The notes beneath the pieces were generated by a model. It did no database searches. It was not told the origin of the DNA and worked only from the letters and a program-made list of their open reading frames with translations. Positions 1-40,195 of a stretch of 40,195 bases of DNA are shown here, in pieces (within the stretch, counting starts at the first letter, position 1; the number at the start of each line of letters is the position of its first letter). The position numbers and the translations under genes were made by a program. The stretch is taken from IMG/VR virus record IMGVR_UViG_3300021061_000016, one strand, 5' to 3'. Origin of the DNA: a virus.

Positions 1-127
1 GGGCGGGAGATTATCTAACCGTCCCAGACCATGCTGATTTTGACTTTGGAACTGGTGATTTTACCGTAGACGCGTGGGTTAGGTTTAGTGGCAGTGTATC
101 AAACGACACACTCGTCACCAGGGGTAA
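1..127. repeat. Terminal direct repeat, copy 1; identical to 40069..40195 (circular-assembly overlap or terminal redundancy)
   Basis: Bases 1-127 (gggcgggagattatctaacc ... caccaggggtaa) recur base for base at 40069-40195. The LamG ORF frame is continuous across the junction. Confidence 0.95.
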
Positions 128-503
128 CGATGACTTTCTTATAAAAATCTCGAATGATGAGATTGAAGTCAAGTTGGTGTCTACCACTGCCATTGTGCGG
201 GCCACAACCATTGCACAGAACACTTGGTATCACATTGCAGTTTCTCGTAGTGGAACAGACGTCAGAATATTTCTTAATGGTACTCAAGTAGGAGCTACAG
301 CCACATCCTCTGCGAATGTTAATTACACAACCCCGCTTGCGATTGGGGCAAATGATGTAGGTGGAACACCATTCCAGTTCTTTTCAGGTTGGATCGATGA
401 GTTTAGGGTTTCAAAGGGTGTTGCTCGCTGGACAGCTGATTTTACGCCGCCAACTTCGGAATATTGTGCAAGTAGCGCACGACGAATTTTCATGGTGAGC
501 TAA
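3..503 (+). CDS. LamG/concanavalin-A-like lectin domain protein, 3' portion; same gene as 39843..40195 across the junction (about 242 aa in total)
   Basis: The frame is open from base 3 to TAA at 501-503, and track ORF 174..503 is its tail. Motifs FDFGTGDFTVDAWVRF, WYHIAVSRSGTDVRIFLNG and FSGWIDEFRVSKGVARW are typical of the Laminin_G_3 jelly-roll fold. Confidence 0.8.
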   Translation, partial: AGDYLTVPDHADFDFGTGDFTVDAWVRFSGSVSNDTLVTRGNDDFLIKISNDEIEVKLVSTTAIVRATTIAQNTWYHIAVSRSGTDVRIFLNGTQVGATATSSANVNYTTPLAIGANDVGGTPFQFFSGWIDEFRVSKGVARWTADFTPPTSEYCASSARRIFMVS

Positions 504-3469
504 TGAAAGTAGATATCATCCAAACCTCATTTGCCGCCGGCGAGATAGGCTCTCCGCTCCATGGCCGGTCGGATCTTGCGCAATGGAATAACGCCTGTCA
601 GATCGTCGAGAACATGATCCCGCGCTCCTATGGCCCGGTCCTCTCTATGCCGGGTACCCGGTACGTCGCCACGGTAAGCTCATCTACACTTCGGACCCGC
701 CTCATTCCTTTTGTCTTCAATAGGACAGACGCCTATATCCTCGAAATGGGCGATTTATATATGCGCTTTTATACCAATCGGGGCCAGGTGGCTGCATCGT
801 CCGGCGCCGGCACGGAGAATTTATCGGGCATCTCGGACCTAATTGCGCATTGGAAATGTAATGATAATACCAATTCCACGACCGTCTTAGACGCCCAAGG
901 AACACATAACGGGACAATATCAACGGGCGTCAATACCGCCACAATTAGCACAACTGGCGTCGTATCGACCGGCTTTAACCTAAACGGCATCTATTCGGTT
1001 GCCGTGGCCGATCATAATAATTTCACCCGTACGGCCTCGAGCCAACCCATGTCGATCGTTGGATGGTTCTACTATGTGGCAAGTGGTGGCATTCAAGCGC
1101 TTGTCGGTAAAGGGGACACAGGCCAAGAAGAATACAGATTGGATATGGATAACGGCGGGCTTGGATTTCGCGTATTCGACAATAATCAGCCGACAAGCCA
1201 TAGATTTACATCGTCCATTTCTCTAAATGAAGGGTGGAATTTTGTCGCGTTAGTTTTCGCCGGTGACGGAACCCAAGCTTCTGATTGCAAATTTTATGTA
1301 AACAAAGTTCTTGCCGTTACCTCTATTGGTGATATTGGAAGCTATGTCGCCATGAGAAACACGACTGGCCGCTTCTTTATCGGCCGATTTGGATCGCCGG
1401 AATATCTATGGCAGGGGAAAGTCGATAACGTCGCCTTCTTTCATAAAGCTCTGTCCTCGGCCGAGGTAAGTTCTTTATACAACATAAGCGCCTATCAGAT
1501 CACGACCGTTTTTCGGGAAAACGAGATATTCGATGTCCATTATGCGCAGCTAAATGACGTGGTATGGCTGACCCACCCCAATCACCCTCCGCAAAAACTG
1601 ATAAGAACCTCATCGAATGAATGGGCTATATCGAATGCGCCAATCACCGGTGGGCCGTTTCTTGACACAAATACCAATACCTCAACAACGCTTTCTGTCT
1701 CGGCGACCCAAGGAACGATCAATGTAACGGCCGGAACTGGCAAGGTCGTCTTTACCCTATCGGGAAGCACCCTAGGCCATCACAATGCCTTCTTTGCGAT
1801 CGGCGGTCTTACGGCTGAAACCAGCGGCACAACCGGGCTAAAAGAGGTCGCTTACGTCAAAATCACCCATGTTATCAATAGCTATACCGCGACCGCGACG
1901 GTAATTAAGAACATTCCGGTCACCACGGCCACCTCTAATTGGGCCGAGGGGGCGTGGAGCGCGGTAAGGGGCTATCCTGCCCGCGTCGCTATCCAGGAGC
2001 GCCGCCTATGGTTTGCCAGGACCAATCACGAACCGCAGAAGGAATGGGGTTCTAAGGTTTTTGAATACGAGAACTTTGCCCTGGATACCCAGGCCGATGA
2101 TGATGGCCTAAACCTAGGCCTAGCCTCGAATGAGTCAAACGAGATCCAATGGCTTGCGCCGGGCAAATCCCTCATTGCCGGAACCTTTGGCGGTGGCTTT
2201 GTGACCAATTCAGGCTCCACCGAGCCGATTACGCCGGATAACGCCAATGCCTCCGAGGAAATAGGTGTCGGATCCGAGCCCATCATGCCGAAGAAGATAG
2301 GAAACTTTATCTATTTTGTCCAAAGGTTCGGAAAGAAGCTCCGAGAAATGTTCTTTAATTGGGAGTTAGACGCCTATAAGGCTGCCGATCGAACGATCCT
2401 CGCCCCTCACATATTGGGCGATGGGGTAATTGACATGGACGTGCAGCGTAACCCCGAGACGATTCTTTATTGCGTTTTAACGTCGGGAACCCTGGCAACC
2501 ATGACCCGGGAGGTCGATCAAGAGGTGACAGGATGGGCTAGGCACACGACAAGCGGGACCTATACCTCAGTCGCCGTGATCCCATCCCAAAGCGAGAATT
2601 ACGACGAGGCGTGGGTCATCGTCGAGCGATGGATCAACGGCTCTCAAAAGAAGTATATCGAGTATTTTGACAATCTCGAGGTGCCATCCAGGCAGGACAA
2701 GTGTAACTACCTTCACTCGGCCCTTACCTTTGACGCTTATGAGGCGACAAGCACTTCGGCCGTCACGATATCGCTCTCCGCTTCCTCGGGGTCTGTCACC
2801 CTTACCTCGTCGAGTGCTTATTTTAATGGTGGGATGATAGGAAAAAGGCTAAGGGCGATCAATTCCGCTGGCACGACCATCGGCGAGGGAACAATCACGG
2901 CAACGGGGTCCACAACCTCGATTACCTTAAGCATCACGACGACCTTTAATGCCTTGAGTTACGCCCGCGGGCTTTGGGGGGTGTCGGTGGCAAGTGTATC
3001 AGGACTGACACACCTTGAAGCAAAGACGGTCGGGATCCTTGCTGACGGGAAAACCGAGTCTTTGACGCGCTCCGTGGCCTCCGGGGTCGTTACTTTGGGG
3101 AGCAATTACTTTGTTATCACCGTCGGGCTTTCCTATGATCAGATCCTTTTTACGCTTCCCAAGGAGGCCGGAACCAATAGAGGCACCGCCCAGGGCAAGA
3201 TGCAGCGGTATAACGAGATCGCCTTTAAGGTCAACCGTTCGACCCAAGGCTTTAAGTATGGGCCGGATTCAAGCAATCTTGATGATGTAAATCTCGCTTT
3301 TACACCAACCGTTACGACACTTTATACGGGTATCCTACCGCCACAGGCCGGCGGCATATCTATGCGAGGGGGATATGCCAGGGGCGCTCAAATTTATATT
3401 AAAAACTCGAATCCGCTACCGATCGAAATATTAAACATCATTGGCTCTTTGGACACCGAGGAAAAATAA
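503..3469 (+). CDS. Tail tubular protein B-like (nozzle) protein with an inserted LamG lectin domain
   Basis: 988 aa; TAATG coupling to the upstream gene. The N-terminus IIQTSFAAGEIGSPLHGRSDLAQWNNACQIVENMIPRSYGPVLSMPG follows the pattern of the T7 gp12-class N-terminus. Residues about 105-325 are LamG-like (WKCNDN ... GKVDNVAFFHKALSSAEVSSLYN). It sits directly before the internal virion proteins. Confidence 0.6.
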   Translation: MKVDIIQTSFAAGEIGSPLHGRSDLAQWNNACQIVENMIPRSYGPVLSMPGTRYVATVSSSTLRTRLIPFVFNRTDAYILEMGDLYMRFYTNRGQVAASSGAGTENLSGISDLIAHWKCNDNTNSTTVLDAQGTHNGTISTGVNTATISTTGVVSTGFNLNGIYSVAVADHNNFTRTASSQPMSIVGWFYYVASGGIQALVGKGDTGQEEYRLDMDNGGLGFRVFDNNQPTSHRFTSSISLNEGWNFVALVFAGDGTQASDCKFYVNKVLAVTSIGDIGSYVAMRNTTGRFFIGRFGSPEYLWQGKVDNVAFFHKALSSAEVSSLYNISAYQITTVFRENEIFDVHYAQLNDVVWLTHPNHPPQKLIRTSSNEWAISNAPITGGPFLDTNTNTSTTLSVSATQGTINVTAGTGKVVFTLSGSTLGHHNAFFAIGGLTAETSGTTGLKEVAYVKITHVINSYTATATVIKNIPVTTATSNWAEGAWSAVRGYPARVAIQERRLWFARTNHEPQKEWGSKVFEYENFALDTQADDDGLNLGLASNESNEIQWLAPGKSLIAGTFGGGFVTNSGSTEPITPDNANASEEIGVGSEPIMPKKIGNFIYFVQRFGKKLREMFFNWELDAYKAADRTILAPHILGDGVIDMDVQRNPETILYCVLTSGTLATMTREVDQEVTGWARHTTSGTYTSVAVIPSQSENYDEAWVIVERWINGSQKKYIEYFDNLEVPSRQDKCNYLHSALTFDAYEATSTSAVTISLSASSGSVTLTSSSAYFNGGMIGKRLRAINSAGTTIGEGTITATGSTTSITLSITTTFNALSYARGLWGVSVASVSGLTHLEAKTVGILADGKTESLTRSVASGVVTLGSNYFVITVGLSYDQILFTLPKEAGTNRGTAQGKMQRYNEIAFKVNRSTQGFKYGPDSSNLDDVNLAFTPTVTTLYTGILPPQAGGISMRGGYARGAQIYIKNSNPLPIEILNIIGSLDTEEK

Positions 3470-4033
3470 ATGGCTATAGGAACAACCACAGCGATCTTAT
3501 TAGGGGTAGGGGCGGCATCGGCCGGGCTTCAAGTAGGCGCTGGAAACGCTCAAGCAAAGAACATCGAGCGCCAAGCCAAGTATAACGCCGAAATTTACGA
3601 CCAACAGGCCGGGATGATCCAGGAGAAAAAGAGGATTCAGGATCAACAATTCAACAGGCAAGCCGCCAGGGTGAGGGGGTCCATCGTCTCAAGAACAGCC
3701 GGCAAGGGACTTTTATTGTCCGGCTCCCCGGCCGCGATCCTAGCCGACACCGAAAGCGAAATGTTATTCGATAAAGCCATCGCCGACTATAACCTCGACG
3801 TTGAAAGAAATTACGCTGCCTCTGGGGCTGGGTATATGAGAGATGAAGGGGCCTCACAAAGCCGGCTTGCAAGATTTACAGGCTATAGTAACGCCTTCTC
3901 AACGCTTCTTAATACCGGCTTGATGGCGGCCCCGTCAATGGCCAAAGCCCCGACATCTGGAAGCACGATCTACAGACCATCGAACACAGGAAGGACCTAT
4001 AAATCGCCCTATGGAAACACTTACAAATACTGA
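3470..4033 (+). CDS. Internal virion protein (small), N-terminal hydrophobic segment
   Basis: 187 aa; ATG one base after the upstream TAA. Gly/Ala-rich hydrophobic N-terminus AILLGVGAASAGLQVGAG followed by a coiled-coil-like region. It occupies the position of T7 gp14-class genes. Confidence 0.5.
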   Translation: MAIGTTTAILLGVGAASAGLQVGAGNAQAKNIERQAKYNAEIYDQQAGMIQEKKRIQDQQFNRQAARVRGSIVSRTAGKGLLLSGSPAAILADTESEMLFDKAIADYNLDVERNYAASGAGYMRDEGASQSRLARFTGYSNAFSTLLNTGLMAAPSMAKAPTSGSTIYRPSNTGRTYKSPYGNTYKY

Positions 4034-4041
4034 GGTGAAAG

Positions 4042-5373
4042 GTGCCTGATTTCCCGCGCTACCAATCCAAAGGTCAAATAACCACCCAGCAGCCCGCCGT
4101 ACAGGCCGCAGACGACACTACAGGCGAAATGCTGGGCCAGGTCGCCAAGGTAGGCCAGAACGTCCAGGAAGCGGCCTTTAAATGGTCCAATACCGTCGAT
4201 ACGGTACAAAAGACGGCCGCCACGGCAAATTTCAAATCAGGGCTATTGGACATCACCCAAAGGGCCCAAGACGACCCCGATTACAATAACTCCGACCAGT
4301 ATTTCAAAGAGATCGAGAAACTACGAACCCAAAGCCTGAAGGGCTTCTCATCTAAAGCCGCCGAGGCGCAAGCCGCCGTCGAGCTTGGGTATGATGCGAA
4401 AGTTGCCCAGATCCAGATCCAGAATCTTTACAAGAAGAAGATGATCGATGTGGGACAGGCGAGCATGCTTAAACTAATCGATACCGAAATCAATAACCCT
4501 AGTGAATCCAGCCTGTCAAATATTCAAAATATTCTTAATACACAGGTGGCCTCTGGAATCGTAGACCATAAGGATGCCTATAAGCTTTATCAGGACTCGG
4601 AGCAAAAGGTCAAATTTAACACATTTCTTAGAGATTTCCGAAACGACCCGGTCGCTGCCGAGAAAGCATTCACTAAAAATACATACGGGCTAGATATCGA
4701 GACCTCCGAAAAGGCCCGCATCAAACTAAAAGAGCTTAAGGCCATGCAACGAGAACAAGAGGGTAATTTGTATGGCGATATGAGTTTGAGGGTAACGACC
4801 GGAGAGATTACAGAGGATGAGATAAATGAAGCTATCGCCGCCAATAAAGCCAATCCCAACGAAGGAATAACAGAGGCGCACGGAAAGCAGCTCATTAATG
4901 CTTATTACAAGGACGTGACAAAAAGAATCGGAGCCAAAGAGTTTAAGAAGCATAGACAAGCCATCGATTTCGTTTTTGCTGATTCTTACCAGGACAGAAT
5001 CAAAGGATATGACGCGATCCTGGAAGCCTACACAGACGGGCTTACCAAAGAGGAGAGCCAGTTTTTAAAGAAGATATTGGATACAAAAAAGGACGTCCAA
5101 TTCGCTAATAAAGCGGCCGCTGGCAAGAAGATGCTAGAAACCCTGCTCGGGGCGAGGCCAAAGGATATCCAGAGAGAAACACAATCCCTTCTTTCCTATG
5201 CTCAAAGAATAGCTGAGGGCATGACACCCGAAGCCGCGGCACAATCGACAGCGCTCGACATCATACACAAAGACCACCCGGCGACCGTTGCAGATCCCGA
5301 TCTTCTTGTCGCATTCACTCCCATGAAAGGCTTGAGGAACATCCCAAAGGTAAAACGTGAAAATTCTGCTTGA
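4042..5373 (+). CDS. Internal virion protein (medium)
   Basis: 443 aa; GTG start preceded by gaggtgaaagg. Helical and charged composition. Assigned by its position between the small and giant internal proteins. Confidence 0.45.
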   Translation: MPDFPRYQSKGQITTQQPAVQAADDTTGEMLGQVAKVGQNVQEAAFKWSNTVDTVQKTAATANFKSGLLDITQRAQDDPDYNNSDQYFKEIEKLRTQSLKGFSSKAAEAQAAVELGYDAKVAQIQIQNLYKKKMIDVGQASMLKLIDTEINNPSESSLSNIQNILNTQVASGIVDHKDAYKLYQDSEQKVKFNTFLRDFRNDPVAAEKAFTKNTYGLDIETSEKARIKLKELKAMQREQEGNLYGDMSLRVTTGEITEDEINEAIAANKANPNEGITEAHGKQLINAYYKDVTKRIGAKEFKKHRQAIDFVFADSYQDRIKGYDAILEAYTDGLTKEESQFLKKILDTKKDVQFANKAAAGKKMLETLLGARPKDIQRETQSLLSYAQRIAEGMTPEAAAQSTALDIIHKDHPATVADPDLLVAFTPMKGLRNIPKVKRENSA

Positions 5374-8300
5374 AGACAAGAATAAGGTAGTCGATATACC
5401 CGAGGGCTTGCAGCCTAATGAGATCGAGGCCGAGCTGCGAAAGTTCTACTCCCCGGAAGAACTGCATGGCTCTACGACCTTTGAGGAAAGAGAGGGATAT
5501 CGCATCCGCAGGGGCCGGGCTTCCGTAGACGACGGCAATGCTTGGTATAAGGCCATGGTAGGCGAGATATCAATGGACGATGCCAGAAAGCAATCGGAAT
5601 CAATAATGGCCGAGTTTACCCCAGACAACGATGAGAAACATCAAGCCTATAACTGGCCTGAGCGGTTCGCGGGTGCCGCAACGGAAATCCTGCCTTACAT
5701 GATGGATTCGGCTATAACTGGCGCCGTTTACGGGGAGGCGATGGGGGCGACATTTGCCGGCGGCGCCATGCTGGCCGGCCAGGCCGGACCACAAGCTTTT
5801 ATCCCTGAGGAAATAGTCACGGTTCCAGGGGCGTATATCGCCGGCAGATCGGTGGGACAGGTTTGGGGCACATGGATGAATGCGACCAAGGTAGAGGGCG
5901 GCAATGCCTATAAAACCATGGTTGAGGGAGGTATTGACCCGGCAACGGCCCGAAACTTTGCGCTACCGGCGGGGTATCTCATAGGGGCGCTTGAGCTTTT
6001 ACAGGTGGAGCGTCTTATCCCTTCTTTTGGCCGGCAGGGCATAACGGAGTTTTTGAAGAAAGCGGCGGTTAATAAAGGCTCCAAGGCTTACCAAACTTTA
6101 AGCAAGGCTTCGGCGCAGATGGCGAAGAATTTAGCCGCAACCACCGCCATTGAAACTGGCCAAGAGATGACGCAGGAGATCGTCAACCTGACCGCAGAGG
6201 TAGGAGCCGGCATTTATAACGATATGGCCGAGGAGGAAGGTTATATCGGTCCCGGCGAAGAAGATATCAAAGAGCGCCTACAAAATACCCTGACAAACTC
6301 CCTTCTTGGATTTCCATTATTGGGCCTTCCAAGGGCAATCCATTCAACGGTATCACTTAATGGCAGGGATCGTTTCGCAGAAAGACCCCTGACCAAGCAA
6401 GCCAAAGAATCGTTAAGTGGTGATTTAACAGAACTGATCCAGGACGTAAGCAAGGTCGAGGAATTTAAGGAATTTCAAGATAGCCTTGGTGAAGAATTTG
6501 GCGATAAAGAAGCCGCTGAGTATGGCTTCGATAACCGCGTTCTTTTTGAAGAAGCAATCTGGAATGCCTCGCGCAATGTGAAAGAGGGCGATATGTACGC
6601 CGAAAATCTACAAATGCGCCAAAAGGACAAGGCAAACCTAATGGGGCCTATAGGCAACGCTTATCAGACCGCCGCCGAATCTGTCTCAAGGATCGCCGAA
6701 CCAATATCCACCCGCCTCAATACAATCAATCCCAAGCTTAAGAATAGGATGCGGAGGTATGAGTTTGACCTAAAGCAGCGAACCTTACAGGACGAAAAAG
6801 CCGTTTTTCCTTTCCTTCAAAAGTACGACAAGCTTTCTGAAAAAGACCAAGCCGACCTGGACTTGGCCTTCAAAAACAATGACGACGCCAGGATCAAAGA
6901 AATCATCGAACGAAATAGCATGGCCGCGGAGTATAAGGCCGTCCGGCACACGCTGGATGCCCTATATGAGAGGGCTACGAAGACCGGCGTGAATATCGGC
7001 TACATTCCAGAGTATTACCCAAGGCAGATCAAGGACGCCAAGGGGATGCTCAAGCTCTTTAAGCAACAGGACGAATGGCCGGAAATGCAAAAGGCCATCA
7101 ATGAAAAAGAGGAAAAGCTAGGGCGCAAGCTTACCGATAACGAGAAGGCCGAGCTGCTTAATTCCATGCTACGGGGCTATAGGGGCAAGAATAGGACGCC
7201 CGGCAACATCAAAAAGCGTGAGATATCCGTCGTTACGCCCGAGTTAAACAAGTTCTACCACCAGGCCCCCCAAGCTCTTTTGAATTACATCTACGGCGTC
7301 AATGATTACGTCGAGGCCCGCCGCTTCTTTGGTAAGTCGGTTAAGGGATCCGAAATGAGCGAGGAAGCAACCAAAGCGAGCATTGGGAATTTTGTCTTAA
7401 ACCTTCTTGAATCCGGTGAGATTGAAGGCAAAGACGCCCAAAGCGTGTCCGATGTTCTTTTGGCCCGGTTCTCCACGAAAGGCCCAGGGGAGATAACCCG
7501 GGCCGTTAAAAATATTTCCTATATGGAAACGATGGGTAGCGTGACATCTGCCATTACCCAGATCGGTGACATCGCCTTCTCTCTTTATAAGAATGGCTTT
7601 TATAACACCGGAAAGGCCCTCGCCAAGCGCCTAGGCGGCCAGGCTGAGATCACCCGAGAAGATATAGGAATTGAGAGGATTGCCGAGGAGTTCGCAGACA
7701 AATCAAAGACGGGTGCCGCTCTCGATAAAGTCTTTAAGATGGTCGGGCTTAACTGGATGGATCGACTAGGAAAAGAAACGCATATTAATGCGGCGCTCGA
7801 GAAGTTTCACAAATTGGCAAAGAACGAGCCGGCAGCTCAAAACGAAAGACAAGCAAAATTTGCCTCTTTAATAAACAATAAAGACCTTATCTCCGAACAA
7901 AGCCGAAAAGAGGCTGAGTTTATAGGCAATAATCTTGAGGAATTTGACGAAGCTTACAGGGCCAAGCTCAAAAAAGAGTATAAGACAGACAACCCCAATA
8001 TTATCTCGTCTGATGTTGCCCGGACCGCTGAAATGGAGGGCCGAGGAAAATTTACTGATCAAGCTTCCGCTGATCGCCATGCTGGGGTATCCGCATACAG
8101 CAAAATGCTTTATGAGGAAATGCTTTCTGATCAGACGCTTTGGGATAAAAACGTCATGGTCATGGCTGGCGTTTCCGGCGCCGGCAAGACAGGAGCGGTA
8201 AGAAAACTAGCTCCCAAAGATTTGAATGACGATATAGTTTACGATACGAATGTTGCTTCTCTTGAATCCGGGGTACGAATTATCGAACAAGCCCTAGCCT

Positions 8301-9442
8301 CCAATCCCGAAAGGGAAGTTCAGGTTTTTTATGTAGATCGGGATCCAATAAAGGCATTTGAAGAAGGCGTTATACCGCGTTATTTGGACCCCGAGGGAGA
8401 TCACCGCGTACTGCCAATAAAAGCACATTTAAATAACATAAAATCAAGAGAAGCAATTAAGCAACTATATGAGCGTTACAAGGATAACCCAAGAGTTCGG
8501 TTTGAATTTATTGGAAACTACGGTGAGAAGGGGGCTTATACCGAGACCTCTATTGAAAATATAGCTTCTAAGGTGTATAATATTGATGAAATAGGAGCAA
8601 TCCTTGAAAAAGGAATCAAAGAAAAACTCAACGCCGGAATCCTCACCAAAGAAGCCGCAGACGCCTTCCGCGGAAAGACATCTTCGATTCACGGAGATAT
8701 GCGCCCGTCGGGTGCAGACTCTAACCAAGAACACAGCCTCAAATTAAGATCCAAACCAAAAACCCCTTCTAAGTTTTATAATCAACTTGTAGATATTTTC
8801 GGTGATAAAGAAGCCGGAAATGTTATCGATGATTTAATCAGTAAAACTCCCTCCGAAAACGTCAAGTTTTTGCTTTTTTCAGAGCTTGCCGATGTCCAAC
8901 CGATCGCTTTATCCGAAATGCCCGAAACCTATCTCCGTGCCGGAAATGGCAGGATCTTCTATATGCTCAAGACCTACACCATCAAGCAAATCGATGTGTT
9001 TAGGAACGAGGTATTTTTACAGATGAAGGATAACCCGGCCAAAGCTTTAGGTAACCTTGTAAGACTCTCTGCATTGCTCATTTTTGCTAATGCCACAGCT
9101 GACGTGATTAAGGACTTCCTGCTTGGGCGGCCTATGGATTCTGAAGACGAGGACTATTGGACTACCAAACTGGTAGACAACATCATCCGTTTATTTGGTA
9201 TCAGCAAATATAGCCTTTACCGATTCAAAAAGGATGGTGTCTCTGAGGGAATCTCAAGCATTGTACTGCCTCCGATATTCAATTTCGTAGCCCGCGGCGC
9301 CAAAGATATCGACAAGGCCATGAAGGATGACGGGGAATTTGAGGCACATCAGGCCGAGATTATTCAGAGCGTTCCGCTTCTCGGTAAGCTCTATTATTGG
9401 TGGTTCGGTGGCGGCAGAAAAAAAATAGAGGACGAGGCTTAA
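5357..9442 (+). CDS. Giant internal virion/ejection protein with an embedded zeta-toxin-like P-loop kinase module
   Basis: 1361 aa; GTG start overlapping the upstream stop. Gly/Ala-rich hydrophobic segments lie near the N-terminus (GAVYGEAMGATFAGGAMLAGQAG). Walker A GVSGAGKT at 8168-8191 is followed by VYDTN, VFYVDRDP and GVIPRY. This is the last gene of the tail/ejection block. Confidence 0.6.
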   Translation: MKILLEDKNKVVDIPEGLQPNEIEAELRKFYSPEELHGSTTFEEREGYRIRRGRASVDDGNAWYKAMVGEISMDDARKQSESIMAEFTPDNDEKHQAYNWPERFAGAATEILPYMMDSAITGAVYGEAMGATFAGGAMLAGQAGPQAFIPEEIVTVPGAYIAGRSVGQVWGTWMNATKVEGGNAYKTMVEGGIDPATARNFALPAGYLIGALELLQVERLIPSFGRQGITEFLKKAAVNKGSKAYQTLSKASAQMAKNLAATTAIETGQEMTQEIVNLTAEVGAGIYNDMAEEEGYIGPGEEDIKERLQNTLTNSLLGFPLLGLPRAIHSTVSLNGRDRFAERPLTKQAKESLSGDLTELIQDVSKVEEFKEFQDSLGEEFGDKEAAEYGFDNRVLFEEAIWNASRNVKEGDMYAENLQMRQKDKANLMGPIGNAYQTAAESVSRIAEPISTRLNTINPKLKNRMRRYEFDLKQRTLQDEKAVFPFLQKYDKLSEKDQADLDLAFKNNDDARIKEIIERNSMAAEYKAVRHTLDALYERATKTGVNIGYIPEYYPRQIKDAKGMLKLFKQQDEWPEMQKAINEKEEKLGRKLTDNEKAELLNSMLRGYRGKNRTPGNIKKREISVVTPELNKFYHQAPQALLNYIYGVNDYVEARRFFGKSVKGSEMSEEATKASIGNFVLNLLESGEIEGKDAQSVSDVLLARFSTKGPGEITRAVKNISYMETMGSVTSAITQIGDIAFSLYKNGFYNTGKALAKRLGGQAEITREDIGIERIAEEFADKSKTGAALDKVFKMVGLNWMDRLGKETHINAALEKFHKLAKNEPAAQNERQAKFASLINNKDLISEQSRKEAEFIGNNLEEFDEAYRAKLKKEYKTDNPNIISSDVARTAEMEGRGKFTDQASADRHAGVSAYSKMLYEEMLSDQTLWDKNVMVMAGVSGAGKTGAVRKLAPKDLNDDIVYDTNVASLESGVRIIEQALASNPEREVQVFYVDRDPIKAFEEGVIPRYLDPEGDHRVLPIKAHLNNIKSREAIKQLYERYKDNPRVRFEFIGNYGEKGAYTETSIENIASKVYNIDEIGAILEKGIKEKLNAGILTKEAADAFRGKTSSIHGDMRPSGADSNQEHSLKLRSKPKTPSKFYNQLVDIFGDKEAGNVIDDLISKTPSENVKFLLFSELADVQPIALSEMPETYLRAGNGRIFYMLKTYTIKQIDVFRNEVFLQMKDNPAKALGNLVRLSALLIFANATADVIKDFLLGRPMDSEDEDYWTTKLVDNIIRLFGISKYSLYRFKKDGVSEGISSIVLPPIFNFVARGAKDIDKAMKDDGEFEAHQAEIIQSVPLLGKLYYWWFGGGRKKIEDEA

Positions 9443-9585
9443 CGATGTTCGATGTCTGGCTCGTAAGGATCGGGATGGTTCCATTTGTAATAAAAGGCAG
9501 CCCCAAGAACGCCGATTATCATGGTCCAGGCGATAATCAACGCCAAGATCGATTTCCAGGTATGTTTTTCTTTTTGCATAAAAAA

Positions 9586-9606
9586 GCGGGGGCATTTAGC
9601 CCCCGC
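9586..9606. terminator. Intrinsic terminator for the minus-strand moron, possibly bidirectional
   Basis: 8-bp GC stem GCGGGGGC (9586-9593) / GCCCCCGC (9599-9606) with a 5-nt loop. On the minus strand it is followed by TTTTTT (9580-9585). On the plus strand it is followed by aagtttt. It lies between convergent genes. Confidence 0.8.
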
Positions 9607-9612
9607 AAGTTT

Positions 9613-9804
9613 TCAGTCGTTCCAACCGAGAGTGTTTGCGTTATTCCACGAATTTCCATCATTGGAAGTATCGCGGTAATGGCTCGATACATACGTTCCA
9701 TTGCTGCGGGTATAGCCTTTGATGCGCTTGATCTGGGCATACGCAGGAGAGGCGAGGCTTGATACAAACGCGAACAGGGCGAACGCTAGAACTACTTTCT
9801 TCAT
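9613..9804 (-). CDS. Small secreted protein (moron); Sec signal peptide
   Basis: 63 aa. MKKVVLAFALFAFVSSLASPAYA|QIK is a classical signal peptide with an AxA site. SD aaaaggagg lies upstream on the minus strand. This is the only convincing minus-strand gene, and it has its own terminator. Confidence 0.7.
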   Translation of the reverse strand: MKKVVLAFALFAFVSSLASPAYAQIKRIKGYTRSNGTYVSSHYRDTSNDGNSWNNANTLGWND

Positions 9805-9886
9805 GTTGTCCTCCTTTTATGTTGGGCATGAACAGAAATAGCGTACCACACAAAATTAAGCTTAGGGAAAAAGGAGTAAATTAAAG

Positions 9887-10255
9887 ATGTCAGGCCCGGA
9901 TGGGGTAGACAGAAGGCGCTCGGACGACGAGTTCAAAATAAATCTATTAAGGAAGCTTGATGCCATTGAGTATGAAGGAAAGGCCATGAAGACCGAGCTT
10001 TTGAATCTTTCAAAAAGCGTCGAACACTCGAACGCCAATACAAAAGCCTTCAAGGTCTTGATCGACGAGGACATTCAGAACCTTCGTGTAGCGATCCAAG
10101 GCGACGAGGGGAAGGGAATCGTTGGTCTTGCCTCGCGCTTTTCAACGCTCATCCATGAGCTTTCCGAGCATATCATTCAGGATCGATGGGCTTATGGGAT
10201 CATGATCACGCTTCTTATAACCACACTCGGATGGACGGTGTTTCATGCCAAATAA
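9887..10255 (+). CDS. Coiled-coil protein with a C-terminal transmembrane anchor
   Basis: 122 aa; SD aaaaaggag upstream of the ATG. C-terminal hydrophobic helix WAYGIMITLLITTLGWTVF. Confidence 0.55.
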   Translation: MSGPDGVDRRRSDDEFKINLLRKLDAIEYEGKAMKTELLNLSKSVEHSNANTKAFKVLIDEDIQNLRVAIQGDEGKGIVGLASRFSTLIHELSEHIIQDRWAYGIMITLLITTLGWTVFHAK

Positions 10256-10496
10256 AGCAGGAGGACGCATAGATGCAAAGCGGGTCCAAAAAAGGCCGCA
10301 AAGGCCGGAAGGGGTACTAATGCCTACGAATAGAACAACCTGGATGGTCATATTGGCGGCGATTTCCGCAGCCGCTATTTATGCTCAGACGGTCGTAACA
10401 AACGGATTTGATTTTGGTGAGTTCATCAAATTCGTTAATTCCGAGGCCGTGATCGCAGCTCTCGGATTCTTAAGGGCAGCCGTCGCAAAAAAGTAA
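10245..10496 (+). CDS. Small membrane protein, possibly holin-like (alternative start at 10320)
   Basis: 83 aa with two hydrophobic segments (WMVILAAISAAAIYAQTVV and AVIAALGFLRAAVA). An in-frame ATG at 10320 would give 58 aa. No family was recognised. Confidence 0.4.
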   Translation: MPNKAGGRIDAKRVQKRPQRPEGVLMPTNRTTWMVILAAISAAAIYAQTVVTNGFDFGEFIKFVNSEAVIAALGFLRAAVAKK

Positions 10497-10509
10497 CGCC
10501 GCGGACTCT

Positions 10510-10550
10510 CCACCAGTTAGATGCGCTACTTCTCGCGCTAAAACTGGTGG
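10510..10550 (+). terminator. Stem-loop after the small membrane-protein gene (no U tract)
   Basis: CCACCAGTT (10510-10518) pairs with AACTGGTGG (10542-10550), giving a 9-bp stem around a 23-nt loop. No T run follows. Confidence 0.3.
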
Positions 10551-10774
10551 GGAATGTCCGCATTGAAACCGGCCGCCTATACACTCCTGACGGCACCCCT
10601 TACGCCGGCTTCAAGGTGACTATCGGATCGGTGCTAGACCCCTCCTCAGTCAAACGCACCTACACCGATATAGAGGCTATTTTCCAAAAGAATAAGACTC
10701 CCTATAAGATTCACGAAGAATTTAGGGAGGGTAGCAAGTTCAAGTCTTATACGATCGAAACCGGCCCAATATAA
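10547..10774 (+). CDS. Hypothetical protein (start uncertain)
   Basis: 75-aa ORF with ordinary composition. Its GTG start lies inside the 3' arm of the stem-loop and no clear SD is present. Confidence 0.3.
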   Translation: MGNVRIETGRLYTPDGTPYAGFKVTIGSVLDPSSVKRTYTDIEAIFQKNKTPYKIHEEFREGSKFKSYTIETGPI

Positions 10775-10776
10775 CC

Positions 10777-10805
10777 TTGACAGACAATTAAAATTTCTTA
10801 ATAAT
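10777..10805 (+). promoter_or_regulatory. Sigma70-like promoter upstream of the integrase
   Basis: TTGACA (10777-10782), a 16-nt spacer, then TAATAA(T) at 10799-10805. Confidence 0.45.
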
Positions 10806-10950
10806 CACCCCTTCGTAATTTAGCCCATTTATACGCTTTTAAGGCCAGTTCAGCACTTTTGAACCCCTAGCTTTGGCCTCGCCTGGGAATCGCCATCGGA
10901 TTGCCCACAGGCCGCCCCTTTGATGGTAAAAAAGACCCTCAAGGGAAGCC

Positions 10951-11898
10951 ATGCCACCAATCAATAACCGATTTAAAAAGCCAACATTATCCGAAGATCT
11001 TTTAGCGGATTATCTGACATACCTTTCAGACCTTGCTCAGATGACCCCCGATTCCATCCGGCATAACCGGCGCTGGATCGAACGAATTGAGGAGGCCTAT
11101 GGAGGATCTATTCTGGGTGCCCAGACGGCCTCTCAAGTGAATGCTGCCATCCTTGAGGTGGCAAAGACCCGAAAAGTCGCCTATAACGGATCTCCTCAAT
11201 CAGAGGATACTGGCCAATTGAAGTTTAGGCTTGGCCGGGCGGTCGTCGGATATATGCGTTGGGCCTATTCTGAAAACTTTATCCAAAAGAATATCTACCA
11301 AAAAAATCCATTTAGAAGACCTCATAGCCCTGAGGCAAATTGGCATGATGAGGAGAGGACCATGGCTTTATATAAGGATGAGAGTTTTTCTTTATATGAT
11401 CGCGCTCTGATTCGCTTTCTTATAGATACCGGCTGCCGGGTGGGGGAGATGTGCCAAATCAAGCTTGAGGATGTTGATCTTGATAATGGACACGCGAGGA
11501 TCTTTATGCCAAAGGTCAAACGCCTTAAAGATGTCCCGTTATCAGAGCATACCTGTAAAACCTTGAAGGCTCTAATAAAACGTAGGCGGCACACTCCGTT
11601 TTTATTCCACAGTAGGCAAAGTGCCACCATAAGCCCTAACGCAGTGAGGATTCGCCTAAGAAAGTTGGGTCAGAAATTGGGCTATAGGATCAACCCTCAT
11701 TCCTTCCGACACGCGGCCGGAACATTATGGGTAAAACACCATGGCGAGATACAAGCTCAAAAGCTTTTAGGCCATGTGGACCATGCGGCCACCGCAAGAT
11801 ACACGCATTATCTCTTGAAGGACCTCAAAGAAATGCAAAGTGCAATTTACGAGGGAAGGCTGGCGCCCAGAGAGTTAGTATCCGCGTCCAAAAAATAA
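10951..11898 (+). CDS. int: Tyrosine recombinase / phage integrase
   Basis: 315 aa. Catalytic signature DTGCRVGEM ... HSFRHAAGT ... LLGHVDHAATARYTHY, that is R, HxxR, H and Y in the canonical order. Confidence 0.9.
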   Translation: MPPINNRFKKPTLSEDLLADYLTYLSDLAQMTPDSIRHNRRWIERIEEAYGGSILGAQTASQVNAAILEVAKTRKVAYNGSPQSEDTGQLKFRLGRAVVGYMRWAYSENFIQKNIYQKNPFRRPHSPEANWHDEERTMALYKDESFSLYDRALIRFLIDTGCRVGEMCQIKLEDVDLDNGHARIFMPKVKRLKDVPLSEHTCKTLKALIKRRRHTPFLFHSRQSATISPNAVRIRLRKLGQKLGYRINPHSFRHAAGTLWVKHHGEIQAQKLLGHVDHAATARYTHYLLKDLKEMQSAIYEGRLAPRELVSASKK

Positions 11899-11911
11899 TT
11901 TCATTTTGTGC

Positions 11912-11940
11912 TTGATATCGGCTAACCGTTAGCGTATAAT
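11912..11940 (+). promoter_or_regulatory. Strong sigma70-type promoter P1 with a palindromic operator-like element in the spacer
   Basis: TTGATA (11912-11917), a 17-nt spacer, then TATAAT (11935-11940). The spacer contains GCTAAC c GTTAGC (11921-11933). Confidence 0.7.
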
Positions 11941-11967
11941 TTGGGTGTAAGAGAAAAGGAGGTAGAA

Positions 11968-12114
11968 ATGAGAAAGCTAACGGCGAAGGAAAAACTGGAC
12001 CTTCTCTTGAAGGCTCAGGAGAAGTTAAACGATCAATCCGTCATTGACGATCTGACGCTTGGTGGGATCCTTCCACTTGGCGAGGTCTTCGTGACCGAAA
12101 CGGAGGCTGCATGA
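11968..12114 (+). CDS. Small hypothetical protein (48 aa, below the track cutoff)
   Basis: SD aaaggagg lies 6 nt upstream of the ATG. ATGA overlap with the next gene. Sequence MRKLTAKEKLDLLLKAQEKLNDQ... Confidence 0.55.
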   Translation: MRKLTAKEKLDLLLKAQEKLNDQSVIDDLTLGGILPLGEVFVTETEAA

Positions 12115-12335
12115 AGGACGGAATAGTGAACGGCAAGAACGGCCTGGTCTGCGCGTTCTGCGGCGCCACCAAGAACGAGGTTTCGTTCTTCATCGGCGCC
12201 ACCAGGGAGCCTGACTGGTGCATGATCTACGGCACAGGCAAGATGGCGTGCCCCGCGTGTTACCCGAAGGCGGCCATAGAGGGTGTGAAGGCCGTGGACA
12301 AGGCAATCGAGAGATACAACAAGGAGGTCGCGTGA
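12111..12335 (+). CDS. ClpX-type C4 zinc-finger-like small protein
   Basis: 74 aa. CAFCGATKNEVSFFIG ... CPAC resembles the ClpX N-terminal zinc-binding motif CxFCGK..EV..LI.G...C..C. Confidence 0.5.
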   Translation: MKDGIVNGKNGLVCAFCGATKNEVSFFIGATREPDWCMIYGTGKMACPACYPKAAIEGVKAVDKAIERYNKEVA

Positions 12336-12583
12336 CGCTAACTAAGGAAGACGGCTTAAAGGTGGCGATCAAGCAGATTGCTTTCTACGCCGCGAACTGG
12401 TTCACCGAATACGCCAAGAGAGAGACGTTCATCGAGGAAGCCACGACCGCGGTGATCGAATCGTACCTCGCAGCCAAGGATGGCTACGGGGTTAAGAGAG
12501 GCGTCGAGCTTGAACGGATCGCCTACAAAGCCAACGGGAAGACCGAGGCAGAGTTCAGAGCCTACCTCGTCTCCCAAGACTAA
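12332..12583 (+). CDS. Hypothetical protein
   Basis: GTG at 12332 overlaps the upstream TGA (GTGA), with SD aaggagg at 12321-12327. It is in frame with track ORF 12218..12583, whose N-terminal extension overlaps the upstream gene. Confidence 0.55.
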   Translation: MTLTKEDGLKVAIKQIAFYAANWFTEYAKRETFIEEATTAVIESYLAAKDGYGVKRGVELERIAYKANGKTEAEFRAYLVSQD

Positions 12584-12593
12584 GGAGAGTTGC

Positions 12594-12851
12594 ATGACTA
12601 AGCACACGAAGGGGCCGTGGAGATGGGAGAAATCACGTTCGCTCCATCATTTGCAAGGGCCGAGAGGTTCGCTCGGTATTAGCACCGGAAAAGAACTAGA
12701 CGCCAACGCCGCCCTCATCGCCGCCGCGCCGGAGCTTTTGGAGGCGTTGAAAGGATTGATTGACTGCAACCTGATGCGGAATCTCGTCGGCGGCTATCAA
12801 TTTCAGATCGAGCAAGCCGAGAAGGCCATCGCCAAAGCGGAGGGGCGGTAA
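12594..12851 (+). CDS. Hypothetical protein with GPW ... ANAALIAAAPELLEALK motif
   Basis: ATG at 12594 follows SD taaggagag. It is in frame with track ORF 12480..12851. The motif recurs in many small phage proteins of unknown function. Confidence 0.55.
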   Translation: MTKHTKGPWRWEKSRSLHHLQGPRGSLGISTGKELDANAALIAAAPELLEALKGLIDCNLMRNLVGGYQFQIEQAEKAIAKAEGR

Positions 12852-12961
12852 TGGATCAAGCAATGCTGCTCCGTTCGCTATACGAAGACTTCAACGGTGA
12901 TCAAAATGCGTGGTACGAATACTACGGCGCGGAGATTGATTATGCCTTCGGGCTTGCTTGA
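12851..12961 (+). CDS. Possible 36-aa ORF
   Basis: TAATG coupling to the upstream gene. Sequence MDQAMLLRSLYEDFNGDQNAWYEYYGAEIDYAFGLA. Its end overlaps the -35 element of promoter P2. Confidence 0.3.
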   Translation: MDQAMLLRSLYEDFNGDQNAWYEYYGAEIDYAFGLA

Positions 12962-12986
12962 CAATCCGTTAGCCGTTAGCTATAAT
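12958..12986 (+). promoter_or_regulatory. Consensus sigma70 promoter P2 with tandem GTTAGC half-sites
   Basis: TTGACA (12958-12963), a 17-nt spacer, then TATAAT (12981-12986). The spacer holds CCGTTAGC twice (12966-12973 and 12973-12980). Confidence 0.75.
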
Positions 12987-12995
12987 ACCCTCACC

Positions 12996-13136
12996 ATGAA
13001 ACGTGAAATCATTTGTGAGGTATGCAGCAAGAAGAAGTCGGTATCAAGATCCGACGCAAAGTATTGTTCGGCCCGATGCAAAAATATCGGGTGGGCATTG
13101 AAGAAGGCAAGTAAGTTGACAAACAAAAAGAAGTAG
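12996..13136 (+). CDS. Small Zn-ribbon protein (46 aa), apparently on a near-leaderless mRNA
   Basis: MKREIICEVCSKKKSVSRSDAKYCSARCKNIGW has CxxC ... CxxxC. The ATG lies 9 nt after the -10 element and no SD is present. It is in frame with track ORF 12897..13136. Confidence 0.5.
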   Translation: MKREIICEVCSKKKSVSRSDAKYCSARCKNIGWALKKASKLTNKKK

Positions 13137-13158
13137 TATAGGGTGAATGCGCTTACAT

Positions 13159-13386
13159 GACGACACTCAAATCCGCTAAACCAATTTTCAAGTTGAATGC
13201 CCCGGAGGCAAGCGATTCCTTCCTGGGATGCGGATCCCGAGTGTCGTCCTCCGTGGGCGCTTTTACCTCGCCTGGGCCTATCTCTATCGTTTCGTAGTAC
13301 CAGTTGTCGAATCCCTTTGGCCTCGCCATTTGAGGTAAGGTAAGACAAAAGGTAGTTAACGAAAGATAAGAGATAGGCCCAGAGCC
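13159..13386 (+). promoter_or_regulatory. Structured untranslated RNA element with a possible antiterminator pairing
   Basis: GACGACACTC (13159-13168) pairs with GAGTGTCGTC (13239-13248). ATCCGC (13171-13176) pairs with GCGGAT (13230-13235). CTGGGCCTA (13272-13280) can pair with TAGGCCCAG (13374-13382), which overlaps the 5' arm of terminator 1. Confidence 0.4.
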
Positions 13387-13411
13387 GAAAGGTTCTGGGC
13401 TTTTGTTTTTT
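13377..13411 (+). terminator. Intrinsic terminator 1
   Basis: 10-bp stem GCCCAGAGCC / GGTTCTGGGC (one G-U pair) with a GAAA tetraloop, followed by TTTTGTTTTTT. Confidence 0.85.
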
Positions 13412-13447
13412 GGCCCCGGTCGCTTTCGGCGATACGGGGCCTTTTTT
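13412..13447 (+). terminator. Intrinsic terminator 2 (tandem)
   Basis: Outer stem GGCCCCG / CGGGGCC plus inner stem TCGC / GCGA, followed by TTTTTT. Confidence 0.8.
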
Positions 13448-13474
13448 ATTGGGCCCTCTTAAAAGGGGGAAGCG

Positions 13475-14056
13475 ATGGGAAGACAGATGGACCTAAGAAG
13501 CGAAGTCGAGGAACAGCTTGTGGAAGCTACCGCCTCGCTCCTGAAATCGTTGGAAACCAAGGATCTAAGACCCGTGGCAAAGGCCGTCCAAACGCTGAAG
13601 TTCGCCCAGATGGTGAACCAGGGCAAAGCCAGGGATCGCCGGAAGGCCGCGGCGATCTGGGATGGCAAGGAACGCCGGGCGGCTCTATTGATCGAGGCTC
13701 TTTTGGCCGGGGTGCTGCTATTTGTGGCCGTCCCCGTCTCCGCGGCCGAAGGCTTTGCCACCTATTACACGACCGCCTCATGCAAGGCCGAGGGCACAAG
13801 CGGGATTTGGACCGCCTCCAAGGAACGCTTCAATGAAAAGGCGCTGACGTGCGCCCTTCGTAGACATGACTTCGGCAAAGAATACCTCGTCTACTCCCCT
13901 GACACCAATAGATCGATTGTCGTTAAGCACAACGATTTTGGGCCTAGCGAGGTGAGCTATTACCAACACGGGAACATCATCGACCTCACACCTGCCGCCA
14001 TGAAGGCTCTTGGAATCAAAGGCCGGGGGCGGGTATTCGTGCAGGAGGTCAAATGA
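13475..14056 (+). CDS. Membrane-anchored RlpA-like (DPBB) lytic transglycosylase; candidate endolysin
   Basis: 193 aa. Internal TM/signal-anchor AALLIEALLAGVLLFVAVPVSAAEG. It is followed by GFATYYT ... SIVVKHNDFGPS ... IIDLTPAAMKALG ... GRVFVQEV, matching the RlpA/3D double-psi beta-barrel pattern. Confidence 0.6.
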   Translation: MGRQMDLRSEVEEQLVEATASLLKSLETKDLRPVAKAVQTLKFAQMVNQGKARDRRKAAAIWDGKERRAALLIEALLAGVLLFVAVPVSAAEGFATYYTTASCKAEGTSGIWTASKERFNEKALTCALRRHDFGKEYLVYSPDTNRSIVVKHNDFGPSEVSYYQHGNIIDLTPAAMKALGIKGRGRVFVQEVK

Positions 14057-14190
14057 CCCCTCTCGATTACAGGACGCAAGAAGCTGCCGCCAAATACGAA
14101 TATGACCGTGGCCTTATCTCGTTTATCGAAATGAAAAACCGCATTCAAGAGATCCAAGAAAGAGAACAGCTTTCAAGGGAGGCTTGCTAA
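14053..14190 (+). CDS. Small hypothetical protein (45 aa)
   Basis: ATGA overlap with the upstream stop; SD aggagg at 14043-14048. Below the track cutoff. Confidence 0.5.
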   Translation: MTPLDYRTQEAAAKYEYDRGLISFIEMKNRIQEIQEREQLSREAC

Positions 14191-14333
14191 TGACCCTCTC
14201 AAAGAAGCGCGTTCTCAAGCACAAGCCTTGGAAGAAAAATGAGAACTCTCCATGGAGAAAGGGCCTTCTTAAGAATGGCGAAAGGCCGTCAAAGAAAGGG
14301 CTTCCGTTCAATAAGGAGGGTTACAACATATGA
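14190..14333 (+). CDS. Small basic hypothetical protein (47 aa)
   Basis: TAATG coupling upstream and ATGA coupling downstream. Lys/Arg-rich: MTLSKKRVLKHKPWKKNENSPWRKG... Confidence 0.4.
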   Translation: MTLSKKRVLKHKPWKKNENSPWRKGLLKNGERPSKKGLPFNKEGYNI

Positions 14334-14575
14334 AGAATAACCGCGGTGCTATCGAAATTCTAGGCCTTTTGATCTTTACGACGCTGCAGATCTTGGTGCT
14401 CAAAGGCGCCGAGTATTACGACCTGAACCGGCCCAAGAACATGCTGAAGATCCAGACCGGCGACATCCATACCGCCCGGATGAACTTCGCATCCAAGGAC
14501 GAGGTCGAAAAGCTCGAGCGTGAATCAGGCAAGAAGCTGTCCGAAATGGACTTCCTGGATATCAGCGAAAAATGA
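14330..14575 (+). CDS. Small membrane protein
   Basis: 81 aa; SD aaggagg upstream. N-terminal TM AIEILGLLIFTTLQILVL. Confidence 0.55.
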   Translation: MKNNRGAIEILGLLIFTTLQILVLKGAEYYDLNRPKNMLKIQTGDIHTARMNFASKDEVEKLERESGKKLSEMDFLDISEK

Positions 14576-14751
14576 ACATCCCAACCCTGCAAGGAATCGT
14601 GGGCAAAATAGACACCCTGCTTGAAGAACGAGGAATCACGCTTCCGGTTTGTGAGCATGGCCCCCTGAACCGCCGAAAGATGAATGGCGGTGGCGAGGTC
14701 TGCGATTGTGGCGAGGAATTTCTACCAGATGGAGACGGCGACAATGACTAA
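14572..14751 (+). CDS. Small hypothetical protein (59 aa), Cys-containing with an acidic tail
   Basis: ATGA overlap upstream. Sequence MNIPTLQGIVGKIDTLLEERG ... CEHG ... CDCGEEFLPDGDGDND. The stop overlaps the exonuclease start (ATGACTAA). Confidence 0.45.
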   Translation: MNIPTLQGIVGKIDTLLEERGITLPVCEHGPLNRRKMNGGGEVCDCGEEFLPDGDGDND

Positions 14752-15622
14752 AACCATCGACCGGACACAATTCCTAGGATCGTCCGAAATGGGCATCCTC
14801 TTGGGCCTCGATCAGTATAGGTCGCCTCTTAAGCTCTGGGCTATCAAGACCGGGCGCCTGACCAATGAGATCACCTCCGAGGCCGCCGAATGGGGTACCC
14901 GCCTTGAGGGTGTCGTGGCTCAGAAGTTCGCCGAAAAGAATGGCTGCAAGCTCATGGCCTATAAAAAGCGGTTCGTCCACCCGGTATATCCATTCATTTC
15001 CTGCGAGCTTGACCGGATCATCGTTGGAACCGATGAGATCGTCGAGGTCAAGACTTGCCATGACCGGCTTATCAAGAATTGGTCAGGCGAGGATATGCCA
15101 CAGAATTACTGTGTGCAGCTAAATACCGCCCTTGGTCTTTCAGGCCGAAAAAAAGGCCACATCGCCCTCTTGGCCGGCGGCCAGAAATACATCGAAAAGC
15201 ACATGGATTTCGACCAAGAGCTATACGACATGGTTATCGAAAAGGCGGTCGCTTTCTGGAATAACCACGTTCTGGCCGACCTCGCGCCAGTCGCCATCGC
15301 CATGGATAACGACGAGCCGGCCGACACCCTTGACCTTCTTTACCCCGCCTCTAATTCCCAGGCCATCGAGTTTTGCGGGGACGTTGCCAAAGAAATTGAT
15401 GTTTTAGTCGATGACCGTTTAGGGGCCTTGGAATCCATGAGCCACCTAAAGGAAGAACTAAACAAGATCGAGGCCAGGATAAAGCAGCTTATGGGCGAGA
15501 ACGAGGAAGGGACTACCGCCAATAGCCGCATTTCATGGAAGACGGTGAACAGGAAAGAATACACCGTCAAGGCCTCGAGCTATCGACAAATACGGACGAC
15601 TAAAACAGGAGAAGCAAAATGA
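14744..15622 (+). CDS. YqaJ-like viral recombinase exonuclease (PD-(D/E)XK, lambda Exo-like)
   Basis: FLGSSEMGILLGLDQYRSPLKLWAIKTG ... EWGTRLEGVVAQKF ... SCELDRII ... EIVEVKTC. The start is chosen at the internal ATG 14744 of track ORF 14684..15622. It lies next to recT. Confidence 0.8.
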   Translation: MTKTIDRTQFLGSSEMGILLGLDQYRSPLKLWAIKTGRLTNEITSEAAEWGTRLEGVVAQKFAEKNGCKLMAYKKRFVHPVYPFISCELDRIIVGTDEIVEVKTCHDRLIKNWSGEDMPQNYCVQLNTALGLSGRKKGHIALLAGGQKYIEKHMDFDQELYDMVIEKAVAFWNNHVLADLAPVAIAMDNDEPADTLDLLYPASNSQAIEFCGDVAKEIDVLVDDRLGALESMSHLKEELNKIEARIKQLMGENEEGTTANSRISWKTVNRKEYTVKASSYRQIRTTKTGEAK

Positions 15623-16581
15623 CCACCGCCATCGAAAACACAAAAAAGAGCATCCAGAACGGGTCTCTTACAGGAATCGAGCCCATCGAAAAGCTCTTGA
15701 AGAAAGACGAGATTAAGAGCCGCTTTTCGGAGGTCTTGGGTCAGAAGGCCGCGGCGTTCATGTCCTCGGTGCTGGCGGCGACCAATATCAACACGCAGCT
15801 TAAGGCTTGTGACCCCATGACGGTCTTATCGTCTGCCATGGTGGCGGCAACCCTGGATCTTCCTATCAATCAATCCCTGGGTTTTGCCCACCTTGTTCCT
15901 TATTCCGGCCGCTGCCAGTTCCAGATCGGCTGGAAGGGCCTAGTTCAGCTTGCCCACAGAACAGGAAGCTACAAGACCATCACCGTCGCCGAGATCTATG
16001 ACGGCGAGCTCGTCGAGTATAACCGCATCACGGAAGAAATCGAGTTCAATACCAACAATAAGAAGTCGGATAAGGTGATCGGCTATTACGCCCGGTTCGT
16101 ACTTATCAACGGCTTCGAGAAGTCGCTTTATATGACCCGCGCAGAAGTTGAAGCCCACGGGAAGAAATACTCGAAGTCCTATTCCTCCGGCCAATGGACG
16201 AAGGACTTTGACAGCATGGCCAGGAAAACCCTGATAAAGCTCCTTCTGGGCAAGTGGGGGCCTATGTCCACCGAGCTTCGCCGGGCGATCGTTGCCGATC
16301 AATCGGTGTCTAGCACCATCACGGTCGAGCCTGAGAACGCAACCTTGGACTACCCGGATGGTAATACCGATGAAGAAAAGCCCCAGGAGGGCTCTCAATC
16401 CGTCAAAAAGACGGCCTTGGACATCAAGATCCATGAAGCCAAGGAAAAGGTCGGTAAGGACCGTTATTACGCGATCCTTGGGGATATGGGCCATGAGCAT
16501 ATGACGACCCTCTCAAACCTCGAAAAAGAGGTGTTTCTGGGCAAGCTGAAGGATGCCATCAAAGAAAGACAGGCAGCTTAA
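15619..16581 (+). CDS. recT: RecT-family single-strand annealing protein
   Basis: 320 aa; ATGA overlap with the exonuclease gene. Sequence MVAATLDLPINQSLGFAHLVPYSGRCQFQIGWKGLVQLAHRTG is RecT-like. Confidence 0.8.
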   Translation: MTTAIENTKKSIQNGSLTGIEPIEKLLKKDEIKSRFSEVLGQKAAAFMSSVLAATNINTQLKACDPMTVLSSAMVAATLDLPINQSLGFAHLVPYSGRCQFQIGWKGLVQLAHRTGSYKTITVAEIYDGELVEYNRITEEIEFNTNNKKSDKVIGYYARFVLINGFEKSLYMTRAEVEAHGKKYSKSYSSGQWTKDFDSMARKTLIKLLLGKWGPMSTELRRAIVADQSVSSTITVEPENATLDYPDGNTDEEKPQEGSQSVKKTALDIKIHEAKEKVGKDRYYAILGDMGHEHMTTLSNLEKEVFLGKLKDAIKERQAA

Positions 16582-16647
16582 TAGCTCTTTAAATTTGTTG
16601 TGATTAGTAATGTCTTCAAAGCCAAGCGCGGCAATGAAGACAGAAGA

Positions 16648-16711
16648 CCTACGGCGAGCGAATTACCTTTTCGGGGTCGGTTCTGCGAAGACCCGTAGGC
16701 AAAATTTTTTT
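16648..16711 (+). terminator. Stem-loop plus T7 tract after recT
   Basis: CCTACGG (16648-16654) pairs with CCGTAGG (16693-16699). The sequence caaaa and then TTTTTTT (16705-16711) follow. Confidence 0.4.
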
Positions 16712-16762
16712 GGTCAAAGTTTTTAAAAAAATGGTTAAAGAAAAATTAATCGAAAGGTCCAA

Positions 16763-17209
16763 GTGGCAAAGCGTTTCACAGATACGGAGAAATGGGGCGA
16801 TCCTTGGTTTAGGAATCTTCTTCGTGAGTATCAAATCTTTTGGATCTATTTGTTAGATCAATGTGATGCTGCGGGTGTCTGGAAGGTTGATTTTGAGCAA
16901 GCGGAATTTTTCTTAAAACAGAATTTAAATGACAAAGAGCTAATCACCGTTTTTAAAGATCGGATCATTATTTTTGACGAAGGAAATCGTTGGTTTATCC
17001 CAAAGTTCATTACCTTCCAATACGGTCATTTAGACGCTAATTGTCGTCCTCATAAGTCTGTTCTAAATCTTTTGTCTACTTACAAACTTGAAAGGTATTT
17101 AAAGGGTATGGATACCCTTAAAGACAAAGACAAGACAAAGACTATACAAGACAAGACAAAGACAACAGGGCACTTTTCGGGATGTGTTTGTGCGAGGTGC
17201 CGCAAATGA
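16763..17209 (+). CDS. Replisome-organizer-like / replication initiation protein (tentative)
   Basis: 148 aa; GTG start after gaaagg. The N-terminus KWGDPWFRNLLREYQIFWIYLLDQCDAAGVW resembles the N-domains of phage replication organizers. Iteron-like DNA repeats lie inside the 3' end. Confidence 0.35.
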   Translation: MAKRFTDTEKWGDPWFRNLLREYQIFWIYLLDQCDAAGVWKVDFEQAEFFLKQNLNDKELITVFKDRIIIFDEGNRWFIPKFITFQYGHLDANCRPHKSVLNLLSTYKLERYLKGMDTLKDKDKTKTIQDKTKTTGHFSGCVCARCRK

Positions 17210-17261
17210 TGGCGCGTTGCCGGTGGTGCGATCAACAACCGAAGAATTGTAGGTGTTCAAA

Positions 17262-17504
17262 ATGATCCACGGCATGTCGAACCGAGAATTTGTCCTATCC
17301 ATTCTCCGTGATGGGAAGCCTCATTTTTCCAGGGAGTTTGTAAGATCTGCCGATGGAGAAGATCTCCTTCTCGATTACCGCAAAAGGATCTCCGAGCTTC
17401 GGGAAGAAAAGCACGGCGGTTACGACATAAGACCCGTGACGATTAATGGTCGCCCGGGTTATCAGCTTTTCTACAAGACAGACTTATTTGGACACGCGGC
17501 ATGA
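17262..17504 (+). CDS. Hypothetical protein (alternative GTG start at 17253)
   Basis: About 80-aa ORF. ATGA overlap with the NinG-like gene at its 3' end. Confidence 0.5.
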   Translation: MIHGMSNREFVLSILRDGKPHFSREFVRSADGEDLLLDYRKRISELREEKHGGYDIRPVTINGRPGYQLFYKTDLFGHAA

Positions 17505-17887
17505 CCTGGGGAGCGATTAAACGCAACCTCACCGACAAGCTTTTCTCGGACTATATCCGAATCAAAGCCAAGTGGATTTGCGAGCTTTGCAAGCGTGATT
17601 TTTCCACACGCCAATCTAAATTCGATTGCTCCCATTTTTACACCCGCGGAAACAAAGCTGTTCGCTTTGCCGAAGAAAACTGCTCCGCACTTTGCCGCGG
17701 ATGCCATGACTATTTCGGAAAGAACCCAAAAGAACACACTCTCTGGATGGAAAGAAAGCTTGGGATGGAAGGTTTTGCAAAGCTTACGATTCGAGCCCAC
17801 CAAACGAAACCCTCCTGGGAGATCAAATTTGACGAACAGACGATGAGGGTTTGGCTTAAACAACAACTGGCGAGGATGGGGGCATGA
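17501..17887 (+). CDS. NinG/Rap-like recombination endonuclease
   Basis: 128 aa. LFSDYIRIKAKWICELC ... DCSHFYTRGNKAVRFAEENCSALCRGCH follows the lambda NinG pattern FN.YIR.RD..C.SCG...GH....RF.E.N...C..CN. Confidence 0.6.
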   Translation: MTWGAIKRNLTDKLFSDYIRIKAKWICELCKRDFSTRQSKFDCSHFYTRGNKAVRFAEENCSALCRGCHDYFGKNPKEHTLWMERKLGMEGFAKLTIRAHQTKPSWEIKFDEQTMRVWLKQQLARMGA

Positions 17888-18288
17888 CCCAAATAGCGAT
17901 CGGCGAAGAAGTATATGCCATAAAAGCCTCCGCAGAACATGTGAAAGAGGAGTCGGAATGGTTCGGAAGTCAGATTGAATCTCTCCAAGCTTCCCGCATG
18001 AAATATCCGGTTGGCAAGGAGTTCAAGGTCCACCATCACATTCTCAATCCTCGGACCATCAAAAGAACCCAGGAAGCTTTTATCGTCATAAAAGGCAGGG
18101 TCGCCGTGGATATCTACGACATGAAGGGTGCCATCATCGGAAGTTTAGAAGCGGGTCCAGGTGAAGCGATCTTTGTCTACCGGGGCGGCCACGGCATACG
18201 GGTCCTTGAGGACTTTATCGGGTACGAGATCAAAGCCGGCAGCTATTCATACGTTTCAGAAGACAAGGTCTTTCTCGAAGATGTATGA
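17884..18288 (+). CDS. Cupin-fold protein (WbuC / sugar ketoisomerase-like)
   Basis: 134 aa; ATGA overlap upstream. KVHHHILNPRTIKRTQEAFIVIKGRVAVDIYD ... GEAIFVYRGGHGIRV is a cupin beta-barrel signature. First gene of the glycan island. Confidence 0.5.
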   Translation: MTQIAIGEEVYAIKASAEHVKEESEWFGSQIESLQASRMKYPVGKEFKVHHHILNPRTIKRTQEAFIVIKGRVAVDIYDMKGAIIGSLEAGPGEAIFVYRGGHGIRVLEDFIGYEIKAGSYSYVSEDKVFLEDV

Positions 18289-18868
18289 ACGAAACGATGT
18301 GATCAGGCAGTTTGAAAAGACCATCGCCGAGCATTGCGGTGCGCCTTATGGCGTTGCCGTTGAAAGCTGCACCGCAGCCCTTCTTCTGTGTTGCATTTAT
18401 CTCAAGGTCAAAGAGGTAACGATTCCCAAAAAAACTTATTATAGCGTCCCTTTCAGCATCCTTCATGCCGGAGGCACGGTCAATTTTGAAAGCTTGAAAT
18501 GGCGCGGGGCGTACCAACTAAAGCCTTATCCGATCATCGACAGCGCCATGAGATTTAAAAAAGCCATGTTCGAGCCGGGCAAATTAATGTGCCTATCGTT
18601 CCATTATGCAAAGCATATCCCAATCGGCCGGGGCGGGATGATCCTAACCGACAACAAGAAAGCCGCCGAATGGTTCCGCGTCATGCGTAACGATGGCCGG
18701 CGAGAAGTACCGAAGGAAATGGACAAAGTAAGGCTTGCCGGCTGGAACTTTTACATGAATCCCGAACAAGCGGCGAGAGGTTTGTCTTTGTACTATTGGC
18801 GCATTTTCAATCAAAAGGATCCTCAAGACCTTCCCATGACCCACGGAGATATTTCAAGTGTTCTCTAG
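18281..18868 (+). CDS. Short DegT/DnrJ/EryC1-like PLP-dependent sugar aminotransferase
   Basis: 195 aa from the internal ATG of track ORF 18161..18868. FEKTIAEHCGAPYGVAVESCTAALLL ... IIDSAMRF ... LSFHYAKHIPIGRGGMILTD retains the SFxxxK lysine motif. It is about half the usual length. Confidence 0.55.
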   Translation: MYERNDVIRQFEKTIAEHCGAPYGVAVESCTAALLLCCIYLKVKEVTIPKKTYYSVPFSILHAGGTVNFESLKWRGAYQLKPYPIIDSAMRFKKAMFEPGKLMCLSFHYAKHIPIGRGGMILTDNKKAAEWFRVMRNDGRREVPKEMDKVRLAGWNFYMNPEQAARGLSLYYWRIFNQKDPQDLPMTHGDISSVL

Positions 18869-19505
18869 AAACTACGCCGAATTTTACGATTTGTTCAATT
18901 CGGACAAGCCTTACAAAAAAGAAGTGGCCTTTGTCTACCGTTGGGCGGGGCGGCCTCATTCGATATTCGATATTGGCTGCGGGACAGGGAACTACTGGAG
19001 GCACTTTCCAAAATCGACCCATATTGTCGGCATCGACAGGTCGCAAGCGATGGTCGACAACGGCTATAGGATCATCCATGCCGACGCCATGACGTTTAAA
19101 ACCAATGTCCGGTTCGACTGTGCGACGGCCCTATTTGATGTCCTGAACTACATGCCGCGGAATGACTGGTGGGCCAATATCCCGGTGAAGAAGGGCGGGT
19201 ATTTCATCTTCGATATTTGGGACAAAAAAAAAGTTATGCGCGACGGTTTCAAGGAAACATTCAAGAACATCGGCCGGTATTGCCGGAAGATCACGCCTGT
19301 CCGGTGGAAGGAAAACGCCATTGATCTTAAGGTCGAGGTTATCTACATCGGCGACGATCATCACGAAACCGCCGCGAGCGAGATTCATACGATGTATCTC
19401 TATGGACAGAAGGACATCAAGAAATTTTGCGGTAAGGAATTTGAGATCGTCGATGTGAAGCCCACTAGCCGTTGGCAGACTTGGTATAAATGCAAAAAAA
19501 AATAG
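18858..19505 (+). CDS. Class I SAM-dependent methyltransferase
   Basis: 215 aa. Motif I IFDIGCGTGNYW, then post-I IVGIDRS. Confidence 0.7.
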   Translation: MFSRNYAEFYDLFNSDKPYKKEVAFVYRWAGRPHSIFDIGCGTGNYWRHFPKSTHIVGIDRSQAMVDNGYRIIHADAMTFKTNVRFDCATALFDVLNYMPRNDWWANIPVKKGGYFIFDIWDKKKVMRDGFKETFKNIGRYCRKITPVRWKENAIDLKVEVIYIGDDHHETAASEIHTMYLYGQKDIKKFCGKEFEIVDVKPTSRWQTWYKCKKK

Positions 19506-20530
19506 CACTCCTTCACCGCTACCCGGCCGATCAAATTAAATCCACCAATGCAGCGTTTCCGTATCTTGTTCAAAATCGATTCAGGGAGCCATTAGATTAT
19601 CGCCCAGGGGCAGTAAATTATTATGGCCCAGGCATGGACGTTTTAACCTTCAAATCCTTCGACCGCCTTTCCAAGTGGAAAAAGTTTTGGAAAAGCCTGG
19701 CCTGGATCTTCTATGCGCCTTACCTTGTCGCGGGAAAAGGCTATGACGTGATTTATTGCGACGATTCATACCCTTTTTATGGGGCAATCGTCAAAGCCGT
19801 ATGCCCGAGGGCGAAGGTTGTTTTAAGAATCGGCGACCTTCACCTCATGTATTACTATTCCGGCCTCGTATACAAGGTGCTGCACTTCCTTGAGCGTATC
19901 GCCTGGCTCATGGCCGACGAGATAATCGTTATATCTGAGGCGATGGCCGAATATTTTCATGCCGAAATTGGTCGCCGGCCGAAGGTCGTTTTAGACCCGG
20001 TCGATCCGGCAGACTTCCCGCCGATCCGGTCCTATCCCACCGAAACGATCATGTTTCACGGAACGCTTACCAAAAATAAGAACGTCGACATCATGCTCGA
20101 GGCCGCAAAATGGCTGCCGTATTACGACTTTGTAATTCTTGGCGACGGACCGGATTATGCAAGGCTCAAGAAAATCGCCACGAAAAACGTTCATTTCCAA
20201 GGATGGGTGCCGTTCAAGGATATCTACCAACATATCGCCTCATGCTCGATCGGGGTCGCTTTAAGAAGCGATAACCCGGGTAATGAGTATGTCGTCACCT
20301 CGCCCTTCATCCAGTACGGGATCATGGGAAAGCCCTGCCTTGTCACCCGCCGGAAGGTCTTTGGCGACTATAAATGGCAGTTCTCCAACGTCGCCGAAAT
20401 GGTGGAGAAGATACATATCCTCATGGTCCGGCCCGAGGAAGGAAAGAAACTCAAAGAGCATGTCTTGAAAAACCACGATGCTAAAAAGATCGCCGAGGAG
20501 ATATGGACGATCCTATCGTCACTATCGTAA
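19490..20530 (+). CDS. Glycosyltransferase, GT-B fold (GT1/GT4-like)
   Basis: 346 aa. C-terminal domain IMFHGTLTKNKNVDIMLEAAKWLPYYDFVILGDGPDYARLKK ... VHFQGWVP ... is typical of Glycos_transf_1. Confidence 0.75.
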   Translation: MQKKIALLHRYPADQIKSTNAAFPYLVQNRFREPLDYRPGAVNYYGPGMDVLTFKSFDRLSKWKKFWKSLAWIFYAPYLVAGKGYDVIYCDDSYPFYGAIVKAVCPRAKVVLRIGDLHLMYYYSGLVYKVLHFLERIAWLMADEIIVISEAMAEYFHAEIGRRPKVVLDPVDPADFPPIRSYPTETIMFHGTLTKNKNVDIMLEAAKWLPYYDFVILGDGPDYARLKKIATKNVHFQGWVPFKDIYQHIASCSIGVALRSDNPGNEYVVTSPFIQYGIMGKPCLVTRRKVFGDYKWQFSNVAEMVEKIHILMVRPEEGKKLKEHVLKNHDAKKIAEEIWTILSSLS

Positions 20531-21306
20531 TCCTCACGATGGGGGAAGCAAAAGAAGTTATAGAGTGCCTTGAAAACCAGACCTACAGAAGCTTCGAGAT
20601 CATCATTGCCAAAGAAAAGGGCATCGTAAACGCCATGAATAAGGCATTGGAGAAGGCCCGCGGCGAGATATTCGTCCGAGTCGATGATGATGTCGAGATC
20701 CCGGAAAGGTGGCTTGAGTCGCTTCTTTTCCCGTTTTCAGATCCCAACGTGGCCGGCGCCACAGGGCCTACATTCGTACCAGGCTACAGAAGGAAGAACA
20801 GGGACAGCATACGGATCTGGGAGAGGCCGAATTGGTTTTTAAGGTGGTTGCAGGATAACCGAGCTTTCGCGCCGGCGGCCATTTACAAATGCGGCATGGT
20901 TTCCTACGACTCCAATTACCGGGAAAGGTTTGGAAAAGGCTGCCATCTATTCACACCGGACCATCTGGAAGGGACAAATTGGGCCATGAGGACCGAGCTA
21001 ATCCGAAGGGTGGGCGGCTTTGACCCTGCCTTTGATGGGGTCGCAGAGTGGTTTGATACCGATGTCGAACAAAAGATAAAAAAGCTTGGTTACACGCTTC
21101 GCTATAGCACCGCAGCCTATCTATGGCACCTGGTAGAAAAGGGTGAGCATTTTGACGAGAGGTTCGCGGCATGGGGAAGGATCAAGAATTGGCTTAGGTA
21201 TCACTTAAGACACTCAAAACTTCATTGGAAGATGGCGGTCTATTTATTGGTTTGGATGGGTTACTTCATGCAAAAAAGGATCCAGCGATGCCTAAAGTTT
21301 CGGTAA
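20503..21306 (+). CDS. Glycosyltransferase family 2 (GT-A)
   Basis: 267 aa. VTIVILTMGE ... QTYRSFEIIIA ... GEIFVRVDDDVEIPERWLE (DxD motif). Confidence 0.75.
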   Translation: MDDPIVTIVILTMGEAKEVIECLENQTYRSFEIIIAKEKGIVNAMNKALEKARGEIFVRVDDDVEIPERWLESLLFPFSDPNVAGATGPTFVPGYRRKNRDSIRIWERPNWFLRWLQDNRAFAPAAIYKCGMVSYDSNYRERFGKGCHLFTPDHLEGTNWAMRTELIRRVGGFDPAFDGVAEWFDTDVEQKIKKLGYTLRYSTAAYLWHLVEKGEHFDERFAAWGRIKNWLRYHLRHSKLHWKMAVYLLVWMGYFMQKRIQRCLKFR

Positions 21307-22106
21307 TCATCCCCACAATGAAAGGCCGCAAGGCACTTTTGGAGAAGCTTCTTTCAACAATTCCATCCTATTGTGAAACGATCATTGTTGACGATGAGGA
21401 CATTCTTCTTGCTGCCAAAAGAAACAAAGGAGCTAAGAAGGCTACGGGAGAATACTTCCTTTTCATCGATGACGATAACTACTTAGCCCCAGGCGCTATC
21501 GCTGCTGCAATGACCTTGGCCGAAGATGATGGGGTGGGGGTGGTTGGCTTCATGGCTTGTTATGACGACAAGAAAAACCTTATTGCGGATGGCGGCTCAT
21601 ACAGGAATTACACGACCGGCTTTACCGATGGGCTTATGACGAATCACCGTTATTCGGAAATCGAAAAAGAGCCATATGAGGTTGACGAGGTTGCCAATGC
21701 CTTTTTAATGCACTCGGAGCTTTTCTTTGAGTTGCAAGGATTCGACGAAGAAAATTTCCCGATCGACTTGGACGAGGCCGACTTTTGTAAAAGAGCCAAG
21801 GAAAAGGGATACAAAATTATGATGTGTCCAAAGGCAAGGTGTTACCACAAATCACAAACATATAGTCCGATCCCGGACTTTAGGAGGCCAAGGAATGCGT
21901 ACTTTATGGGTAGGAATAGAATTATTTATCAGAGAAAGTTTAATCATCCTCTACGTTTTGGCGTGTACCTTTGCTTTTTCATGCCTGTATTTGTTGGTTT
22001 TTATTCGGCTTCGCTTATTTGGCGCCGGAAGCCGTTAATGATAGTGCATTTTTTAAAGGGGGTCTTTGATGGAATACTCGGTCGTCGAAAAAATACATAT
22101 CAATAG
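21288..22106 (+). CDS. Glycosyltransferase family 2 (GT-A) with a C-terminal hydrophobic segment
   Basis: ATG 21288 follows aagga. VSVIIPTMKGR ... GEYFLFIDDDNYLAPGAI ... DEADFCKRAKEKGYKI. Confidence 0.75.
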   Translation: MPKVSVIIPTMKGRKALLEKLLSTIPSYCETIIVDDEDILLAAKRNKGAKKATGEYFLFIDDDNYLAPGAIAAAMTLAEDDGVGVVGFMACYDDKKNLIADGGSYRNYTTGFTDGLMTNHRYSEIEKEPYEVDEVANAFLMHSELFFELQGFDEENFPIDLDEADFCKRAKEKGYKIMMCPKARCYHKSQTYSPIPDFRRPRNAYFMGRNRIIYQRKFNHPLRFGVYLCFFMPVFVGFYSASLIWRRKPLMIVHFLKGVFDGILGRRKNTYQ

Positions 22107-22872
22107 GGCGCGAGCAAAGAAGATCGGGGCGTTTCTTTACGACCCCAAGATCGACGGCCTTTACCTTGAAAGCCCATGGCCTTTCCCTGTGCAAATAGGA
22201 ATGACGAATCGCCTTTCAAAGTGCGAGGTGACCCCCATGTTCTTGAGGCTTCCTTTCATCATGAAGGGTTGGCTCAATCAGGACATCCTTCTTCGCATGG
22301 TGGATCTGCTTAGGCTTGTCGGTGAGGGAAAGATCTTGATGCACGGCTCTTGCGTTGGCGACACCCTCATCGTCGGGCTGCCGAATGCCGGAAAGACCTA
22401 TCAGACCTATCGCATGGTCTCAAGTGGCGGCAAGCTTATTTCCGAAGAATACACCGTTCTATATGACGGCAAGGCCCACCCATATAGCGACGTTATGCGG
22501 ACCTGTTTTTCCGCACGGACAATGAAGGATTGCGGAATCGATATGACCCTCTGGGAGAAGATCTGGCTTTTCTTTGCCACCATCCGGGCCAAGCTTTTTC
22601 CTTTCATGTACGAAGCGGTCATCTGGAAGGAGATCAAGGCAAGCGGAGAGGAGTCCAAAATCAAGCGTATTATCTACGGCTCGACCGGCCAAGAGGTGAA
22701 GGATTGGAAGCATTTTGCCATCCTCTGCGAGAACGAATTTCCTTTCATGTCGAGCGAGTTTTTACAGGCTTATGCCCTGGCCTCCGGCTTGGACCTCATC
22801 GCCATTCAGAACAAACAACGAGAATTGATAAGGAGATTTGTCCTTCATGTCTATCCTGATCACCGGAAATAG
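22069..22872 (+). CDS. HPr-kinase-like P-loop protein (HprK-related kinase)
   Basis: About 267 aa; SD aaaggggg upstream. LMHGSCVGDTLIVGLPNAGKTYQTYRMVSSGGKLISEEYTVLYDG parallels the HprK C-domain pattern lHa..v...g.gvli.G.sGsGKS..a..L...G..lvaDD. Confidence 0.55.
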   Translation: MEYSVVEKIHINRARAKKIGAFLYDPKIDGLYLESPWPFPVQIGMTNRLSKCEVTPMFLRLPFIMKGWLNQDILLRMVDLLRLVGEGKILMHGSCVGDTLIVGLPNAGKTYQTYRMVSSGGKLISEEYTVLYDGKAHPYSDVMRTCFSARTMKDCGIDMTLWEKIWLFFATIRAKLFPFMYEAVIWKEIKASGEESKIKRIIYGSTGQEVKDWKHFAILCENEFPFMSSEFLQAYALASGLDLIAIQNKQRELIRRFVLHVYPDHRK

Positions 22873-23545
22873 GGGCTTTATCGGGTCCGGCCTTAAAGGC
22901 GACGGGATCGACCTAAAGGACGGCGTCGATATCCTGACCTACCGGGCGACAAAAAGATATGACGTCGTTATCCATACCGCGGCCTTGGTGAGTGTGACCG
23001 AATCGATGAAAGACCTTGCTGGGTACTGGCGAACGAATGTCGACGGAACGGTCAACATGCTAAGGCAGCACCCGGAGGCCCATTTTATATACCTCTCGAC
23101 AGCGGCCGCTTATGGACCCGGAGAAGATCATAAAGTTGGCGACCATCTTTACCCGACGTCGCCATATGCCAAATCAAAGATCGTCGGCGAGTTGGCGGTT
23201 AAATACTTCGCCAAGACCTACTGCATTCTGCGCCTGACAAACGTGGTAGGGGATGGGGAAAGGGGCGAGCCTAACGTATTCCAGGTATTCAAGAAAGCCG
23301 ACATCCTTCCGATTTATGGTGACGGGCTACAGACTCGGGATTTTATCTCAGTCGATGATGTAAGGGCCGTCATTATGGAAATGGCCCATCTTAAGACCCA
23401 AGGCACATACAACGTCGGCTCTGGAAAATCCAAAACCATCCTTGAGGTCGCAAGGACCTTTGACAAGCCGGTCAGATTTTTTCCTGAAAGAGAAGGCGAG
23501 ATCAGACGTTTCGGAGTGGCCGATGCTATCCATCCTCATTCCTGA
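22847..23545 (+). CDS. Compact NAD-dependent epimerase/dehydratase (extended SDR)
   Basis: About 232 aa. ILITGNRGFIGSGL (GxxGxxG), STAAAYG, YAKSK (YxxxK). Confidence 0.7.
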   Translation: MSILITGNRGFIGSGLKGDGIDLKDGVDILTYRATKRYDVVIHTAALVSVTESMKDLAGYWRTNVDGTVNMLRQHPEAHFIYLSTAAAYGPGEDHKVGDHLYPTSPYAKSKIVGELAVKYFAKTYCILRLTNVVGDGERGEPNVFQVFKKADILPIYGDGLQTRDFISVDDVRAVIMEMAHLKTQGTYNVGSGKSKTILEVARTFDKPVRFFPEREGEIRRFGVADAIHPHS

Positions 23546-24116
23546 CCATAACGAGGAACGGATAAAGGAGTTCGTCGAGGAGGTCGAATCCCTTGGGATC
23601 GCCCATGAAATCGTCGTTTCCAAGGACTCGGAAAGTAGGGGCAAAGGATGGGCGCTGCGGGAGGCTTTTAAGGCGTCCCGTGGCGATTTGATCGCCTTCA
23701 TCGATGGGGACGGGGATATAAAGCCAAGGATGTTTTACCGGATGCTTCCATTCCTTGAAGATTTCGATGTGGTCGTGGGGTCCAAAAGGATTACGCGATC
23801 CCCAATGCGGCGAAAGGTCATGACCCGCCTTACCCGGTTATGGTTCAAGCTTCTTTTCGGGGTGCGAGTCGACACGCAAACAGGGATCAAGATTTTCCGA
23901 CGTGAGACATTCGACGTCTTCGCAAACTATTGGGAATCGAACGGCTTTATCTTTGACGTCGAGATCCTATCGGCGATGCAAGCCAACGGCGCAAGGATGA
24001 TCGAGGTTCCAATAGAGGCAGAGATAAGGAAGCAATTAGCGTTTAAAACCATATTCAGAATATTCGGAGAAAGCCTATGGCTAAAGTATCGGTTATTATC
24101 CCCACAAAAAAAATAG
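23523..24116 (+). CDS. Glycosyltransferase family 2, DPM1/GtrB-like (polyprenol-phosphate sugar synthase-like), lacking TM helices
   Basis: 197 aa from the internal ATG of track ORF 23442..24116. LSILIPDHNEE ... RGKGWALREAFKASRGDLIAFIDGDGD ... DTQTGIKIFRRE. Confidence 0.6.
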   Translation: MLSILIPDHNEERIKEFVEEVESLGIAHEIVVSKDSESRGKGWALREAFKASRGDLIAFIDGDGDIKPRMFYRMLPFLEDFDVVVGSKRITRSPMRRKVMTRLTRLWFKLLFGVRVDTQTGIKIFRRETFDVFANYWESNGFIFDVEILSAMQANGARMIEVPIEAEIRKQLAFKTIFRIFGESLWLKYRLLSPQKK

Positions 24117-24754
24117 ATTATTACGTTGAGCGGTGCTTAAGGCACTTGAAGAAGCTGCCGGAAGTTCATGAAATCCTTGTGATTCCTGACTCCGAATGCC
24201 CTGGGCTGCCGGCGACTAAGCGAAACTACGCCATGGCTAAGGCCACAGGTGACGTGTTCGCTTTCATCGATTCCGATGCCTACCCACACCCTAAATGGCT
24301 CAAGAACTCGCTCTACTGGCTCCAAACGTTCGACGCCGTATGCGGGCCTGGGGTTTTACCACCTGACGCTCCGTACGAAGAAAGGGTCGCAGATCAGGTT
24401 CATAAATGGCTTTTCTGCCCGTATAGGGTCACGCCTAAGGCCCCCAGGATCGTTCCATGGCACCCAACCTTCAATTTGGTTGTGAAGAAGGCTGTGGCGA
24501 CCGATTTCGAGGGTTATTTGACCGGCGAGGACGACAAGTTCGGGTTAAACATCAAGGGCGGGGTGTTTTACCACCCAGAGATCCTTGTCTATCACAACCG
24601 ACGCGGAGCCTTTAAGCCTTTATGGAAGCAGTTTGGGACGTATGCAAGGCATAAGGGGTGCTTTGCCGGCCTGGCTTTCGTGGCATGGGTTACGACGATA
24701 TGGACGTATGCGATCAATTACGTCAAAGGATTCATGAAAAGGAGCCCCAAATGA
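24077..24754 (+). CDS. Glycosyltransferase family 2 (GT-A) with a C-terminal TM segment
   Basis: 225 aa. VSVIIPTKKIDYYVERCL ... GDVFAFIDSDAYPHPKWL. C-terminal hydrophobic stretch FAGLAFVAWVTTIWTYAI. Confidence 0.7.
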   Translation: MAKVSVIIPTKKIDYYVERCLRHLKKLPEVHEILVIPDSECPGLPATKRNYAMAKATGDVFAFIDSDAYPHPKWLKNSLYWLQTFDAVCGPGVLPPDAPYEERVADQVHKWLFCPYRVTPKAPRIVPWHPTFNLVVKKAVATDFEGYLTGEDDKFGLNIKGGVFYHPEILVYHNRRGAFKPLWKQFGTYARHKGCFAGLAFVAWVTTIWTYAINYVKGFMKRSPK

Positions 24755-25782
24755 AAGTTCTAATCACCGGCTCCCTGGGTCTTGTAGGTTCGGCCGCCGT
24801 CCGATATTACCTCAACGAAGCTTGCGAGGTAATCGGCGTCGACAATGACATGCGAAAGCACTTCTTTGGCCCGGAGGCATCGGTCCTAAAGAACATGATC
24901 GACCACGGAAACTACCGCCACCACGGGATAGATATATCTAAGATCGAGCCAATTATCGAAGCAGAGAAGCCGGACGCCATCATTCATTGCGCTGCGCAGC
25001 CAAGCCACGACTACTCGGCCCAAAACCCTCTTTTAGACTTTGGTATCAACGCCTATTCGACCCTCATGCTTCTTGAAATGACCCGAAAGCATATCCCAGA
25101 AGCGGTCTTTGTTTATCTTTCGACGAATAAAGTTTATGGGGATACGCCAAACTATTTCAGGACCATGAAAGAAGAAGAAACTCGTTATGAAGCTTACAAC
25201 ACAGTTACCGTTGGTATGGATTTAGTTACAGAGTTTTCGGACTTAAGCAATGGCATTTCAGAGGGGATGCCAGTCGACATGACCACCCACTCCCCCTTCG
25301 GGGTATCCAAGCTCGCCGGTGATCTCTACGTCCAGGAATACGCCCGGTACTTCGGATTAAAAACAGGCGTCTTTCGTTGTGGCTGCATCACAGGGGCCGC
25401 CCATGCCGGCGCCGAGCTTCACGGCTTTTTGTCCTACATGGTCCGCTGCAAGAAAGAAAACAGGAGGTACAAGGTCTATGGGTATAAGGGCAAACAGGTA
25501 CGCGACAATATCCACGCTTCTGACTTGGTTCGTGCTATCGATGCTTTTGTCCAGGATCCCAGCCCTGGTGAAGTCTATAACATTGGTGGTGGACGCCATT
25601 CAAACATATCCGTCCTCGAAGCCCTGAACTGGCTCAAAATTAAGGATTGGGAATACGTCGACCAGGCAAGGAAGGGGGATCATATTTGGTATATCTCTGA
25701 CGTGTCCAAGTTCAAGGCGCATTATCCCGGGTGGGATTATAAATACAATATGTGGGCGATTATGGAGGATTTGATGAGATGA
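24751..25782 (+). CDS. NAD-dependent sugar epimerase/dehydratase (extended SDR, CDP-paratose-2-epimerase-like)
   Basis: 343 aa; ATGA overlap upstream. VLITGSLGLVGSA, VIGVDNDMRK, STNKVYG, FGVSKLAGD (YxxxK-type catalytic region), GKQVRDNIHASDL. Confidence 0.7.
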   Translation: MKVLITGSLGLVGSAAVRYYLNEACEVIGVDNDMRKHFFGPEASVLKNMIDHGNYRHHGIDISKIEPIIEAEKPDAIIHCAAQPSHDYSAQNPLLDFGINAYSTLMLLEMTRKHIPEAVFVYLSTNKVYGDTPNYFRTMKEEETRYEAYNTVTVGMDLVTEFSDLSNGISEGMPVDMTTHSPFGVSKLAGDLYVQEYARYFGLKTGVFRCGCITGAAHAGAELHGFLSYMVRCKKENRRYKVYGYKGKQVRDNIHASDLVRAIDAFVQDPSPGEVYNIGGGRHSNISVLEALNWLKIKDWEYVDQARKGDHIWYISDVSKFKAHYPGWDYKYNMWAIMEDLMR

Positions 25783-25913
25783 CAATCGTTTTCATCGATA
25801 ATGGTAAGAAAGTATCTTACGAGTTGCTTTACGAATTTGATAGCTACTTAGGTTTTCTTTTAGACGAAGCCAAAAAGGAATTGAGGGGATGCGATGAGAA
25901 GAAAAAGATATAA
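25779..25913 (+). CDS. Possible 44-aa ORF in the AT-rich insert
   Basis: ATGA overlap with the SDR stop. Sequence MTIVFIDNGKKVSYELLYEFDSYLGFLLDEAKKELRGCDEKKKI. Below the track cutoff. Confidence 0.35.
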   Translation: MTIVFIDNGKKVSYELLYEFDSYLGFLLDEAKKELRGCDEKKKI

Positions 25914-26142
25914 ACTTTTCAATGAGGATAGAGTTGTAATCGAAGAATTTCCTAAAATGAAAAAATGTGGCAATTCAAAGGTGACTGAAAAAGTTCAAAA
26001 CCAAAGGTGCATTCAAACAAACAAATGCAAATTTTGTGGGGATAAAATTATTTGGCAAAAAACATCTGGTGGACGATGGCTCCCGTTCAATATTGATTCA
26101 CATATTCCTCATCCATATTTGTGTAAAGAAATAAACAAATGA
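25894..26142 (+). CDS. Small Cys-rich protein translationally coupled to the radical SAM gene
   Basis: 82 aa with five Cys (C25, C39, C45, C48, C77), including CKFCGDKIIWQKTSGGRWLPFNIDSHIPHPYLC. Visibly AT-rich DNA. ATGA overlap with the 26139 start. Confidence 0.5.
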   Translation: MRRKRYKLFNEDRVVIEEFPKMKKCGNSKVTEKVQNQRCIQTNKCKFCGDKIIWQKTSGGRWLPFNIDSHIPHPYLCKEINK

Positions 26143-27179
26143 GATACCTTTTCCCGCTTAATCCGTACAACCAACAGCGCCAATTCCAAAAGCCGGTATG
26201 GGTATACCCCGCCCACCTTGCGATGTATGCCACGCATTTGAGGAATGAGGGGCATGAGGTTAGATGGGGGCATGCGACTACTCCAATAATGAAAGAGGAT
26301 ATTTCAATAAGGGCAGATGATATTTTAATAATGAACGACTTTCAAATCGACGTGCCGTTCGATCAGCTGCCTTTCCCGGACCGTGAATTTACCGACGCCA
26401 AGCATCCCAGGTGGCAATCCTATGGAAACTATAAGCTTCACCCGGCAACGCATTACATGTCCTCCAATCTTTGTTGGTGGGGGAAGTGTACGTTTTGCAT
26501 CGACACCGCGAAGCTCGAGGCCGGCGAAAAAAGAGGCGTCCGGCCGGTCGACCATGTCCTTGAGGAAATAGACGATTGTATCCGGCTTGGCTTTAGGGAA
26601 ATGTTCGACGATGCCGGGACGATCCCCATAGGAGATTGGCTTGAGGAGTTATGCAAAAAAATGATAGAAAGCGGCCGGAACAAAAAGATCATGCTCGGCT
26701 GCAACTTAAAGCCTATATCCAAAAAGGTCGTGCCTTTTAAGCTCATGAAAGAGGCCGGGTTTCGCTTTATTCTTGTCGGCATCGAATCGGCCAATCAAAA
26801 AACGATCGACCTGATCAAGAAAGGCCAGGACTCGGCCAAGGTCATTGAGAACATGAAAGCCATGAACGACGCGGGGCTTGAGGTCCATTTGACCTCAATG
26901 TTCGGCTATCCGTGGGAAACTCACGAAGACGCCATGCGGACGGTAAGCGAGATCCATTACCTTCTTCGGAAAGGCTATGTGAAGACCGCCCAAGCCTCGG
27001 TGTATATGCCGCCCAGGACCGCGCCGGACCCATGCTCCCCGTCGCAGCAGTATATCCAAAAGGTCTATGACATCTACAAAGACCCCCGGTATTGGGTAAG
27101 GAAGGCCTTAGATATCAAGCGAATTGAGGACATCACATATTTACTCAAAAGGATTGGACACGTTAAACATGCCGAGTGA
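26139..27179 (+). CDS. Radical SAM enzyme, class-B (B12-binding-like N-terminus)
   Basis: 346 aa. LPFPDREF, cluster motif CWWGKCTFC (26472-26498), VGIESANQKTIDLIKKG, MFGYPWET. Confidence 0.65.
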   Translation: MRYLFPLNPYNQQRQFQKPVWVYPAHLAMYATHLRNEGHEVRWGHATTPIMKEDISIRADDILIMNDFQIDVPFDQLPFPDREFTDAKHPRWQSYGNYKLHPATHYMSSNLCWWGKCTFCIDTAKLEAGEKRGVRPVDHVLEEIDDCIRLGFREMFDDAGTIPIGDWLEELCKKMIESGRNKKIMLGCNLKPISKKVVPFKLMKEAGFRFILVGIESANQKTIDLIKKGQDSAKVIENMKAMNDAGLEVHLTSMFGYPWETHEDAMRTVSEIHYLLRKGYVKTAQASVYMPPRTAPDPCSPSQQYIQKVYDIYKDPRYWVRKALDIKRIEDITYLLKRIGHVKHAE

Positions 27180-28539
27180 AATAGGATGGATCATAGTCGT
27201 CAATCTTGCCCTTTATTTCAAGACCCTACGCTTTAAATTCGTATCGGATGATTTCACGGTCTGGAAGAACCCACCCGTCCCAAAAAGCCCCATTCATAAG
27301 CTGTGGCTGCAGTTGTCAGGCCAGATGAAGATCTACGCCAAGTCGATCAGGTTTGTCCGGCATAACGGTAAGCTTTTTATTGCGATAGTCCGGGCCGAGG
27401 AAATGGAGCATTTACTAGCTCTTCTTCTCCATATCGGGATCTGTATCTCGATTTATTTTGCATTCGGGGCCTCATGGGTGTCCTTTGTGGCAGCCCTTCT
27501 ATACTCGACCAATCCGGTCAATAACCAGGGAACGATATGGCCCTCCGGCCGCGGGTACGTCTTTCCAATCCTTGGGATCCTATTGGCAATGGCTATGCCT
27601 TTGGCCTCGCCGCTATTTCTATACGCCGGGACGTGGTACACCGCCGGCTTTTTGGCCCCCCTGGCCCTTATAGGCTCGTCCAAAGCCTATCTTTTATGGC
27701 TTATGCCGATCATCTGGTGGCTGCACTCAAAGAAATTCACCAAGGCCGTCAAGAATAAGCAGAACACCGAGTGCTTCACCGAGGATAGGCTAGTCCACCC
27801 CAAAAAGCTCATTTTGGGGGTCAAATCCTTCGGGTTTTACCTATTTCTGTGCCTTATCCCGTTCAGGATCACGTTCTATCATAACTTCCTTCAATCGTCG
27901 GCGGGGTCTATGAGGCATAAGAATTACACGCTTTGCCGGTACTTTTGGCTCGGCCTTGGCGCGATTGGGGCATGGATGTACTTTGCCCTCACCCAACCGT
28001 GGAACCCGCTTCTTTGGGCTTCTTTGGCCTTCTTTATCACGATCGTCCCTTTTTGCAACATCGTCAGGGCCAATCAAGAGATCGCCGAGCGCTTTGCAGC
28101 CCTCCCAAACGTCTTTTTGATGTATGCCTTGGCCCAAATTATTGCATGGAACCCAATTCTAATAGCGGCTATTGTGTCGTTTTACGCATGCCGTACATTC
28201 TATACGCTCAACCTCTACAAAGACGAATATTGGATCACAGAACTCGCGGTAGCAGAAGATCCCCATGCTTGGTGGGCTTGGCATTGCCGGGCGATGAAGC
28301 GGTGGGACACCCAAAGCTACAAGGAAGCTTTAATCCTATGGGTCATGGCCAAGATCATTTCTCCGAAGGAATTTAAGATCCTAATGAATATCGCCACCTG
28401 TCTTCGGCTTTTACAGAACCACAAGGAAGCCGATGAATACTTGAAGCTCGCCCAAGAGAACATCGTTCCGGGGCAGGAAGAAACGGCCGCACAGTTTATC
28501 GCAGAGCATCGCAAAGGGAAGCTCCTCATCTTGCTGTAA
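27169..28539 (+). CDS. GT-C fold membrane glycosyltransferase (TMTC/PMT-like, DUF1736-like) with C-terminal TPR-like repeats
   Basis: 456 aa from the internal ATG of track ORF 27124..28539. N-terminal LRFKFVSDDFTVWKN acidic loop motif, at least nine hydrophobic segments, and a C-terminus SYKEALILWVMAKIISPKEFKILMNIATCLRLLQNHKEADEYLKLAQE. Confidence 0.6.
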   Translation: MPSEIGWIIVVNLALYFKTLRFKFVSDDFTVWKNPPVPKSPIHKLWLQLSGQMKIYAKSIRFVRHNGKLFIAIVRAEEMEHLLALLLHIGICISIYFAFGASWVSFVAALLYSTNPVNNQGTIWPSGRGYVFPILGILLAMAMPLASPLFLYAGTWYTAGFLAPLALIGSSKAYLLWLMPIIWWLHSKKFTKAVKNKQNTECFTEDRLVHPKKLILGVKSFGFYLFLCLIPFRITFYHNFLQSSAGSMRHKNYTLCRYFWLGLGAIGAWMYFALTQPWNPLLWASLAFFITIVPFCNIVRANQEIAERFAALPNVFLMYALAQIIAWNPILIAAIVSFYACRTFYTLNLYKDEYWITELAVAEDPHAWWAWHCRAMKRWDTQSYKEALILWVMAKIISPKEFKILMNIATCLRLLQNHKEADEYLKLAQENIVPGQEETAAQFIAEHRKGKLLILL

Positions 28540-28610
28540 GGCGTACTAAAAGAAAGAGTTGGGATTTTAATATTGATCTGTGGTCAACCAAAGCCAGTTA
28601 GGGGGAAGTC

Positions 28611-28883
28611 GTGAACCTCGAGAACGAAGCTCGGAGATTAGCCTTTCATCCAATAATCCTAAGCGAGACGATGGCTGCAAATAAGAGATGTAATTGGCTT
28701 AAATTGGAATTAATTGACCTCCTCAAGCGTGTAGAAGCCCAGGCCATAGAGAGGGCGGCGAAGGTTGCGGAGCGAGTTCACACCACGAACGAGTATGGGC
28801 AGAACAAGGGCGAAGGCTCGATGAAGATCGAGATCGCCCAGGCCATCCGAAACTTAAACAAGGAGGGGGAGTGCCAAGTATAG
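28611..28883 (+). CDS. Hypothetical protein
   Basis: 90 aa; GTG start after SD agggggaag. Confidence 0.5.
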   Translation: MNLENEARRLAFHPIILSETMAANKRCNWLKLELIDLLKRVEAQAIERAAKVAERVHTTNEYGQNKGEGSMKIEIAQAIRNLNKEGECQV

Positions 28884-29077
28884 ACGTTGAAGTTGAAATT
28901 TATTGCGGCGGATGCGGCGCTGGACTCTGCAATCAATCCGAGCCTGGCAGAACTCGTGGCCGTGGTCAGAATTTTATTACCGTAAATCCTTGCGATAAGT
29001 GCATTGAACAAGCCAAGAAAGAAGCGCATAGCGAAGGTTACGACGCTGGCTACGCAGATAAGGAAAAGGAGCTTTGA
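28871..29077 (+). CDS. Zn-ribbon small protein
   Basis: 68 aa; GTG after aggagg (28861-28866). CGGCGAGLC ... CDKC. Confidence 0.5.
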   Translation: MPSIDVEVEIYCGGCGAGLCNQSEPGRTRGRGQNFITVNPCDKCIEQAKKEAHSEGYDAGYADKEKEL

Positions 29078-29081
29078 TTCG

Positions 29082-29243
29082 ATGAGCGAGAAGTGTAGGT
29101 GTGGTCATTCAAAAGATTGGCACGTTATCAAGCCCCAATTTGGGCCAGGTTGTTATTTCCAGAAGGATGGGAGAGTTCTGGTCTGCGATTGTCTGGAGTA
29201 TCGAAGAAAGTATAAAGATAAGACTTCAACCACCAAAACCTAA
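29082..29243 (+). CDS. Small Cys/His-rich protein (53 aa)
   Basis: Internal ATG of track ORF 29004..29243, after aaggaaaaggag. Sequence MSEKCRCGHSKDWH ... GCYF ... CDCLEY. Confidence 0.5.
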   Translation: MSEKCRCGHSKDWHVIKPQFGPGCYFQKDGRVLVCDCLEYRRKYKDKTSTTKT

Positions 29244-29257
29244 AGTGAGGGGGAGAG

Positions 29258-29425
29258 ATGAAGCTTGGTGAAATGATCGACGCATACGGATGGAAACATA
29301 AAAAGAGTTTGCGAACCATTGCTAAAGAAATCGGAATTAGTCCAGCCACTATGTCTAGGATTCAAACCGGGAATGATTGCGATATAAAGACTCTTATGCT
29401 GCTAATCAACTGGATAATGAAATGA
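29258..29425 (+). CDS. XRE/Cro-like helix-turn-helix protein (55 aa)
   Basis: SD gtgagggggag upstream. SLRTIAKEIGISPATMSRIQTGN is a classic HTH_3 helix-turn-helix. Below the track cutoff. Confidence 0.65.
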   Translation: MKLGEMIDAYGWKHKKSLRTIAKEIGISPATMSRIQTGNDCDIKTLMLLINWIMK

Positions 29426-29958
29426 CCCCTCAACAACAACGGACGACGAATGAAATTACATTCGAGGTGCTAAAAAACCGTCTTGGGTATATCTCAACGG
29501 AAGCATATGACGGTTTATTTTCCGCCATCAAATCCGCACTCGACGGCGAGCGCTCAAAGATCGCCGCCTTGGAGGAGAGGGTCCGTGAGTTGGAATCTCT
29601 TGTTCTCGCCAAAGAACCCATTCTAACGGTCGATGGGAGCGCTATCGATATTCTCGAACTCAAGAAAGAGAACGAGTCTCTTAAGAGAGATTTGCAGAGC
29701 GTCACCAATGCCACGCAGGGAATCGTGACGGAGAACGCCATTCTCAAAGCCAAGGTGGAAGAGGTGGAGGCCGAACTAAAAGAAACTTTGGAAACGGCTG
29801 GTAACCGGCTCAAGAAAATCTCCCAAACCTCCGCACAGCTTGAGAAAGCGAAGGTGTTTATTCGATATATTTCCGTCGCATCTTCGGATACTGGACAAAA
29901 AGCGATACAACGATACGCCAAAGAAGCCTTGGCTCAACTAGACGGGGTGGAGGATTAG
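29422..29958 (+). CDS. Coiled-coil protein
   Basis: 178 aa from the internal ATG (ATGA overlap with the HTH gene) of track ORF 29377..29958. Heptad-rich: ALEERVRELESLV ... KAKVEEVEAELKETLE. Confidence 0.5.
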   Translation: MTPQQQRTTNEITFEVLKNRLGYISTEAYDGLFSAIKSALDGERSKIAALEERVRELESLVLAKEPILTVDGSAIDILELKKENESLKRDLQSVTNATQGIVTENAILKAKVEEVEAELKETLETAGNRLKKISQTSAQLEKAKVFIRYISVASSDTGQKAIQRYAKEALAQLDGVED

Positions 29959-29968
29959 AAGCGTTAAT

Positions 29969-29997
29969 TTGCTTTAACTTTTGTCAAGTGTTATCAT
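29969..29997 (+). promoter_or_regulatory. Possible promoter ahead of the packaging/structural operon
   Basis: TTGCTT (29969-29974), a 17-nt spacer, then TATCAT (29992-29997). Confidence 0.35.
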
Positions 29998-30015
29998 TAA
30001 ACCAAAGGAACATAA

Positions 30016-30195
30016 ATGCCTGATCCTAAAAGATTATCTGCATTCAACATTTTTAGCGTTTCCCAAGACGTGAGTTTTAACCGTATTGGCAAGAAGGTCT
30101 TTGTCAAAGGCATCGACGGCACTAATCAGGAGTCGGATTCGGTCGAGGCCAATCTATTGTTTGAGATCCTTAAAGTCCTAAAGGCGAAGAAATAA
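30016..30195 (+). CDS. Small hypothetical protein (59 aa)
   Basis: SD aaaggaa upstream. TAATG coupling to the small terminase gene. Below the track cutoff. Confidence 0.5.
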   Translation: MPDPKRLSAFNIFSVSQDVSFNRIGKKVFVKGIDGTNQESDSVEANLLFEILKVLKAKK

Positions 30196-30509
30196 TGGCC
30201 GGGGTTGCTGGCAAGAGCGGACGCAAATCGAACGTCGAAGAGGAATTTCGCTTTAAGACCGTCTCCAAGGCCTGGAAGCTCATCGACCAGCATCTAGAGA
30301 ATCCAGCCCTTGATCTCAAATTCCGTTTGGAGCTTGCAGCCAAGCTTTGCGTGAAATCCATTCCTCAGGAGATAAACGGTGACCTGAGGCACCAAGTAAC
30401 AGAAATGCCCGCGATCCAGAAGGAATATCCTGGTGAGGCAATGAACGCTCCGGTAAACCGCATTGCGGAGTATATCATTGGCTCACCTCACTCTCCCCAA
30501 GATACTTGA
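30195..30509 (+). CDS. terS: Terminase small subunit (tentative)
   Basis: 104 aa. N-terminal basic GKSGRKSN motif. It lies immediately upstream of, and overlaps, the large terminase gene. Confidence 0.5.
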   Translation: MAGVAGKSGRKSNVEEEFRFKTVSKAWKLIDQHLENPALDLKFRLELAAKLCVKSIPQEINGDLRHQVTEMPAIQKEYPGEAMNAPVNRIAEYIIGSPHSPQDT

Positions 30510-31839
30510 CGTCCCCGACAAGTTACTTCCCTTAGTCGACCCGGACGCATTCAACAAGTATCAGTATTTCATAATCAAGGGCGGCCGTGGCGGCGGGAAG
30601 TCTCAATCCGTCGGACGGTTCATTCTTTACCTTTGCGACAAATATAAGCTTCGCGTGGTCTGTGGCCGTGAAACGCAGAACTCGATCGCCGAATCGGTTT
30701 ACTCCCTCCATGCGGACCTGATCCGTGAATACAATCTAAACTTCGATATCCAAGCCTCAAAGATCACATCCCGCAACACAGATAGCGTTATCAATTACCG
30801 CGGTTTTAGGGACCAGGGGGCGTTCAACACCCAAGGCCTTGAGGGTGTGGATCTCGTTCATATCGACGAGGCCCAAGCTATTACCAAGCTCACCCTTGAC
30901 GTTCTGATACCCACCATCCGTAAGCCAAATTCAAAGATCATCTTTACGATGAACCCGCATGTCTTCAACGATCCGGTCGTGGTGATGCTATCCAAGCGCG
31001 AGGATTGCTTGGTGATCAATATCAATTACGACGAGAACCCGCATTGCCCGGCAAAGCTTGTCAACGAAGCAATCGAGTGCAAAAAGCTTTCCGAGAAAGA
31101 CTACCGGCATATCTGGCTTGGGGAACCCATGGATCAATCCGAGGATTCAGTCTTCTCGATGGAGGACATCCTAAACGGCCAAAGAAGCGCCCATGTTCTC
31201 TCGCCTGGTTATGGTCTTAGGATCGGCGGCTTTGATATCGCAAGGTTTGGCGATGATAAATGCTCGGACTTCATCCTTCAGCAGATGGGCGCCCTTCATT
31301 GGGAGGAGTACCACGTCGATGAATGGGGTGAGCGTGACCTGAATTACTCGACCGGCCGGATACTCCAGATCACCAATGAGCAAAAAGTCGAGGAAGCCGT
31401 TGTTGATGAGGATGGTTTGGGGTCAGGGCCCCTTGATACGCTTCGCGCCGGCCGCGGGCTTGATCATTTCCACGGCTTTAGAAACCTCCCTTACGGCTTT
31501 CAGGATGATAAGTATTTCGGCAATGTAAGGACAAAGAACGCCTATAAGGTCAAGGACATGCTCACCAAGGGTCATTTGTGCATCCGTGACCCAAAGACGA
31601 TCGAAGAACTTTTGACCGCGTTCAAATACACCTTTGACCATTACCAGAGAAAGATACTCATCTCGAAGGACCAAATGAAGACCAAATACAAGGTCAAGTC
31701 CCCTAACCGGGCCGATGCTCTTATCATGGCCGTGTCACGGATAGGCGAGATCAAATATAAGCAGGACAGGCAATACGAGCCGAATATCCAGACGTACTCA
31801 AAAGAAGAAAACCTATTTCAAATAGCGGGGGTGAGGTGA
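30463..31839 (+). CDS. terL: Terminase large subunit (Terminase_3/PBSX-like)
   Basis: 458 aa. Walker A FIIKGGRGGGKSQS and Walker B-like DLVHIDEA. The TTG start is uncertain. Confidence 0.85.
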   Translation: MRSISLAHLTLPKILDVPDKLLPLVDPDAFNKYQYFIIKGGRGGGKSQSVGRFILYLCDKYKLRVVCGRETQNSIAESVYSLHADLIREYNLNFDIQASKITSRNTDSVINYRGFRDQGAFNTQGLEGVDLVHIDEAQAITKLTLDVLIPTIRKPNSKIIFTMNPHVFNDPVVVMLSKREDCLVININYDENPHCPAKLVNEAIECKKLSEKDYRHIWLGEPMDQSEDSVFSMEDILNGQRSAHVLSPGYGLRIGGFDIARFGDDKCSDFILQQMGALHWEEYHVDEWGERDLNYSTGRILQITNEQKVEEAVVDEDGLGSGPLDTLRAGRGLDHFHGFRNLPYGFQDDKYFGNVRTKNAYKVKDMLTKGHLCIRDPKTIEELLTAFKYTFDHYQRKILISKDQMKTKYKVKSPNRADALIMAVSRIGEIKYKQDRQYEPNIQTYSKEENLFQIAGVR

Positions 31840-32108
31840 TGGCATTAACAACAGCAGCATCGATAGCACTTGGGTTATTTGTCGGCGGTGCGGGTATTAT
31901 GGCGGCAAACAAAGGTCTAATGGGTTCATCCAAACAAACGGCGCAACCAACGCCTTTACCACAACCCCCAAACCCGGTCGACGCAGCAGCCAAGGCGGGT
32001 GAGGCGATTAGAAAGAAGAAGGCCGCGGTCACTCAAACTGTTTATACCTCACCCCTCGGAGTCAAGGGCGAGGCCGATGTCGCCCGGAAGGTATTGCTCG
32101 GTCAATGA
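31839..32108 (+). CDS. Small protein with an N-terminal TM segment and a TSPLG ... LLGQ C-terminus
   Basis: 89 aa from ATG 31839 (the track offers GTG 31836), after SD ggggtgagg. AASIALGLFVGGAGIMAA. Confidence 0.5.
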   Translation: MALTTAASIALGLFVGGAGIMAANKGLMGSSKQTAQPTPLPQPPNPVDAAAKAGEAIRKKKAAVTQTVYTSPLGVKGEADVARKVLLGQ

Positions 32109-32542
32109 CCGTCGAGCTTTATTCGGATAAGCATTTTTTTTCAGTGGCTCGTCTCATTGAGAATTTCCACGCGGAGGCGGTGGCCGAATATGACGACACG
32201 ATCACGCCCGAGGCTGTGACCCAGACGATAGAGGCGGCCGATAAAAATAACCTCTTTCTTCTCATCGTAGACGGCATATGCCAAGGGATCCTTTACGGGA
32301 TCCGGTCCACTTCGCCGGTCAGCGGTAAGGAGATCTTTCAAGAGATCATATGGTACGTCAACAAGCCCTTCCGTAAATATGGCGTAAGGTTGCTTAAGGA
32401 TGTAGAAAAGATATTGAAATCCAATGGCGTTAGTATTATGATAATGGTAGCCTTAGAGAACTCGAAGGCCGATAAGCTCAAGAGCTTTTATCCGCGGCTC
32501 GGCTATCGTGCAATGGAAACGCATTTTGTGAGATCGCTTTAA
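32105..32542 (+). CDS. GNAT-family N-acetyltransferase
   Basis: 145 aa; ATGA overlap upstream. QEIIWYVNKPFRKYGVRLLKDVEKILKSNG is motif-A-like. The C-terminus is FYPRLGYRAME. Confidence 0.55.
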   Translation: MTVELYSDKHFFSVARLIENFHAEAVAEYDDTITPEAVTQTIEAADKNNLFLLIVDGICQGILYGIRSTSPVSGKEIFQEIIWYVNKPFRKYGVRLLKDVEKILKSNGVSIMIMVALENSKADKLKSFYPRLGYRAMETHFVRSL

Positions 32543-32796
32543 TGGGATGGGGCGCTCGGTCAAATCCGAATAGCAAGTGGAACAAAGCCCGCAAAGGCAA
32601 TATAGTTTCGCCTGATGCTGTCTCGACGGCTTCGCCCATCTCAAATTCTTCAAATGTAGTGAAGGTGACGACTCCGACCAGATCGGATGAGCCTGTAGTC
32701 ATAGAAATAACCCCAAAGAGCATATACGCGCTCTTTAAGGAGTTACTATGCAGGCTCAAAACGTCGCGCCCTCAAAACCCCGCGCCGACCAGTTAA
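32542..32796 (+). CDS. Hypothetical protein filling the GNAT-portal gap
   Basis: 84-aa ORF; TAATG coupling. It overlaps the portal start by 49 nt and has a low-complexity Ser/Pro-rich composition. Confidence 0.35.
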   Translation: MGWGARSNPNSKWNKARKGNIVSPDAVSTASPISNSSNVVKVTTPTRSDEPVVIEITPKSIYALFKELLCRLKTSRPQNPAPTS

Positions 32797-34412
32797 TACA
32801 AGAGCAGCAACAAGAACTATCGCGCCGCCGTAACTTTGAAAGTTACTGGCAGACGCTACACGACTATTTCTACGTCGAATCACCTGACCTGAATAAGTCG
32901 TACTCCGCTGGAAACGAGCTGGACTCGTCCTACCTTTGGGACTCGACGACCCTGGAATGCGCGGACGTATTCGCCTCGGGGTTCATGAATTACCTGACCC
33001 CGCCCACCGCCAAATGGTCCCGTCTTCGCCACAGAAATCCAGAGCATGCCTCCAATAAGCGCGTCAACGGCTTCTTTGAGGACGTGATGGCCGAGGTCAA
33101 TTACGCTCTAAATAGGTCGAACTTCTACGATCAGATGTTCCCCTCCTACAAGGCTTCCGGCGTCTATGGCAGCGCCCCTCTTTTTGAGGAAGAAGACATT
33201 GAGGACGATATCCGTTTCTCCAATATTCCGTTGAAACAGGTAGTGATCCTGGAAGATGCCCGCCAAAGAGTGTGCAAGTATTTCATCGAGTTTGAGTATA
33301 CGGCCAACCAAGCCGCCTCGAGGTGGGGCGAGGAGAACCTTCAGGGCTATCTCAAGGAGGAGATCAAGGAGGGCAAGGGCGACTCAAAAAAGCACAAGTT
33401 CTTGCTTTACATCGCCGAGAGACATGCCAGGGACATCAGAAAAACCGATAAGCGGAATATGCCTATCGAAGCCTCATGGATCGATGTTGAAGGTAGAACG
33501 ATCATCGAAGAATCGGGATACAATGAATGGCCCGCTTTCTGTCATAGGTTTGATAAGCGGCCCTCTTTAGCTTGGGGCTTTTCTCCTGCCATGAAAGCTC
33601 TGCCTTTTGCAAGGCTTCTCAATGCCATCGCAAAAACTAACCTTAGCACGATGATGCAGCAGAACTCGCCGGCGGTCGCAGTCCCTCACAATGCCTTTAT
33701 TTCTCCACTCAACCGAAACCCGAGGGCGATCAATTACTACAAAAAAGAGATCATGACCAACGCCCAACATGACATCTTCCCGTTCGTCAATAACGGAAAT
33801 CCAGAAGTCGGCCTGACGGCGATCGAATACTATTCAAGCAAGGTCAAGACTCTCATGTATCACGACACCTTCCTTGCCTTCTCGAACATCACCAAGGACA
33901 TGAATAACCCCGAGATCATGGAGAGGATCAACGAGAAGATGACGATGCTCGGGCCCGCCGTGGGTCGTTATCTTGACGAGGTATTAAGCCCCATCATCAA
34001 GCGCACGATCGGGATCCTTGCCCGCCGCGGAAAGCTCCCTGAGCCCCCAATGGAGCTTATAGAAGATCCTGGGTATGAGATTGACTTTGTGGGCGTTCTT
34101 GCCATGTCCCAAAGAAGGGCTGAACTGAATAACCTCATCACGGGCCTTTCGATGATAGGCCAAGTGGCTCAATACTCGCCCGAGGTCTTGGACAAGATCA
34201 ACGCCGATAAGATCGTTGACGAGACATGGGCTATTACGGGCGCCCCCATCAAGGTCCTTCGTGATGATGATGAGGTTCGAGAGATCAGGGAAGGCCGGGC
34301 CGAGGCCGCTATGCAGCAACAGCAGCTAGGAGAAATGGCCGCGGGCGCACAGATCGCCAAAGACGCCGGCGCTGCTGAGGCCGCATTCGCAAAGAGTAAG
34401 GAAAGGAAGTGA
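32748..34412 (+). CDS. Portal protein (T7 gp8-type head-to-tail connector)
   Basis: 554 aa; SD aaggag. RRNFESYWQTLHDYFYVESP ... YLWDSTTLECADVFASGFMNYLTPPTAKWSRL matches the podoviral connector family pattern. It lies downstream of the terminase. Confidence 0.8.
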   Translation: MQAQNVAPSKPRADQLIQEQQQELSRRRNFESYWQTLHDYFYVESPDLNKSYSAGNELDSSYLWDSTTLECADVFASGFMNYLTPPTAKWSRLRHRNPEHASNKRVNGFFEDVMAEVNYALNRSNFYDQMFPSYKASGVYGSAPLFEEEDIEDDIRFSNIPLKQVVILEDARQRVCKYFIEFEYTANQAASRWGEENLQGYLKEEIKEGKGDSKKHKFLLYIAERHARDIRKTDKRNMPIEASWIDVEGRTIIEESGYNEWPAFCHRFDKRPSLAWGFSPAMKALPFARLLNAIAKTNLSTMMQQNSPAVAVPHNAFISPLNRNPRAINYYKKEIMTNAQHDIFPFVNNGNPEVGLTAIEYYSSKVKTLMYHDTFLAFSNITKDMNNPEIMERINEKMTMLGPAVGRYLDEVLSPIIKRTIGILARRGKLPEPPMELIEDPGYEIDFVGVLAMSQRRAELNNLITGLSMIGQVAQYSPEVLDKINADKIVDETWAITGAPIKVLRDDDEVREIREGRAEAAMQQQQLGEMAAGAQIAKDAGAAEAAFAKSKERK

Positions 34413-34657
34413 CCGATCTTTCAAAGCTGCAAGACGTTTTGGCCCTTCAATCGAATCTCCGGGCCTCTCTCGGCACTCCGGCCGGCCAAGAGGTCATGAA
34501 GTATCTAGAGGAGCTTTGCGGGTGGTATGACATTGGCGACACCGACCCGAACATCATTTTGATAAAACACGGGAAGCGTCAAGTGCTTGCGACGATCAAG
34601 ACGCTTCTCGAGCATAAACCAGAGATCATCGTCGCATTAAACCTAAAGGAGCAGTAA
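34409..34657 (+). CDS. Small conserved protein between portal and scaffold (Bbp19-like, tentative)
   Basis: 82 aa; GTGA overlap with the portal stop. Confidence 0.4.
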   Translation: MTDLSKLQDVLALQSNLRASLGTPAGQEVMKYLEELCGWYDIGDTDPNIILIKHGKRQVLATIKTLLEHKPEIIVALNLKEQ

Positions 34658-35527
34658 ATGGACAATCTTGCGCCCCCCGTGGAGAACGCAGACCCGACAG
34701 CACCACCCGCACCGCCGACACCGCCTCCAGCGCCGGCCCCACAGGCTTTTAGCTGGAAAGCGCATATCCCCCAGGACTTCGCTCAAAGCCCGACCATGCA
34801 GAAGTTCCCGGACACCAAGGAAGGCTTTGCCGAGGCCGTCCGAAGCCATTTGGAACTCGAAAAGCTCCTAGGCTATCAAAAGGTCCCTATCCCCAAAGGC
34901 AAGGACGACGCTGCGGCCTGGGCGGTGTTCTCAAAGGCCATGGGCATCCCCGAGAAGCCAGACGGATACGGTCTTCCAGACGTCGAGATCCCAGAATCTA
35001 TGAAGGGCTTGACCTTCGACAAGGCCAAGTTCGCCGAGATCGCCCATAAGCATAAATTGACGGGCGAGGCGGCAAAAGGCGCTTGGGCCGACTACGTCCA
35101 GATGGGTAAGGACGCCTATGCCAAAGCCGTTCAGGCCCACCAGGAACAGGTCACGGCTGCGATCAATCAGATGCGCGGGGAATGGGGGGATGCCTATCAG
35201 TCCAAGGTAGAACTCGGGCAGATGGTGATTAATAAGTTCTCCGATAATAAAGAGGTCAATGATTACATCACCGCCGTTCTAGCCAAGGATCCGAACGGTA
35301 TTCGTTTCTTGGCAAAGATAGGCGAGCAGTTTGCCGAGAATAAGATCGGCGACTTCAAGTACCAAAGGCAAGCCATGACCCCCGAGGAGGCCCAGGCCGA
35401 GGTCGATTCGATCAAGCGGGACATGAGCCATCCGTACAACGATCCCAAGGCTACGGAGGCCGAGCATAATCGGGCGGTTGATTATGTGAACAGTTTGATA
35501 GGTGTTGCAAGAAGGTCCAAAGGATAA
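34658..35527 (+). CDS. Scaffolding protein
   Basis: 289 aa. Pro/Ala-rich N-terminus and a helical, charged body. It lies between the portal and major capsid genes. Confidence 0.6.
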   Translation: MDNLAPPVENADPTAPPAPPTPPPAPAPQAFSWKAHIPQDFAQSPTMQKFPDTKEGFAEAVRSHLELEKLLGYQKVPIPKGKDDAAAWAVFSKAMGIPEKPDGYGLPDVEIPESMKGLTFDKAKFAEIAHKHKLTGEAAKGAWADYVQMGKDAYAKAVQAHQEQVTAAINQMRGEWGDAYQSKVELGQMVINKFSDNKEVNDYITAVLAKDPNGIRFLAKIGEQFAENKIGDFKYQRQAMTPEEAQAEVDSIKRDMSHPYNDPKATEAEHNRAVDYVNSLIGVARRSKG

Positions 35528-35685
35528 GCGTTAAGCCCTAGAGGATCTTTGTAGGTGTCTGGCCGGGGAATCTGAAACGATCCGGCAAAGGCGTTCGCTG
35601 AAGGAAGCGACCCTCACTCGTTGAGGACAATCAAATCCCAAGCTAGTTAAGGCAGTTGGTTTGAAACTCAACAAGGAGGGGCAAA

Positions 35686-36573
35686 ATGCCCGACACTCAA
35701 AATATCGTATACGCCCAGGCGTATGCGCAGAACATCATGCAGTTGGCACAGAGCAAGTATTCCAAGCTCATGCCGATTGTGTACATGAAGCCGAACGTCA
35801 AGGCAAAGACCTTCTTCCAGGATCAGATCGGGAAGTGGTCGATGTCCACCAAGGGCGGTCGTAACGTCCAGACCCCCAATAACGACCCGAATCTCGGGCG
35901 CCGCATGGGTACGCTTGTCGATTACCACGACAACCGTATGCTCGACCGCGGTGACGAGCTTCGTATGATCTCCGACCCCCGCTCCGCTTACACGATCGCG
36001 GCCGCTCAGTCTCTTGGCAGACAGATCGATACTGTCATCGCCAATAAGATCCTGGCCGCTGCCAATCACGGCGAAACGGGTTCTTCGACGATCACCCTGG
36101 GCACGACCTCTATCGCCGCCCACGTCAATCCTACTGGCACCGCAACGGGTACGCCCGCGACGCTTACTTTCGCTCGCGTTCGTAACGTGAAACGAGTGCT
36201 GGACCTGGAAGACGTGGAAATGGAAGACCGCGTTTTCGTGGTCAGCCCGCATGCGATGGACCACCTCTTGAACACCACCCAAGCGACTAGCTCGGACTAT
36301 GCGGCTGTCAAAGCCCTTGTCCGCGGTGAGATCGATACCTGGATGGGCTTCAAGTGGATCGTCTCGACCAACCTCTCAAGCTCGGGAACCATCACCAGCT
36401 GCTTTGCGATGCAGCGTTATGGCCTGTGCCTTGCGATGGGTTCGGAGCCGATTGTCCGCACGGATGAGAGGGCAGACTTGTCCTACTCTTGGCAGGTCTA
36501 CTACGAGCTGAACATCGGGGCGGTGCGTCTCGAGGAAGCTCGTGTCGTTCAGGTGGATTGCACAAGCGAGTAA
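35686..36573 (+). CDS. Major capsid protein (HK97 fold, podoviral type)
   Basis: 295 aa; strong SD aaggagg. RRMGTLVDYHDNRMLDRGDELRMISDPRSAYTIAAAQSLGRQIDTVIANKIL parallels the central region of T7 gp10. It follows the scaffold gene. Confidence 0.8.
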   Translation: MPDTQNIVYAQAYAQNIMQLAQSKYSKLMPIVYMKPNVKAKTFFQDQIGKWSMSTKGGRNVQTPNNDPNLGRRMGTLVDYHDNRMLDRGDELRMISDPRSAYTIAAAQSLGRQIDTVIANKILAAANHGETGSSTITLGTTSIAAHVNPTGTATGTPATLTFARVRNVKRVLDLEDVEMEDRVFVVSPHAMDHLLNTTQATSSDYAAVKALVRGEIDTWMGFKWIVSTNLSSSGTITSCFAMQRYGLCLAMGSEPIVRTDERADLSYSWQVYYELNIGAVRLEEARVVQVDCTSE

Positions 36574-36578
36574 CAAAT

Positions 36579-36608
36579 TGCCCGGGGGCCTATAGGGTAC
36601 CCCGGGCA
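36579..36608 (+). promoter_or_regulatory. Stem-loop immediately after the capsid gene (no U tract)
   Basis: TGCCCGGGG (36579-36587) pairs with CCCCGGGCA (36600-36608). The palindrome CCTATAGG occurs once in the loop and again at 36614-36621. Confidence 0.45.
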
Positions 36609-36638
36609 TTCGCCCTATAGGGGCAAAGGAGAAATAAA

Positions 36639-37136
36639 ATGGCTAGTGCTTATTTTGCAAGCAATGTAACGAAGCTCAATGCGGGCGGCTCCGGCGATAA
36701 CTACATCTCCGATGGCCAGATCAAATCCGTCGAAAAGATATGGCTTGATAGCTACTCTTTCGTAGCTGGCAATCCTACCAAGACGACGATTGATATTGCC
36801 CAACTGCCTGCCGGCAGGAAGTTAGTCGGGGTCGATGTCATGATCGCGACAACGACTTCCCAGACCAACGGAACGTTGTCGCTTGGATGGTCCGAGGATG
36901 CATCGTTCGGGACGATCATGGCACCCGTCACGATCACGCATAACGGGACCTTATCCACGATCTCGCTTCCGACCGGCGGGATCCTTGGCAACGTCGTTAC
37001 GATTGGCGGCCCCGATGCGTTCAAGATCGGTGCTTTCCAAGAGGAAGCGACCGGCACCAAGACGACCATCGCGCTCCAGATCAACAACTGGACGATGACC
37101 AACGGAACGATCAAGACCAAAGTCCGTTACGTCTAA
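36639..37136 (+). CDS. Putative capsid decoration/cement or head-fibre protein
   Basis: 165 aa; SD aaaggag. Beta-rich Thr/Gly/Ile composition. Assigned only by its position directly after the capsid gene. Confidence 0.35.
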   Translation: MASAYFASNVTKLNAGGSGDNYISDGQIKSVEKIWLDSYSFVAGNPTKTTIDIAQLPAGRKLVGVDVMIATTTSQTNGTLSLGWSEDASFGTIMAPVTITHNGTLSTISLPTGGILGNVVTIGGPDAFKIGAFQEEATGTKTTIALQINNWTMTNGTIKTKVRYV

Positions 37137-37144
37137 AAGAAAGA

Positions 37145-37179
37145 CCGGGTAGGGGGTTTTATGAGAGCCCTCTACCCGG
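37145..37179 (+). promoter_or_regulatory. 12-bp stem-loop after the decoration-like gene (no U tract)
   Basis: CCGGGTAGGGGG (37145-37156) pairs with CCCTCTACCCGG (37168-37179), with one G-U pair and an 11-nt loop. Confidence 0.45.
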
Positions 37180-37196
37180 ACTCTTAAAGGGGAAAC

Positions 37197-37805
37197 ATGG
37201 CAACCTATACGACCGTCGGGCTCTGTAACCACGCGCTTTTATTGTGCGGCGCCTCGCCTATTACGGCCCTGACCGATGATACCGCCAACGCCAGGTCGCT
37301 AAATGCCGTATTCGAGAACGCCAGGAAGGGCTTTTTGACCGAATGTCGGTGGACCTTTGCTTTGACCCGTTCAAGCCTCGCTACGAGCGCGACCACGATG
37401 GCCTGGCTTCACGACGAGGAATCCTATGTTTACAGCCTTCCTTCCGATGCATTAAGGATTTGGGAGATGTCGGACATCGAGGCGATATGGCGCCAGGAGG
37501 GAAGCTATATCATCTCGAACACCGCAAGCCTGGGGACGCTTTACACCAGGGATCATTCGGAAGTCGGGCTTTGGGGTCCAAAAGCCACGATCGCTTTCAT
37601 CGATAAGCTCTGCTCGGATATCTGCTTCATGATCCTAAACTCCGGTACCAAGGCCCAAGCCTTCCTTGAGAAGTACCAAAAAGTGTCCCTTCCCGCGGCC
37701 ATGGCCGAGGAATCCCAGACCGGCACCCATCAACAGGTCATAGATGACGCCTGGCCTCGGGCCAAATACGGAAATGGCGGTAGTCCTTCAAGGTCTTATA
37801 GCTAA
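37197..37805 (+). CDS. Tail tubular protein A-like / head-tail adaptor
   Basis: 202 aa. The N-terminus LCNHALLLCGASPITALTDDTANARSLNAVFENARKGFLTECRWTFAL follows the T7 gp11-class pattern IN.AL..IG...I..L.D ... W.FA. Confidence 0.6.
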   Translation: MATYTTVGLCNHALLLCGASPITALTDDTANARSLNAVFENARKGFLTECRWTFALTRSSLATSATTMAWLHDEESYVYSLPSDALRIWEMSDIEAIWRQEGSYIISNTASLGTLYTRDHSEVGLWGPKATIAFIDKLCSDICFMILNSGTKAQAFLEKYQKVSLPAAMAEESQTGTHQQVIDDAWPRAKYGNGGSPSRSYS

Positions 37806-37981
37806 TGAAGCGGATCGTCTTGGGATTCTTCATGGGCTTTATCTTTGCGAGTGCCCCGGCGCTATTGGCAAAGACAGAATTTGAATCACGCGATGCAGAA
37901 TCCGTTGTCGGATATGGGTATAACGGCAGCACTCTTGTCGCAATAAAGGTGGATGCTAATGGTGTTGTCCAGACAAGCTAA
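37805..37981 (+). CDS. Small signal-peptide protein (58 aa), paralogous to the tail-fibre N-terminus
   Basis: TAATG coupling. Sequence MKRIVLGFFMGFIFASAPALLA|KTEFESRDAESVVGYGYNGSTLVAIKVDANGVVQTS. Below the track cutoff. Confidence 0.5.
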   Translation: MKRIVLGFFMGFIFASAPALLAKTEFESRDAESVVGYGYNGSTLVAIKVDANGVVQTS

Positions 37982-39515
37982 CTGCATTCTTCTTATAGGG
38001 ATCCTTTTCACCACACCCGTCTATGCCAAAACGGAATCAGACTCCCGCGATGCTAAATCGGTCGTTCTCTACGGAAACAATAACGGCACGATAGTCCCGA
38101 TCAAGGTCGATGCAGATGGCGTGATCGATACGGCTGGCGGCGCCGGCGACGTCGTAGGCCCATCCTCCTCCACCGACAACGCCATCGTCCGGTTTGATGG
38201 GACGACTGGAAAGCTTGTTCAAAACTCCGGTGTGACGATTGATGACTCGAATAATATCGTCACTACTGGAGCATTATCCGCTGGTGGAGCAAATCCTGCT
38301 TCTGGCGGGGCTATTCGACTTCCCCACGGAATTGCGTATGACATCCGGGCCAGAAACAATGCCAATGATTCAGACATGATTCTTCTTCGCACAGCAGCGG
38401 GGGACGATACGATTTATATCGGCGCCGGGGCGAATGTCGCTATTGCAGGAAACGTAAGTCTCAATAATTCTGGCAAATTACATGGTGCCACAGCACTAGG
38501 TGTTAATTCTGCCGCTACAGCTTACCAATTAGACGTAGTTGGCTCTGGCTCGAATATATGGACGGCGCACATCCAAAAAGGGGCAAGTAACACCGCTGGA
38601 TTATTTATAGACTCCAGCGCTGGCACGAGTCCAACCTCATCAGCACTAGCTATCTATTCCGACGCCGGAAACGCTGCTCACATTACTCTTGCTTACAACG
38701 GCGCAGCAGTATTTAACGAAGCAGGCAACGACGCGGATTTCAGGGTCGAGGGAGATACCGACGCAAACCTACTTTTTATCGATGCTTCAACCGATAGGAT
38801 TGGCATAGGCTCGGCGACACCAGCTACCAAGCTTGATGTGACAGGAACTGGGACGTTCTCGACGAGTATTTCCACCCCACTTCTCGACCTCTCCGGCACC
38901 GGAACCATCAACGGCCTGGATGCGATTGACGCCACGGGTGAAGCGACCCTTGAATCGACCCTGGATATCGGAGGTGAGGTCGCAAGCACAGGCATGGCCT
39001 CGACTGTGATTGCTGATAGCGTGACAGTGACAGGTTGGGTCATGGGAGCATCCACAGCCACCACCCCATCTGCGGACGATAACGATACCTCTCTTGCCAC
39101 GACAGCCTATGTCCAGACAGAGATAAATGCGATGGGTGGAAGGAGCCTCACCGCCGCTAGTGGAAGTATGGACGCCGATGCAGAGCTTTACACGGATACC
39201 AAATGCATTTGGATCGAAAACCCCACCTCATCCGATGACCTCAAATCGATCTGGTTCGCCAAGCAGGCCGCCACGCTCACCTCAATCTGGGCTGAATCAG
39301 ACCAAACCGTCACCTTTATGCTGCAAGTCGATGATGGAAGCCCGGCCGATGTGGATAGCGTTGACCTGGCGCCTGCCGCCGGAACAGCGGAGGATACGTC
39401 GCTCAACGGTGATACCACGATGGCCGCAGGAGATAGGCTTGATATTGACGTTGCTTCAACCTCTGGAACGCCAACATGGTGCTCAATCTGCTGGACATTT
39501 ACCTATGACGACTAA
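37953..39515 (+). CDS. Tail fibre protein with a signal-peptide-like N-terminus (start possibly 37959)
   Basis: 520 aa. SSTDNAIVRFDGTTGKLVQNSGVTIDD and TPSADDNDTSLATTAYVQTEI resemble motifs conserved in phage tail fibres. N-terminus CILLIGILFTTPVYA|KTE. Confidence 0.7.
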   Translation: MLMVLSRQANCILLIGILFTTPVYAKTESDSRDAKSVVLYGNNNGTIVPIKVDADGVIDTAGGAGDVVGPSSSTDNAIVRFDGTTGKLVQNSGVTIDDSNNIVTTGALSAGGANPASGGAIRLPHGIAYDIRARNNANDSDMILLRTAAGDDTIYIGAGANVAIAGNVSLNNSGKLHGATALGVNSAATAYQLDVVGSGSNIWTAHIQKGASNTAGLFIDSSAGTSPTSSALAIYSDAGNAAHITLAYNGAAVFNEAGNDADFRVEGDTDANLLFIDASTDRIGIGSATPATKLDVTGTGTFSTSISTPLLDLSGTGTINGLDAIDATGEATLESTLDIGGEVASTGMASTVIADSVTVTGWVMGASTATTPSADDNDTSLATTAYVQTEINAMGGRSLTAASGSMDADAELYTDTKCIWIENPTSSDDLKSIWFAKQAATLTSIWAESDQTVTFMLQVDDGSPADVDSVDLAPAAGTAEDTSLNGDTTMAAGDRLDIDVASTSGTPTWCSICWTFTYDD

Positions 39516-39531
39516 ACCAAGGAGAACGTAT

Positions 39532-39846
39532 ATGAAAAAAACATTATTCATCATCACTATTCTGTCCATGTCTTACGGGATCGCCCAGGCAGATATCCGA
39601 AAGACCGCCGGAGAAAAGAATATCCACGACCTTATTTATCAGGTCAGGCAGACCGCTTTAAACTCCAGAGAGCGTTTTACCGAAGCCAAAGTGAAGCTCG
39701 CTGATTATCAAACCGTTTATTCGGCCTCATTGGATGCGACTGATAAGACCAAGCTCAGCACATATCAATCTGGACTTCAAACGGCCATCGATCACATGAA
39801 TGTAATCATCAACAAAATAGATACGGACTTCCCAGCGGTCCAATGA
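39532..39846 (+). CDS. Small secreted helical protein
   Basis: 104 aa from the internal ATG of track ORF 39127..39846, after SD aaggag. MKKTLFIITILSMSYGIAQA|D is a classical signal peptide. Confidence 0.6.
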   Translation: MKKTLFIITILSMSYGIAQADIRKTAGEKNIHDLIYQVRQTALNSRERFTEAKVKLADYQTVYSASLDATDKTKLSTYQSGLQTAIDHMNVIINKIDTDFPAVQ

Positions 39847-40195
39847 AACACCGCGTATTAAGCGCTTTACTTGCGTTACTTCTAATCCAAAGCACCGCTT
39901 TTGGAGCATGTGACTCTTTTACAAAGCTCATGCTTCACAAGAACGGTGCGGATGCCTCCACCACCTTCACGGATAGCTCGACCTCCGCGCATACGGTCAC
40001 GGCAGTAGGAAACGCGCAGATCGATACGGCTCAATCTAAATTCGGTGGGGCGTCCGGGCTATTCGATGGGGCGGGAGATTATCTAACCGTCCCAGACCAT
40101 GCTGATTTTGACTTTGGAACTGGTGATTTTACCGTAGACGCGTGGGTTAGGTTTAGTGGCAGTGTATCAAACGACACACTCGTCACCAGGGGTAA
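39843..40195 (+). CDS. LamG-domain protein with a signal peptide/lipobox-like N-terminus, 5' portion (continues at 3..503)
   Basis: ATGA overlap upstream. Sequence MKHRVLSALLALLLIQSTAFGAC then LMLHKNGADASTTFTDSS ... AQSKFGGASGLFDGAGDYLTVPDHADFDF. The frame runs off the window end into the terminal repeat. Confidence 0.8.
   Translation, partial: MKHRVLSALLALLLIQSTAFGACDSFTKLMLHKNGADASTTFTDSSTSAHTVTAVGNAQIDTAQSKFGGASGLFDGAGDYLTVPDHADFDFGTGDFTVDAWVRFSGSVSNDTLVTRG
40069..40195. repeat. Terminal direct repeat, copy 2; identical to 1..127
   Basis: Exact 127-nt identity with the window start. Confidence 0.95.

Follow-up and report, generated by a model that had tools for sequence, protein, structure and literature searches.

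A zeta-toxin-superfamily kinase domain inserted in the giant gp16-position protein of a temperate podophage

Which enzyme, if any, is carried by the largest protein of a podophage tail and ejection module, and where would it act? The question is raised by the window, i.e. the whole stretch of 40,195 nucleotides analysed here, which is the permuted whole genome of a temperate podophage of roughly 40 kb. An earlier note, made by eye from the sequence, had placed its giant ORF in the position of T7 gp16 and had seen in it a zeta-toxin-like kinase that might enter the host together with the DNA.

The position of the gene is borne out by its surroundings (Table 1). The giant ORF is the last and largest of three genes after tail tubular proteins A and B, and the order tube A, tube B, phrog_418 protein, 443-aa protein, giant ORF is kept in the relatives L011, L012 and MW202722; the arrangement is conserved in L092, too. 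A 443-aa ORF is found at the same position in L011 and L012, where, as in the window, its end shares a 17-nt overlap with the start of the giant ORF, and the start MK/RVLLEDK is common to the giant ORF and its relatives. T7 gp16 itself has 1318 aa, is mostly helical, is present in 4-6 copies, and refolds after exit, its C-terminal part being cytoplasmic (PMC8954989). The giant protein resembles it in where its gene lies, behind the tail tubular A/B genes and those of two smaller internal proteins, in size (1361 vs 1318 aa), in being mostly helical, and in having hydrophobic segments; judged from synteny only, it would be packaged and ejected as well. At the level of sequence or fold, no similarity of the scaffold to T7 gp16 or to any other ejection protein of solved structure was detectable: the scaffold profile had no sequence match in the PDB, and the AF2 model of the scaffold of relative P0036, all-alpha and of low confidence (pLDDT 58), gave no Foldseek match below E 0.8. 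Ejection proteins are very poorly conserved, and the N-terminal lytic transglycosylase is phage-specific rather than universal (PMC8954989). A Pfam scan of the 1361-aa protein, its N-terminus included, returned no lytic-transglycosylase/SLT match, in agreement with the earlier reading, in which no such motif was seen. The Gly/Ala-rich hydrophobic segments that had been noticed close to the N-terminus lie at about aa 100-220, inside the most broadly conserved part of the protein (aa 29-334; phrog_28077, function unknown), and the C-terminal scaffold ends in a conserved tail, YYWWFGGGRKKIE.

Table 1 Features of the giant ORF and of its neighbourhood (window coordinates; aa numbering of the giant ORF).
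Feature	Position (nt)	Strand	Details
Tail tubular protein A-like gene	37197..37805	+	phrog_394, E 4e-30; upstream of tube B as the genome is permuted
Tail tubular protein B-like gene	503..3469	+	phrog_376, E 1e-161
Small internal virion protein, gp14 position	3470..4033	+	phrog_418 'internal virion protein', E 8e-14
443-aa protein, gp15 position	4042..5373	+	No family match
Giant ORF	5357..9442	+	1361 aa, GTG start, T7 gp16 position
N-terminal scaffold, aa 1-821	5357..7819	+	Alignment with relatives
Cargo insertion, aa 822-1132, 311 residues	7820..8752	+	Alignment A2; blastn gap vs L011/L012
Zeta-toxin-superfamily kinase domain, ng_zeta1 subclass, aa 823-1106	7823..8674	+	Family HMM alignment, profile and structure searches
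D886 codon, predicted catalytic base	8012..8014	+	Equivalent to ng_zeta1 D56; 99% conserved in family
Walker A/P-loop MAGVSGAGKTGAV, aa 936-948	8162..8200	+	GVSGAGKT at 8168-8191
VYDTN, aa 961-965	8237..8251	+	D963 99%, N965 98% conserved in family
VFYVDRDP ... GVIPRY	8324..8383	+	R995/D996/P997 conserved
R1017 (DHRVLP)	8405..8407	+	99% conserved Arg
C-terminal scaffold, aa 1133-1361	8753..9442	+	Two hydrophobic segments, about aa 1228-1257 and 1294-1312

The module between the two scaffold parts belongs to the zeta-toxin superfamily (PF06414) of P-loop kinases for small molecules, and within it to the topologically rewired subclass whose type member is Neisseria gonorrhoeae zeta_1 (ng_zeta1). 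With the window domain alone, the Pfam Zeta_toxin model scored 18.9 bits against a cut-off of 22.3 and covered only the P-loop, so the by-eye call could not be confirmed by a plain Pfam scan. Homologs of the module (n = 34, E 1e-30 to 9e-8) carry a precomputed Pfam Zeta_toxin match in all but one case, and on rescanning alignment A1, which consists of 33 homologs and the window domain, 34/34 sequences matched Zeta_toxin at E<=0.01 (best E 6e-17). When the PDB was searched with the family profile, ng_zeta1 was found at E 6.8e-22 (6EPH) and E 2e-20 (6EPG) over chain residues 22-269; the next match had an E of 0.02, and zeta, PezT and AvrRxo1 gave no significant match in this search. The AF2 model of the module (pLDDT 86, pTM 0.83) led Foldseek to the same protein in the PDB (6EPH/6EPI/6EPG, E 1e-10 to 4e-9, TM 0.69-0.72), followed by AvrRxo1, zeta and PezT with significant but weaker matches (E 2e-4 to 2e-2, TM 0.37-0.47), the top 13 PDB matches being all ng_zeta1, AvrRxo1 or zeta. 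In BFVD, the best matches for the model were phage proteins of 766-1114 aa, one of them annotated as zeta-toxin domain-containing. The proposal of a zeta-toxin-like kinase in the giant protein is therefore upheld by profile and structure alike, the resemblance being far above what chance would give; placement in a non-kinase ATPase family, which the earlier note had named as the outcome that would speak against it, found no significant match in either kind of search. The module is indeed discrete but larger than the residues 885-1085 first proposed, since the HMM alignment spans aa 823-1106 and the insertion aa 822-1132.

The best profile and structural match, ng_zeta1 (Rocker et al. 2018), has the same rewired order as the window kinase, with the catalytic-Asp block before the P-loop. 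The classical toxins have the Asp behind the P-loop (zeta D67), the block order thus differing from that of the window module, and substrates and phosphorylation sites are different. The zeta/PezT-like order suggested previously was therefore right as to the superfamily but not as to the arrangement: zeta and PezT (UDP-GlcNAc 3'-kinases; 1GVN, 3Q8X, 2P5T) and AvrRxo1 (NAD kinase; 4Z8V) share the superfamily fold and are P-loop kinases acting on nucleotide-linked substrates. Identity to ng_zeta1 is about 18%. The ng_zeta1 residues D56, K115, R175, about R181 and H79 correspond to D886, K944, R1008, R1017 and H908, respectively. By homology, the catalytic Asp, which in these enzymes deprotonates the sugar hydroxyl, is predicted to be D886 of 'SSDVAR', preceding the Walker A K944 (nt 8186-8188; K46 in zeta) by about 58 residues, and not D963 of VYDTN. 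The latter aligns with ng_zeta1 E133 and is likely to be an acidic residue of the Walker-B-like or Mg-binding type; YDTN is an extra conserved motif of the phage family, where ng_zeta1 has FEGQ. Further downstream, VFYVDRDP (aa 990-997, nt 8324-8347) is followed by GVIPRY (aa 1004-1009, nt 8366-8383), whose R1008 aligns with R175 of the phosphate-binding patch; R1017, which in a Gly-rich loop misses R181 by two residues, was counted together with R1008 as the R175/R181 Arg pair that neutralises the phosphates. All motifs quoted in the earlier note occur in the ORF, nt 8168-8191 encoding exactly GVSGAGKT.

The known chemistry of ng_zeta1 also modifies the expected substrate. This enzyme transfers phosphate to the C4'-OH of UDP-MurNAc (kcat 200 s^-1), UDP-GlcNAc and UDP-Glc and causes lysis, and its toxicity is abolished by K115A (PMC5923241). 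Zeta/PezT kinases had been described beforehand as acting on UDP-GlcNAc, which for ng_zeta1 has to be widened to UDP-MurNAc and UDP-Glc and moved to the C4'-OH, not the C3'. The residues by which ng_zeta1 recognises UDP-MurNAc, K59 and N75, are replaced by R889 and S904 in the window kinase, R and S being also the consensus of the phage family; consequently, the substrate preference of ng_zeta1 is not transferable to the window kinase. As to the idea that the kinase fits the glycan island of this phage, a shared genome is their sole connection. Compared with its family, the window copy keeps 38/70 columns of >=85% conservation and differs at 32/70, the conserved residues lost including E->T890, Y->G895, R->F899, E->A909, H->N1027 and D->G1053; two of the family residues lost here (the E60 and R71 equivalents) are present in ng_zeta1. 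Such divergence makes changed specificity or lowered activity possible.

Close relatives of the giant protein, 57-67% identical and about 1050 aa long, have nothing at the insertion site, and the GC content of the insertion is 43.8% vs 49.2% for the remaining ORF. At this very site P0041 has a weak ART-PolyVal/DUF3990 match and P0049 a weak GNAT match, and more distant scaffold relatives contain ADPrib_exo_Tox (P0068), Pesticin lysozyme (P0063), LPD38, LPD22 and MuF_C. The kinase module may thus be viewed as a cassette that a large all-helical protein has gained at its site for cargo insertion. In L092 (1413 aa) and MW202577.1 (878 aa), the corresponding slot is occupied by an unrelated giant protein that bears the same module. 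At least three podophage lineages have each taken it up separately in the giant protein encoded after the tail tube genes. Elsewhere, family representatives are mostly parts of 600-2500-aa proteins together with ddrB-ParB, SLT, ART-PolyVal, SAM lyase, InPase or NUDIX, including SLT-zeta fusions in P0030, P0081 and P0086. The nearest IMG/VR relatives are mostly stand-alone proteins of about 350 aa that adjoin terminase genes rather than virion-module genes, hence the family is not confined to ejected proteins. Whereas ng_zeta1 is a toxin in its own right that comes with an epsilon antitoxin gene, the window kinase lies within a 1361-aa protein of the phage structural module. The small ORFs flanking the stand-alone phage homologs have no counterpart among the window ORFs, and no epsilon/zeta-type operon with a small antitoxin gene was found in the window, though an inhibitor of another kind might be encoded.

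Proteins of this kind have been described before. Zeta-toxin-like kinases in polyvalent proteins of phages and conjugative elements were reported by Iyer, Burroughs, Anand, de Souza and Aravind in 2017, including a zeta-like kinase fused to MuF in phages, which was proposed to weaken the wall and so help DNA entry (PMC5512222); the window protein adds to a known kind, and the idea is not new. Polyvalent proteins are large and multidomain, presumably enter the cell together with the invading DNA and have swappable effectors; the scaffold family studied here likewise carries varying modules, and family members occur together with ddrB-ParB, ART-PolyVal, InPase, NUDIX, SLT and LPD domains. The carrier is different, being the gp16-position protein of a T7-type tail/ejectosome module instead of the MuF or ddrB-ParB proteins of Iyer et al., and it has a single recognisable effector at a defined site where P0041 and P0049 bear other inserts. 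It differs likewise from T7 gp16, whose enzyme is an N-terminal, periplasmic lytic transglycosylase, while here a cytoplasm-dependent kinase is located in the C-terminal third.

The best explanation, to which we assign a probability of roughly 0.6, is that a zeta-superfamily kinase cassette in a gp16-slot protein is ejected and phosphorylates a nucleotide-activated sugar in the host cytoplasm. The giant protein would be packaged in few copies, threaded through the tail at infection and then refolded, by which the tethered kinase would be exposed to the host cytoplasm. There it would use ATP to phosphorylate a nucleotide-activated sugar, likeliest a precursor of peptidoglycan or the envelope such as UDP-MurNAc, UDP-GlcNAc or UDP-Glc, to dead-end products, and cell-wall synthesis might be starved locally or transiently ahead of phage gene expression. 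The giant protein could accordingly be described as a putative polyvalent ejection protein with a pre-loaded effector. Capsid-packaged enzymes that are injected and act ahead of phage gene expression include T4 Alt, an ADP-ribosyltransferase, and the N4 virion RNA polymerase, which belong to other phage types, employ other chemistry and are separate from the ejectosome protein itself. By our own estimate, the few enzyme molecules injected may take away no more than a small part of the peptidoglycan-precursor flux in a fast-growing host.

An injected kinase need not be aimed at the cell wall. On the model of AvrRxo1, it could phosphorylate NAD(+), NAD-derived or nucleotide immune signals and disarm abortive-infection systems before phage transcription. 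AvrRxo1 is the next structural neighbour after ng_zeta1 (4z8v, E 2e-4), the window kinase lacks the substrate-specifying residues of ng_zeta1, the other cargos at the site or in the family are typical conflict enzymes (ART, GNAT, SAM lyase, NUDIX, InPase), and polyvalent proteins were framed as counter-defence devices by Iyer et al. (PMC5512222). We nevertheless regard this as unlikely: the likeness to ng_zeta1 is far stronger (TM 0.7 vs 0.44), the rewired topology and the D/K/R/R/H set shared with it indicate UDP-sugar chemistry, and the SLT-zeta fusions link the module to attack on the cell wall. A broader version, which we find equally doubtful, sees the gp16-position protein as a modular delivery vehicle whose cargo slot swaps enzymes dependent on cytoplasmic cofactors (ATP for the kinase, NAD for the ART, acetyl-CoA for the GNAT) on near-identical scaffolds, the kinase target being a defence-related nucleotide or NAD-type metabolite and not a peptidoglycan precursor. 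If true, the phage would bring a pre-loaded immune-evasion enzyme, active before any phage transcription.

Least probable, in our opinion, is that catalysis has been lost and the module persists in the ejectosome to bind a nucleotide or sugar or to act as a spacer. The 32/70 deviating columns, several charged positions among them, and the lowest score against Pfam Zeta_toxin, under the cut-off, speak for such decay, but the GxxGxGKT of Walker A, both Arg, the predicted catalytic Asp and the YDTN and RDP motifs are intact, the AF2 model is confident, and the frame is open through 311 inserted residues even though close relatives have the scaffold without an insert there. Somewhat less improbable, if still only a slim prospect, is that the protein builds up during late expression before packaging and that its kinase then drains wall precursors, aiding lysis or arresting envelope synthesis, virion membership being incidental. 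Expression of ng_zeta1 alone lyses E. coli within 30 min (PMC5923241), far more enzyme molecules would be available than via ejection, and stand-alone family members adjoin terminase and late genes in other phages. Late action alone does not readily accommodate the recurrent recruitment of the module into the giant post-tail-tube protein and its interchange with ART-type and GNAT-type cargo at the same site, both of which would be difficult to account for if it were of no importance that the module is delivered along with the virion protein. Late action and action at entry are not mutually exclusive.

Every motif quoted in the earlier note was recovered in the translation of the giant ORF, which begins with a GTG codon and yields a product of 1361 aa, and a Pfam scan of this product was free of any lytic transglycosylase match, as the note had claimed. 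In Pfam, the P-loop region gave sub-threshold matches only (Zeta_toxin at 18.9 bits against a cut-off of 22.3, then nSTAND3, RsgA and SRP54), so routine annotation would leave it unnamed. A query with aa 851-1110 retrieved 34 proteins, mostly of about 350 aa (E 1e-30 to 9e-8); a precomputed Pfam Zeta_toxin match exists for 33 of them, with an additional SLT domain in one, and on rescan all 34 matched Zeta_toxin (best E 6e-17). When a profile of the aligned module homologues was compared with the PDB, the sole target was ng_zeta1, a zeta_1 toxin of Neisseria gonorrhoeae (6EPH, E 6.8e-22; 6EPG, E 1.9e-20; chain residues 22-269), the next match having an E of 0.02. The AlphaFold2 model of the window domain (pLDDT 86, pTM 0.83) likewise had the three ng_zeta1 entries as its best PDB structural neighbours (E 1e-10 to 4e-9, TM 0.69-0.72), followed by AvrRxo1, streptococcal zeta and PezT (E 2e-4 to 2e-2). 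The zeta-like kinase proposed in the earlier note is thus upheld, since non-kinase ATPases were all non-significant in the profile and Foldseek searches. Readings as a STAND, GTPase or SRP protein (nSTAND3, RsgA, SRP54, FtsY; sub-threshold in Pfam, NCBIfam and PHROG) were dropped after these searches, and those as a 5-hmdU DNA kinase, polynucleotide kinase or thymidylate kinase, all weak BFVD neighbours (E > 0.01), were rejected as well.

Genes, motifs and residues discussed, with their positions in the window or in the locus named
Feature	nt	aa	Remark
Integrase (tyrosine)	10951-11898		
RecE/RecT pair	14684-16581		
Glycan gene island	17884-25782 or 18161-25782		
Large terminase	30463-31839		
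Portal	32748-34412		
Major capsid protein	35686-36573		
Tail tubular A	37197-37805		
Tail tubular B	503-3469		after tail tubular A across the window ends
187-aa 'internal virion protein'	3470-4033		phrog_418, E 8e-14
443-aa protein	4042-5373		
Giant ORF	5357-9442 (+)		last in the series
P-loop stretch, MAGVSGAGKTGAV	8162-8200	936-948	giant ORF; contains GVSGAGKT at nt 8168-8191
VYDTN		961-965	giant ORF; located in translation
VFYVDRDP		990-997	giant ORF; located in translation
GVIPRY		1004-1009	giant ORF; located in translation
D886 (ng_zeta1 D56)	8012-8014	886	within SSDVAR
R889 (ng_zeta1 K59)		889	UDP-MurNAc-specifying residue changed
S904 (ng_zeta1 N75)		904	UDP-MurNAc-specifying residue changed
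H908 (ng_zeta1 H79)		908	kept
K944 (ng_zeta1 K115)		944	Walker A lysine
R1008 (ng_zeta1 R175)		1008	phosphate patch
R1017 (ng_zeta1 R181)		1017	approximate, two residues off, in loop
48-aa basic ORF beside stand-alone kinase	L002 9855-10001; L003 406-552; L005 9852-9998; L006 3873-4019		

ng_zeta1 represents a distinct subclass of zeta toxins with two sequence blocks swapped, which places the block of the catalytic Asp ahead of the P-loop (Rocker et al. 2018, PMC5923241). In this toxin, D56 acts as the catalytic base, K115 is the Walker A lysine, R175 and R181 form a phosphate patch, and K59 and N75 recognise the carboxyethyl group of UDP-MurNAc; the substrates, used at the C4'-OH, are UDP-MurNAc (kcat 200 s^-1, KM 0.23 mM), UDP-GlcNAc and UDP-Glc, and E. 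coli is lysed when the toxin is expressed (PMC5923241). Phages are not mentioned in that paper (PMC5923241). Residue equivalences were taken from HMMER alignments. By fold, profile, P-loop, catalytic Asp and Arg pair the window domain belongs to the ng_zeta1 subclass, but not by the residues that specify UDP-MurNAc. D963, the Asp of VYDTN, reaches 99% conservation across the phage family and is aligned with ng_zeta1 E133, and probably represents a Walker-B-like acidic position and not the catalytic base.

A full-length search returned 14 relatives of the giant protein, 53-67% identical, with a query coverage of merely ~60%. Twelve of them lack the insert (1040-1073 aa), the remaining two being P0041 (1256 aa) and P0049 (1199 aa). 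When the giant protein was aligned with these scaffold relatives, the scaffold was collinear and well conserved on either side, and window aa 822-1132 (nt 7820-8752) stayed unmatched between '...INAAxxKxxxLA' before and 'KxxKKF...' after. A gap was likewise found at the insert by blastn of the window gene against two related loci; relatives of the gene are ~65% identical at the DNA level, and the GC content of the insert is 43.8% versus 49.2% in the rest of the giant gene. At the same site (alignment columns about 860-1190), P0041 has weak ART-PolyVal/DUF3990 matches (E 7e-5 and 2e-5) and P0049 a weak GNAT match (E 9e-4), all below the cut-off. More distant scaffold relatives (1200-2300 aa) contain ADPrib_exo_Tox, a Pesticin-type lysozyme, GP88, LPD38, LPD22 or MuF_C. 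With the site empty or filled by a kinase, ART-like or GNAT-like insert, and other domains in distant relatives, the scaffold emerges as a carrier of exchangeable enzymatic cargo, and comparison of these sequences suggests a hot-spot at which the gp16-position protein exchanges cargo. The need for ATP (kinase), NAD (ART) and acetyl-CoA (GNAT) argues that the slot ends up facing the host cytoplasm. That the module is a zeta-toxin superfamily kinase of the ng_zeta1 subclass and also an insertion in this scaffold, we hold with high confidence.

The window appears to be the whole, permuted genome of a temperate podophage, and a protein identical to the giant ORF product is recorded on contigs as long as 40,224 bases. 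Its tail and ejection genes follow the T7 order gp11-gp12-gp14-gp15-gp16, which is kept in the related loci L011 and L012 and in the GenBank podophage MW202722.1 and bears out the gp16-class position assigned earlier to the giant ORF. The last two genes overlap by 17 nt (window 5357-5373; 6001-6017 in both L011 and L012), which is consistent with translational coupling. T7 gp16, a largely helical protein of 1318 aa with two predicted transmembrane regions, occurs in 4-6 copies and, once past the portal, refolds, its N-terminal transglycosylase being periplasmic and its C-terminal part cytoplasmic (PMC8954989). A poor AF2 model of the relative P0036 (pLDDT 58) predicts an all-helical scaffold, and hydrophobic segments lie near the C-terminus of the giant protein. 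A profile of the scaffold alignment matched neither T7 gp16 nor a solved ejection protein in the PDB, and no Foldseek match of the P0036 model, too poor for one to be expected, had an E below 0.8; no weight attaches to a 'Cyanophage A4 pre-ejectosome' chain at E 1.8. As a likeness to these proteins is not detectable, we infer from synteny that the giant protein is packaged and ejected. Neither an RNA polymerase nor a DNA polymerase was seen in the subset of window ORFs scanned, and the phage would be a temperate podophage that combines T7-like tail and ejectosome genes with a different strategy of replication and expression. As to the host, a scan of genome contigs yielded no more than four short MAG fragments, which come from unrelated phyla, and the window has no tRNA genes.

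An exhaustive profile search, clustered at 50% identity, delimited a module family of 3096 clusters at E<=1e-3 and 1401 at E<=1e-30; the best 147 have a median length of 831 aa, and 120 of them exceed 600 aa. All 49 sampled members match Zeta_toxin, and the domains co-occurring in this sample (ddrB-ParB in 7, SAM lyase in 2, InPase, ART-PolyVal, NUDIX and SLT) are the hallmark set of polyvalent proteins. At least 308 viral contigs of IMG/VR have a module relative. The 80 closest in sequence to the window copy include 76 complete ORFs, of which 64 encode stand-alone proteins (<=450 aa) and 12 encode larger ones; in the stand-alone cases examined, the large terminase gene follows closely, on phage contigs of roughly 36 kb. 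In L092, a 37-kb IMG/VR locus of another podophage lineage, tail tubular A (phrog_394), tail tubular B (phrog_376, E 1e-185) and a 690-aa protein (phrog_992) are followed by a 1413-aa ORF (6717-10958) with the module at aa 412-689; its similarity to the window protein is confined to the module (32% identity, E 8e-26), the remainder being unrelated. In the GenBank phage MW202577.1 (39.6 kb), the module lies C-terminally in an 878-aa protein (5943-8579), on another unrelated scaffold and in a comparable slot: four genes in a row encode 752, 183, 640 and 878 aa, and this one is the last and also the largest; the label 'thymidylate kinase' on its product UOF78922.1 is a mis-annotation. Carried by mutually unrelated large proteins in such a slot, the module has been captured independently in at least three phages. 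A close relative was found in only 1 of 50,697 GenBank phage records and none among PLSDB plasmids at E<=1e-10; the family is known essentially from uncultured phages.

An epsilon/zeta toxin-antitoxin system was rejected, the toxin gene not being stand-alone and no window ORF resembling the candidate antitoxin ORFs beside stand-alone homologues. Next to the latter (~350 aa; L002, L003, L005 and L006), a conserved 48-aa basic ORF abuts the start codon and an overlapping ORF of 45-46 aa follows, which could be an epsilon-like antitoxin arrangement; these small ORFs have no counterpart in the window.

The reading we favour, at a probability of about 60%, is that of a packaged and ejected kinase that acts on UDP-activated envelope precursors. 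The giant protein would be packaged, ejected and refolded, would then bring a tethered kinase of the ng_zeta1 type into contact with the cytoplasm, and the kinase would turn UDP-activated envelope precursors into dead-end phosphates ahead of phage gene expression. The window kinase resembles ng_zeta1 in its chemistry and T4 Alt-type injected enzymes in its logic, and the whole protein fits the concept of polyvalent proteins. SLT-zeta fusions occur in the family (P0030, P0081, P0086) and fit a cell-wall theme, and a wall-precursor role for an injected zeta-like kinase was already proposed by Iyer et al. (PMC5512222). By our own estimate, a few molecules with an ng_zeta1-like turnover of UDP-MurNAc could matter in slow-growing hosts, and in fast-growing hosts the effect would be partial. 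A UDP-sugar as substrate combined with action in the entry phase is a tentative proposal, to which we give a little less than even odds.

The alternatives differ in substrate, timing or activity. A counter-defence kinase directed at NAD or nucleotide signals is unlikely in our judgement, and we are equally sceptical that the kinase acts mainly in late expression, as an aid to lysis, which would be compatible with the favoured model. More improbable still is a degenerate structural domain. The window copy is divergent: of 70 columns conserved to at least 85% among 183 family sequences, it keeps the consensus residue in 38, and it has lost strongly conserved, mostly charged residues at what are now T890, G895, F899, A909, N1027 and G1053; from its residues, it is probably an active kinase with an altered substrate pocket.

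Only a few phage-injected enzymes have been characterised, e.g. T4 Alt and the N4 virion RNA polymerase; as injected proteins act before phage gene expression, they constitute the first move of the phage against its host. The window protein is a further example of a kind already predicted computationally. In literature searches, zeta toxins were joined with internal virion or ejection proteins solely in one sentence by Iyer et al. (2017; PMC5512222), and an experimental follow-up of that prediction of zeta-like kinases in polyvalent proteins was not found in the searchable literature. What is new is the placement in the rewired ng_zeta1 subclass, a defined cargo slot, which on scaffolds 53-67% identical is empty or occupied by a kinase, an ART-like or a GNAT-like domain, and the independent capture of the module by several T7-type ejectosome proteins. 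The locus is a clean natural experiment, as scaffolds that are 57-67% identical have, at one site, no insert, a kinase, an ART-like domain or a GNAT-like domain, and the phage domain is tied to the one subclass with solved chemistry and structure. If the domain is active after ejection, podophage ejectosome proteins would double as effector-delivery devices, and a defined UDP-sugar or nucleotide kinase would be gained. Because phage and host are uncultured, its value today is mainly that of a well-defined candidate; the finding is solid and well delimited, and conceptually unsurprising.

The earlier note had also suggested that one possible role of the kinase would fit the glycan island. The island genes were confirmed (a DegT-type aminotransferase, a methyltransferase, one GT4 and four GT2 glycosyltransferases, and two epimerase/dehydratase ORFs), yet nothing connects them to the kinase. 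Several of these ORFs match Pfam models partially and overlap their neighbours (the DegT ORF 18161-18868 covers model positions 163-231 of 360, the epimerase 22838-23545 positions 48-240 of 240), which suggests frameshifts, split genes or assembly errors. Elsewhere, the SLT-plus-zeta fusion P0030 (L004 10001-11254), on a phage-like contig, ends early compared with the near-identical P0021, probably due to a frameshift. Upstream of tail tubular B, the window ORFs 37953-39515 and 39127-39846 (+; 520 and 239 aa) share ~390 nt, read in different frames, at the place where L011 and L012 encode a Laminin_G_3 protein of roughly 230 aa, and one of the two may be mis-delimited or frameshifted.

Follow-up and report, generated by a model that had tools for sequence, protein, structure and literature searches.

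A large glycan-biosynthesis module as a lineage-defining core of uncultured podoviruses

The locus analyzed here may be set beside the classical gtrABC and oac cassettes of phages, and a probable relative of its phage is already in print: PMC10980836 mentions that relative as a virus with glycosyltransferase "AMGs." For the groundwater virus vir_325, that paper describes a glycosyltransferase and a sugar dehydratase with 100% identity to genes of its "host" MAG. The relative is mentioned without analysis, and PHROGs hold no family for five of the proteins (those called below the TM/TPR protein, the P-loop protein, GT4, GT2d, and the cupin). The module itself is far larger than the cassettes, as the original prediction had said. 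In the window (the whole 40,195-nucleotide stretch of viral DNA analyzed here), it occupies positions 17884-28539, that is, 10,656 bases or 26.5%, and comprises an unbroken run of 15 ORFs, all on the + strand, 13 of which have enzyme-like products. The block and the backbone genes located with it are as follows.

10951-11898: integrase (phage backbone)
14684-16581: RecE/RecT (phage backbone)
17501..17887, +: NinG-like gene, left neighbor of the block (PF05766, 28.7 bits)
17884..18288, +: small cupin, 134 aa, weakly WbuC-like (NCBIfam TIGR04366, 28.8 bits against a cut-off of 42)
18281..18868, +: half-length DegT/DnrJ/EryC1-type PLP aminotransferase (mini-DegT), 195 aa (PF01041, 73.9 bits)
18858..19505, +: class I SAM methyltransferase (Pfam Methyltransf_25)
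19490..20530, +: GT-B glycosyltransferase of GT4 type (GT4); public call starts at 19634 (Glyco_trans_4_4, Glyco_transf_4, Glycos_transf_1)
20503..21306, +: GT2a, DDD motif (PF00535, 49.1 bits)
21288..22106, +: GT2b, DDD motif, C-terminal transmembrane segment (PF00535, Glyco_tranf_2_3)
22069..22872, +: P-loop protein, HprK/P-PEPCK fold class, 267 aa (AF2, pLDDT 90, and Foldseek)
22847..23545, +: short extended SDR, 232 aa (PF01370, 109 bits, aligned from profile position 48)
23523..24116, +: GT2c, DGD motif, polyprenyl-phosphate glycosyltransferase type (GtrB/ArnC/DPMS-like, from PDB and PHROG)
24077..24754, +: GT2d, DSD motif, C-terminal transmembrane segment (PF00535, 43.9 bits)
24751..25782, +: long extended SDR, 343 aa, CDP-tyvelose-2-epimerase-like (PDB 9RL0, E 7.9e-41; 1ORR, E 7.3e-33)
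25779..25913, +: 44-aa ORF, present in the public annotation
25894..26142, +: 82-aa Cys-rich ORF, doubtful
26139..27179, +: radical SAM enzyme (rSAM), class-B-like core (PF04055, 57.1 bits)
27169..28539, +: TM/TPR protein, about 11 helices and a C-terminal TPR domain, 456 aa (AF2, pLDDT 87)
30478..31839, +: large terminase, TerL (PHROG terminase families)

An ORF check bore out this run and its extent. Neighboring ORFs overlap by 4-40 nt throughout, with ATGA junctions at NinG/cupin, GT2d/long SDR, long SDR/44-aa ORF, and 82-aa ORF/rSAM, and an independent public gene call places 14 genes in the block, leaving out only the 82-aa ORF. To the left lies the NinG-like gene and to the right the late genes, whose module starts about 2 kb from the block. 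The phage is a podovirus with an integrase and T7/BPP-1-type structural genes, and its further backbone genes (T7-type portal, major capsid protein, tail tubular A and B, and internal virion proteins) support the idea of an integrase-bearing podovirus that carries a glycan-biosynthesis module.

Based on sequence comparison, the block is a lineage-defining core module of a clade of uncultured groundwater and freshwater podoviruses with genomes of about 40 kb. All seven relatives found via the large terminase carry it, and it occupies the same position in more than 25 diverged relatives. Gene order and position agree in L001-L019, L024, and L072-L075; identities there are 50-80%, about what TerL and portal show, and in every relative the TerL gene follows the TM/TPR gene at a distance of 0.3-2.8 kb. 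GT2c, rSAM, and the TM/TPR protein form a universal core that persists even in a distant sublineage. Since the module is present in all relatives and diverges as the terminase and portal do, it is core rather than recently picked up. The word "island" therefore holds for a real contiguous block but not in the sense of acquired cargo.

Most enzyme families read from the bare sequence (DegT, SAM methyltransferase, one GT-B, four GT2, two extended SDRs, and radical SAM) agree with Pfam and NCBIfam, and the four GT2 motifs are readable in the sequences. By its best PDB matches (CalS10, DesVI, and TylM1, E about 1e-5), the methyltransferase is closest to NDP-aminosugar N-methyltransferases; it is found in every relative whose sequence reaches that position, and its neighbors are the aminotransferase and the cupin. 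The mini-DegT (67-78% identity in L005, L008, and L013) aligns to perosamine synthetase over residues 40-101 and 176-244 only and retains the SFxxxK lysine; L010 and L016 have a full-length DegT (337 aa) in its place, plus a 313-aa SDR. It is this swap, together with the methyltransferase type and its neighbors, that suggests a logic of sugar tailoring. The cupin also belongs to the variable part of the module, L005 and L013 being the only relatives with a copy (60% identity); its predicted kinship to WbuC is echoed by a weak match that stays under the cut-off, and no match was found in Pfam, PDB, or PHROG. The short SDR is equally variable (in L002, L003, L005, and L072; missing from L008, L010, L012, L013, and L016). 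In the long SDR, Phe replaces the catalytic Tyr (HSPFGVSK versus HSPYGCSK in the template), and this Phe is kept in the window and in 13 of 13 relatives; a dehydratase-like assignment was rejected, the PDB matches being of the CDP-tyvelose-2-epimerase type. The rSAM (41-80% identity in all relatives, including L026 and L028 of the distant sublineage) conserves C112-x4-C117-x2-C120, a CX4CX2C motif. Its core is class-B-like, as predicted, but its N-terminal domain is truncated and the B12-binding domain is only a stub; the best NCBIfam matches, HpnJ and PhpK, fall far under their cut-offs and begin only at about profile position 190. An SDR without its catalytic Tyr and a half-length DegT suggest that parts of the chemistry may differ from what the family names imply.

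Among the glycosyltransferases, GT4, GT2a, GT2b, and GT2d are 54-64%, 58-69%, 51-64%, and 52-81% identical, respectively, in relatives, and the hydrophobic segments of GT2b and GT2d lie near residue 246 of the long ORF and at residue 195. The best PDB matches of GT2c are ArnC (E 2.6e-4) and Dol-P-Man synthase, its sole PHROG is phrog_841, "GtrB-like O-antigen conversion" (E 5.8e-9), and its best NCBIfam match is AglJ. Unlike GtrB and ArnC, it consists of the catalytic domain only, without their membrane helices. Copies 45-46% identical occur in L026 and L028, and in L026 the gene lies directly 3' of the TM/TPR gene.

The TM/TPR protein had been called a GT-C transferase with TPRs. Its multi-pass topology and TPR tail, the latter confirmed by profile search, stand, but no search matched it to GT-C families or structures, and the GT-C label is inferred from topology, a DD motif after the first helix, and gene linkage; we presume that it is a lipid-linked-sugar transferase. 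All 43 members compared, which share 22-62% identity, keep D27 and R308, and nearly all keep D28; the TPR stretch is among the best-conserved parts; the protein is still 44% identical in the distant sublineage. The family (259 clusters at 90% identity, 303 representatives at 50% identity) has no Pfam domain and no informative name, has no relatives among the phages in the GenBank collection searched, and was seen on phage-size contigs only, the longest about 57 kb among the matches listed. The side assignment was read from the sequence and the AF2 helices: if the strongly basic loop 187-212 is cytoplasmic, then DD27-28, NPxNNQ..W..GR (115-128), YH237-238, N297..R308, and the TPR domain lie on the outer side, so that the DD motif and the other conserved polar residues would point into the periplasm.

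The remaining products are less familiar. The AF2 model of the P-loop protein matches HprK/P and PEPCK in Foldseek with probability 1.0 and E about 2e-3, as the predicted HprK-like fold would have it, but at low TM-scores of 0.24-0.42 and with no sequence match in Pfam, NCBIfam, PHROG, or PDB. Its G103..N106.GKT110 is invariant, and its 197 clusters were seen on phage-size contigs only, the longest about 52 kb among the matches listed. The two small ORFs are both present, though neither has a family match or a counterpart in relatives; the site of the 82-aa ORF is a variable insertion spot, where relatives hold unrelated small ORFs or homing-endonuclease-like genes.

We propose as the likeliest reading, at a probability of about 0.5, that the block encodes an enlarged Gtr/Arn-type pathway that depends on a lipid carrier and glycosylates a target on the far side of the cytoplasmic membrane. 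In this model, host nucleotide-sugars would be tailored in the cytoplasm by a variable set (cupin, mini-DegT, TylM1-like N-methyltransferase, and short SDR), to which the conserved tyvelose-epimerase-like SDR and rSAM may contribute. GT2c would then load a sugar onto host polyprenyl phosphate at the inner membrane face, GT2a, GT4, and the membrane-anchored GT2b and GT2d may lengthen this lipid-linked glycan or use other acceptors, and a phosphate-linked group may come from the HprK/PEPCK-fold protein. Once a host or unrecognized flippase has flipped the lipid-linked sugar, the 11-helix TPR protein would move the sugar to an acceptor beyond the cytoplasmic membrane, with the TPR domain holding the acceptor or a partner. 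The scanned proteins include no nucleotidyltransferase, initiating phosphoglycosyltransferase, Wzx, Wzy, or GtrA, as had been noted, and the window has no GtrA-like small multi-pass ORF; with no sugar activation, initiating transferase, or flippase of its own, the module must draw on host pools, in line with the original prediction. Evidence for the pathway comes from the kinship of GT2c to ArnC, DPMS, and GtrB, its persistence alongside rSAM and the TM/TPR protein in the distant sublineage, the conserved residues placed on the outer side, the anchors of GT2b and GT2d, and the sugar-tailoring genes. Against it stand the lack of any GT-C match for the TM/TPR protein, the missing membrane helices of GT2c, the absence of an encoded flippase, initiating transferase, or nucleotidyltransferase, and the atypical long SDR and DegT.

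Could the sugars instead end up on the phage's own products? Mycobacteriophages offer a precedent for virion protein glycosylation, and soluble GT2 and GT4 enzymes might act in the cytoplasm on capsid, decoration, or fibre proteins and so shield or stabilize particles, leaving the membrane protein some other role. The module is core and is followed immediately by the genes for packaging and structure, which suits such a function, and a 165-aa protein beside the capsid gene, with five N-x-S/T sites versus about two expected, hints at it weakly. Yet cytoplasmic protein glycosylation requires neither a lipid-carrier GT2 nor a multi-pass membrane protein, whereas a GT2 of polyprenyl-phosphate type and a multi-pass protein with a predicted extracytoplasmic conserved face are both among the universal genes, and GT2b and GT2d are membrane-anchored; we consider virion glycosylation unlikely. 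It is highly improbable that the TPR transferase acts on exported phage proteins, namely fibre-like proteins with Sec-type leaders, even if a protein acceptor would go well with a TPR domain in the periplasm and the products of 37805-37981 and 37953-39515, like their counterparts in L029 and L039, begin signal-peptide-like and continue with a shared motif. Virion fibres normally assemble in the cytoplasm, and the fibre proteins of L033/L072 (one contig, with the full module) and of L035 (a 17-kb contig that ends short of the module region) have no hydrophobic leader. Sugars could also be added to phage DNA bases, given that glycosyltransferases occur in some phage DNA-modification clusters together with a kinase-like P-loop protein, an aminotransferase, and a radical SAM enzyme; however, we found in the window neither a hydroxymethylase nor a TET/JBP enzyme, a DNA polymerase, or any further gene for nucleotide modification, and a core with membrane-embedded and lipid-carrier-type enzymes makes DNA hypermodification extremely improbable.

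Other explanations concern the kind of polymer or the origin of the genes. Five glycosyltransferases with sugar-tailoring genes resemble an O-antigen cluster, the left part of the module varies among relatives as serotype loci do, and an integrase is present, so that a near-complete O-antigen or exopolysaccharide unit pathway might give lysogens a new surface polymer. The TM/TPR protein would then be a Wzy- or WaaL-like polymerase or ligase; TPR-tailed O-antigen-ligase-like proteins exist, and Wzy/WaaL diversity is too great for homology detection. What makes this doubtful is that Wzx, an ABC exporter, and a Wzy_C match are all absent, that the constant pairing with a GT2 of GtrB/ArnC-like type indicates a donor linked through a monophosphate, that just one relative among those examined had a recognizable integrase (27% identical), and that no promoter or terminator was found that would set the block apart for expression in lysogens. 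The last two points also mean that lysogenic conversion, as first suggested, is not favored over a role in every infection. Ordinary AMGs lately copied from a host to raise its glycan synthesis were suggested for vir_325 in PMC10980836, and the enzyme families are common in cells, but the "host" MAG contig is a phage genome in its entirety (L024; 40.8 kb; terminase, portal, and capsid genes present), and we infer that binning is the simplest explanation of the 100% identity. In a pattern scan of 185,579 species genomes, that binned contig was the sole match, the TM/TPR and P-loop families were seen only on contigs of up to 57 kb, and the module diverges as the structural genes do and shows no GC break; a recent host origin thus appears very improbable. 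Finally, a chimera of phage and bacterial polysaccharide locus, for which no supporting evidence was found, is effectively refuted: at least four samples yielded the same genome by independent assembly, with differing contig start points, composition is uniform, the right-hand junction is the same in more than 25 diverged relatives, and the left-hand junction is readable in L013, where the ORF before the cupin looks NinG-like by eye.

What, then, would the proposed lipid-carrier pathway accomplish? We propose that it would change the host envelope, for example, by masking the receptor to keep out superinfecting phages or to keep progeny from being lost on debris, and the presence of the module in every relative suggests that such a change would probably occur in every infection and not in lysogens alone. 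The comparison with known systems speaks against this: cassettes for receptor masking and seroconversion are small and variable and go with lysogeny, whereas this module is large and core, and its highly conserved TPR stretch would fit an unchanging partner better than a surface glycan that varies.

Every long open reading frame (ORF) in the 40,195-base window is on the + strand, and the backbone is that of a podovirus with structural genes of the T7/BPP-1 type. Its landmarks are as follows:

503-3469, + strand, tail tubular B
3470 to 9442, + strand, internal virion proteins
10951-11898, + strand, tyrosine integrase
14684-16581, + strand, RecE/RecT
17501-17887, + strand, NinG-like gene
~30478-31839, + strand, large terminase (TerL)
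32748-34412, + strand, T7-type portal
35686-36573, + strand, major capsid protein
37197-37805, + strand, tail tubular A

Between NinG and the small late genes stand 15 ORFs (17884-28539), with neighbors overlapping by 4 to 40 nt; together they make up 26.5% of the genome, and the first begins 6 kb from the integrase (10951-11898). An independent public gene call on an identical contig includes 14 of the 15, omitting the 82-aa ORF at 25894-26142. A promoter and terminator scan returned fewer promoter-like sites than shuffled sequence and no excess of terminators; it thus yields no transcription-unit boundaries, and it sets the block apart by neither kind of signal. A tRNA scan of the window found none, and so gives no attP or host clue, and Rfam matched no family in the window or in the related locus L012.

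Several features outside the block deserve mention. When bases 39516-40195 are joined to 1-503, the ORF ending at 503 probably begins before the window end, in which case the window would be a permuted form of a genome that is circular or terminally redundant. This ORF is 37 to 50% identical to fiber-region ORFs that precede tail tubular B in relatives and, by eye, resembles a LamG-type domain; public contigs of the same phage begin at other points. A GNAT-type acetyltransferase (32105-32542) is encoded between terminase and portal, with a counterpart in nearly every relative inspected. Between module and terminase, the relatives L013 (11372-12118 and 12699-13388) and L011 (4107-5754) carry genes that look by eye like DNA methyltransferases, along with a DUF5131 protein (Pfam), whereas the window has only small ORFs there.

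The original prediction raised the concern that the block might be an assembly chimera, and this concern is answered by the recovery of the same genome from several samples, by the same gene order in relatives, and by a GC content that shows no break at the block. The protein sequence of the radical SAM enzyme occurs on seven contigs; two of them, each a 40,209-bp assembly, come from separate samples and open at different points, as they should if the genome is circular or terminally redundant. A search of IMG/VR with the membrane protein that carries a C-terminal TPR tail (here, TM/TPR) returned 19 loci, and a scan of 185,579 species genomes returned one, a 40.8-kb contig binned as Candidatus Methanoperedens (L024). 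The syntenic islands that the prediction had proposed to look for in viral databases are thus present in IMG/VR: wherever a locus has sufficient sequence, the genes run methyltransferase, GT4, GT2a, GT2b, P-loop protein, GT2c, GT2d, long SDR, radical SAM enzyme, and TM/TPR, immediately ahead of the small late genes and TerL. Module proteins are 50 to 80% identical among relatives, about as for TerL (61 to 77%) and portal (62 to 79%), and a search anchored on TerL gave seven loci, all seven with the TM/TPR gene upstream. Collectively, these comparisons indicate that the block is a lineage-wide core function and not cargo.

Conservation is not uniform along the block. At the variable left end, the cupin, the half-length DegT (mini-DegT), and the short SDR come and go among relatives. 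A distant sublineage (L026 and L028), in which TM/TPR is 44% identical, has a shorter module with an FAD protein, three GT2s, and a different SDR. This sublineage still carries the radical SAM enzyme, TM/TPR, and GT2c (in L026, GT2c directly follows the TM/TPR gene), and their persistence marks these three genes as the ancient core. ORFs resembling homing endonucleases lie between module genes in five relatives (L001, L002, L004, L024, and L026); by eye they are of HNH, GIY-YIG, and LAGLIDADG types, with one Endonuclease_7 domain found by Pfam, and they are concentrated between the long SDR and the radical SAM gene, where the window has its two nonconserved small ORFs. The lineage is distant from described phages: megablast of the island against GenBank phages gave no match, no TM/TPR relative was found in the GenBank phage collection, and portal identity to the phages of that collection does not exceed 32%, the nearest being HTVC010P-type pelagiphages and BPP-1. 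Used as anchors in IMG/VR, the integrase and the 1361-aa internal virion protein found no relatives, and a single relative among those examined has a recognizable integrase (27% identity).

The AF2 model of TM/TPR (27169-28539; pLDDT 87) has ~11 membrane helices, within the GT-C range of 8 to 13, followed by a helical-repeat tail; hydrophobic segments are also found in the sequence, and the family profile identifies the tail as TPR, a stretch that is strongly conserved. Across 43 members (22 to 62% identity), D27 and R308 are invariant and D28 is nearly so, with D27/D28 placed directly after helix 1; in alignments A1 and A4 (the latter of the membrane domain only), both aspartates are invariant. 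If the strongly basic loop 187-212 is cytoplasmic, as the positive-inside rule suggests, then DD27-28, NPxNNQ..W..GR, YH237-238, N297..R308, and the TPR would all lie on the outer side. GT-C enzymes have two acidic residues where the first outer loop begins, and their conserved polar residues face outward; by these marks TM/TPR looks like a GT-C enzyme, a resemblance rather than a demonstrated membership.

Homology searches bear on this point. The original prediction described a multi-pass GT-C transferase with TPRs; the multi-pass architecture and the TPRs hold, whereas the GT-C assignment is unproven, in that comparisons at the sequence and profile levels with PMT, PMT_2, ArnT, STT3, Glyco_transf_22, and other GT-C families gave no match. 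Pfam searches of 77 members (34 + 43) returned TPR families only, with no PMT, PMT_2, or DUF1736; profiles A1, A3, and A4 found no match for the membrane domain in the PDB; and hhalign of that domain against Escherichia coli ArnT gave a probability of 0.5%. Foldseek with the full-length model returned only TPR proteins among the 50 best matches, and in the PDB and BFVD only TPR or insignificant ones. Neither tblastn of TM/TPR against phages and plasmids nor a TMTC-like motif, used as bait for GT-C/TPR sequences in plasmids, found a match. The family itself is large (259 clusters at 90% identity and 303 representatives at 50% identity). Among the contigs listed for it and for the P-loop family, none exceeds ~57 kb, no Pfam domain is recorded, and the only name other than "hypothetical protein" is one "MFS family permease." In L012 (5342-7227), ~530 nt interrupt the TM/TPR gene after about residue 325 and contain a YopX-domain ORF together with part of the small gene usually found next; the C-terminal helix and TPR carry on as a separate 146-aa ORF, and Rfam found no intron.

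The constant partner of TM/TPR is GT2c (23523-24116), whose best matches among solved structures are ArnC and Dol-P-Man synthase (E values of 2.6e-4 to 2.9e-3) and whose sole PHROG family is phrog_841, "GtrB-like O-antigen conversion" (5.8e-9). At 197 aa, it is without the C-terminal membrane helices of GtrB-type enzymes, and its best NCBIfam match, AglJ, falls far below the family cutoff. GT2b and GT2d have C-terminal hydrophobic anchors, and AglG is among the NCBIfam matches of GT2a, GT2b, and GT2d, all far below family cutoffs.

For the remaining enzymes, most of the family calls made earlier from the DNA hold up in Pfam and NCBIfam (DegT, class I SAM methyltransferase, GT4, four GT2s, two extended SDRs, and radical SAM). 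The cupin is weakly WbuC-like (28.8 bits versus a cutoff of 42 in NCBIfam) and has no solved relative in the PDB. The mini-DegT (18281-18868) matches PF01041 clearly (73.9 bits versus a cutoff of 19.8), yet its 195 aa fall short of the complete fold-type I architecture (~360 to 390 aa, with large and C-terminal domains) and align only to residues 40-101 and 176-244 of perosamine synthetase. The PLP lysine is kept, that of SFHYAK aligning with that of SFFGNK in perosamine synthetase; the N terminus, ~40 internal residues, and the whole C-terminal domain are missing. Three relatives keep this mini-DegT at 67 to 78% identity, whereas L010/L016 have a normal 337-aa DegT at its position (1437-2450), accompanied by a 313-aa SDR. 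The methyltransferase (18858-19505) has the SAM-binding motif DIGCGTG, and its top PDB matches are the aminosugar N-methyltransferases CalS10, DesVI, and TylM1, at E values of only ~1e-5 to 9e-5. Mycaminose synthesis proceeds from a 3,4-ketoisomerase to an aminotransferase to an N,N-dimethyltransferase, and the trio of cupin, aminotransferase, and N-methyltransferase resembles such aminosugar tailoring routes, a reading also supported by the full-length DegT and SDR of L010/L016.

The long SDR (24751-25782) is a clear relative of CDP-tyvelose 2-epimerase (PDB 9RL0, 7.9e-41 over residues 1-334), with a GxxGxxG-type nucleotide-binding motif, TGSLGLVGS. At the catalytic Tyr of YxxxK (residues around 190) it has Phe (HSPFGVSK; FGVSK versus YGCSK of the template), in the window and in 13 of 13 relatives, suggesting either a pseudo-enzyme or an altered mechanism. 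A 4,6-dehydratase was considered and rejected based on that best match and on STNKVYG, which stands where dehydratases have their Asp-Glu pair.

The radical SAM enzyme (26139-27179) matches PF04055 at 57.1 bits, and its conserved cysteines C112, C117, and C120 are spaced CX4CX2C, not CX3CX2C. The class-B families HpnJ and PhpK (NCBIfam) match over the core only and far below cutoffs, aligning from about profile position 190 and from residue 97 onward; Pfam finds no B12-binding domain, and by eye the N-terminal ~100 residues retain only a beta-alpha-beta-like stub. Searches of Pfam, NCBIfam, PHROGs, and the PDB found no relative of the P-loop protein (22069-22872) by sequence, and its family profile likewise has no match in the PDB. 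Foldseek with the AF2 model of the protein (pLDDT 90) points to HprK/P and PEPCK at a probability of 1.0 and an E value of ~2e-3, with TM-scores of only 0.24 to 0.42. G103..N106.GKT110 is invariant, and the family comprises 197 clusters.

Which organism does this lineage infect? A groundwater virus study from New Zealand uses "vir_325" to illustrate viruses that have glycosyltransferase AMGs and gives its host as Halobacteriota nzgw24, on the basis of two genes that are 100% identical (PMC10980836). One relative, L024 (JAHFDG010000034.1), is a whole-phage contig inside that same nzgw24 MAG, so the identity would most simply be a binning effect. Whole-phage contigs of the lineage lie in MAGs named Candidatus Methanoperedens, Saccharibacteria, and Parcubacteria (L024, L026 [RXKC01000030.1], and P0061), and host assignments, or claims of an AMG identical to a host gene, drawn from such bins are probably artifacts, that for vir_325 included. 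We rejected an archaeal host as unsupported: the membrane-anchored DPBB lytic transglycosylase of the window, RecE/RecT, NinG, and common Shine-Dalgarno motifs point to a bacterium with peptidoglycan. The transglycosylase (13475-14056; DPBB_1, RlpA-like) has an N-terminal membrane segment, is encoded in the early region away from the late genes, and is a candidate endolysin.

In total, we consider it most likely that the block encodes lipid-carrier-dependent envelope glycosylation. The constant pairing of a GtrB/ArnC/DPMS-type GT2 with a multi-pass protein that has a predicted periplasmic conserved face matches GtrB/GtrC, ArnC/ArnT, and Ppm1/Pmt, systems that charge polyprenyl phosphate with a sugar inside the cell, flip it, and hand it on outside. 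The pairing suggests, indirectly, that the donor of TM/TPR may be a polyprenyl-phosphate-linked sugar. In this model, GT2c would load a sugar onto polyprenyl phosphate inside the cell, and the product would then be flipped and its sugar transferred outside via TM/TPR; the anchored GT2s and GT4 could lengthen a lipid-linked glycan. Sugar activation, an initiating phosphoglycosyltransferase, and a flippase are not encoded, so host functions would be required, in line with the dependence on host pools proposed in the original prediction. What would such a system be for? Receptor masking or exclusion is the known use of such phage systems and may apply here, as the weakest link of the argument. 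Module size, core status, and TPR conservation fit a role in every infection and a constant partner better than variable lysogenic conversion, one of the uses suggested earlier, which also sits less well with an integrase recognized in a single relative and with the lack of an isolating promoter or terminator. In its fullest form, we tentatively posit an obligatory viral glycosylation machine of giant-virus-like scope in a 40-kb podovirus. At its center would be TM/TPR, as a new class of lipid-linked-sugar transferase confined to phages. It would work with a GtrB-like synthase, a class-B-type radical SAM enzyme lacking the cobalamin domain, a half-size DegT, and a Tyr-less SDR; together they would make an unusual sugar and place it on an acceptor that is exported or part of the envelope, a step indispensable to every infection rather than one of lysogenic conversion. 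We put the probability of this proposal at roughly 30%.

Other readings have to be weighed against lipid-carrier-dependent envelope glycosylation. Glycosylation of the virion would match the position of the module and its core status but leaves the lipid-carrier-type and membrane core unexplained. Another reading, in which the acceptors are the phage's own fiber-like proteins bearing signal peptides, is attractive, given that a 58-aa ORF (37805-37981) and a fiber-like protein (37953-39515) both start with a Sec-signal-like hydrophobic leader; however, in the relative L033/L072 (a single contig) the fibers have no leader and the module is still present. It is also possible that TM/TPR is a Wzy/WaaL-like protein in a near-complete polymer pathway, as such proteins escape homology searches, but no exporter accompanies it, and pairing with a GtrB-like enzyme speaks for a monophosphate donor. 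The remaining rivals (modification of DNA, AMGs recently taken from a host, and chimerism) have poor support or are refuted.

Some observations on the structural region accompany these readings. After the leader, the 58-aa and fiber-like proteins share the motif AKTE..SRDA.SVV.YG.N.G..V.IKVDA.GV, and the pair recurs in L029 (6418-6594 and 6594-9440) and L039 (18908-19084 and 19086-20075). The fibers of L033 and L035 are without a leader; signal peptides on tail-fiber-like proteins are unusual. The 165-aa protein encoded after the capsid gene (36639-37136) has five N-x-S/T sites versus ~2 expected, an excess too weak to use; it is duplicated in L008 (17995-18492 and 18549-19079), where N9-V-T and NNWT also occur.

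Where phages are known to encode surface glycosylation, the genes mostly form small, optional cassettes in temperate phages that infect enteric bacteria. In the present case, an uncultured and widespread lineage, comprising hundreds of sequence clusters and found in groundwater among other samples, keeps a 13-enzyme pathway in its core genome and gives up a quarter of its coding capacity to do so. The module is real, as are two families seen only on phage-size contigs and several minimized enzymes. If the proposal is true, envelope glycosylation can be a central viral function and not only an accessory one, and the TM/TPR and HprK-fold P-loop families, for which these searches found no cellular relatives, would acquire a function open to testing. 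Likewise, the 195-aa DegT, the Tyr-less SDR, and the radical SAM enzyme without a B12 domain would test the minimal needs of these folds, and caution would be due with glycosyltransferase "AMG" and host calls in metagenomic surveys.

How does the module compare with known systems? The gtrABC cassettes of P22 and of Shigella SfII, SfV, and SfX are likewise phage encoded, with a GT2 that makes a polyprenyl-phosphate sugar and a multi-pass transferase that attaches it in the periplasm. In contrast to these three-gene cassettes beside integrase and attP, the module has 13 enzyme genes among its 15 ORFs, begins 6 kb from the integrase, is core to its lineage, and includes tailoring enzymes, a radical SAM enzyme, and a P-loop protein. 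It also has no GtrA (no GtrA-type flippase was matched among the proteins scanned, and the window has no small multi-pass ORF), GT2c is without membrane helices, and TM/TPR, which ends in TPRs, shows no detectable relation to GtrC. The Arn pathway for lipid A aminoarabinose (ArnB, ArnC, ArnA, ArnD, ArnE/F, and ArnT) shares the tailoring of a nucleotide-sugar by SDR and DegT enzymes, the loading of undecaprenyl phosphate by an ArnC-type GT2 (ArnC being the best solved relative of GT2c), and a multi-pass transferase acting on an envelope acceptor. It differs in that the module has no formyltransferase, deformylase, or flippase, has a half-length DegT and four further glycosyltransferases, and has a membrane domain that hhalign relates to ArnT at only 0.5%.

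Actinobacterial protein O-mannosylation by Ppm1/Pmt and the eukaryotic PMT/TMTC enzymes (GT-C proteins, some with TPRs) pair a polyprenyl-phosphate-sugar synthase with a multi-pass transferase whose first outer loop begins with an acidic pair, much as proposed for the module, and TMTC has a C-terminal TPR on the noncytoplasmic side, as proposed for TM/TPR. Unlike them, the 77 TM/TPR members show no matching Pfam domain, and a protein acceptor for the module is conjectural. The Haloferax Agl pathway (AglJ, AglG, AglI, AglE, AglP, and AglB) offers a further parallel, in which polyprenol monophosphate is charged by one GT2 and the glycan is lengthened on the lipid by others, with a SAM methyltransferase also taking part and a multi-pass transferase carrying out the last step; however, the AglJ and AglG matches are far below cutoffs, the module has no STT3/AglB signature, and, as the window encodes a DPBB lytic transglycosylase, its host is probably bacterial. 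The virion glycosylation genes of mycobacteriophages also combine glycosyltransferases and methyltransferases adjoining structural genes, but there a handful of cytoplasmic enzymes modify capsid and tail proteins, without a lipid-carrier-type GT2, membrane transferase, radical SAM enzyme, or SDR/aminotransferase set. Further parallels are the glycosylation clusters of giant viruses (Mimivirus and chloroviruses) and the LPS-type islands of cyanophages and pelagiphages, which share with the module several glycosyltransferases and multi-gene tailoring by dehydratase/epimerase, aminotransferase, and methyltransferase; whereas those sets fill only a small part of genomes that range from 150 kb to >1 Mb, the module takes up 26% of a 40-kb podovirus and is centered on a membrane transferase.

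What the first reader, a model, noticed from the sequence alone, without database searches (positions are those of the whole stretch)
27169..28539. A TMTC/PMT-like GT-C transferase with TPRs, paired with a soluble DPM1/GtrB-like GT2, suggests periplasmic protein glycosylation rather than O-antigen glucosylation
The 456-aa ORF has the GT-C hallmark of an acidic motif in the first extracytoplasmic loop (FKFVSDDFTVWKN). It also has many hydrophobic helices and a C-terminal TPR-like region. That architecture belongs to TMTC/PMT-type protein O-mannosyltransferases, not to GtrC-type serotype-conversion enzymes.

The GT2 at 23523..24116 (DGDGD, DTQTGIKIFRRE) resembles polyprenol-phosphate sugar synthases, which would supply the lipid-linked donor. 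It lacks the C-terminal TM helices of GtrB. I am not aware of a described phage carrying a two-step lipid-linked donor plus a TPR-bearing GT-C module.
Basis: partly seen in the sequence, partly recalled or inferred. Interest (0 to 1): 0.7.

Follow-up and report, generated by a model that had tools for sequence, protein, structure and literature searches.

The report
Phage TMTC-like membrane glycosyltransferase with TPRs
An uncultivated temperate phage carries a previously unannotated membrane enzyme, distantly related to the animal TMTC protein O-mannosyltransferases, at the end of a 10-kb sugar-biosynthesis operon, and it most likely decorates the host cell envelope from the periplasmic side.

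Summary
The ORF at 27169..28539 (456 aa) is real and belongs to a large family with no Pfam, NCBIfam, PHROG or PADLOC assignment: 614 clusters at 50% identity, and every context examined is phage-like. AlphaFold gives a confident model (pLDDT 89) with about 11 transmembrane helices followed by three TPRs.

Profile-profile comparison with genuine TMTC3-family proteins gives 99.5% probability and E = 4e-22 over 421 columns (reversed controls E = 0.1–0.2). The alignment puts the invariant D27-D28 on the TMTC DD motif and the invariant R308 on the TMTC lipid-phosphate arginine. The TMTC-defining DUF1736 loop and K-E motif are not detectable, and there are only 3 TPRs. It is therefore a new GT-C family related to TMTC, not a TMTC member. 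No evidence supports Wzy/WaaL.

The 197-aa GT2 at 23523..24116 is the only one of four GT2s that best matches polyprenyl-phosphate sugar synthases (AglJ, ArnC, DPMS, GtrB-like), and it has no TM helix.

The "two-gene pair" reading is too narrow. The gene closes a tightly overlapping operon of about 12 genes, which is syntenic in 11 of 11 close relatives, and one distant relative has no sugar genes nearby. Whether the acceptor is a protein or a glycan remains untested.

The parts
27169..28539 (+). Target gene: 456-aa GT-C-type membrane glycosyltransferase with a C-terminal TPR domain. It belongs to a new, unannotated phage family.
   Evidence: ORF. At least 259 close homologs. 614 clusters at 50% identity. 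AF2 pLDDT 89. hhalign to TMTC 99.5%, E = 4.3e-22.
27169..28224 (+). Membrane domain, residues 1-352, about 11 TM helices. Inferred topology: N-terminus in, C-terminus out.
   Evidence: AF2 helices. The K/R-rich loop 185-212 has net charge +4.2, and the segment after the last TM is net negative. Collinear with TMTC. The only Foldseek PDB hits with TM-score above 0.25 are GT-C enzymes.
27247..27252 (+). Codons for D27-D28, the 'DD' motif in the first extracytoplasmic loop. Inferred catalytic base or metal ligand.
   Evidence: D27 140/140; D28 136 D + 4 E of 140. Aligned to the TMTC M1 DD motif (motif defined in PMC7801869).
27484..27558 (+). Residues 106-130, FVAALLYSTNPVNNQGTIWPSGRGY: TM3/EL2 segment with conserved P116, Q120, W124, G127, R/K128 and Y130.
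   Evidence: Aligned to TMTC 'AALLFAVHPIHTEAV..GR'. Conservation counts.
28087..28095 (+). Codons for E307-R308-F309, an '(E/D)-R-Y' motif just before the penultimate TM helix. Inferred ligand of the lipid-donor phosphate.
   Evidence: R308 143/143; position 307 acidic in 121/143; position 309 is Y in 129/143. Aligned to the TMTC M7 'AERV' motif: C-terminal halves alone E = 4.6e-4 against controls of 0.16-0.24.
28225..28512 (+). TPR domain, residues 353-448: three TPRs. Inferred to be periplasmic and to select the acceptor.
   Evidence: Foldseek to SycD, IpgC and CTPR3 at rmsd 2-3 A. PDB profile hits E = 6e-69. Junction and TPR1-2 are collinear with TMTC.
26139..27179 (+). Radical SAM enzyme, 346 aa, class-B-like core, CX4CX2C. 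Overlaps the target by 11 nt.
   Evidence: PF04055 3.4e-15. HpnJ, PhpK and AprD4-type hits. Adjacent to the target in 17 close-relative loci and in the 41%-identity subfamily.
23523..24116 (+). GT2c: 197-aa soluble GT-A of the polyprenyl-phosphate sugar synthase type (GtrB/DPM1/ArnC/AglJ-like).
   Evidence: PF00535. AglJ 2.9e-11, Dol-P-hexose transferase, ArnC and PgfS. PHROG GtrB-like 5.8e-9. PDB ArnC 2.6e-4 and DPMS 2.9e-3. No TM helix.
24751..25782 (+). SDR2: NDP-hexose 4,6-dehydratase-like enzyme.
   Evidence: Epimerase 2.6e-39. dTDP-glucose 4,6-dehydratase 2.9e-36.
24077..24754 (+). GT2d: GT2 with one C-terminal hydrophobic helix, glycan-extending type.
   Evidence: PF00535. MftF, AglG and EpsD-type hits. 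TM segment 195-213.
22847..23545 (+). SDR1: short NAD-dependent epimerase/reductase.
   Evidence: PF01370 2.5e-31.
22069..22872 (+). Conserved P-loop protein of unknown function (GLPNAGKT).
   Evidence: No hit in any library or in the PDB. 60-72% identical in all 11 cluster-bearing relatives with enough upstream sequence.
21288..22106 (+). GT2b: GT2 with a C-terminal TM helix.
20503..21306 (+). GT2a: glycan-extending GT2.
19634..20530 (+). GT4 (GT-B) glycosyltransferase.
   Evidence: PglH-like.
18858..19505 (+). SAM-dependent methyltransferase.
18281..18868 (+). Short DegT/PseC-like sugar aminotransferase.
   Evidence: PF01041 1.9e-20. PseC and LegC hits.
17884..18288 (+). WbuC-family cupin: first gene of the sugar operon.
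   Evidence: TIGR04366 9e-7.

Best explanation
The gene encodes a GT-C-fold, polyprenyl-phosphate-sugar-dependent glycosyltransferase that works on the periplasmic face of the host inner membrane.

Shown:
- It is homologous to the TMTC clade of GT-C enzymes.
- It retains the two residue clusters that bind and activate the lipid-linked donor in GT-C enzymes: the DD motif in the first outer loop, and the invariant Arg before the penultimate TM helix.
- It is fused to three TPRs.
- It closes a phage operon that encodes an NDP-sugar tailoring pathway (4,6-dehydratase, epimerase/reductase, aminotransferase, methyltransferase, cupin, radical SAM) and an ArnC/GtrB/DPM1-type GT2.

Inferred:
- The operon makes an unusual, probably amino- or methyl-modified, 6-deoxyhexose nucleotide.
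- The 197-aa GT2 loads that sugar onto undecaprenyl phosphate at the cytoplasmic face.
- A host flippase moves it across the membrane, since the operon encodes none.
- The GT-C enzyme transfers it to an envelope acceptor that the periplasmic TPR domain selects. I favour a surface or periplasmic protein such as a pilin, adhesin or receptor, by analogy with TMTC and with Pseudomonas TfpW.
- The biological pay-off would be masking of a receptor, giving superinfection exclusion or protecting progeny from adsorbing to debris, in a temperate phage that also encodes an integrase.
For: - Homology to TMTC: hhalign gives 98.2% and E = 3.9e-14 for the membrane domain and 99.5% and E = 4.3e-22 over 421 collinear columns for the full length. 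Reversed controls give 0.3-0.6% and E = 0.1-0.2.
- DD and R308 align with TMTC motifs M1 and M7, whose roles are described in PMC7801869. They are invariant in 140-143 diverse representatives.
- Foldseek of the membrane domain: the only hits with TM-score 0.27-0.37 are AglB, STT3, ALG9 and Pmt1.
- TPR confirmed.
- GT2c best matches AglJ, ArnC, DPMS and GtrB-like enzymes. The other three GT2s match glycan-extending enzymes.
- Tight operon with 4-40 nt overlaps, syntenic in 11 of 11 close relatives with enough upstream sequence. A 197-aa GT2, SDRs, a methyltransferase and a radical SAM recur in the 41%-identity subfamily.
- Bacterial precedents: TfpW has 11 TMs, an essential DDX in periplasmic loop 1 and a periplasmic TPR, and acts on pilin. 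GtrB with a GT-C enzyme performs protein O-glucosylation in streptococci.
- Temperate lifestyle: integrase, RecT/YqaJ and NinG.
Against: - No structural match is statistically significant (best GT-C E = 0.19).
- The central third of the membrane domain, including the TMTC K-E metal/phosphate motif and the DUF1736 'DW' loop, has no detectable counterpart. The active site therefore differs from TMTC, and activity is unproven.
- No flippase and no initiating phosphoglycosyltransferase are encoded in the operon.
- Four further GTs have no role in a simple one-sugar scheme.
- A 33%-identical relative has no sugar genes within 10 kb, so the enzyme does not depend on a phage-encoded donor pathway.
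- Two distant relatives end in a SecA-type SEC-C zinc motif directly after the TPR, which would normally indicate a cytoplasmic location.
- TPRs also bind glycans or partner proteins, so they do not establish a protein acceptor.
- The host is unknown.
Confidence: 0.6

Rival explanations
1. Same enzyme chemistry, but the acceptor is a glycan or lipid rather than a protein. This would be an Arn-like or Gtr-like modification of lipid A, LPS core, O-antigen, a capsule or another envelope polymer, with the TPR serving as a scaffold to host machinery.
For: - The operon has the logical parts of the Arn pathway: DegT aminotransferase, SDRs, an ArnC-like GT2 (PDB ArnC is the best match, E = 2.6e-4) and a GT-C enzyme.
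- Every characterised phage GtrB plus membrane-transferase system modifies O-antigen (established knowledge; the PHROG 'GtrB-like O-antigen conversion' family hits GT2c).
- TPRs in polysaccharide machines bind glycans or partner proteins (noted).
Against: - ArnT, GtrC and YfhO-type glycan or lipid modifiers do not carry TPRs.
- The two characterised GT-C plus TPR architectures, TMTC and TfpW, both act on proteins.
- The target has no PHROG hit, so it matches no GtrC family.
Confidence: 0.3
2. The enzyme is an oligosaccharyltransferase. The five phage glycosyltransferases would build an oligosaccharide on a polyprenyl carrier, and the GT-C enzyme would transfer it en bloc, as AglB or PglB do.
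For: - Five GTs are conserved in synteny with the target.
- The top structural neighbours include AglB and STT3.
- GT2c best matches AglJ, which starts an oligosaccharide on dolichyl monophosphate, and the other GT2s weakly match AglG. This would explain the absence of a phosphoglycosyltransferase.
Against: - Sequence homology is to the TMTC/ArnT-like clade, which transfers single sugars from lipid monophosphates (PMC7801869).
- No STT3/PglB WWDxG-type domain was found: no Pfam or PDB sequence hit.
- The AglJ and AglG scores are far below the curated cut-offs.
- A relative carries the target without any GTs nearby.
Confidence: 0.12
3. It is not a glycosyltransferase of the GT-C type. It would instead be an O-antigen ligase or polymerase (WaaL/Wzy), a SEDS-like protein, or a non-enzymatic membrane scaffold whose TPR faces the cytoplasm.
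For: - The SEC-C zinc motif after the TPR in two distant relatives suggests a cytoplasmic C-terminus.
- Foldseek E-values for GT-C enzymes are not significant.
- Wzy_C plus TPR architectures exist in bacteria (my own knowledge, not tested here).
Against: - Wzy_C (PF04932) is not hit by any of 45 members at E <= 1.
- No WaaL, Wzy, RodA or FtsW structure appears among the top 50 Foldseek hits, whereas GT-C enzymes do.
- There is a strong and specific profile match to TMTC, with the catalytic motifs in register.
- Invariant polar residues cluster in the loops predicted to face outward.
Confidence: 0.05

Closest known systems
TMTC1-4 (CAZy GT105; metazoan ER protein O-mannosyltransferases for cadherins)
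   Same: Significant profile-profile homology (99.5%, E = 4e-22). Collinear architecture: N-terminal TM1, a DD loop, about 11 TM helices, then TPRs immediately after the last helix. Shared DD (M1), the 'xPxxxE/Q...GR' TM3/EL2 segment and the AER (M7) arginine (motifs from PMC7801869).
   Different: No DUF1736/PF08409 loop, no K-E (M4) motif and no DW (M5) motif detectable. The membrane domain is about 350 aa against about 430 aa. Three TPRs instead of many. It is phage-encoded, so the donor would be an undecaprenyl-linked sugar, not dolichyl-phosphate mannose. It also has a beta-hairpin insert in EL1 (residues 57-76).
Pseudomonas aeruginosa TfpW (GT-C arabinofuranosyltransferase for type IV pilin)
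   Same: Bacterial enzyme with a cytoplasmic N-terminus, 11 predicted TMs, an essential DDX motif in periplasmic loop 1 and a periplasmic C-terminal TPR domain. It is modelled on ArnT, uses a polyprenyl-phosphate sugar, and acts on a protein acceptor.
   Different: TfpW is 646 aa, chromosomal and encoded next to pilA. Direct sequence homology to the phage family could not be tested here because no TfpW sequence was available. TfpW also polymerises the glycan.
Phage GtrABC serotype-conversion modules and bacterial three-component glycosylation systems (GtrB/CsbB plus GtrA/GtcA flippase plus GtrC/YfhO/PgtC2)
   Same: The logic is the same. A cytoplasmic GT2 makes Und-P-sugar and a polytopic GT-C enzyme transfers it outside the membrane. 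These modules are carried by temperate phages, and GtrB with PgtC2 glycosylates proteins in streptococci.
   Different: The target matches no PHROG family, so no GtrC family. No GtrA-like flippase is encoded. The GT2 lacks the two C-terminal TM helices of GtrB. The module is embedded in a 10-kb sugar-tailoring operon with a radical SAM. The transferase carries TPRs.
Arn pathway (ArnB, ArnA, ArnC, ArnD, ArnE/F, ArnT)
   Same: It combines a DegT aminotransferase, SDR enzymes, an ArnC-like GT2 (the best PDB match of GT2c) and a GT-C transferase of the ArnT/TMTC clan.
   Different: No formyltransferase, deformylase or ArnE/F flippase. ArnT has no TPR. My ArnT profile was too shallow to test homology: the positive control also failed.

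Membership tests
GT-C superfamily (lipid-phosphate-sugar-dependent membrane glycosyltransferases) | Polytopic membrane protein with a conserved acidic (D/E) motif in the first extracytoplasmic loop | tested here: met
   D27 140/140; D28 136 D + 4 E of 140. The motif sits directly after TM1 and aligns to the TMTC DD motif.
GT-C superfamily (lipid-phosphate-sugar-dependent membrane glycosyltransferases) | Conserved basic residue that binds the donor phosphate, in the outer loop before the penultimate TM helix | tested here: met
   R308 143/143. Aligned to the TMTC AER arginine. The role of that arginine in PglB, STT3 and AglB is described in PMC7801869.
GT-C superfamily (lipid-phosphate-sugar-dependent membrane glycosyltransferases) | GT-C fold by structure comparison | tested here: inconclusive
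   Foldseek of the membrane-domain model gives no hit with E < 0.1. The only hits with TM-score 0.27-0.37 and probability 0.5-0.85 are AglB, ALG9, STT3 and Pmt1. Other membrane proteins score 0.11-0.18.
GT-C superfamily (lipid-phosphate-sugar-dependent membrane glycosyltransferases) | Uses a polyprenyl-phosphate-linked sugar donor | not testable with these tools
   Needs biochemistry.
TMTC family (GT105, Pfam PF08409) | Significant sequence-profile similarity to TMTC proteins | tested here: met
   hhalign 99.5%, E = 4.3e-22, 421 columns. Reversed controls E = 0.1-0.2.
TMTC family (GT105, Pfam PF08409) | DUF1736 loop (PF08409) with the DW motif between TM7 and TM8 | tested here: not met
   No PF08409 hit for the target or any of 45 members at E <= 1. 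hhalign of the central regions gives E = 0.27, the same as the control.
TMTC family (GT105, Pfam PF08409) | KE(T/Q)xxT motif in EL3 (metal and phosphate ligands) | tested here: not met
   No alignable counterpart. The corresponding region is poorly conserved in A2.
TMTC family (GT105, Pfam PF08409) | Long C-terminal TPR array on the lumenal/extracytoplasmic side | tested here: inconclusive
   TPRs are present and collinear with TMTC, but there are only three (median C-terminal domain 104 aa). The side of the membrane is inferred, not shown, and the SEC-C tails in two relatives argue the other way.
PMT family (GT39; PF02366, with MIR domains) | PMT or PMT_2 Pfam domain and a lumenal MIR domain | tested here: not met
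   No PF02366, PF13231 or MIR hit in the target or 45 members. The Pmt1 structure is only a weak Foldseek hit.
O-antigen ligase/polymerase (WaaL, Wzy; PF04932) | Wzy_C domain, or WaaL/SEDS-like fold | tested here: not met
   No PF04932 hit in 45 members at E <= 1. No WaaL, Wzy, RodA or FtsW among the top 50 Foldseek hits. Single-sequence hhalign controls were uninformative.
Phage GtrC-type serotype-conversion transferases | Membership of a phage GtrC family in PHROGs | tested here: not met
   Zero PHROG hits at E <= 0.01. No tblastn hit in 50,697 phage records.
Polyprenyl-phosphate sugar synthases (GtrB/DPM1/ArnC/AglJ-type GT2), tested for the 197-aa GT2 at 23523..24116 | GT2 (GT-A) domain with a DxD, and best similarity to Und-P/Dol-P glycosyltransferases | tested here: met
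   PF00535 at 43 bits against a cut-off of 23. Best NCBIfam hits are AglJ 2.9e-11, Dol-P-hexose transferase, PgfS and ArnC, all below the equivalog cut-offs. PHROG GtrB-like 5.8e-9. PDB hits are ArnC and DPMS. The three neighbouring GT2s instead match EpsD, MftF, AglG and PglI.
Polyprenyl-phosphate sugar synthases (GtrB/DPM1/ArnC/AglJ-type GT2), tested for the 197-aa GT2 at 23523..24116 | C-terminal transmembrane helices (GtrB, ArnC, archaeal DPMS) | tested here: not met
   Maximum 19-residue hydropathy is 0.87, so there is no TM segment. Like human DPM1, it would need another way to reach the membrane.

The most novel reading that the evidence does not exclude
The operon is a self-contained, phage-borne protein-glycosylation pathway with archaeal-style logic. 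An AglJ/GtrB-like GT2 would start a glycan on undecaprenyl monophosphate, so no phosphoglycosyltransferase would be needed. The GT4 and the three other GT2s would extend it with a radical-SAM- and methyltransferase-tailored amino-deoxy sugar. The TMTC-like TPR enzyme would then transfer it to host surface proteins to re-code the cell surface during lysogeny or infection. That would make it the first viral member of the TMTC clade and the first phage-encoded protein O-glycosylation system acting in the periplasm.
Probability: 0.12. Interest if true: 0.85.

Novelty: new variant of a known kind. Interest (0 to 1): 0.55.

Why it matters
Phage-encoded surface glycosylation is known almost entirely from GtrABC-type O-antigen conversion. 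This protein family is large: at least 614 clusters at 50% identity, mostly on 40-kb metagenomic phage genomes. It has no Pfam, PHROG, NCBIfam or PADLOC assignment and no homolog in deposited phage genomes. Even so, it is demonstrably related to the animal TMTC protein O-mannosyltransferases and has the same architecture as the pilin glycosyltransferase TfpW.

If it glycosylates host proteins, phage-driven remodelling of the cell surface, and therefore receptor masking and superinfection exclusion, would extend from polysaccharides to proteins. It would also supply a compact, 456-aa, bacterially expressible relative of TMTC for mechanistic and structural work. The linked radical-SAM and sugar-tailoring operon may encode a new sugar.

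If the acceptor turns out to be LPS, the finding is a divergent but conceptually ordinary serotype-conversion module.

Tried and rejected
- Foldseek with the full-length model returned only TPR proteins. I re-predicted residues 1-352 alone to expose the membrane domain.
- Family profiles against PDB sequences gave only TPR hits.
- Single-sequence hhalign controls with E. coli ArnT, WaaL, WzyE, RodA, WzxE and ThrP all scored at noise. The known TMTC-ArnT relationship was missed as well, so these negatives carry no weight.
- I spent the last homolog search on ArnT. All hits were at least 76% identical, the profile was too shallow, and the TMTC-ArnT positive control failed at E = 0.08. Homology to ArnT is therefore untested.
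- The search for related loci with the diverse alignment A2 failed for lack of conserved stretches. With A1 it found only one locus in GTDB genomes: a 40.8-kb phage-sized contig binned in a 'Ca. Methanoperedens' MAG. I read this as a mis-binned phage, because the window encodes RecT, YqaJ, NinG, an integrase and a DPBB (RlpA-like) cell-wall domain.
- PADLOC: no hit for the target, the radical SAM, the P-loop ORF, the small Cys-rich ORF or GT2c. A defence-system reading has no support.
- No tRNA genes were found, so none is available as a clue to the integration site or host.
It served only to retrieve database proteins, which carry PF08409 and TMTC3 names from their sources. All comparisons used those retrieved proteins.


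Full report
**1. The observation**

The ORF is present as described. The ATG at 27169 gives 456 aa. It overlaps the stop codon of the upstream radical-SAM gene by 11 nt and follows an AAGGA. Exactly this product was called on nine public contigs, several of about 40.2 kb.

The sequence FKFVSDDF follows the first hydrophobic helix. The window itself is a complete phage genome of about 40,068 bp, assembled with a 127-nt terminal overlap. All genes are on one strand. It encodes a terminase, a T7-type portal, a major capsid protein and tail proteins, together with an integrase, RecT/YqaJ, NinG and a DPBB cell-wall domain. It is therefore a temperate podophage of a bacterium.

**2. A large, unannotated, phage-borne family**

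The target has no hit in Pfam, PHROGs or PADLOC. Its only NCBIfam hit is a weak TPR-type match. A word-indexed search found at least 259 relatives, all unnamed and many on contigs of 36-43 kb. An exhaustive profile search found 614 clusters at 50% identity with E <= 1e-3, and 197 with E <= 1e-30.

tblastn against 50,697 deposited phage genomes found nothing. In GTDB species genomes the only close relative lies on a 40.8-kb phage-sized contig binned with an archaeal MAG. Every genomic context I could read was either phage-like or too short to judge.

**3. Structure**

AlphaFold2 with the family alignment gives pLDDT 89 and pTM 0.88. Residues 1-352 alone give pLDDT 82 and pTM 0.85. The model has these elements:
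- TM1 (residues 2-21).
- An outer loop with two short helices and a beta-hairpin (57-76).
- Ten further membrane-length helices.
- Six helices at residues 353-448.

The last six helices are a bona fide three-repeat TPR:
- About 100 residues superpose on SycD, IpgC and designed CTPR3 at rmsd 2-3 A.
- The diverse family profile hits consensus TPR proteins at E = 6e-69.
- TPR Pfam models hit 21 of 45 members.

For the isolated membrane domain, no Foldseek hit is significant. The only hits with TM-score 0.27-0.37 are GT-C enzymes: AglB, ALG9, STT3 and Pmt1. Transporters and GPCRs score 0.11-0.18, and no WaaL, Wzy or SEDS protein appears. This is suggestive, not conclusive. In the viral structure library the best neighbours are two uncharacterised proteins of uncultured phages.

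**4. Homology to TMTC**

I then compared profiles with hhalign.

| Comparison | Probability | E-value | Reversed controls |
|---|---|---|---|
| Membrane domains only | 98.2% | 3.9e-14 | E = 0.1-0.2 (0.3-0.6%) |
| Full length (421 collinear columns) | 99.5% | 4.3e-22 | not run |
| C-terminal halves alone | 33% | 4.6e-4 | E = 0.16-0.24 |
| Central thirds | 0.2% | 0.27 | E = 0.31 |

The membrane-domain alignment places several features in register:
- D27-D28 on the TMTC DD motif.
- H81 and H88 in TM2.
- 'AALLYSTNPVNNQ..GR' on TMTC 'AALLFAVHPIHTEAV..GR'.

The full-length alignment runs through 'PFCN..QEIAERF' against 'PASN..VVAERVLY', the last two helices, the junction and the first TPRs. The central third, which holds the K-E motif and the DUF1736 'DW' loop in TMTC, shows no similarity.

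The TMTC motif definitions and the roles of the DD pair and the AER arginine come from PMC7801869. According to that paper, the arginine binds the phosphate of the lipid-linked donor in PglB, STT3 and AglB.

Conservation across 150 diverse representatives:

| Residue | Conservation |
|---|---|
| D27 | 140/140 |
| D28 | 136 D + 4 E of 140 |
| R308 | 143/143 |
| K219 | 143/146 |
| Y130 | 142/143 |
| W124 | 136/143 |
| H88 | 130/142 |
| H81 | 124/142 |

Conclusion: this is a new family of the GT-C superfamily, related to the TMTC/ArnT-like clade. It is not a TMTC member, because the defining DUF1736 loop is not met.

**5. Topology**

Three lines of evidence favour N-in, 11 TM helices and a periplasmic TPR:
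- Collinearity with TMTC.
- A K/R-rich loop at residues 185-212 (net charge +4.2).
- A net-negative segment after the last helix.

This is the topology shown experimentally for loop 1 and the C-terminus of TfpW. One observation conflicts with it. Two distant relatives end in a canonical SecA-type SEC-C zinc motif directly after the TPR, and that motif is normally cytoplasmic. I could not resolve this.

**6. Genomic context**

Its genes overlap by 4-40 nt, and promoter- or terminator-like sites are not enriched. In order, the operon encodes:
- a WbuC-type cupin
- a short DegT/PseC-like aminotransferase
- a methyltransferase
- a GT4
- two GT2s
- a conserved P-loop protein with no known relatives
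- a short SDR
- the 197-aa GT2
- another GT2
- a 4,6-dehydratase-like SDR
- a class-B-like radical SAM
- the target

The order is conserved in 11 of 11 close relatives with enough upstream sequence. A 41%-identical subfamily again has a 197-aa GT2, further GT2s, SDRs, a methyltransferase and a radical SAM that overlaps the target. Other relatives differ: one has Asn-synthase-like and YdjC genes upstream, and one has no sugar genes in 10 kb. The enzyme is therefore more widespread than any one donor pathway. No flippase, phosphoglycosyltransferase, Wzx or Wzy is encoded.

**7. The 197-aa GT2**

Of the four GT2s, only this one best matches polyprenyl-phosphate glycosyltransferases:
- AglJ at 2.9e-11, Dol-P-hexose transferase, PgfS and ArnC in NCBIfam.
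- The PHROG 'GtrB-like' family at 5.8e-9.
- ArnC and Pyrococcus Dol-P-Man synthase among solved structures.

It has no hydrophobic segment. The other three GT2s match glycan-extending enzymes, and two of them carry one C-terminal TM helix.

**8. Mechanism and comparison**

The best-supported model is a Gtr/Arn-like two-compartment pathway:
- The operon tailors an NDP-6-deoxy, amino or methyl sugar.
- The soluble GT2 loads it on undecaprenyl phosphate.
- A host flippase translocates it.
- The TMTC-like enzyme transfers it in the periplasm to an acceptor chosen by the TPR.

Steps shown:
- Homology of the target to GT-C enzymes.
- Conservation of the motifs.
- The TPR.
- The gene content and synteny of the operon.

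Steps inferred:
- The donor.
- The topology.
- The acceptor.
- The biological role.

The closest functional precedents are these:
- TMTC: GT-C plus TPR, protein acceptor.
- TfpW: a bacterial GT-C with 11 TMs, a DDX motif and a periplasmic TPR, which acts on pilin.
- Streptococcal GtrB with PgtC2: protein O-glucosylation.
- Phage GtrABC modules.

I favour a protein acceptor, but the evidence is only architectural. A glycan or lipid A acceptor remains a serious rival, and an oligosaccharyltransferase role would explain the five GTs.

**9. Verdict**

This is a new variant of a known kind of system: periplasmic glycosylation from a lipid-linked donor, carried by a temperate phage. It is built around a new GT-C family that is the first viral relative of TMTC I could find in the collections searched. 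Interest is moderate to high. It is not conceptually unprecedented, but the family is abundant, wholly unannotated and readily testable.

Noticed in passing
window 1-127 and 40069-40195: The first 30 nt of the window recur at 40069. The window is therefore a circularly assembled, complete phage genome of about 40,068 bp with a 127-nt terminal overlap. All large ORFs are on the + strand.
   Followed up: partly
window 26139-27179: The radical SAM enzyme is translationally coupled to the target by an 11-nt overlap, and the same adjacency occurs in a 41%-identity subfamily (L032). It has a CX4CX2C cluster motif (C-W-W-G-K-C-T-F-C). It resembles class-B (cobalamin) radical SAM enzymes such as HpnJ and PhpK, but it is only 346 aa, so the B12 domain looks reduced. 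It may carry out an unusual sugar modification.
   Followed up: partly
window 22069-22872: A 267-aa protein with a P-loop (GLPNAGKT) has no hit in Pfam, NCBIfam, PHROGs, PADLOC or PDB sequences. It is nevertheless 60-72% conserved in every cluster-bearing relative, so it is an unknown but obligatory component of the sugar operon.
   Followed up: partly
P0156 and P0270 (distant family members; L007 98-1642): A canonical SecA-type SEC-C zinc motif (…CKCGSGKKFKHCHGE) sits directly after the TPR domain with no extra TM helix. It is normally a cytoplasmic motif, which conflicts with the inferred periplasmic location of the TPR.
   Followed up: partly
window 18281-18868 and 22847-23545: The DegT-like aminotransferase (195-235 aa, against a 360-position Pfam DegT model) and the first SDR (about 232 aa) are unusually short, yet both are conserved in relatives. 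They could be minimal enzymes, split genes or degenerate genes.
   Followed up: no
L006 (contig ERZ27254846 k141_1737587), gene 10001-11380: A 33%-identical homolog sits just upstream of the terminase in a different phage. That phage has lambda-like replication genes (Phage_rep_O, DnaC-like) and an MT-A70 methylase, and no sugar genes in the 10 kb upstream. The GT-C/TPR gene therefore travels independently of the glycan operon.
   Followed up: partly
L005 (JAHFDG010000034.1) and P0061: Phage-sized or short contigs carrying this gene are binned in MAGs labelled 'Candidatus Methanoperedens' and 'Candidatus Parcubacteria'. These are probably mis-binned phage contigs. The true host is unknown.
   Followed up: no
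window 5357-9442: A very large ORF (1361 aa) lies downstream of the tail genes. Only its N-terminal 330 aa or so match a PHROG family of unknown function. It may be an internal virion or ejection protein, or a tail fibre.
   Followed up: no
window 25894-26142: A Cys-rich 82-aa ORF (CGNS…CKFCGDK…C) lies between the dehydratase and the radical SAM, with no family hit. It is conserved only in identical contigs. The public gene calls place a 44-aa ORF at 25779-25913 instead.
   Followed up: no
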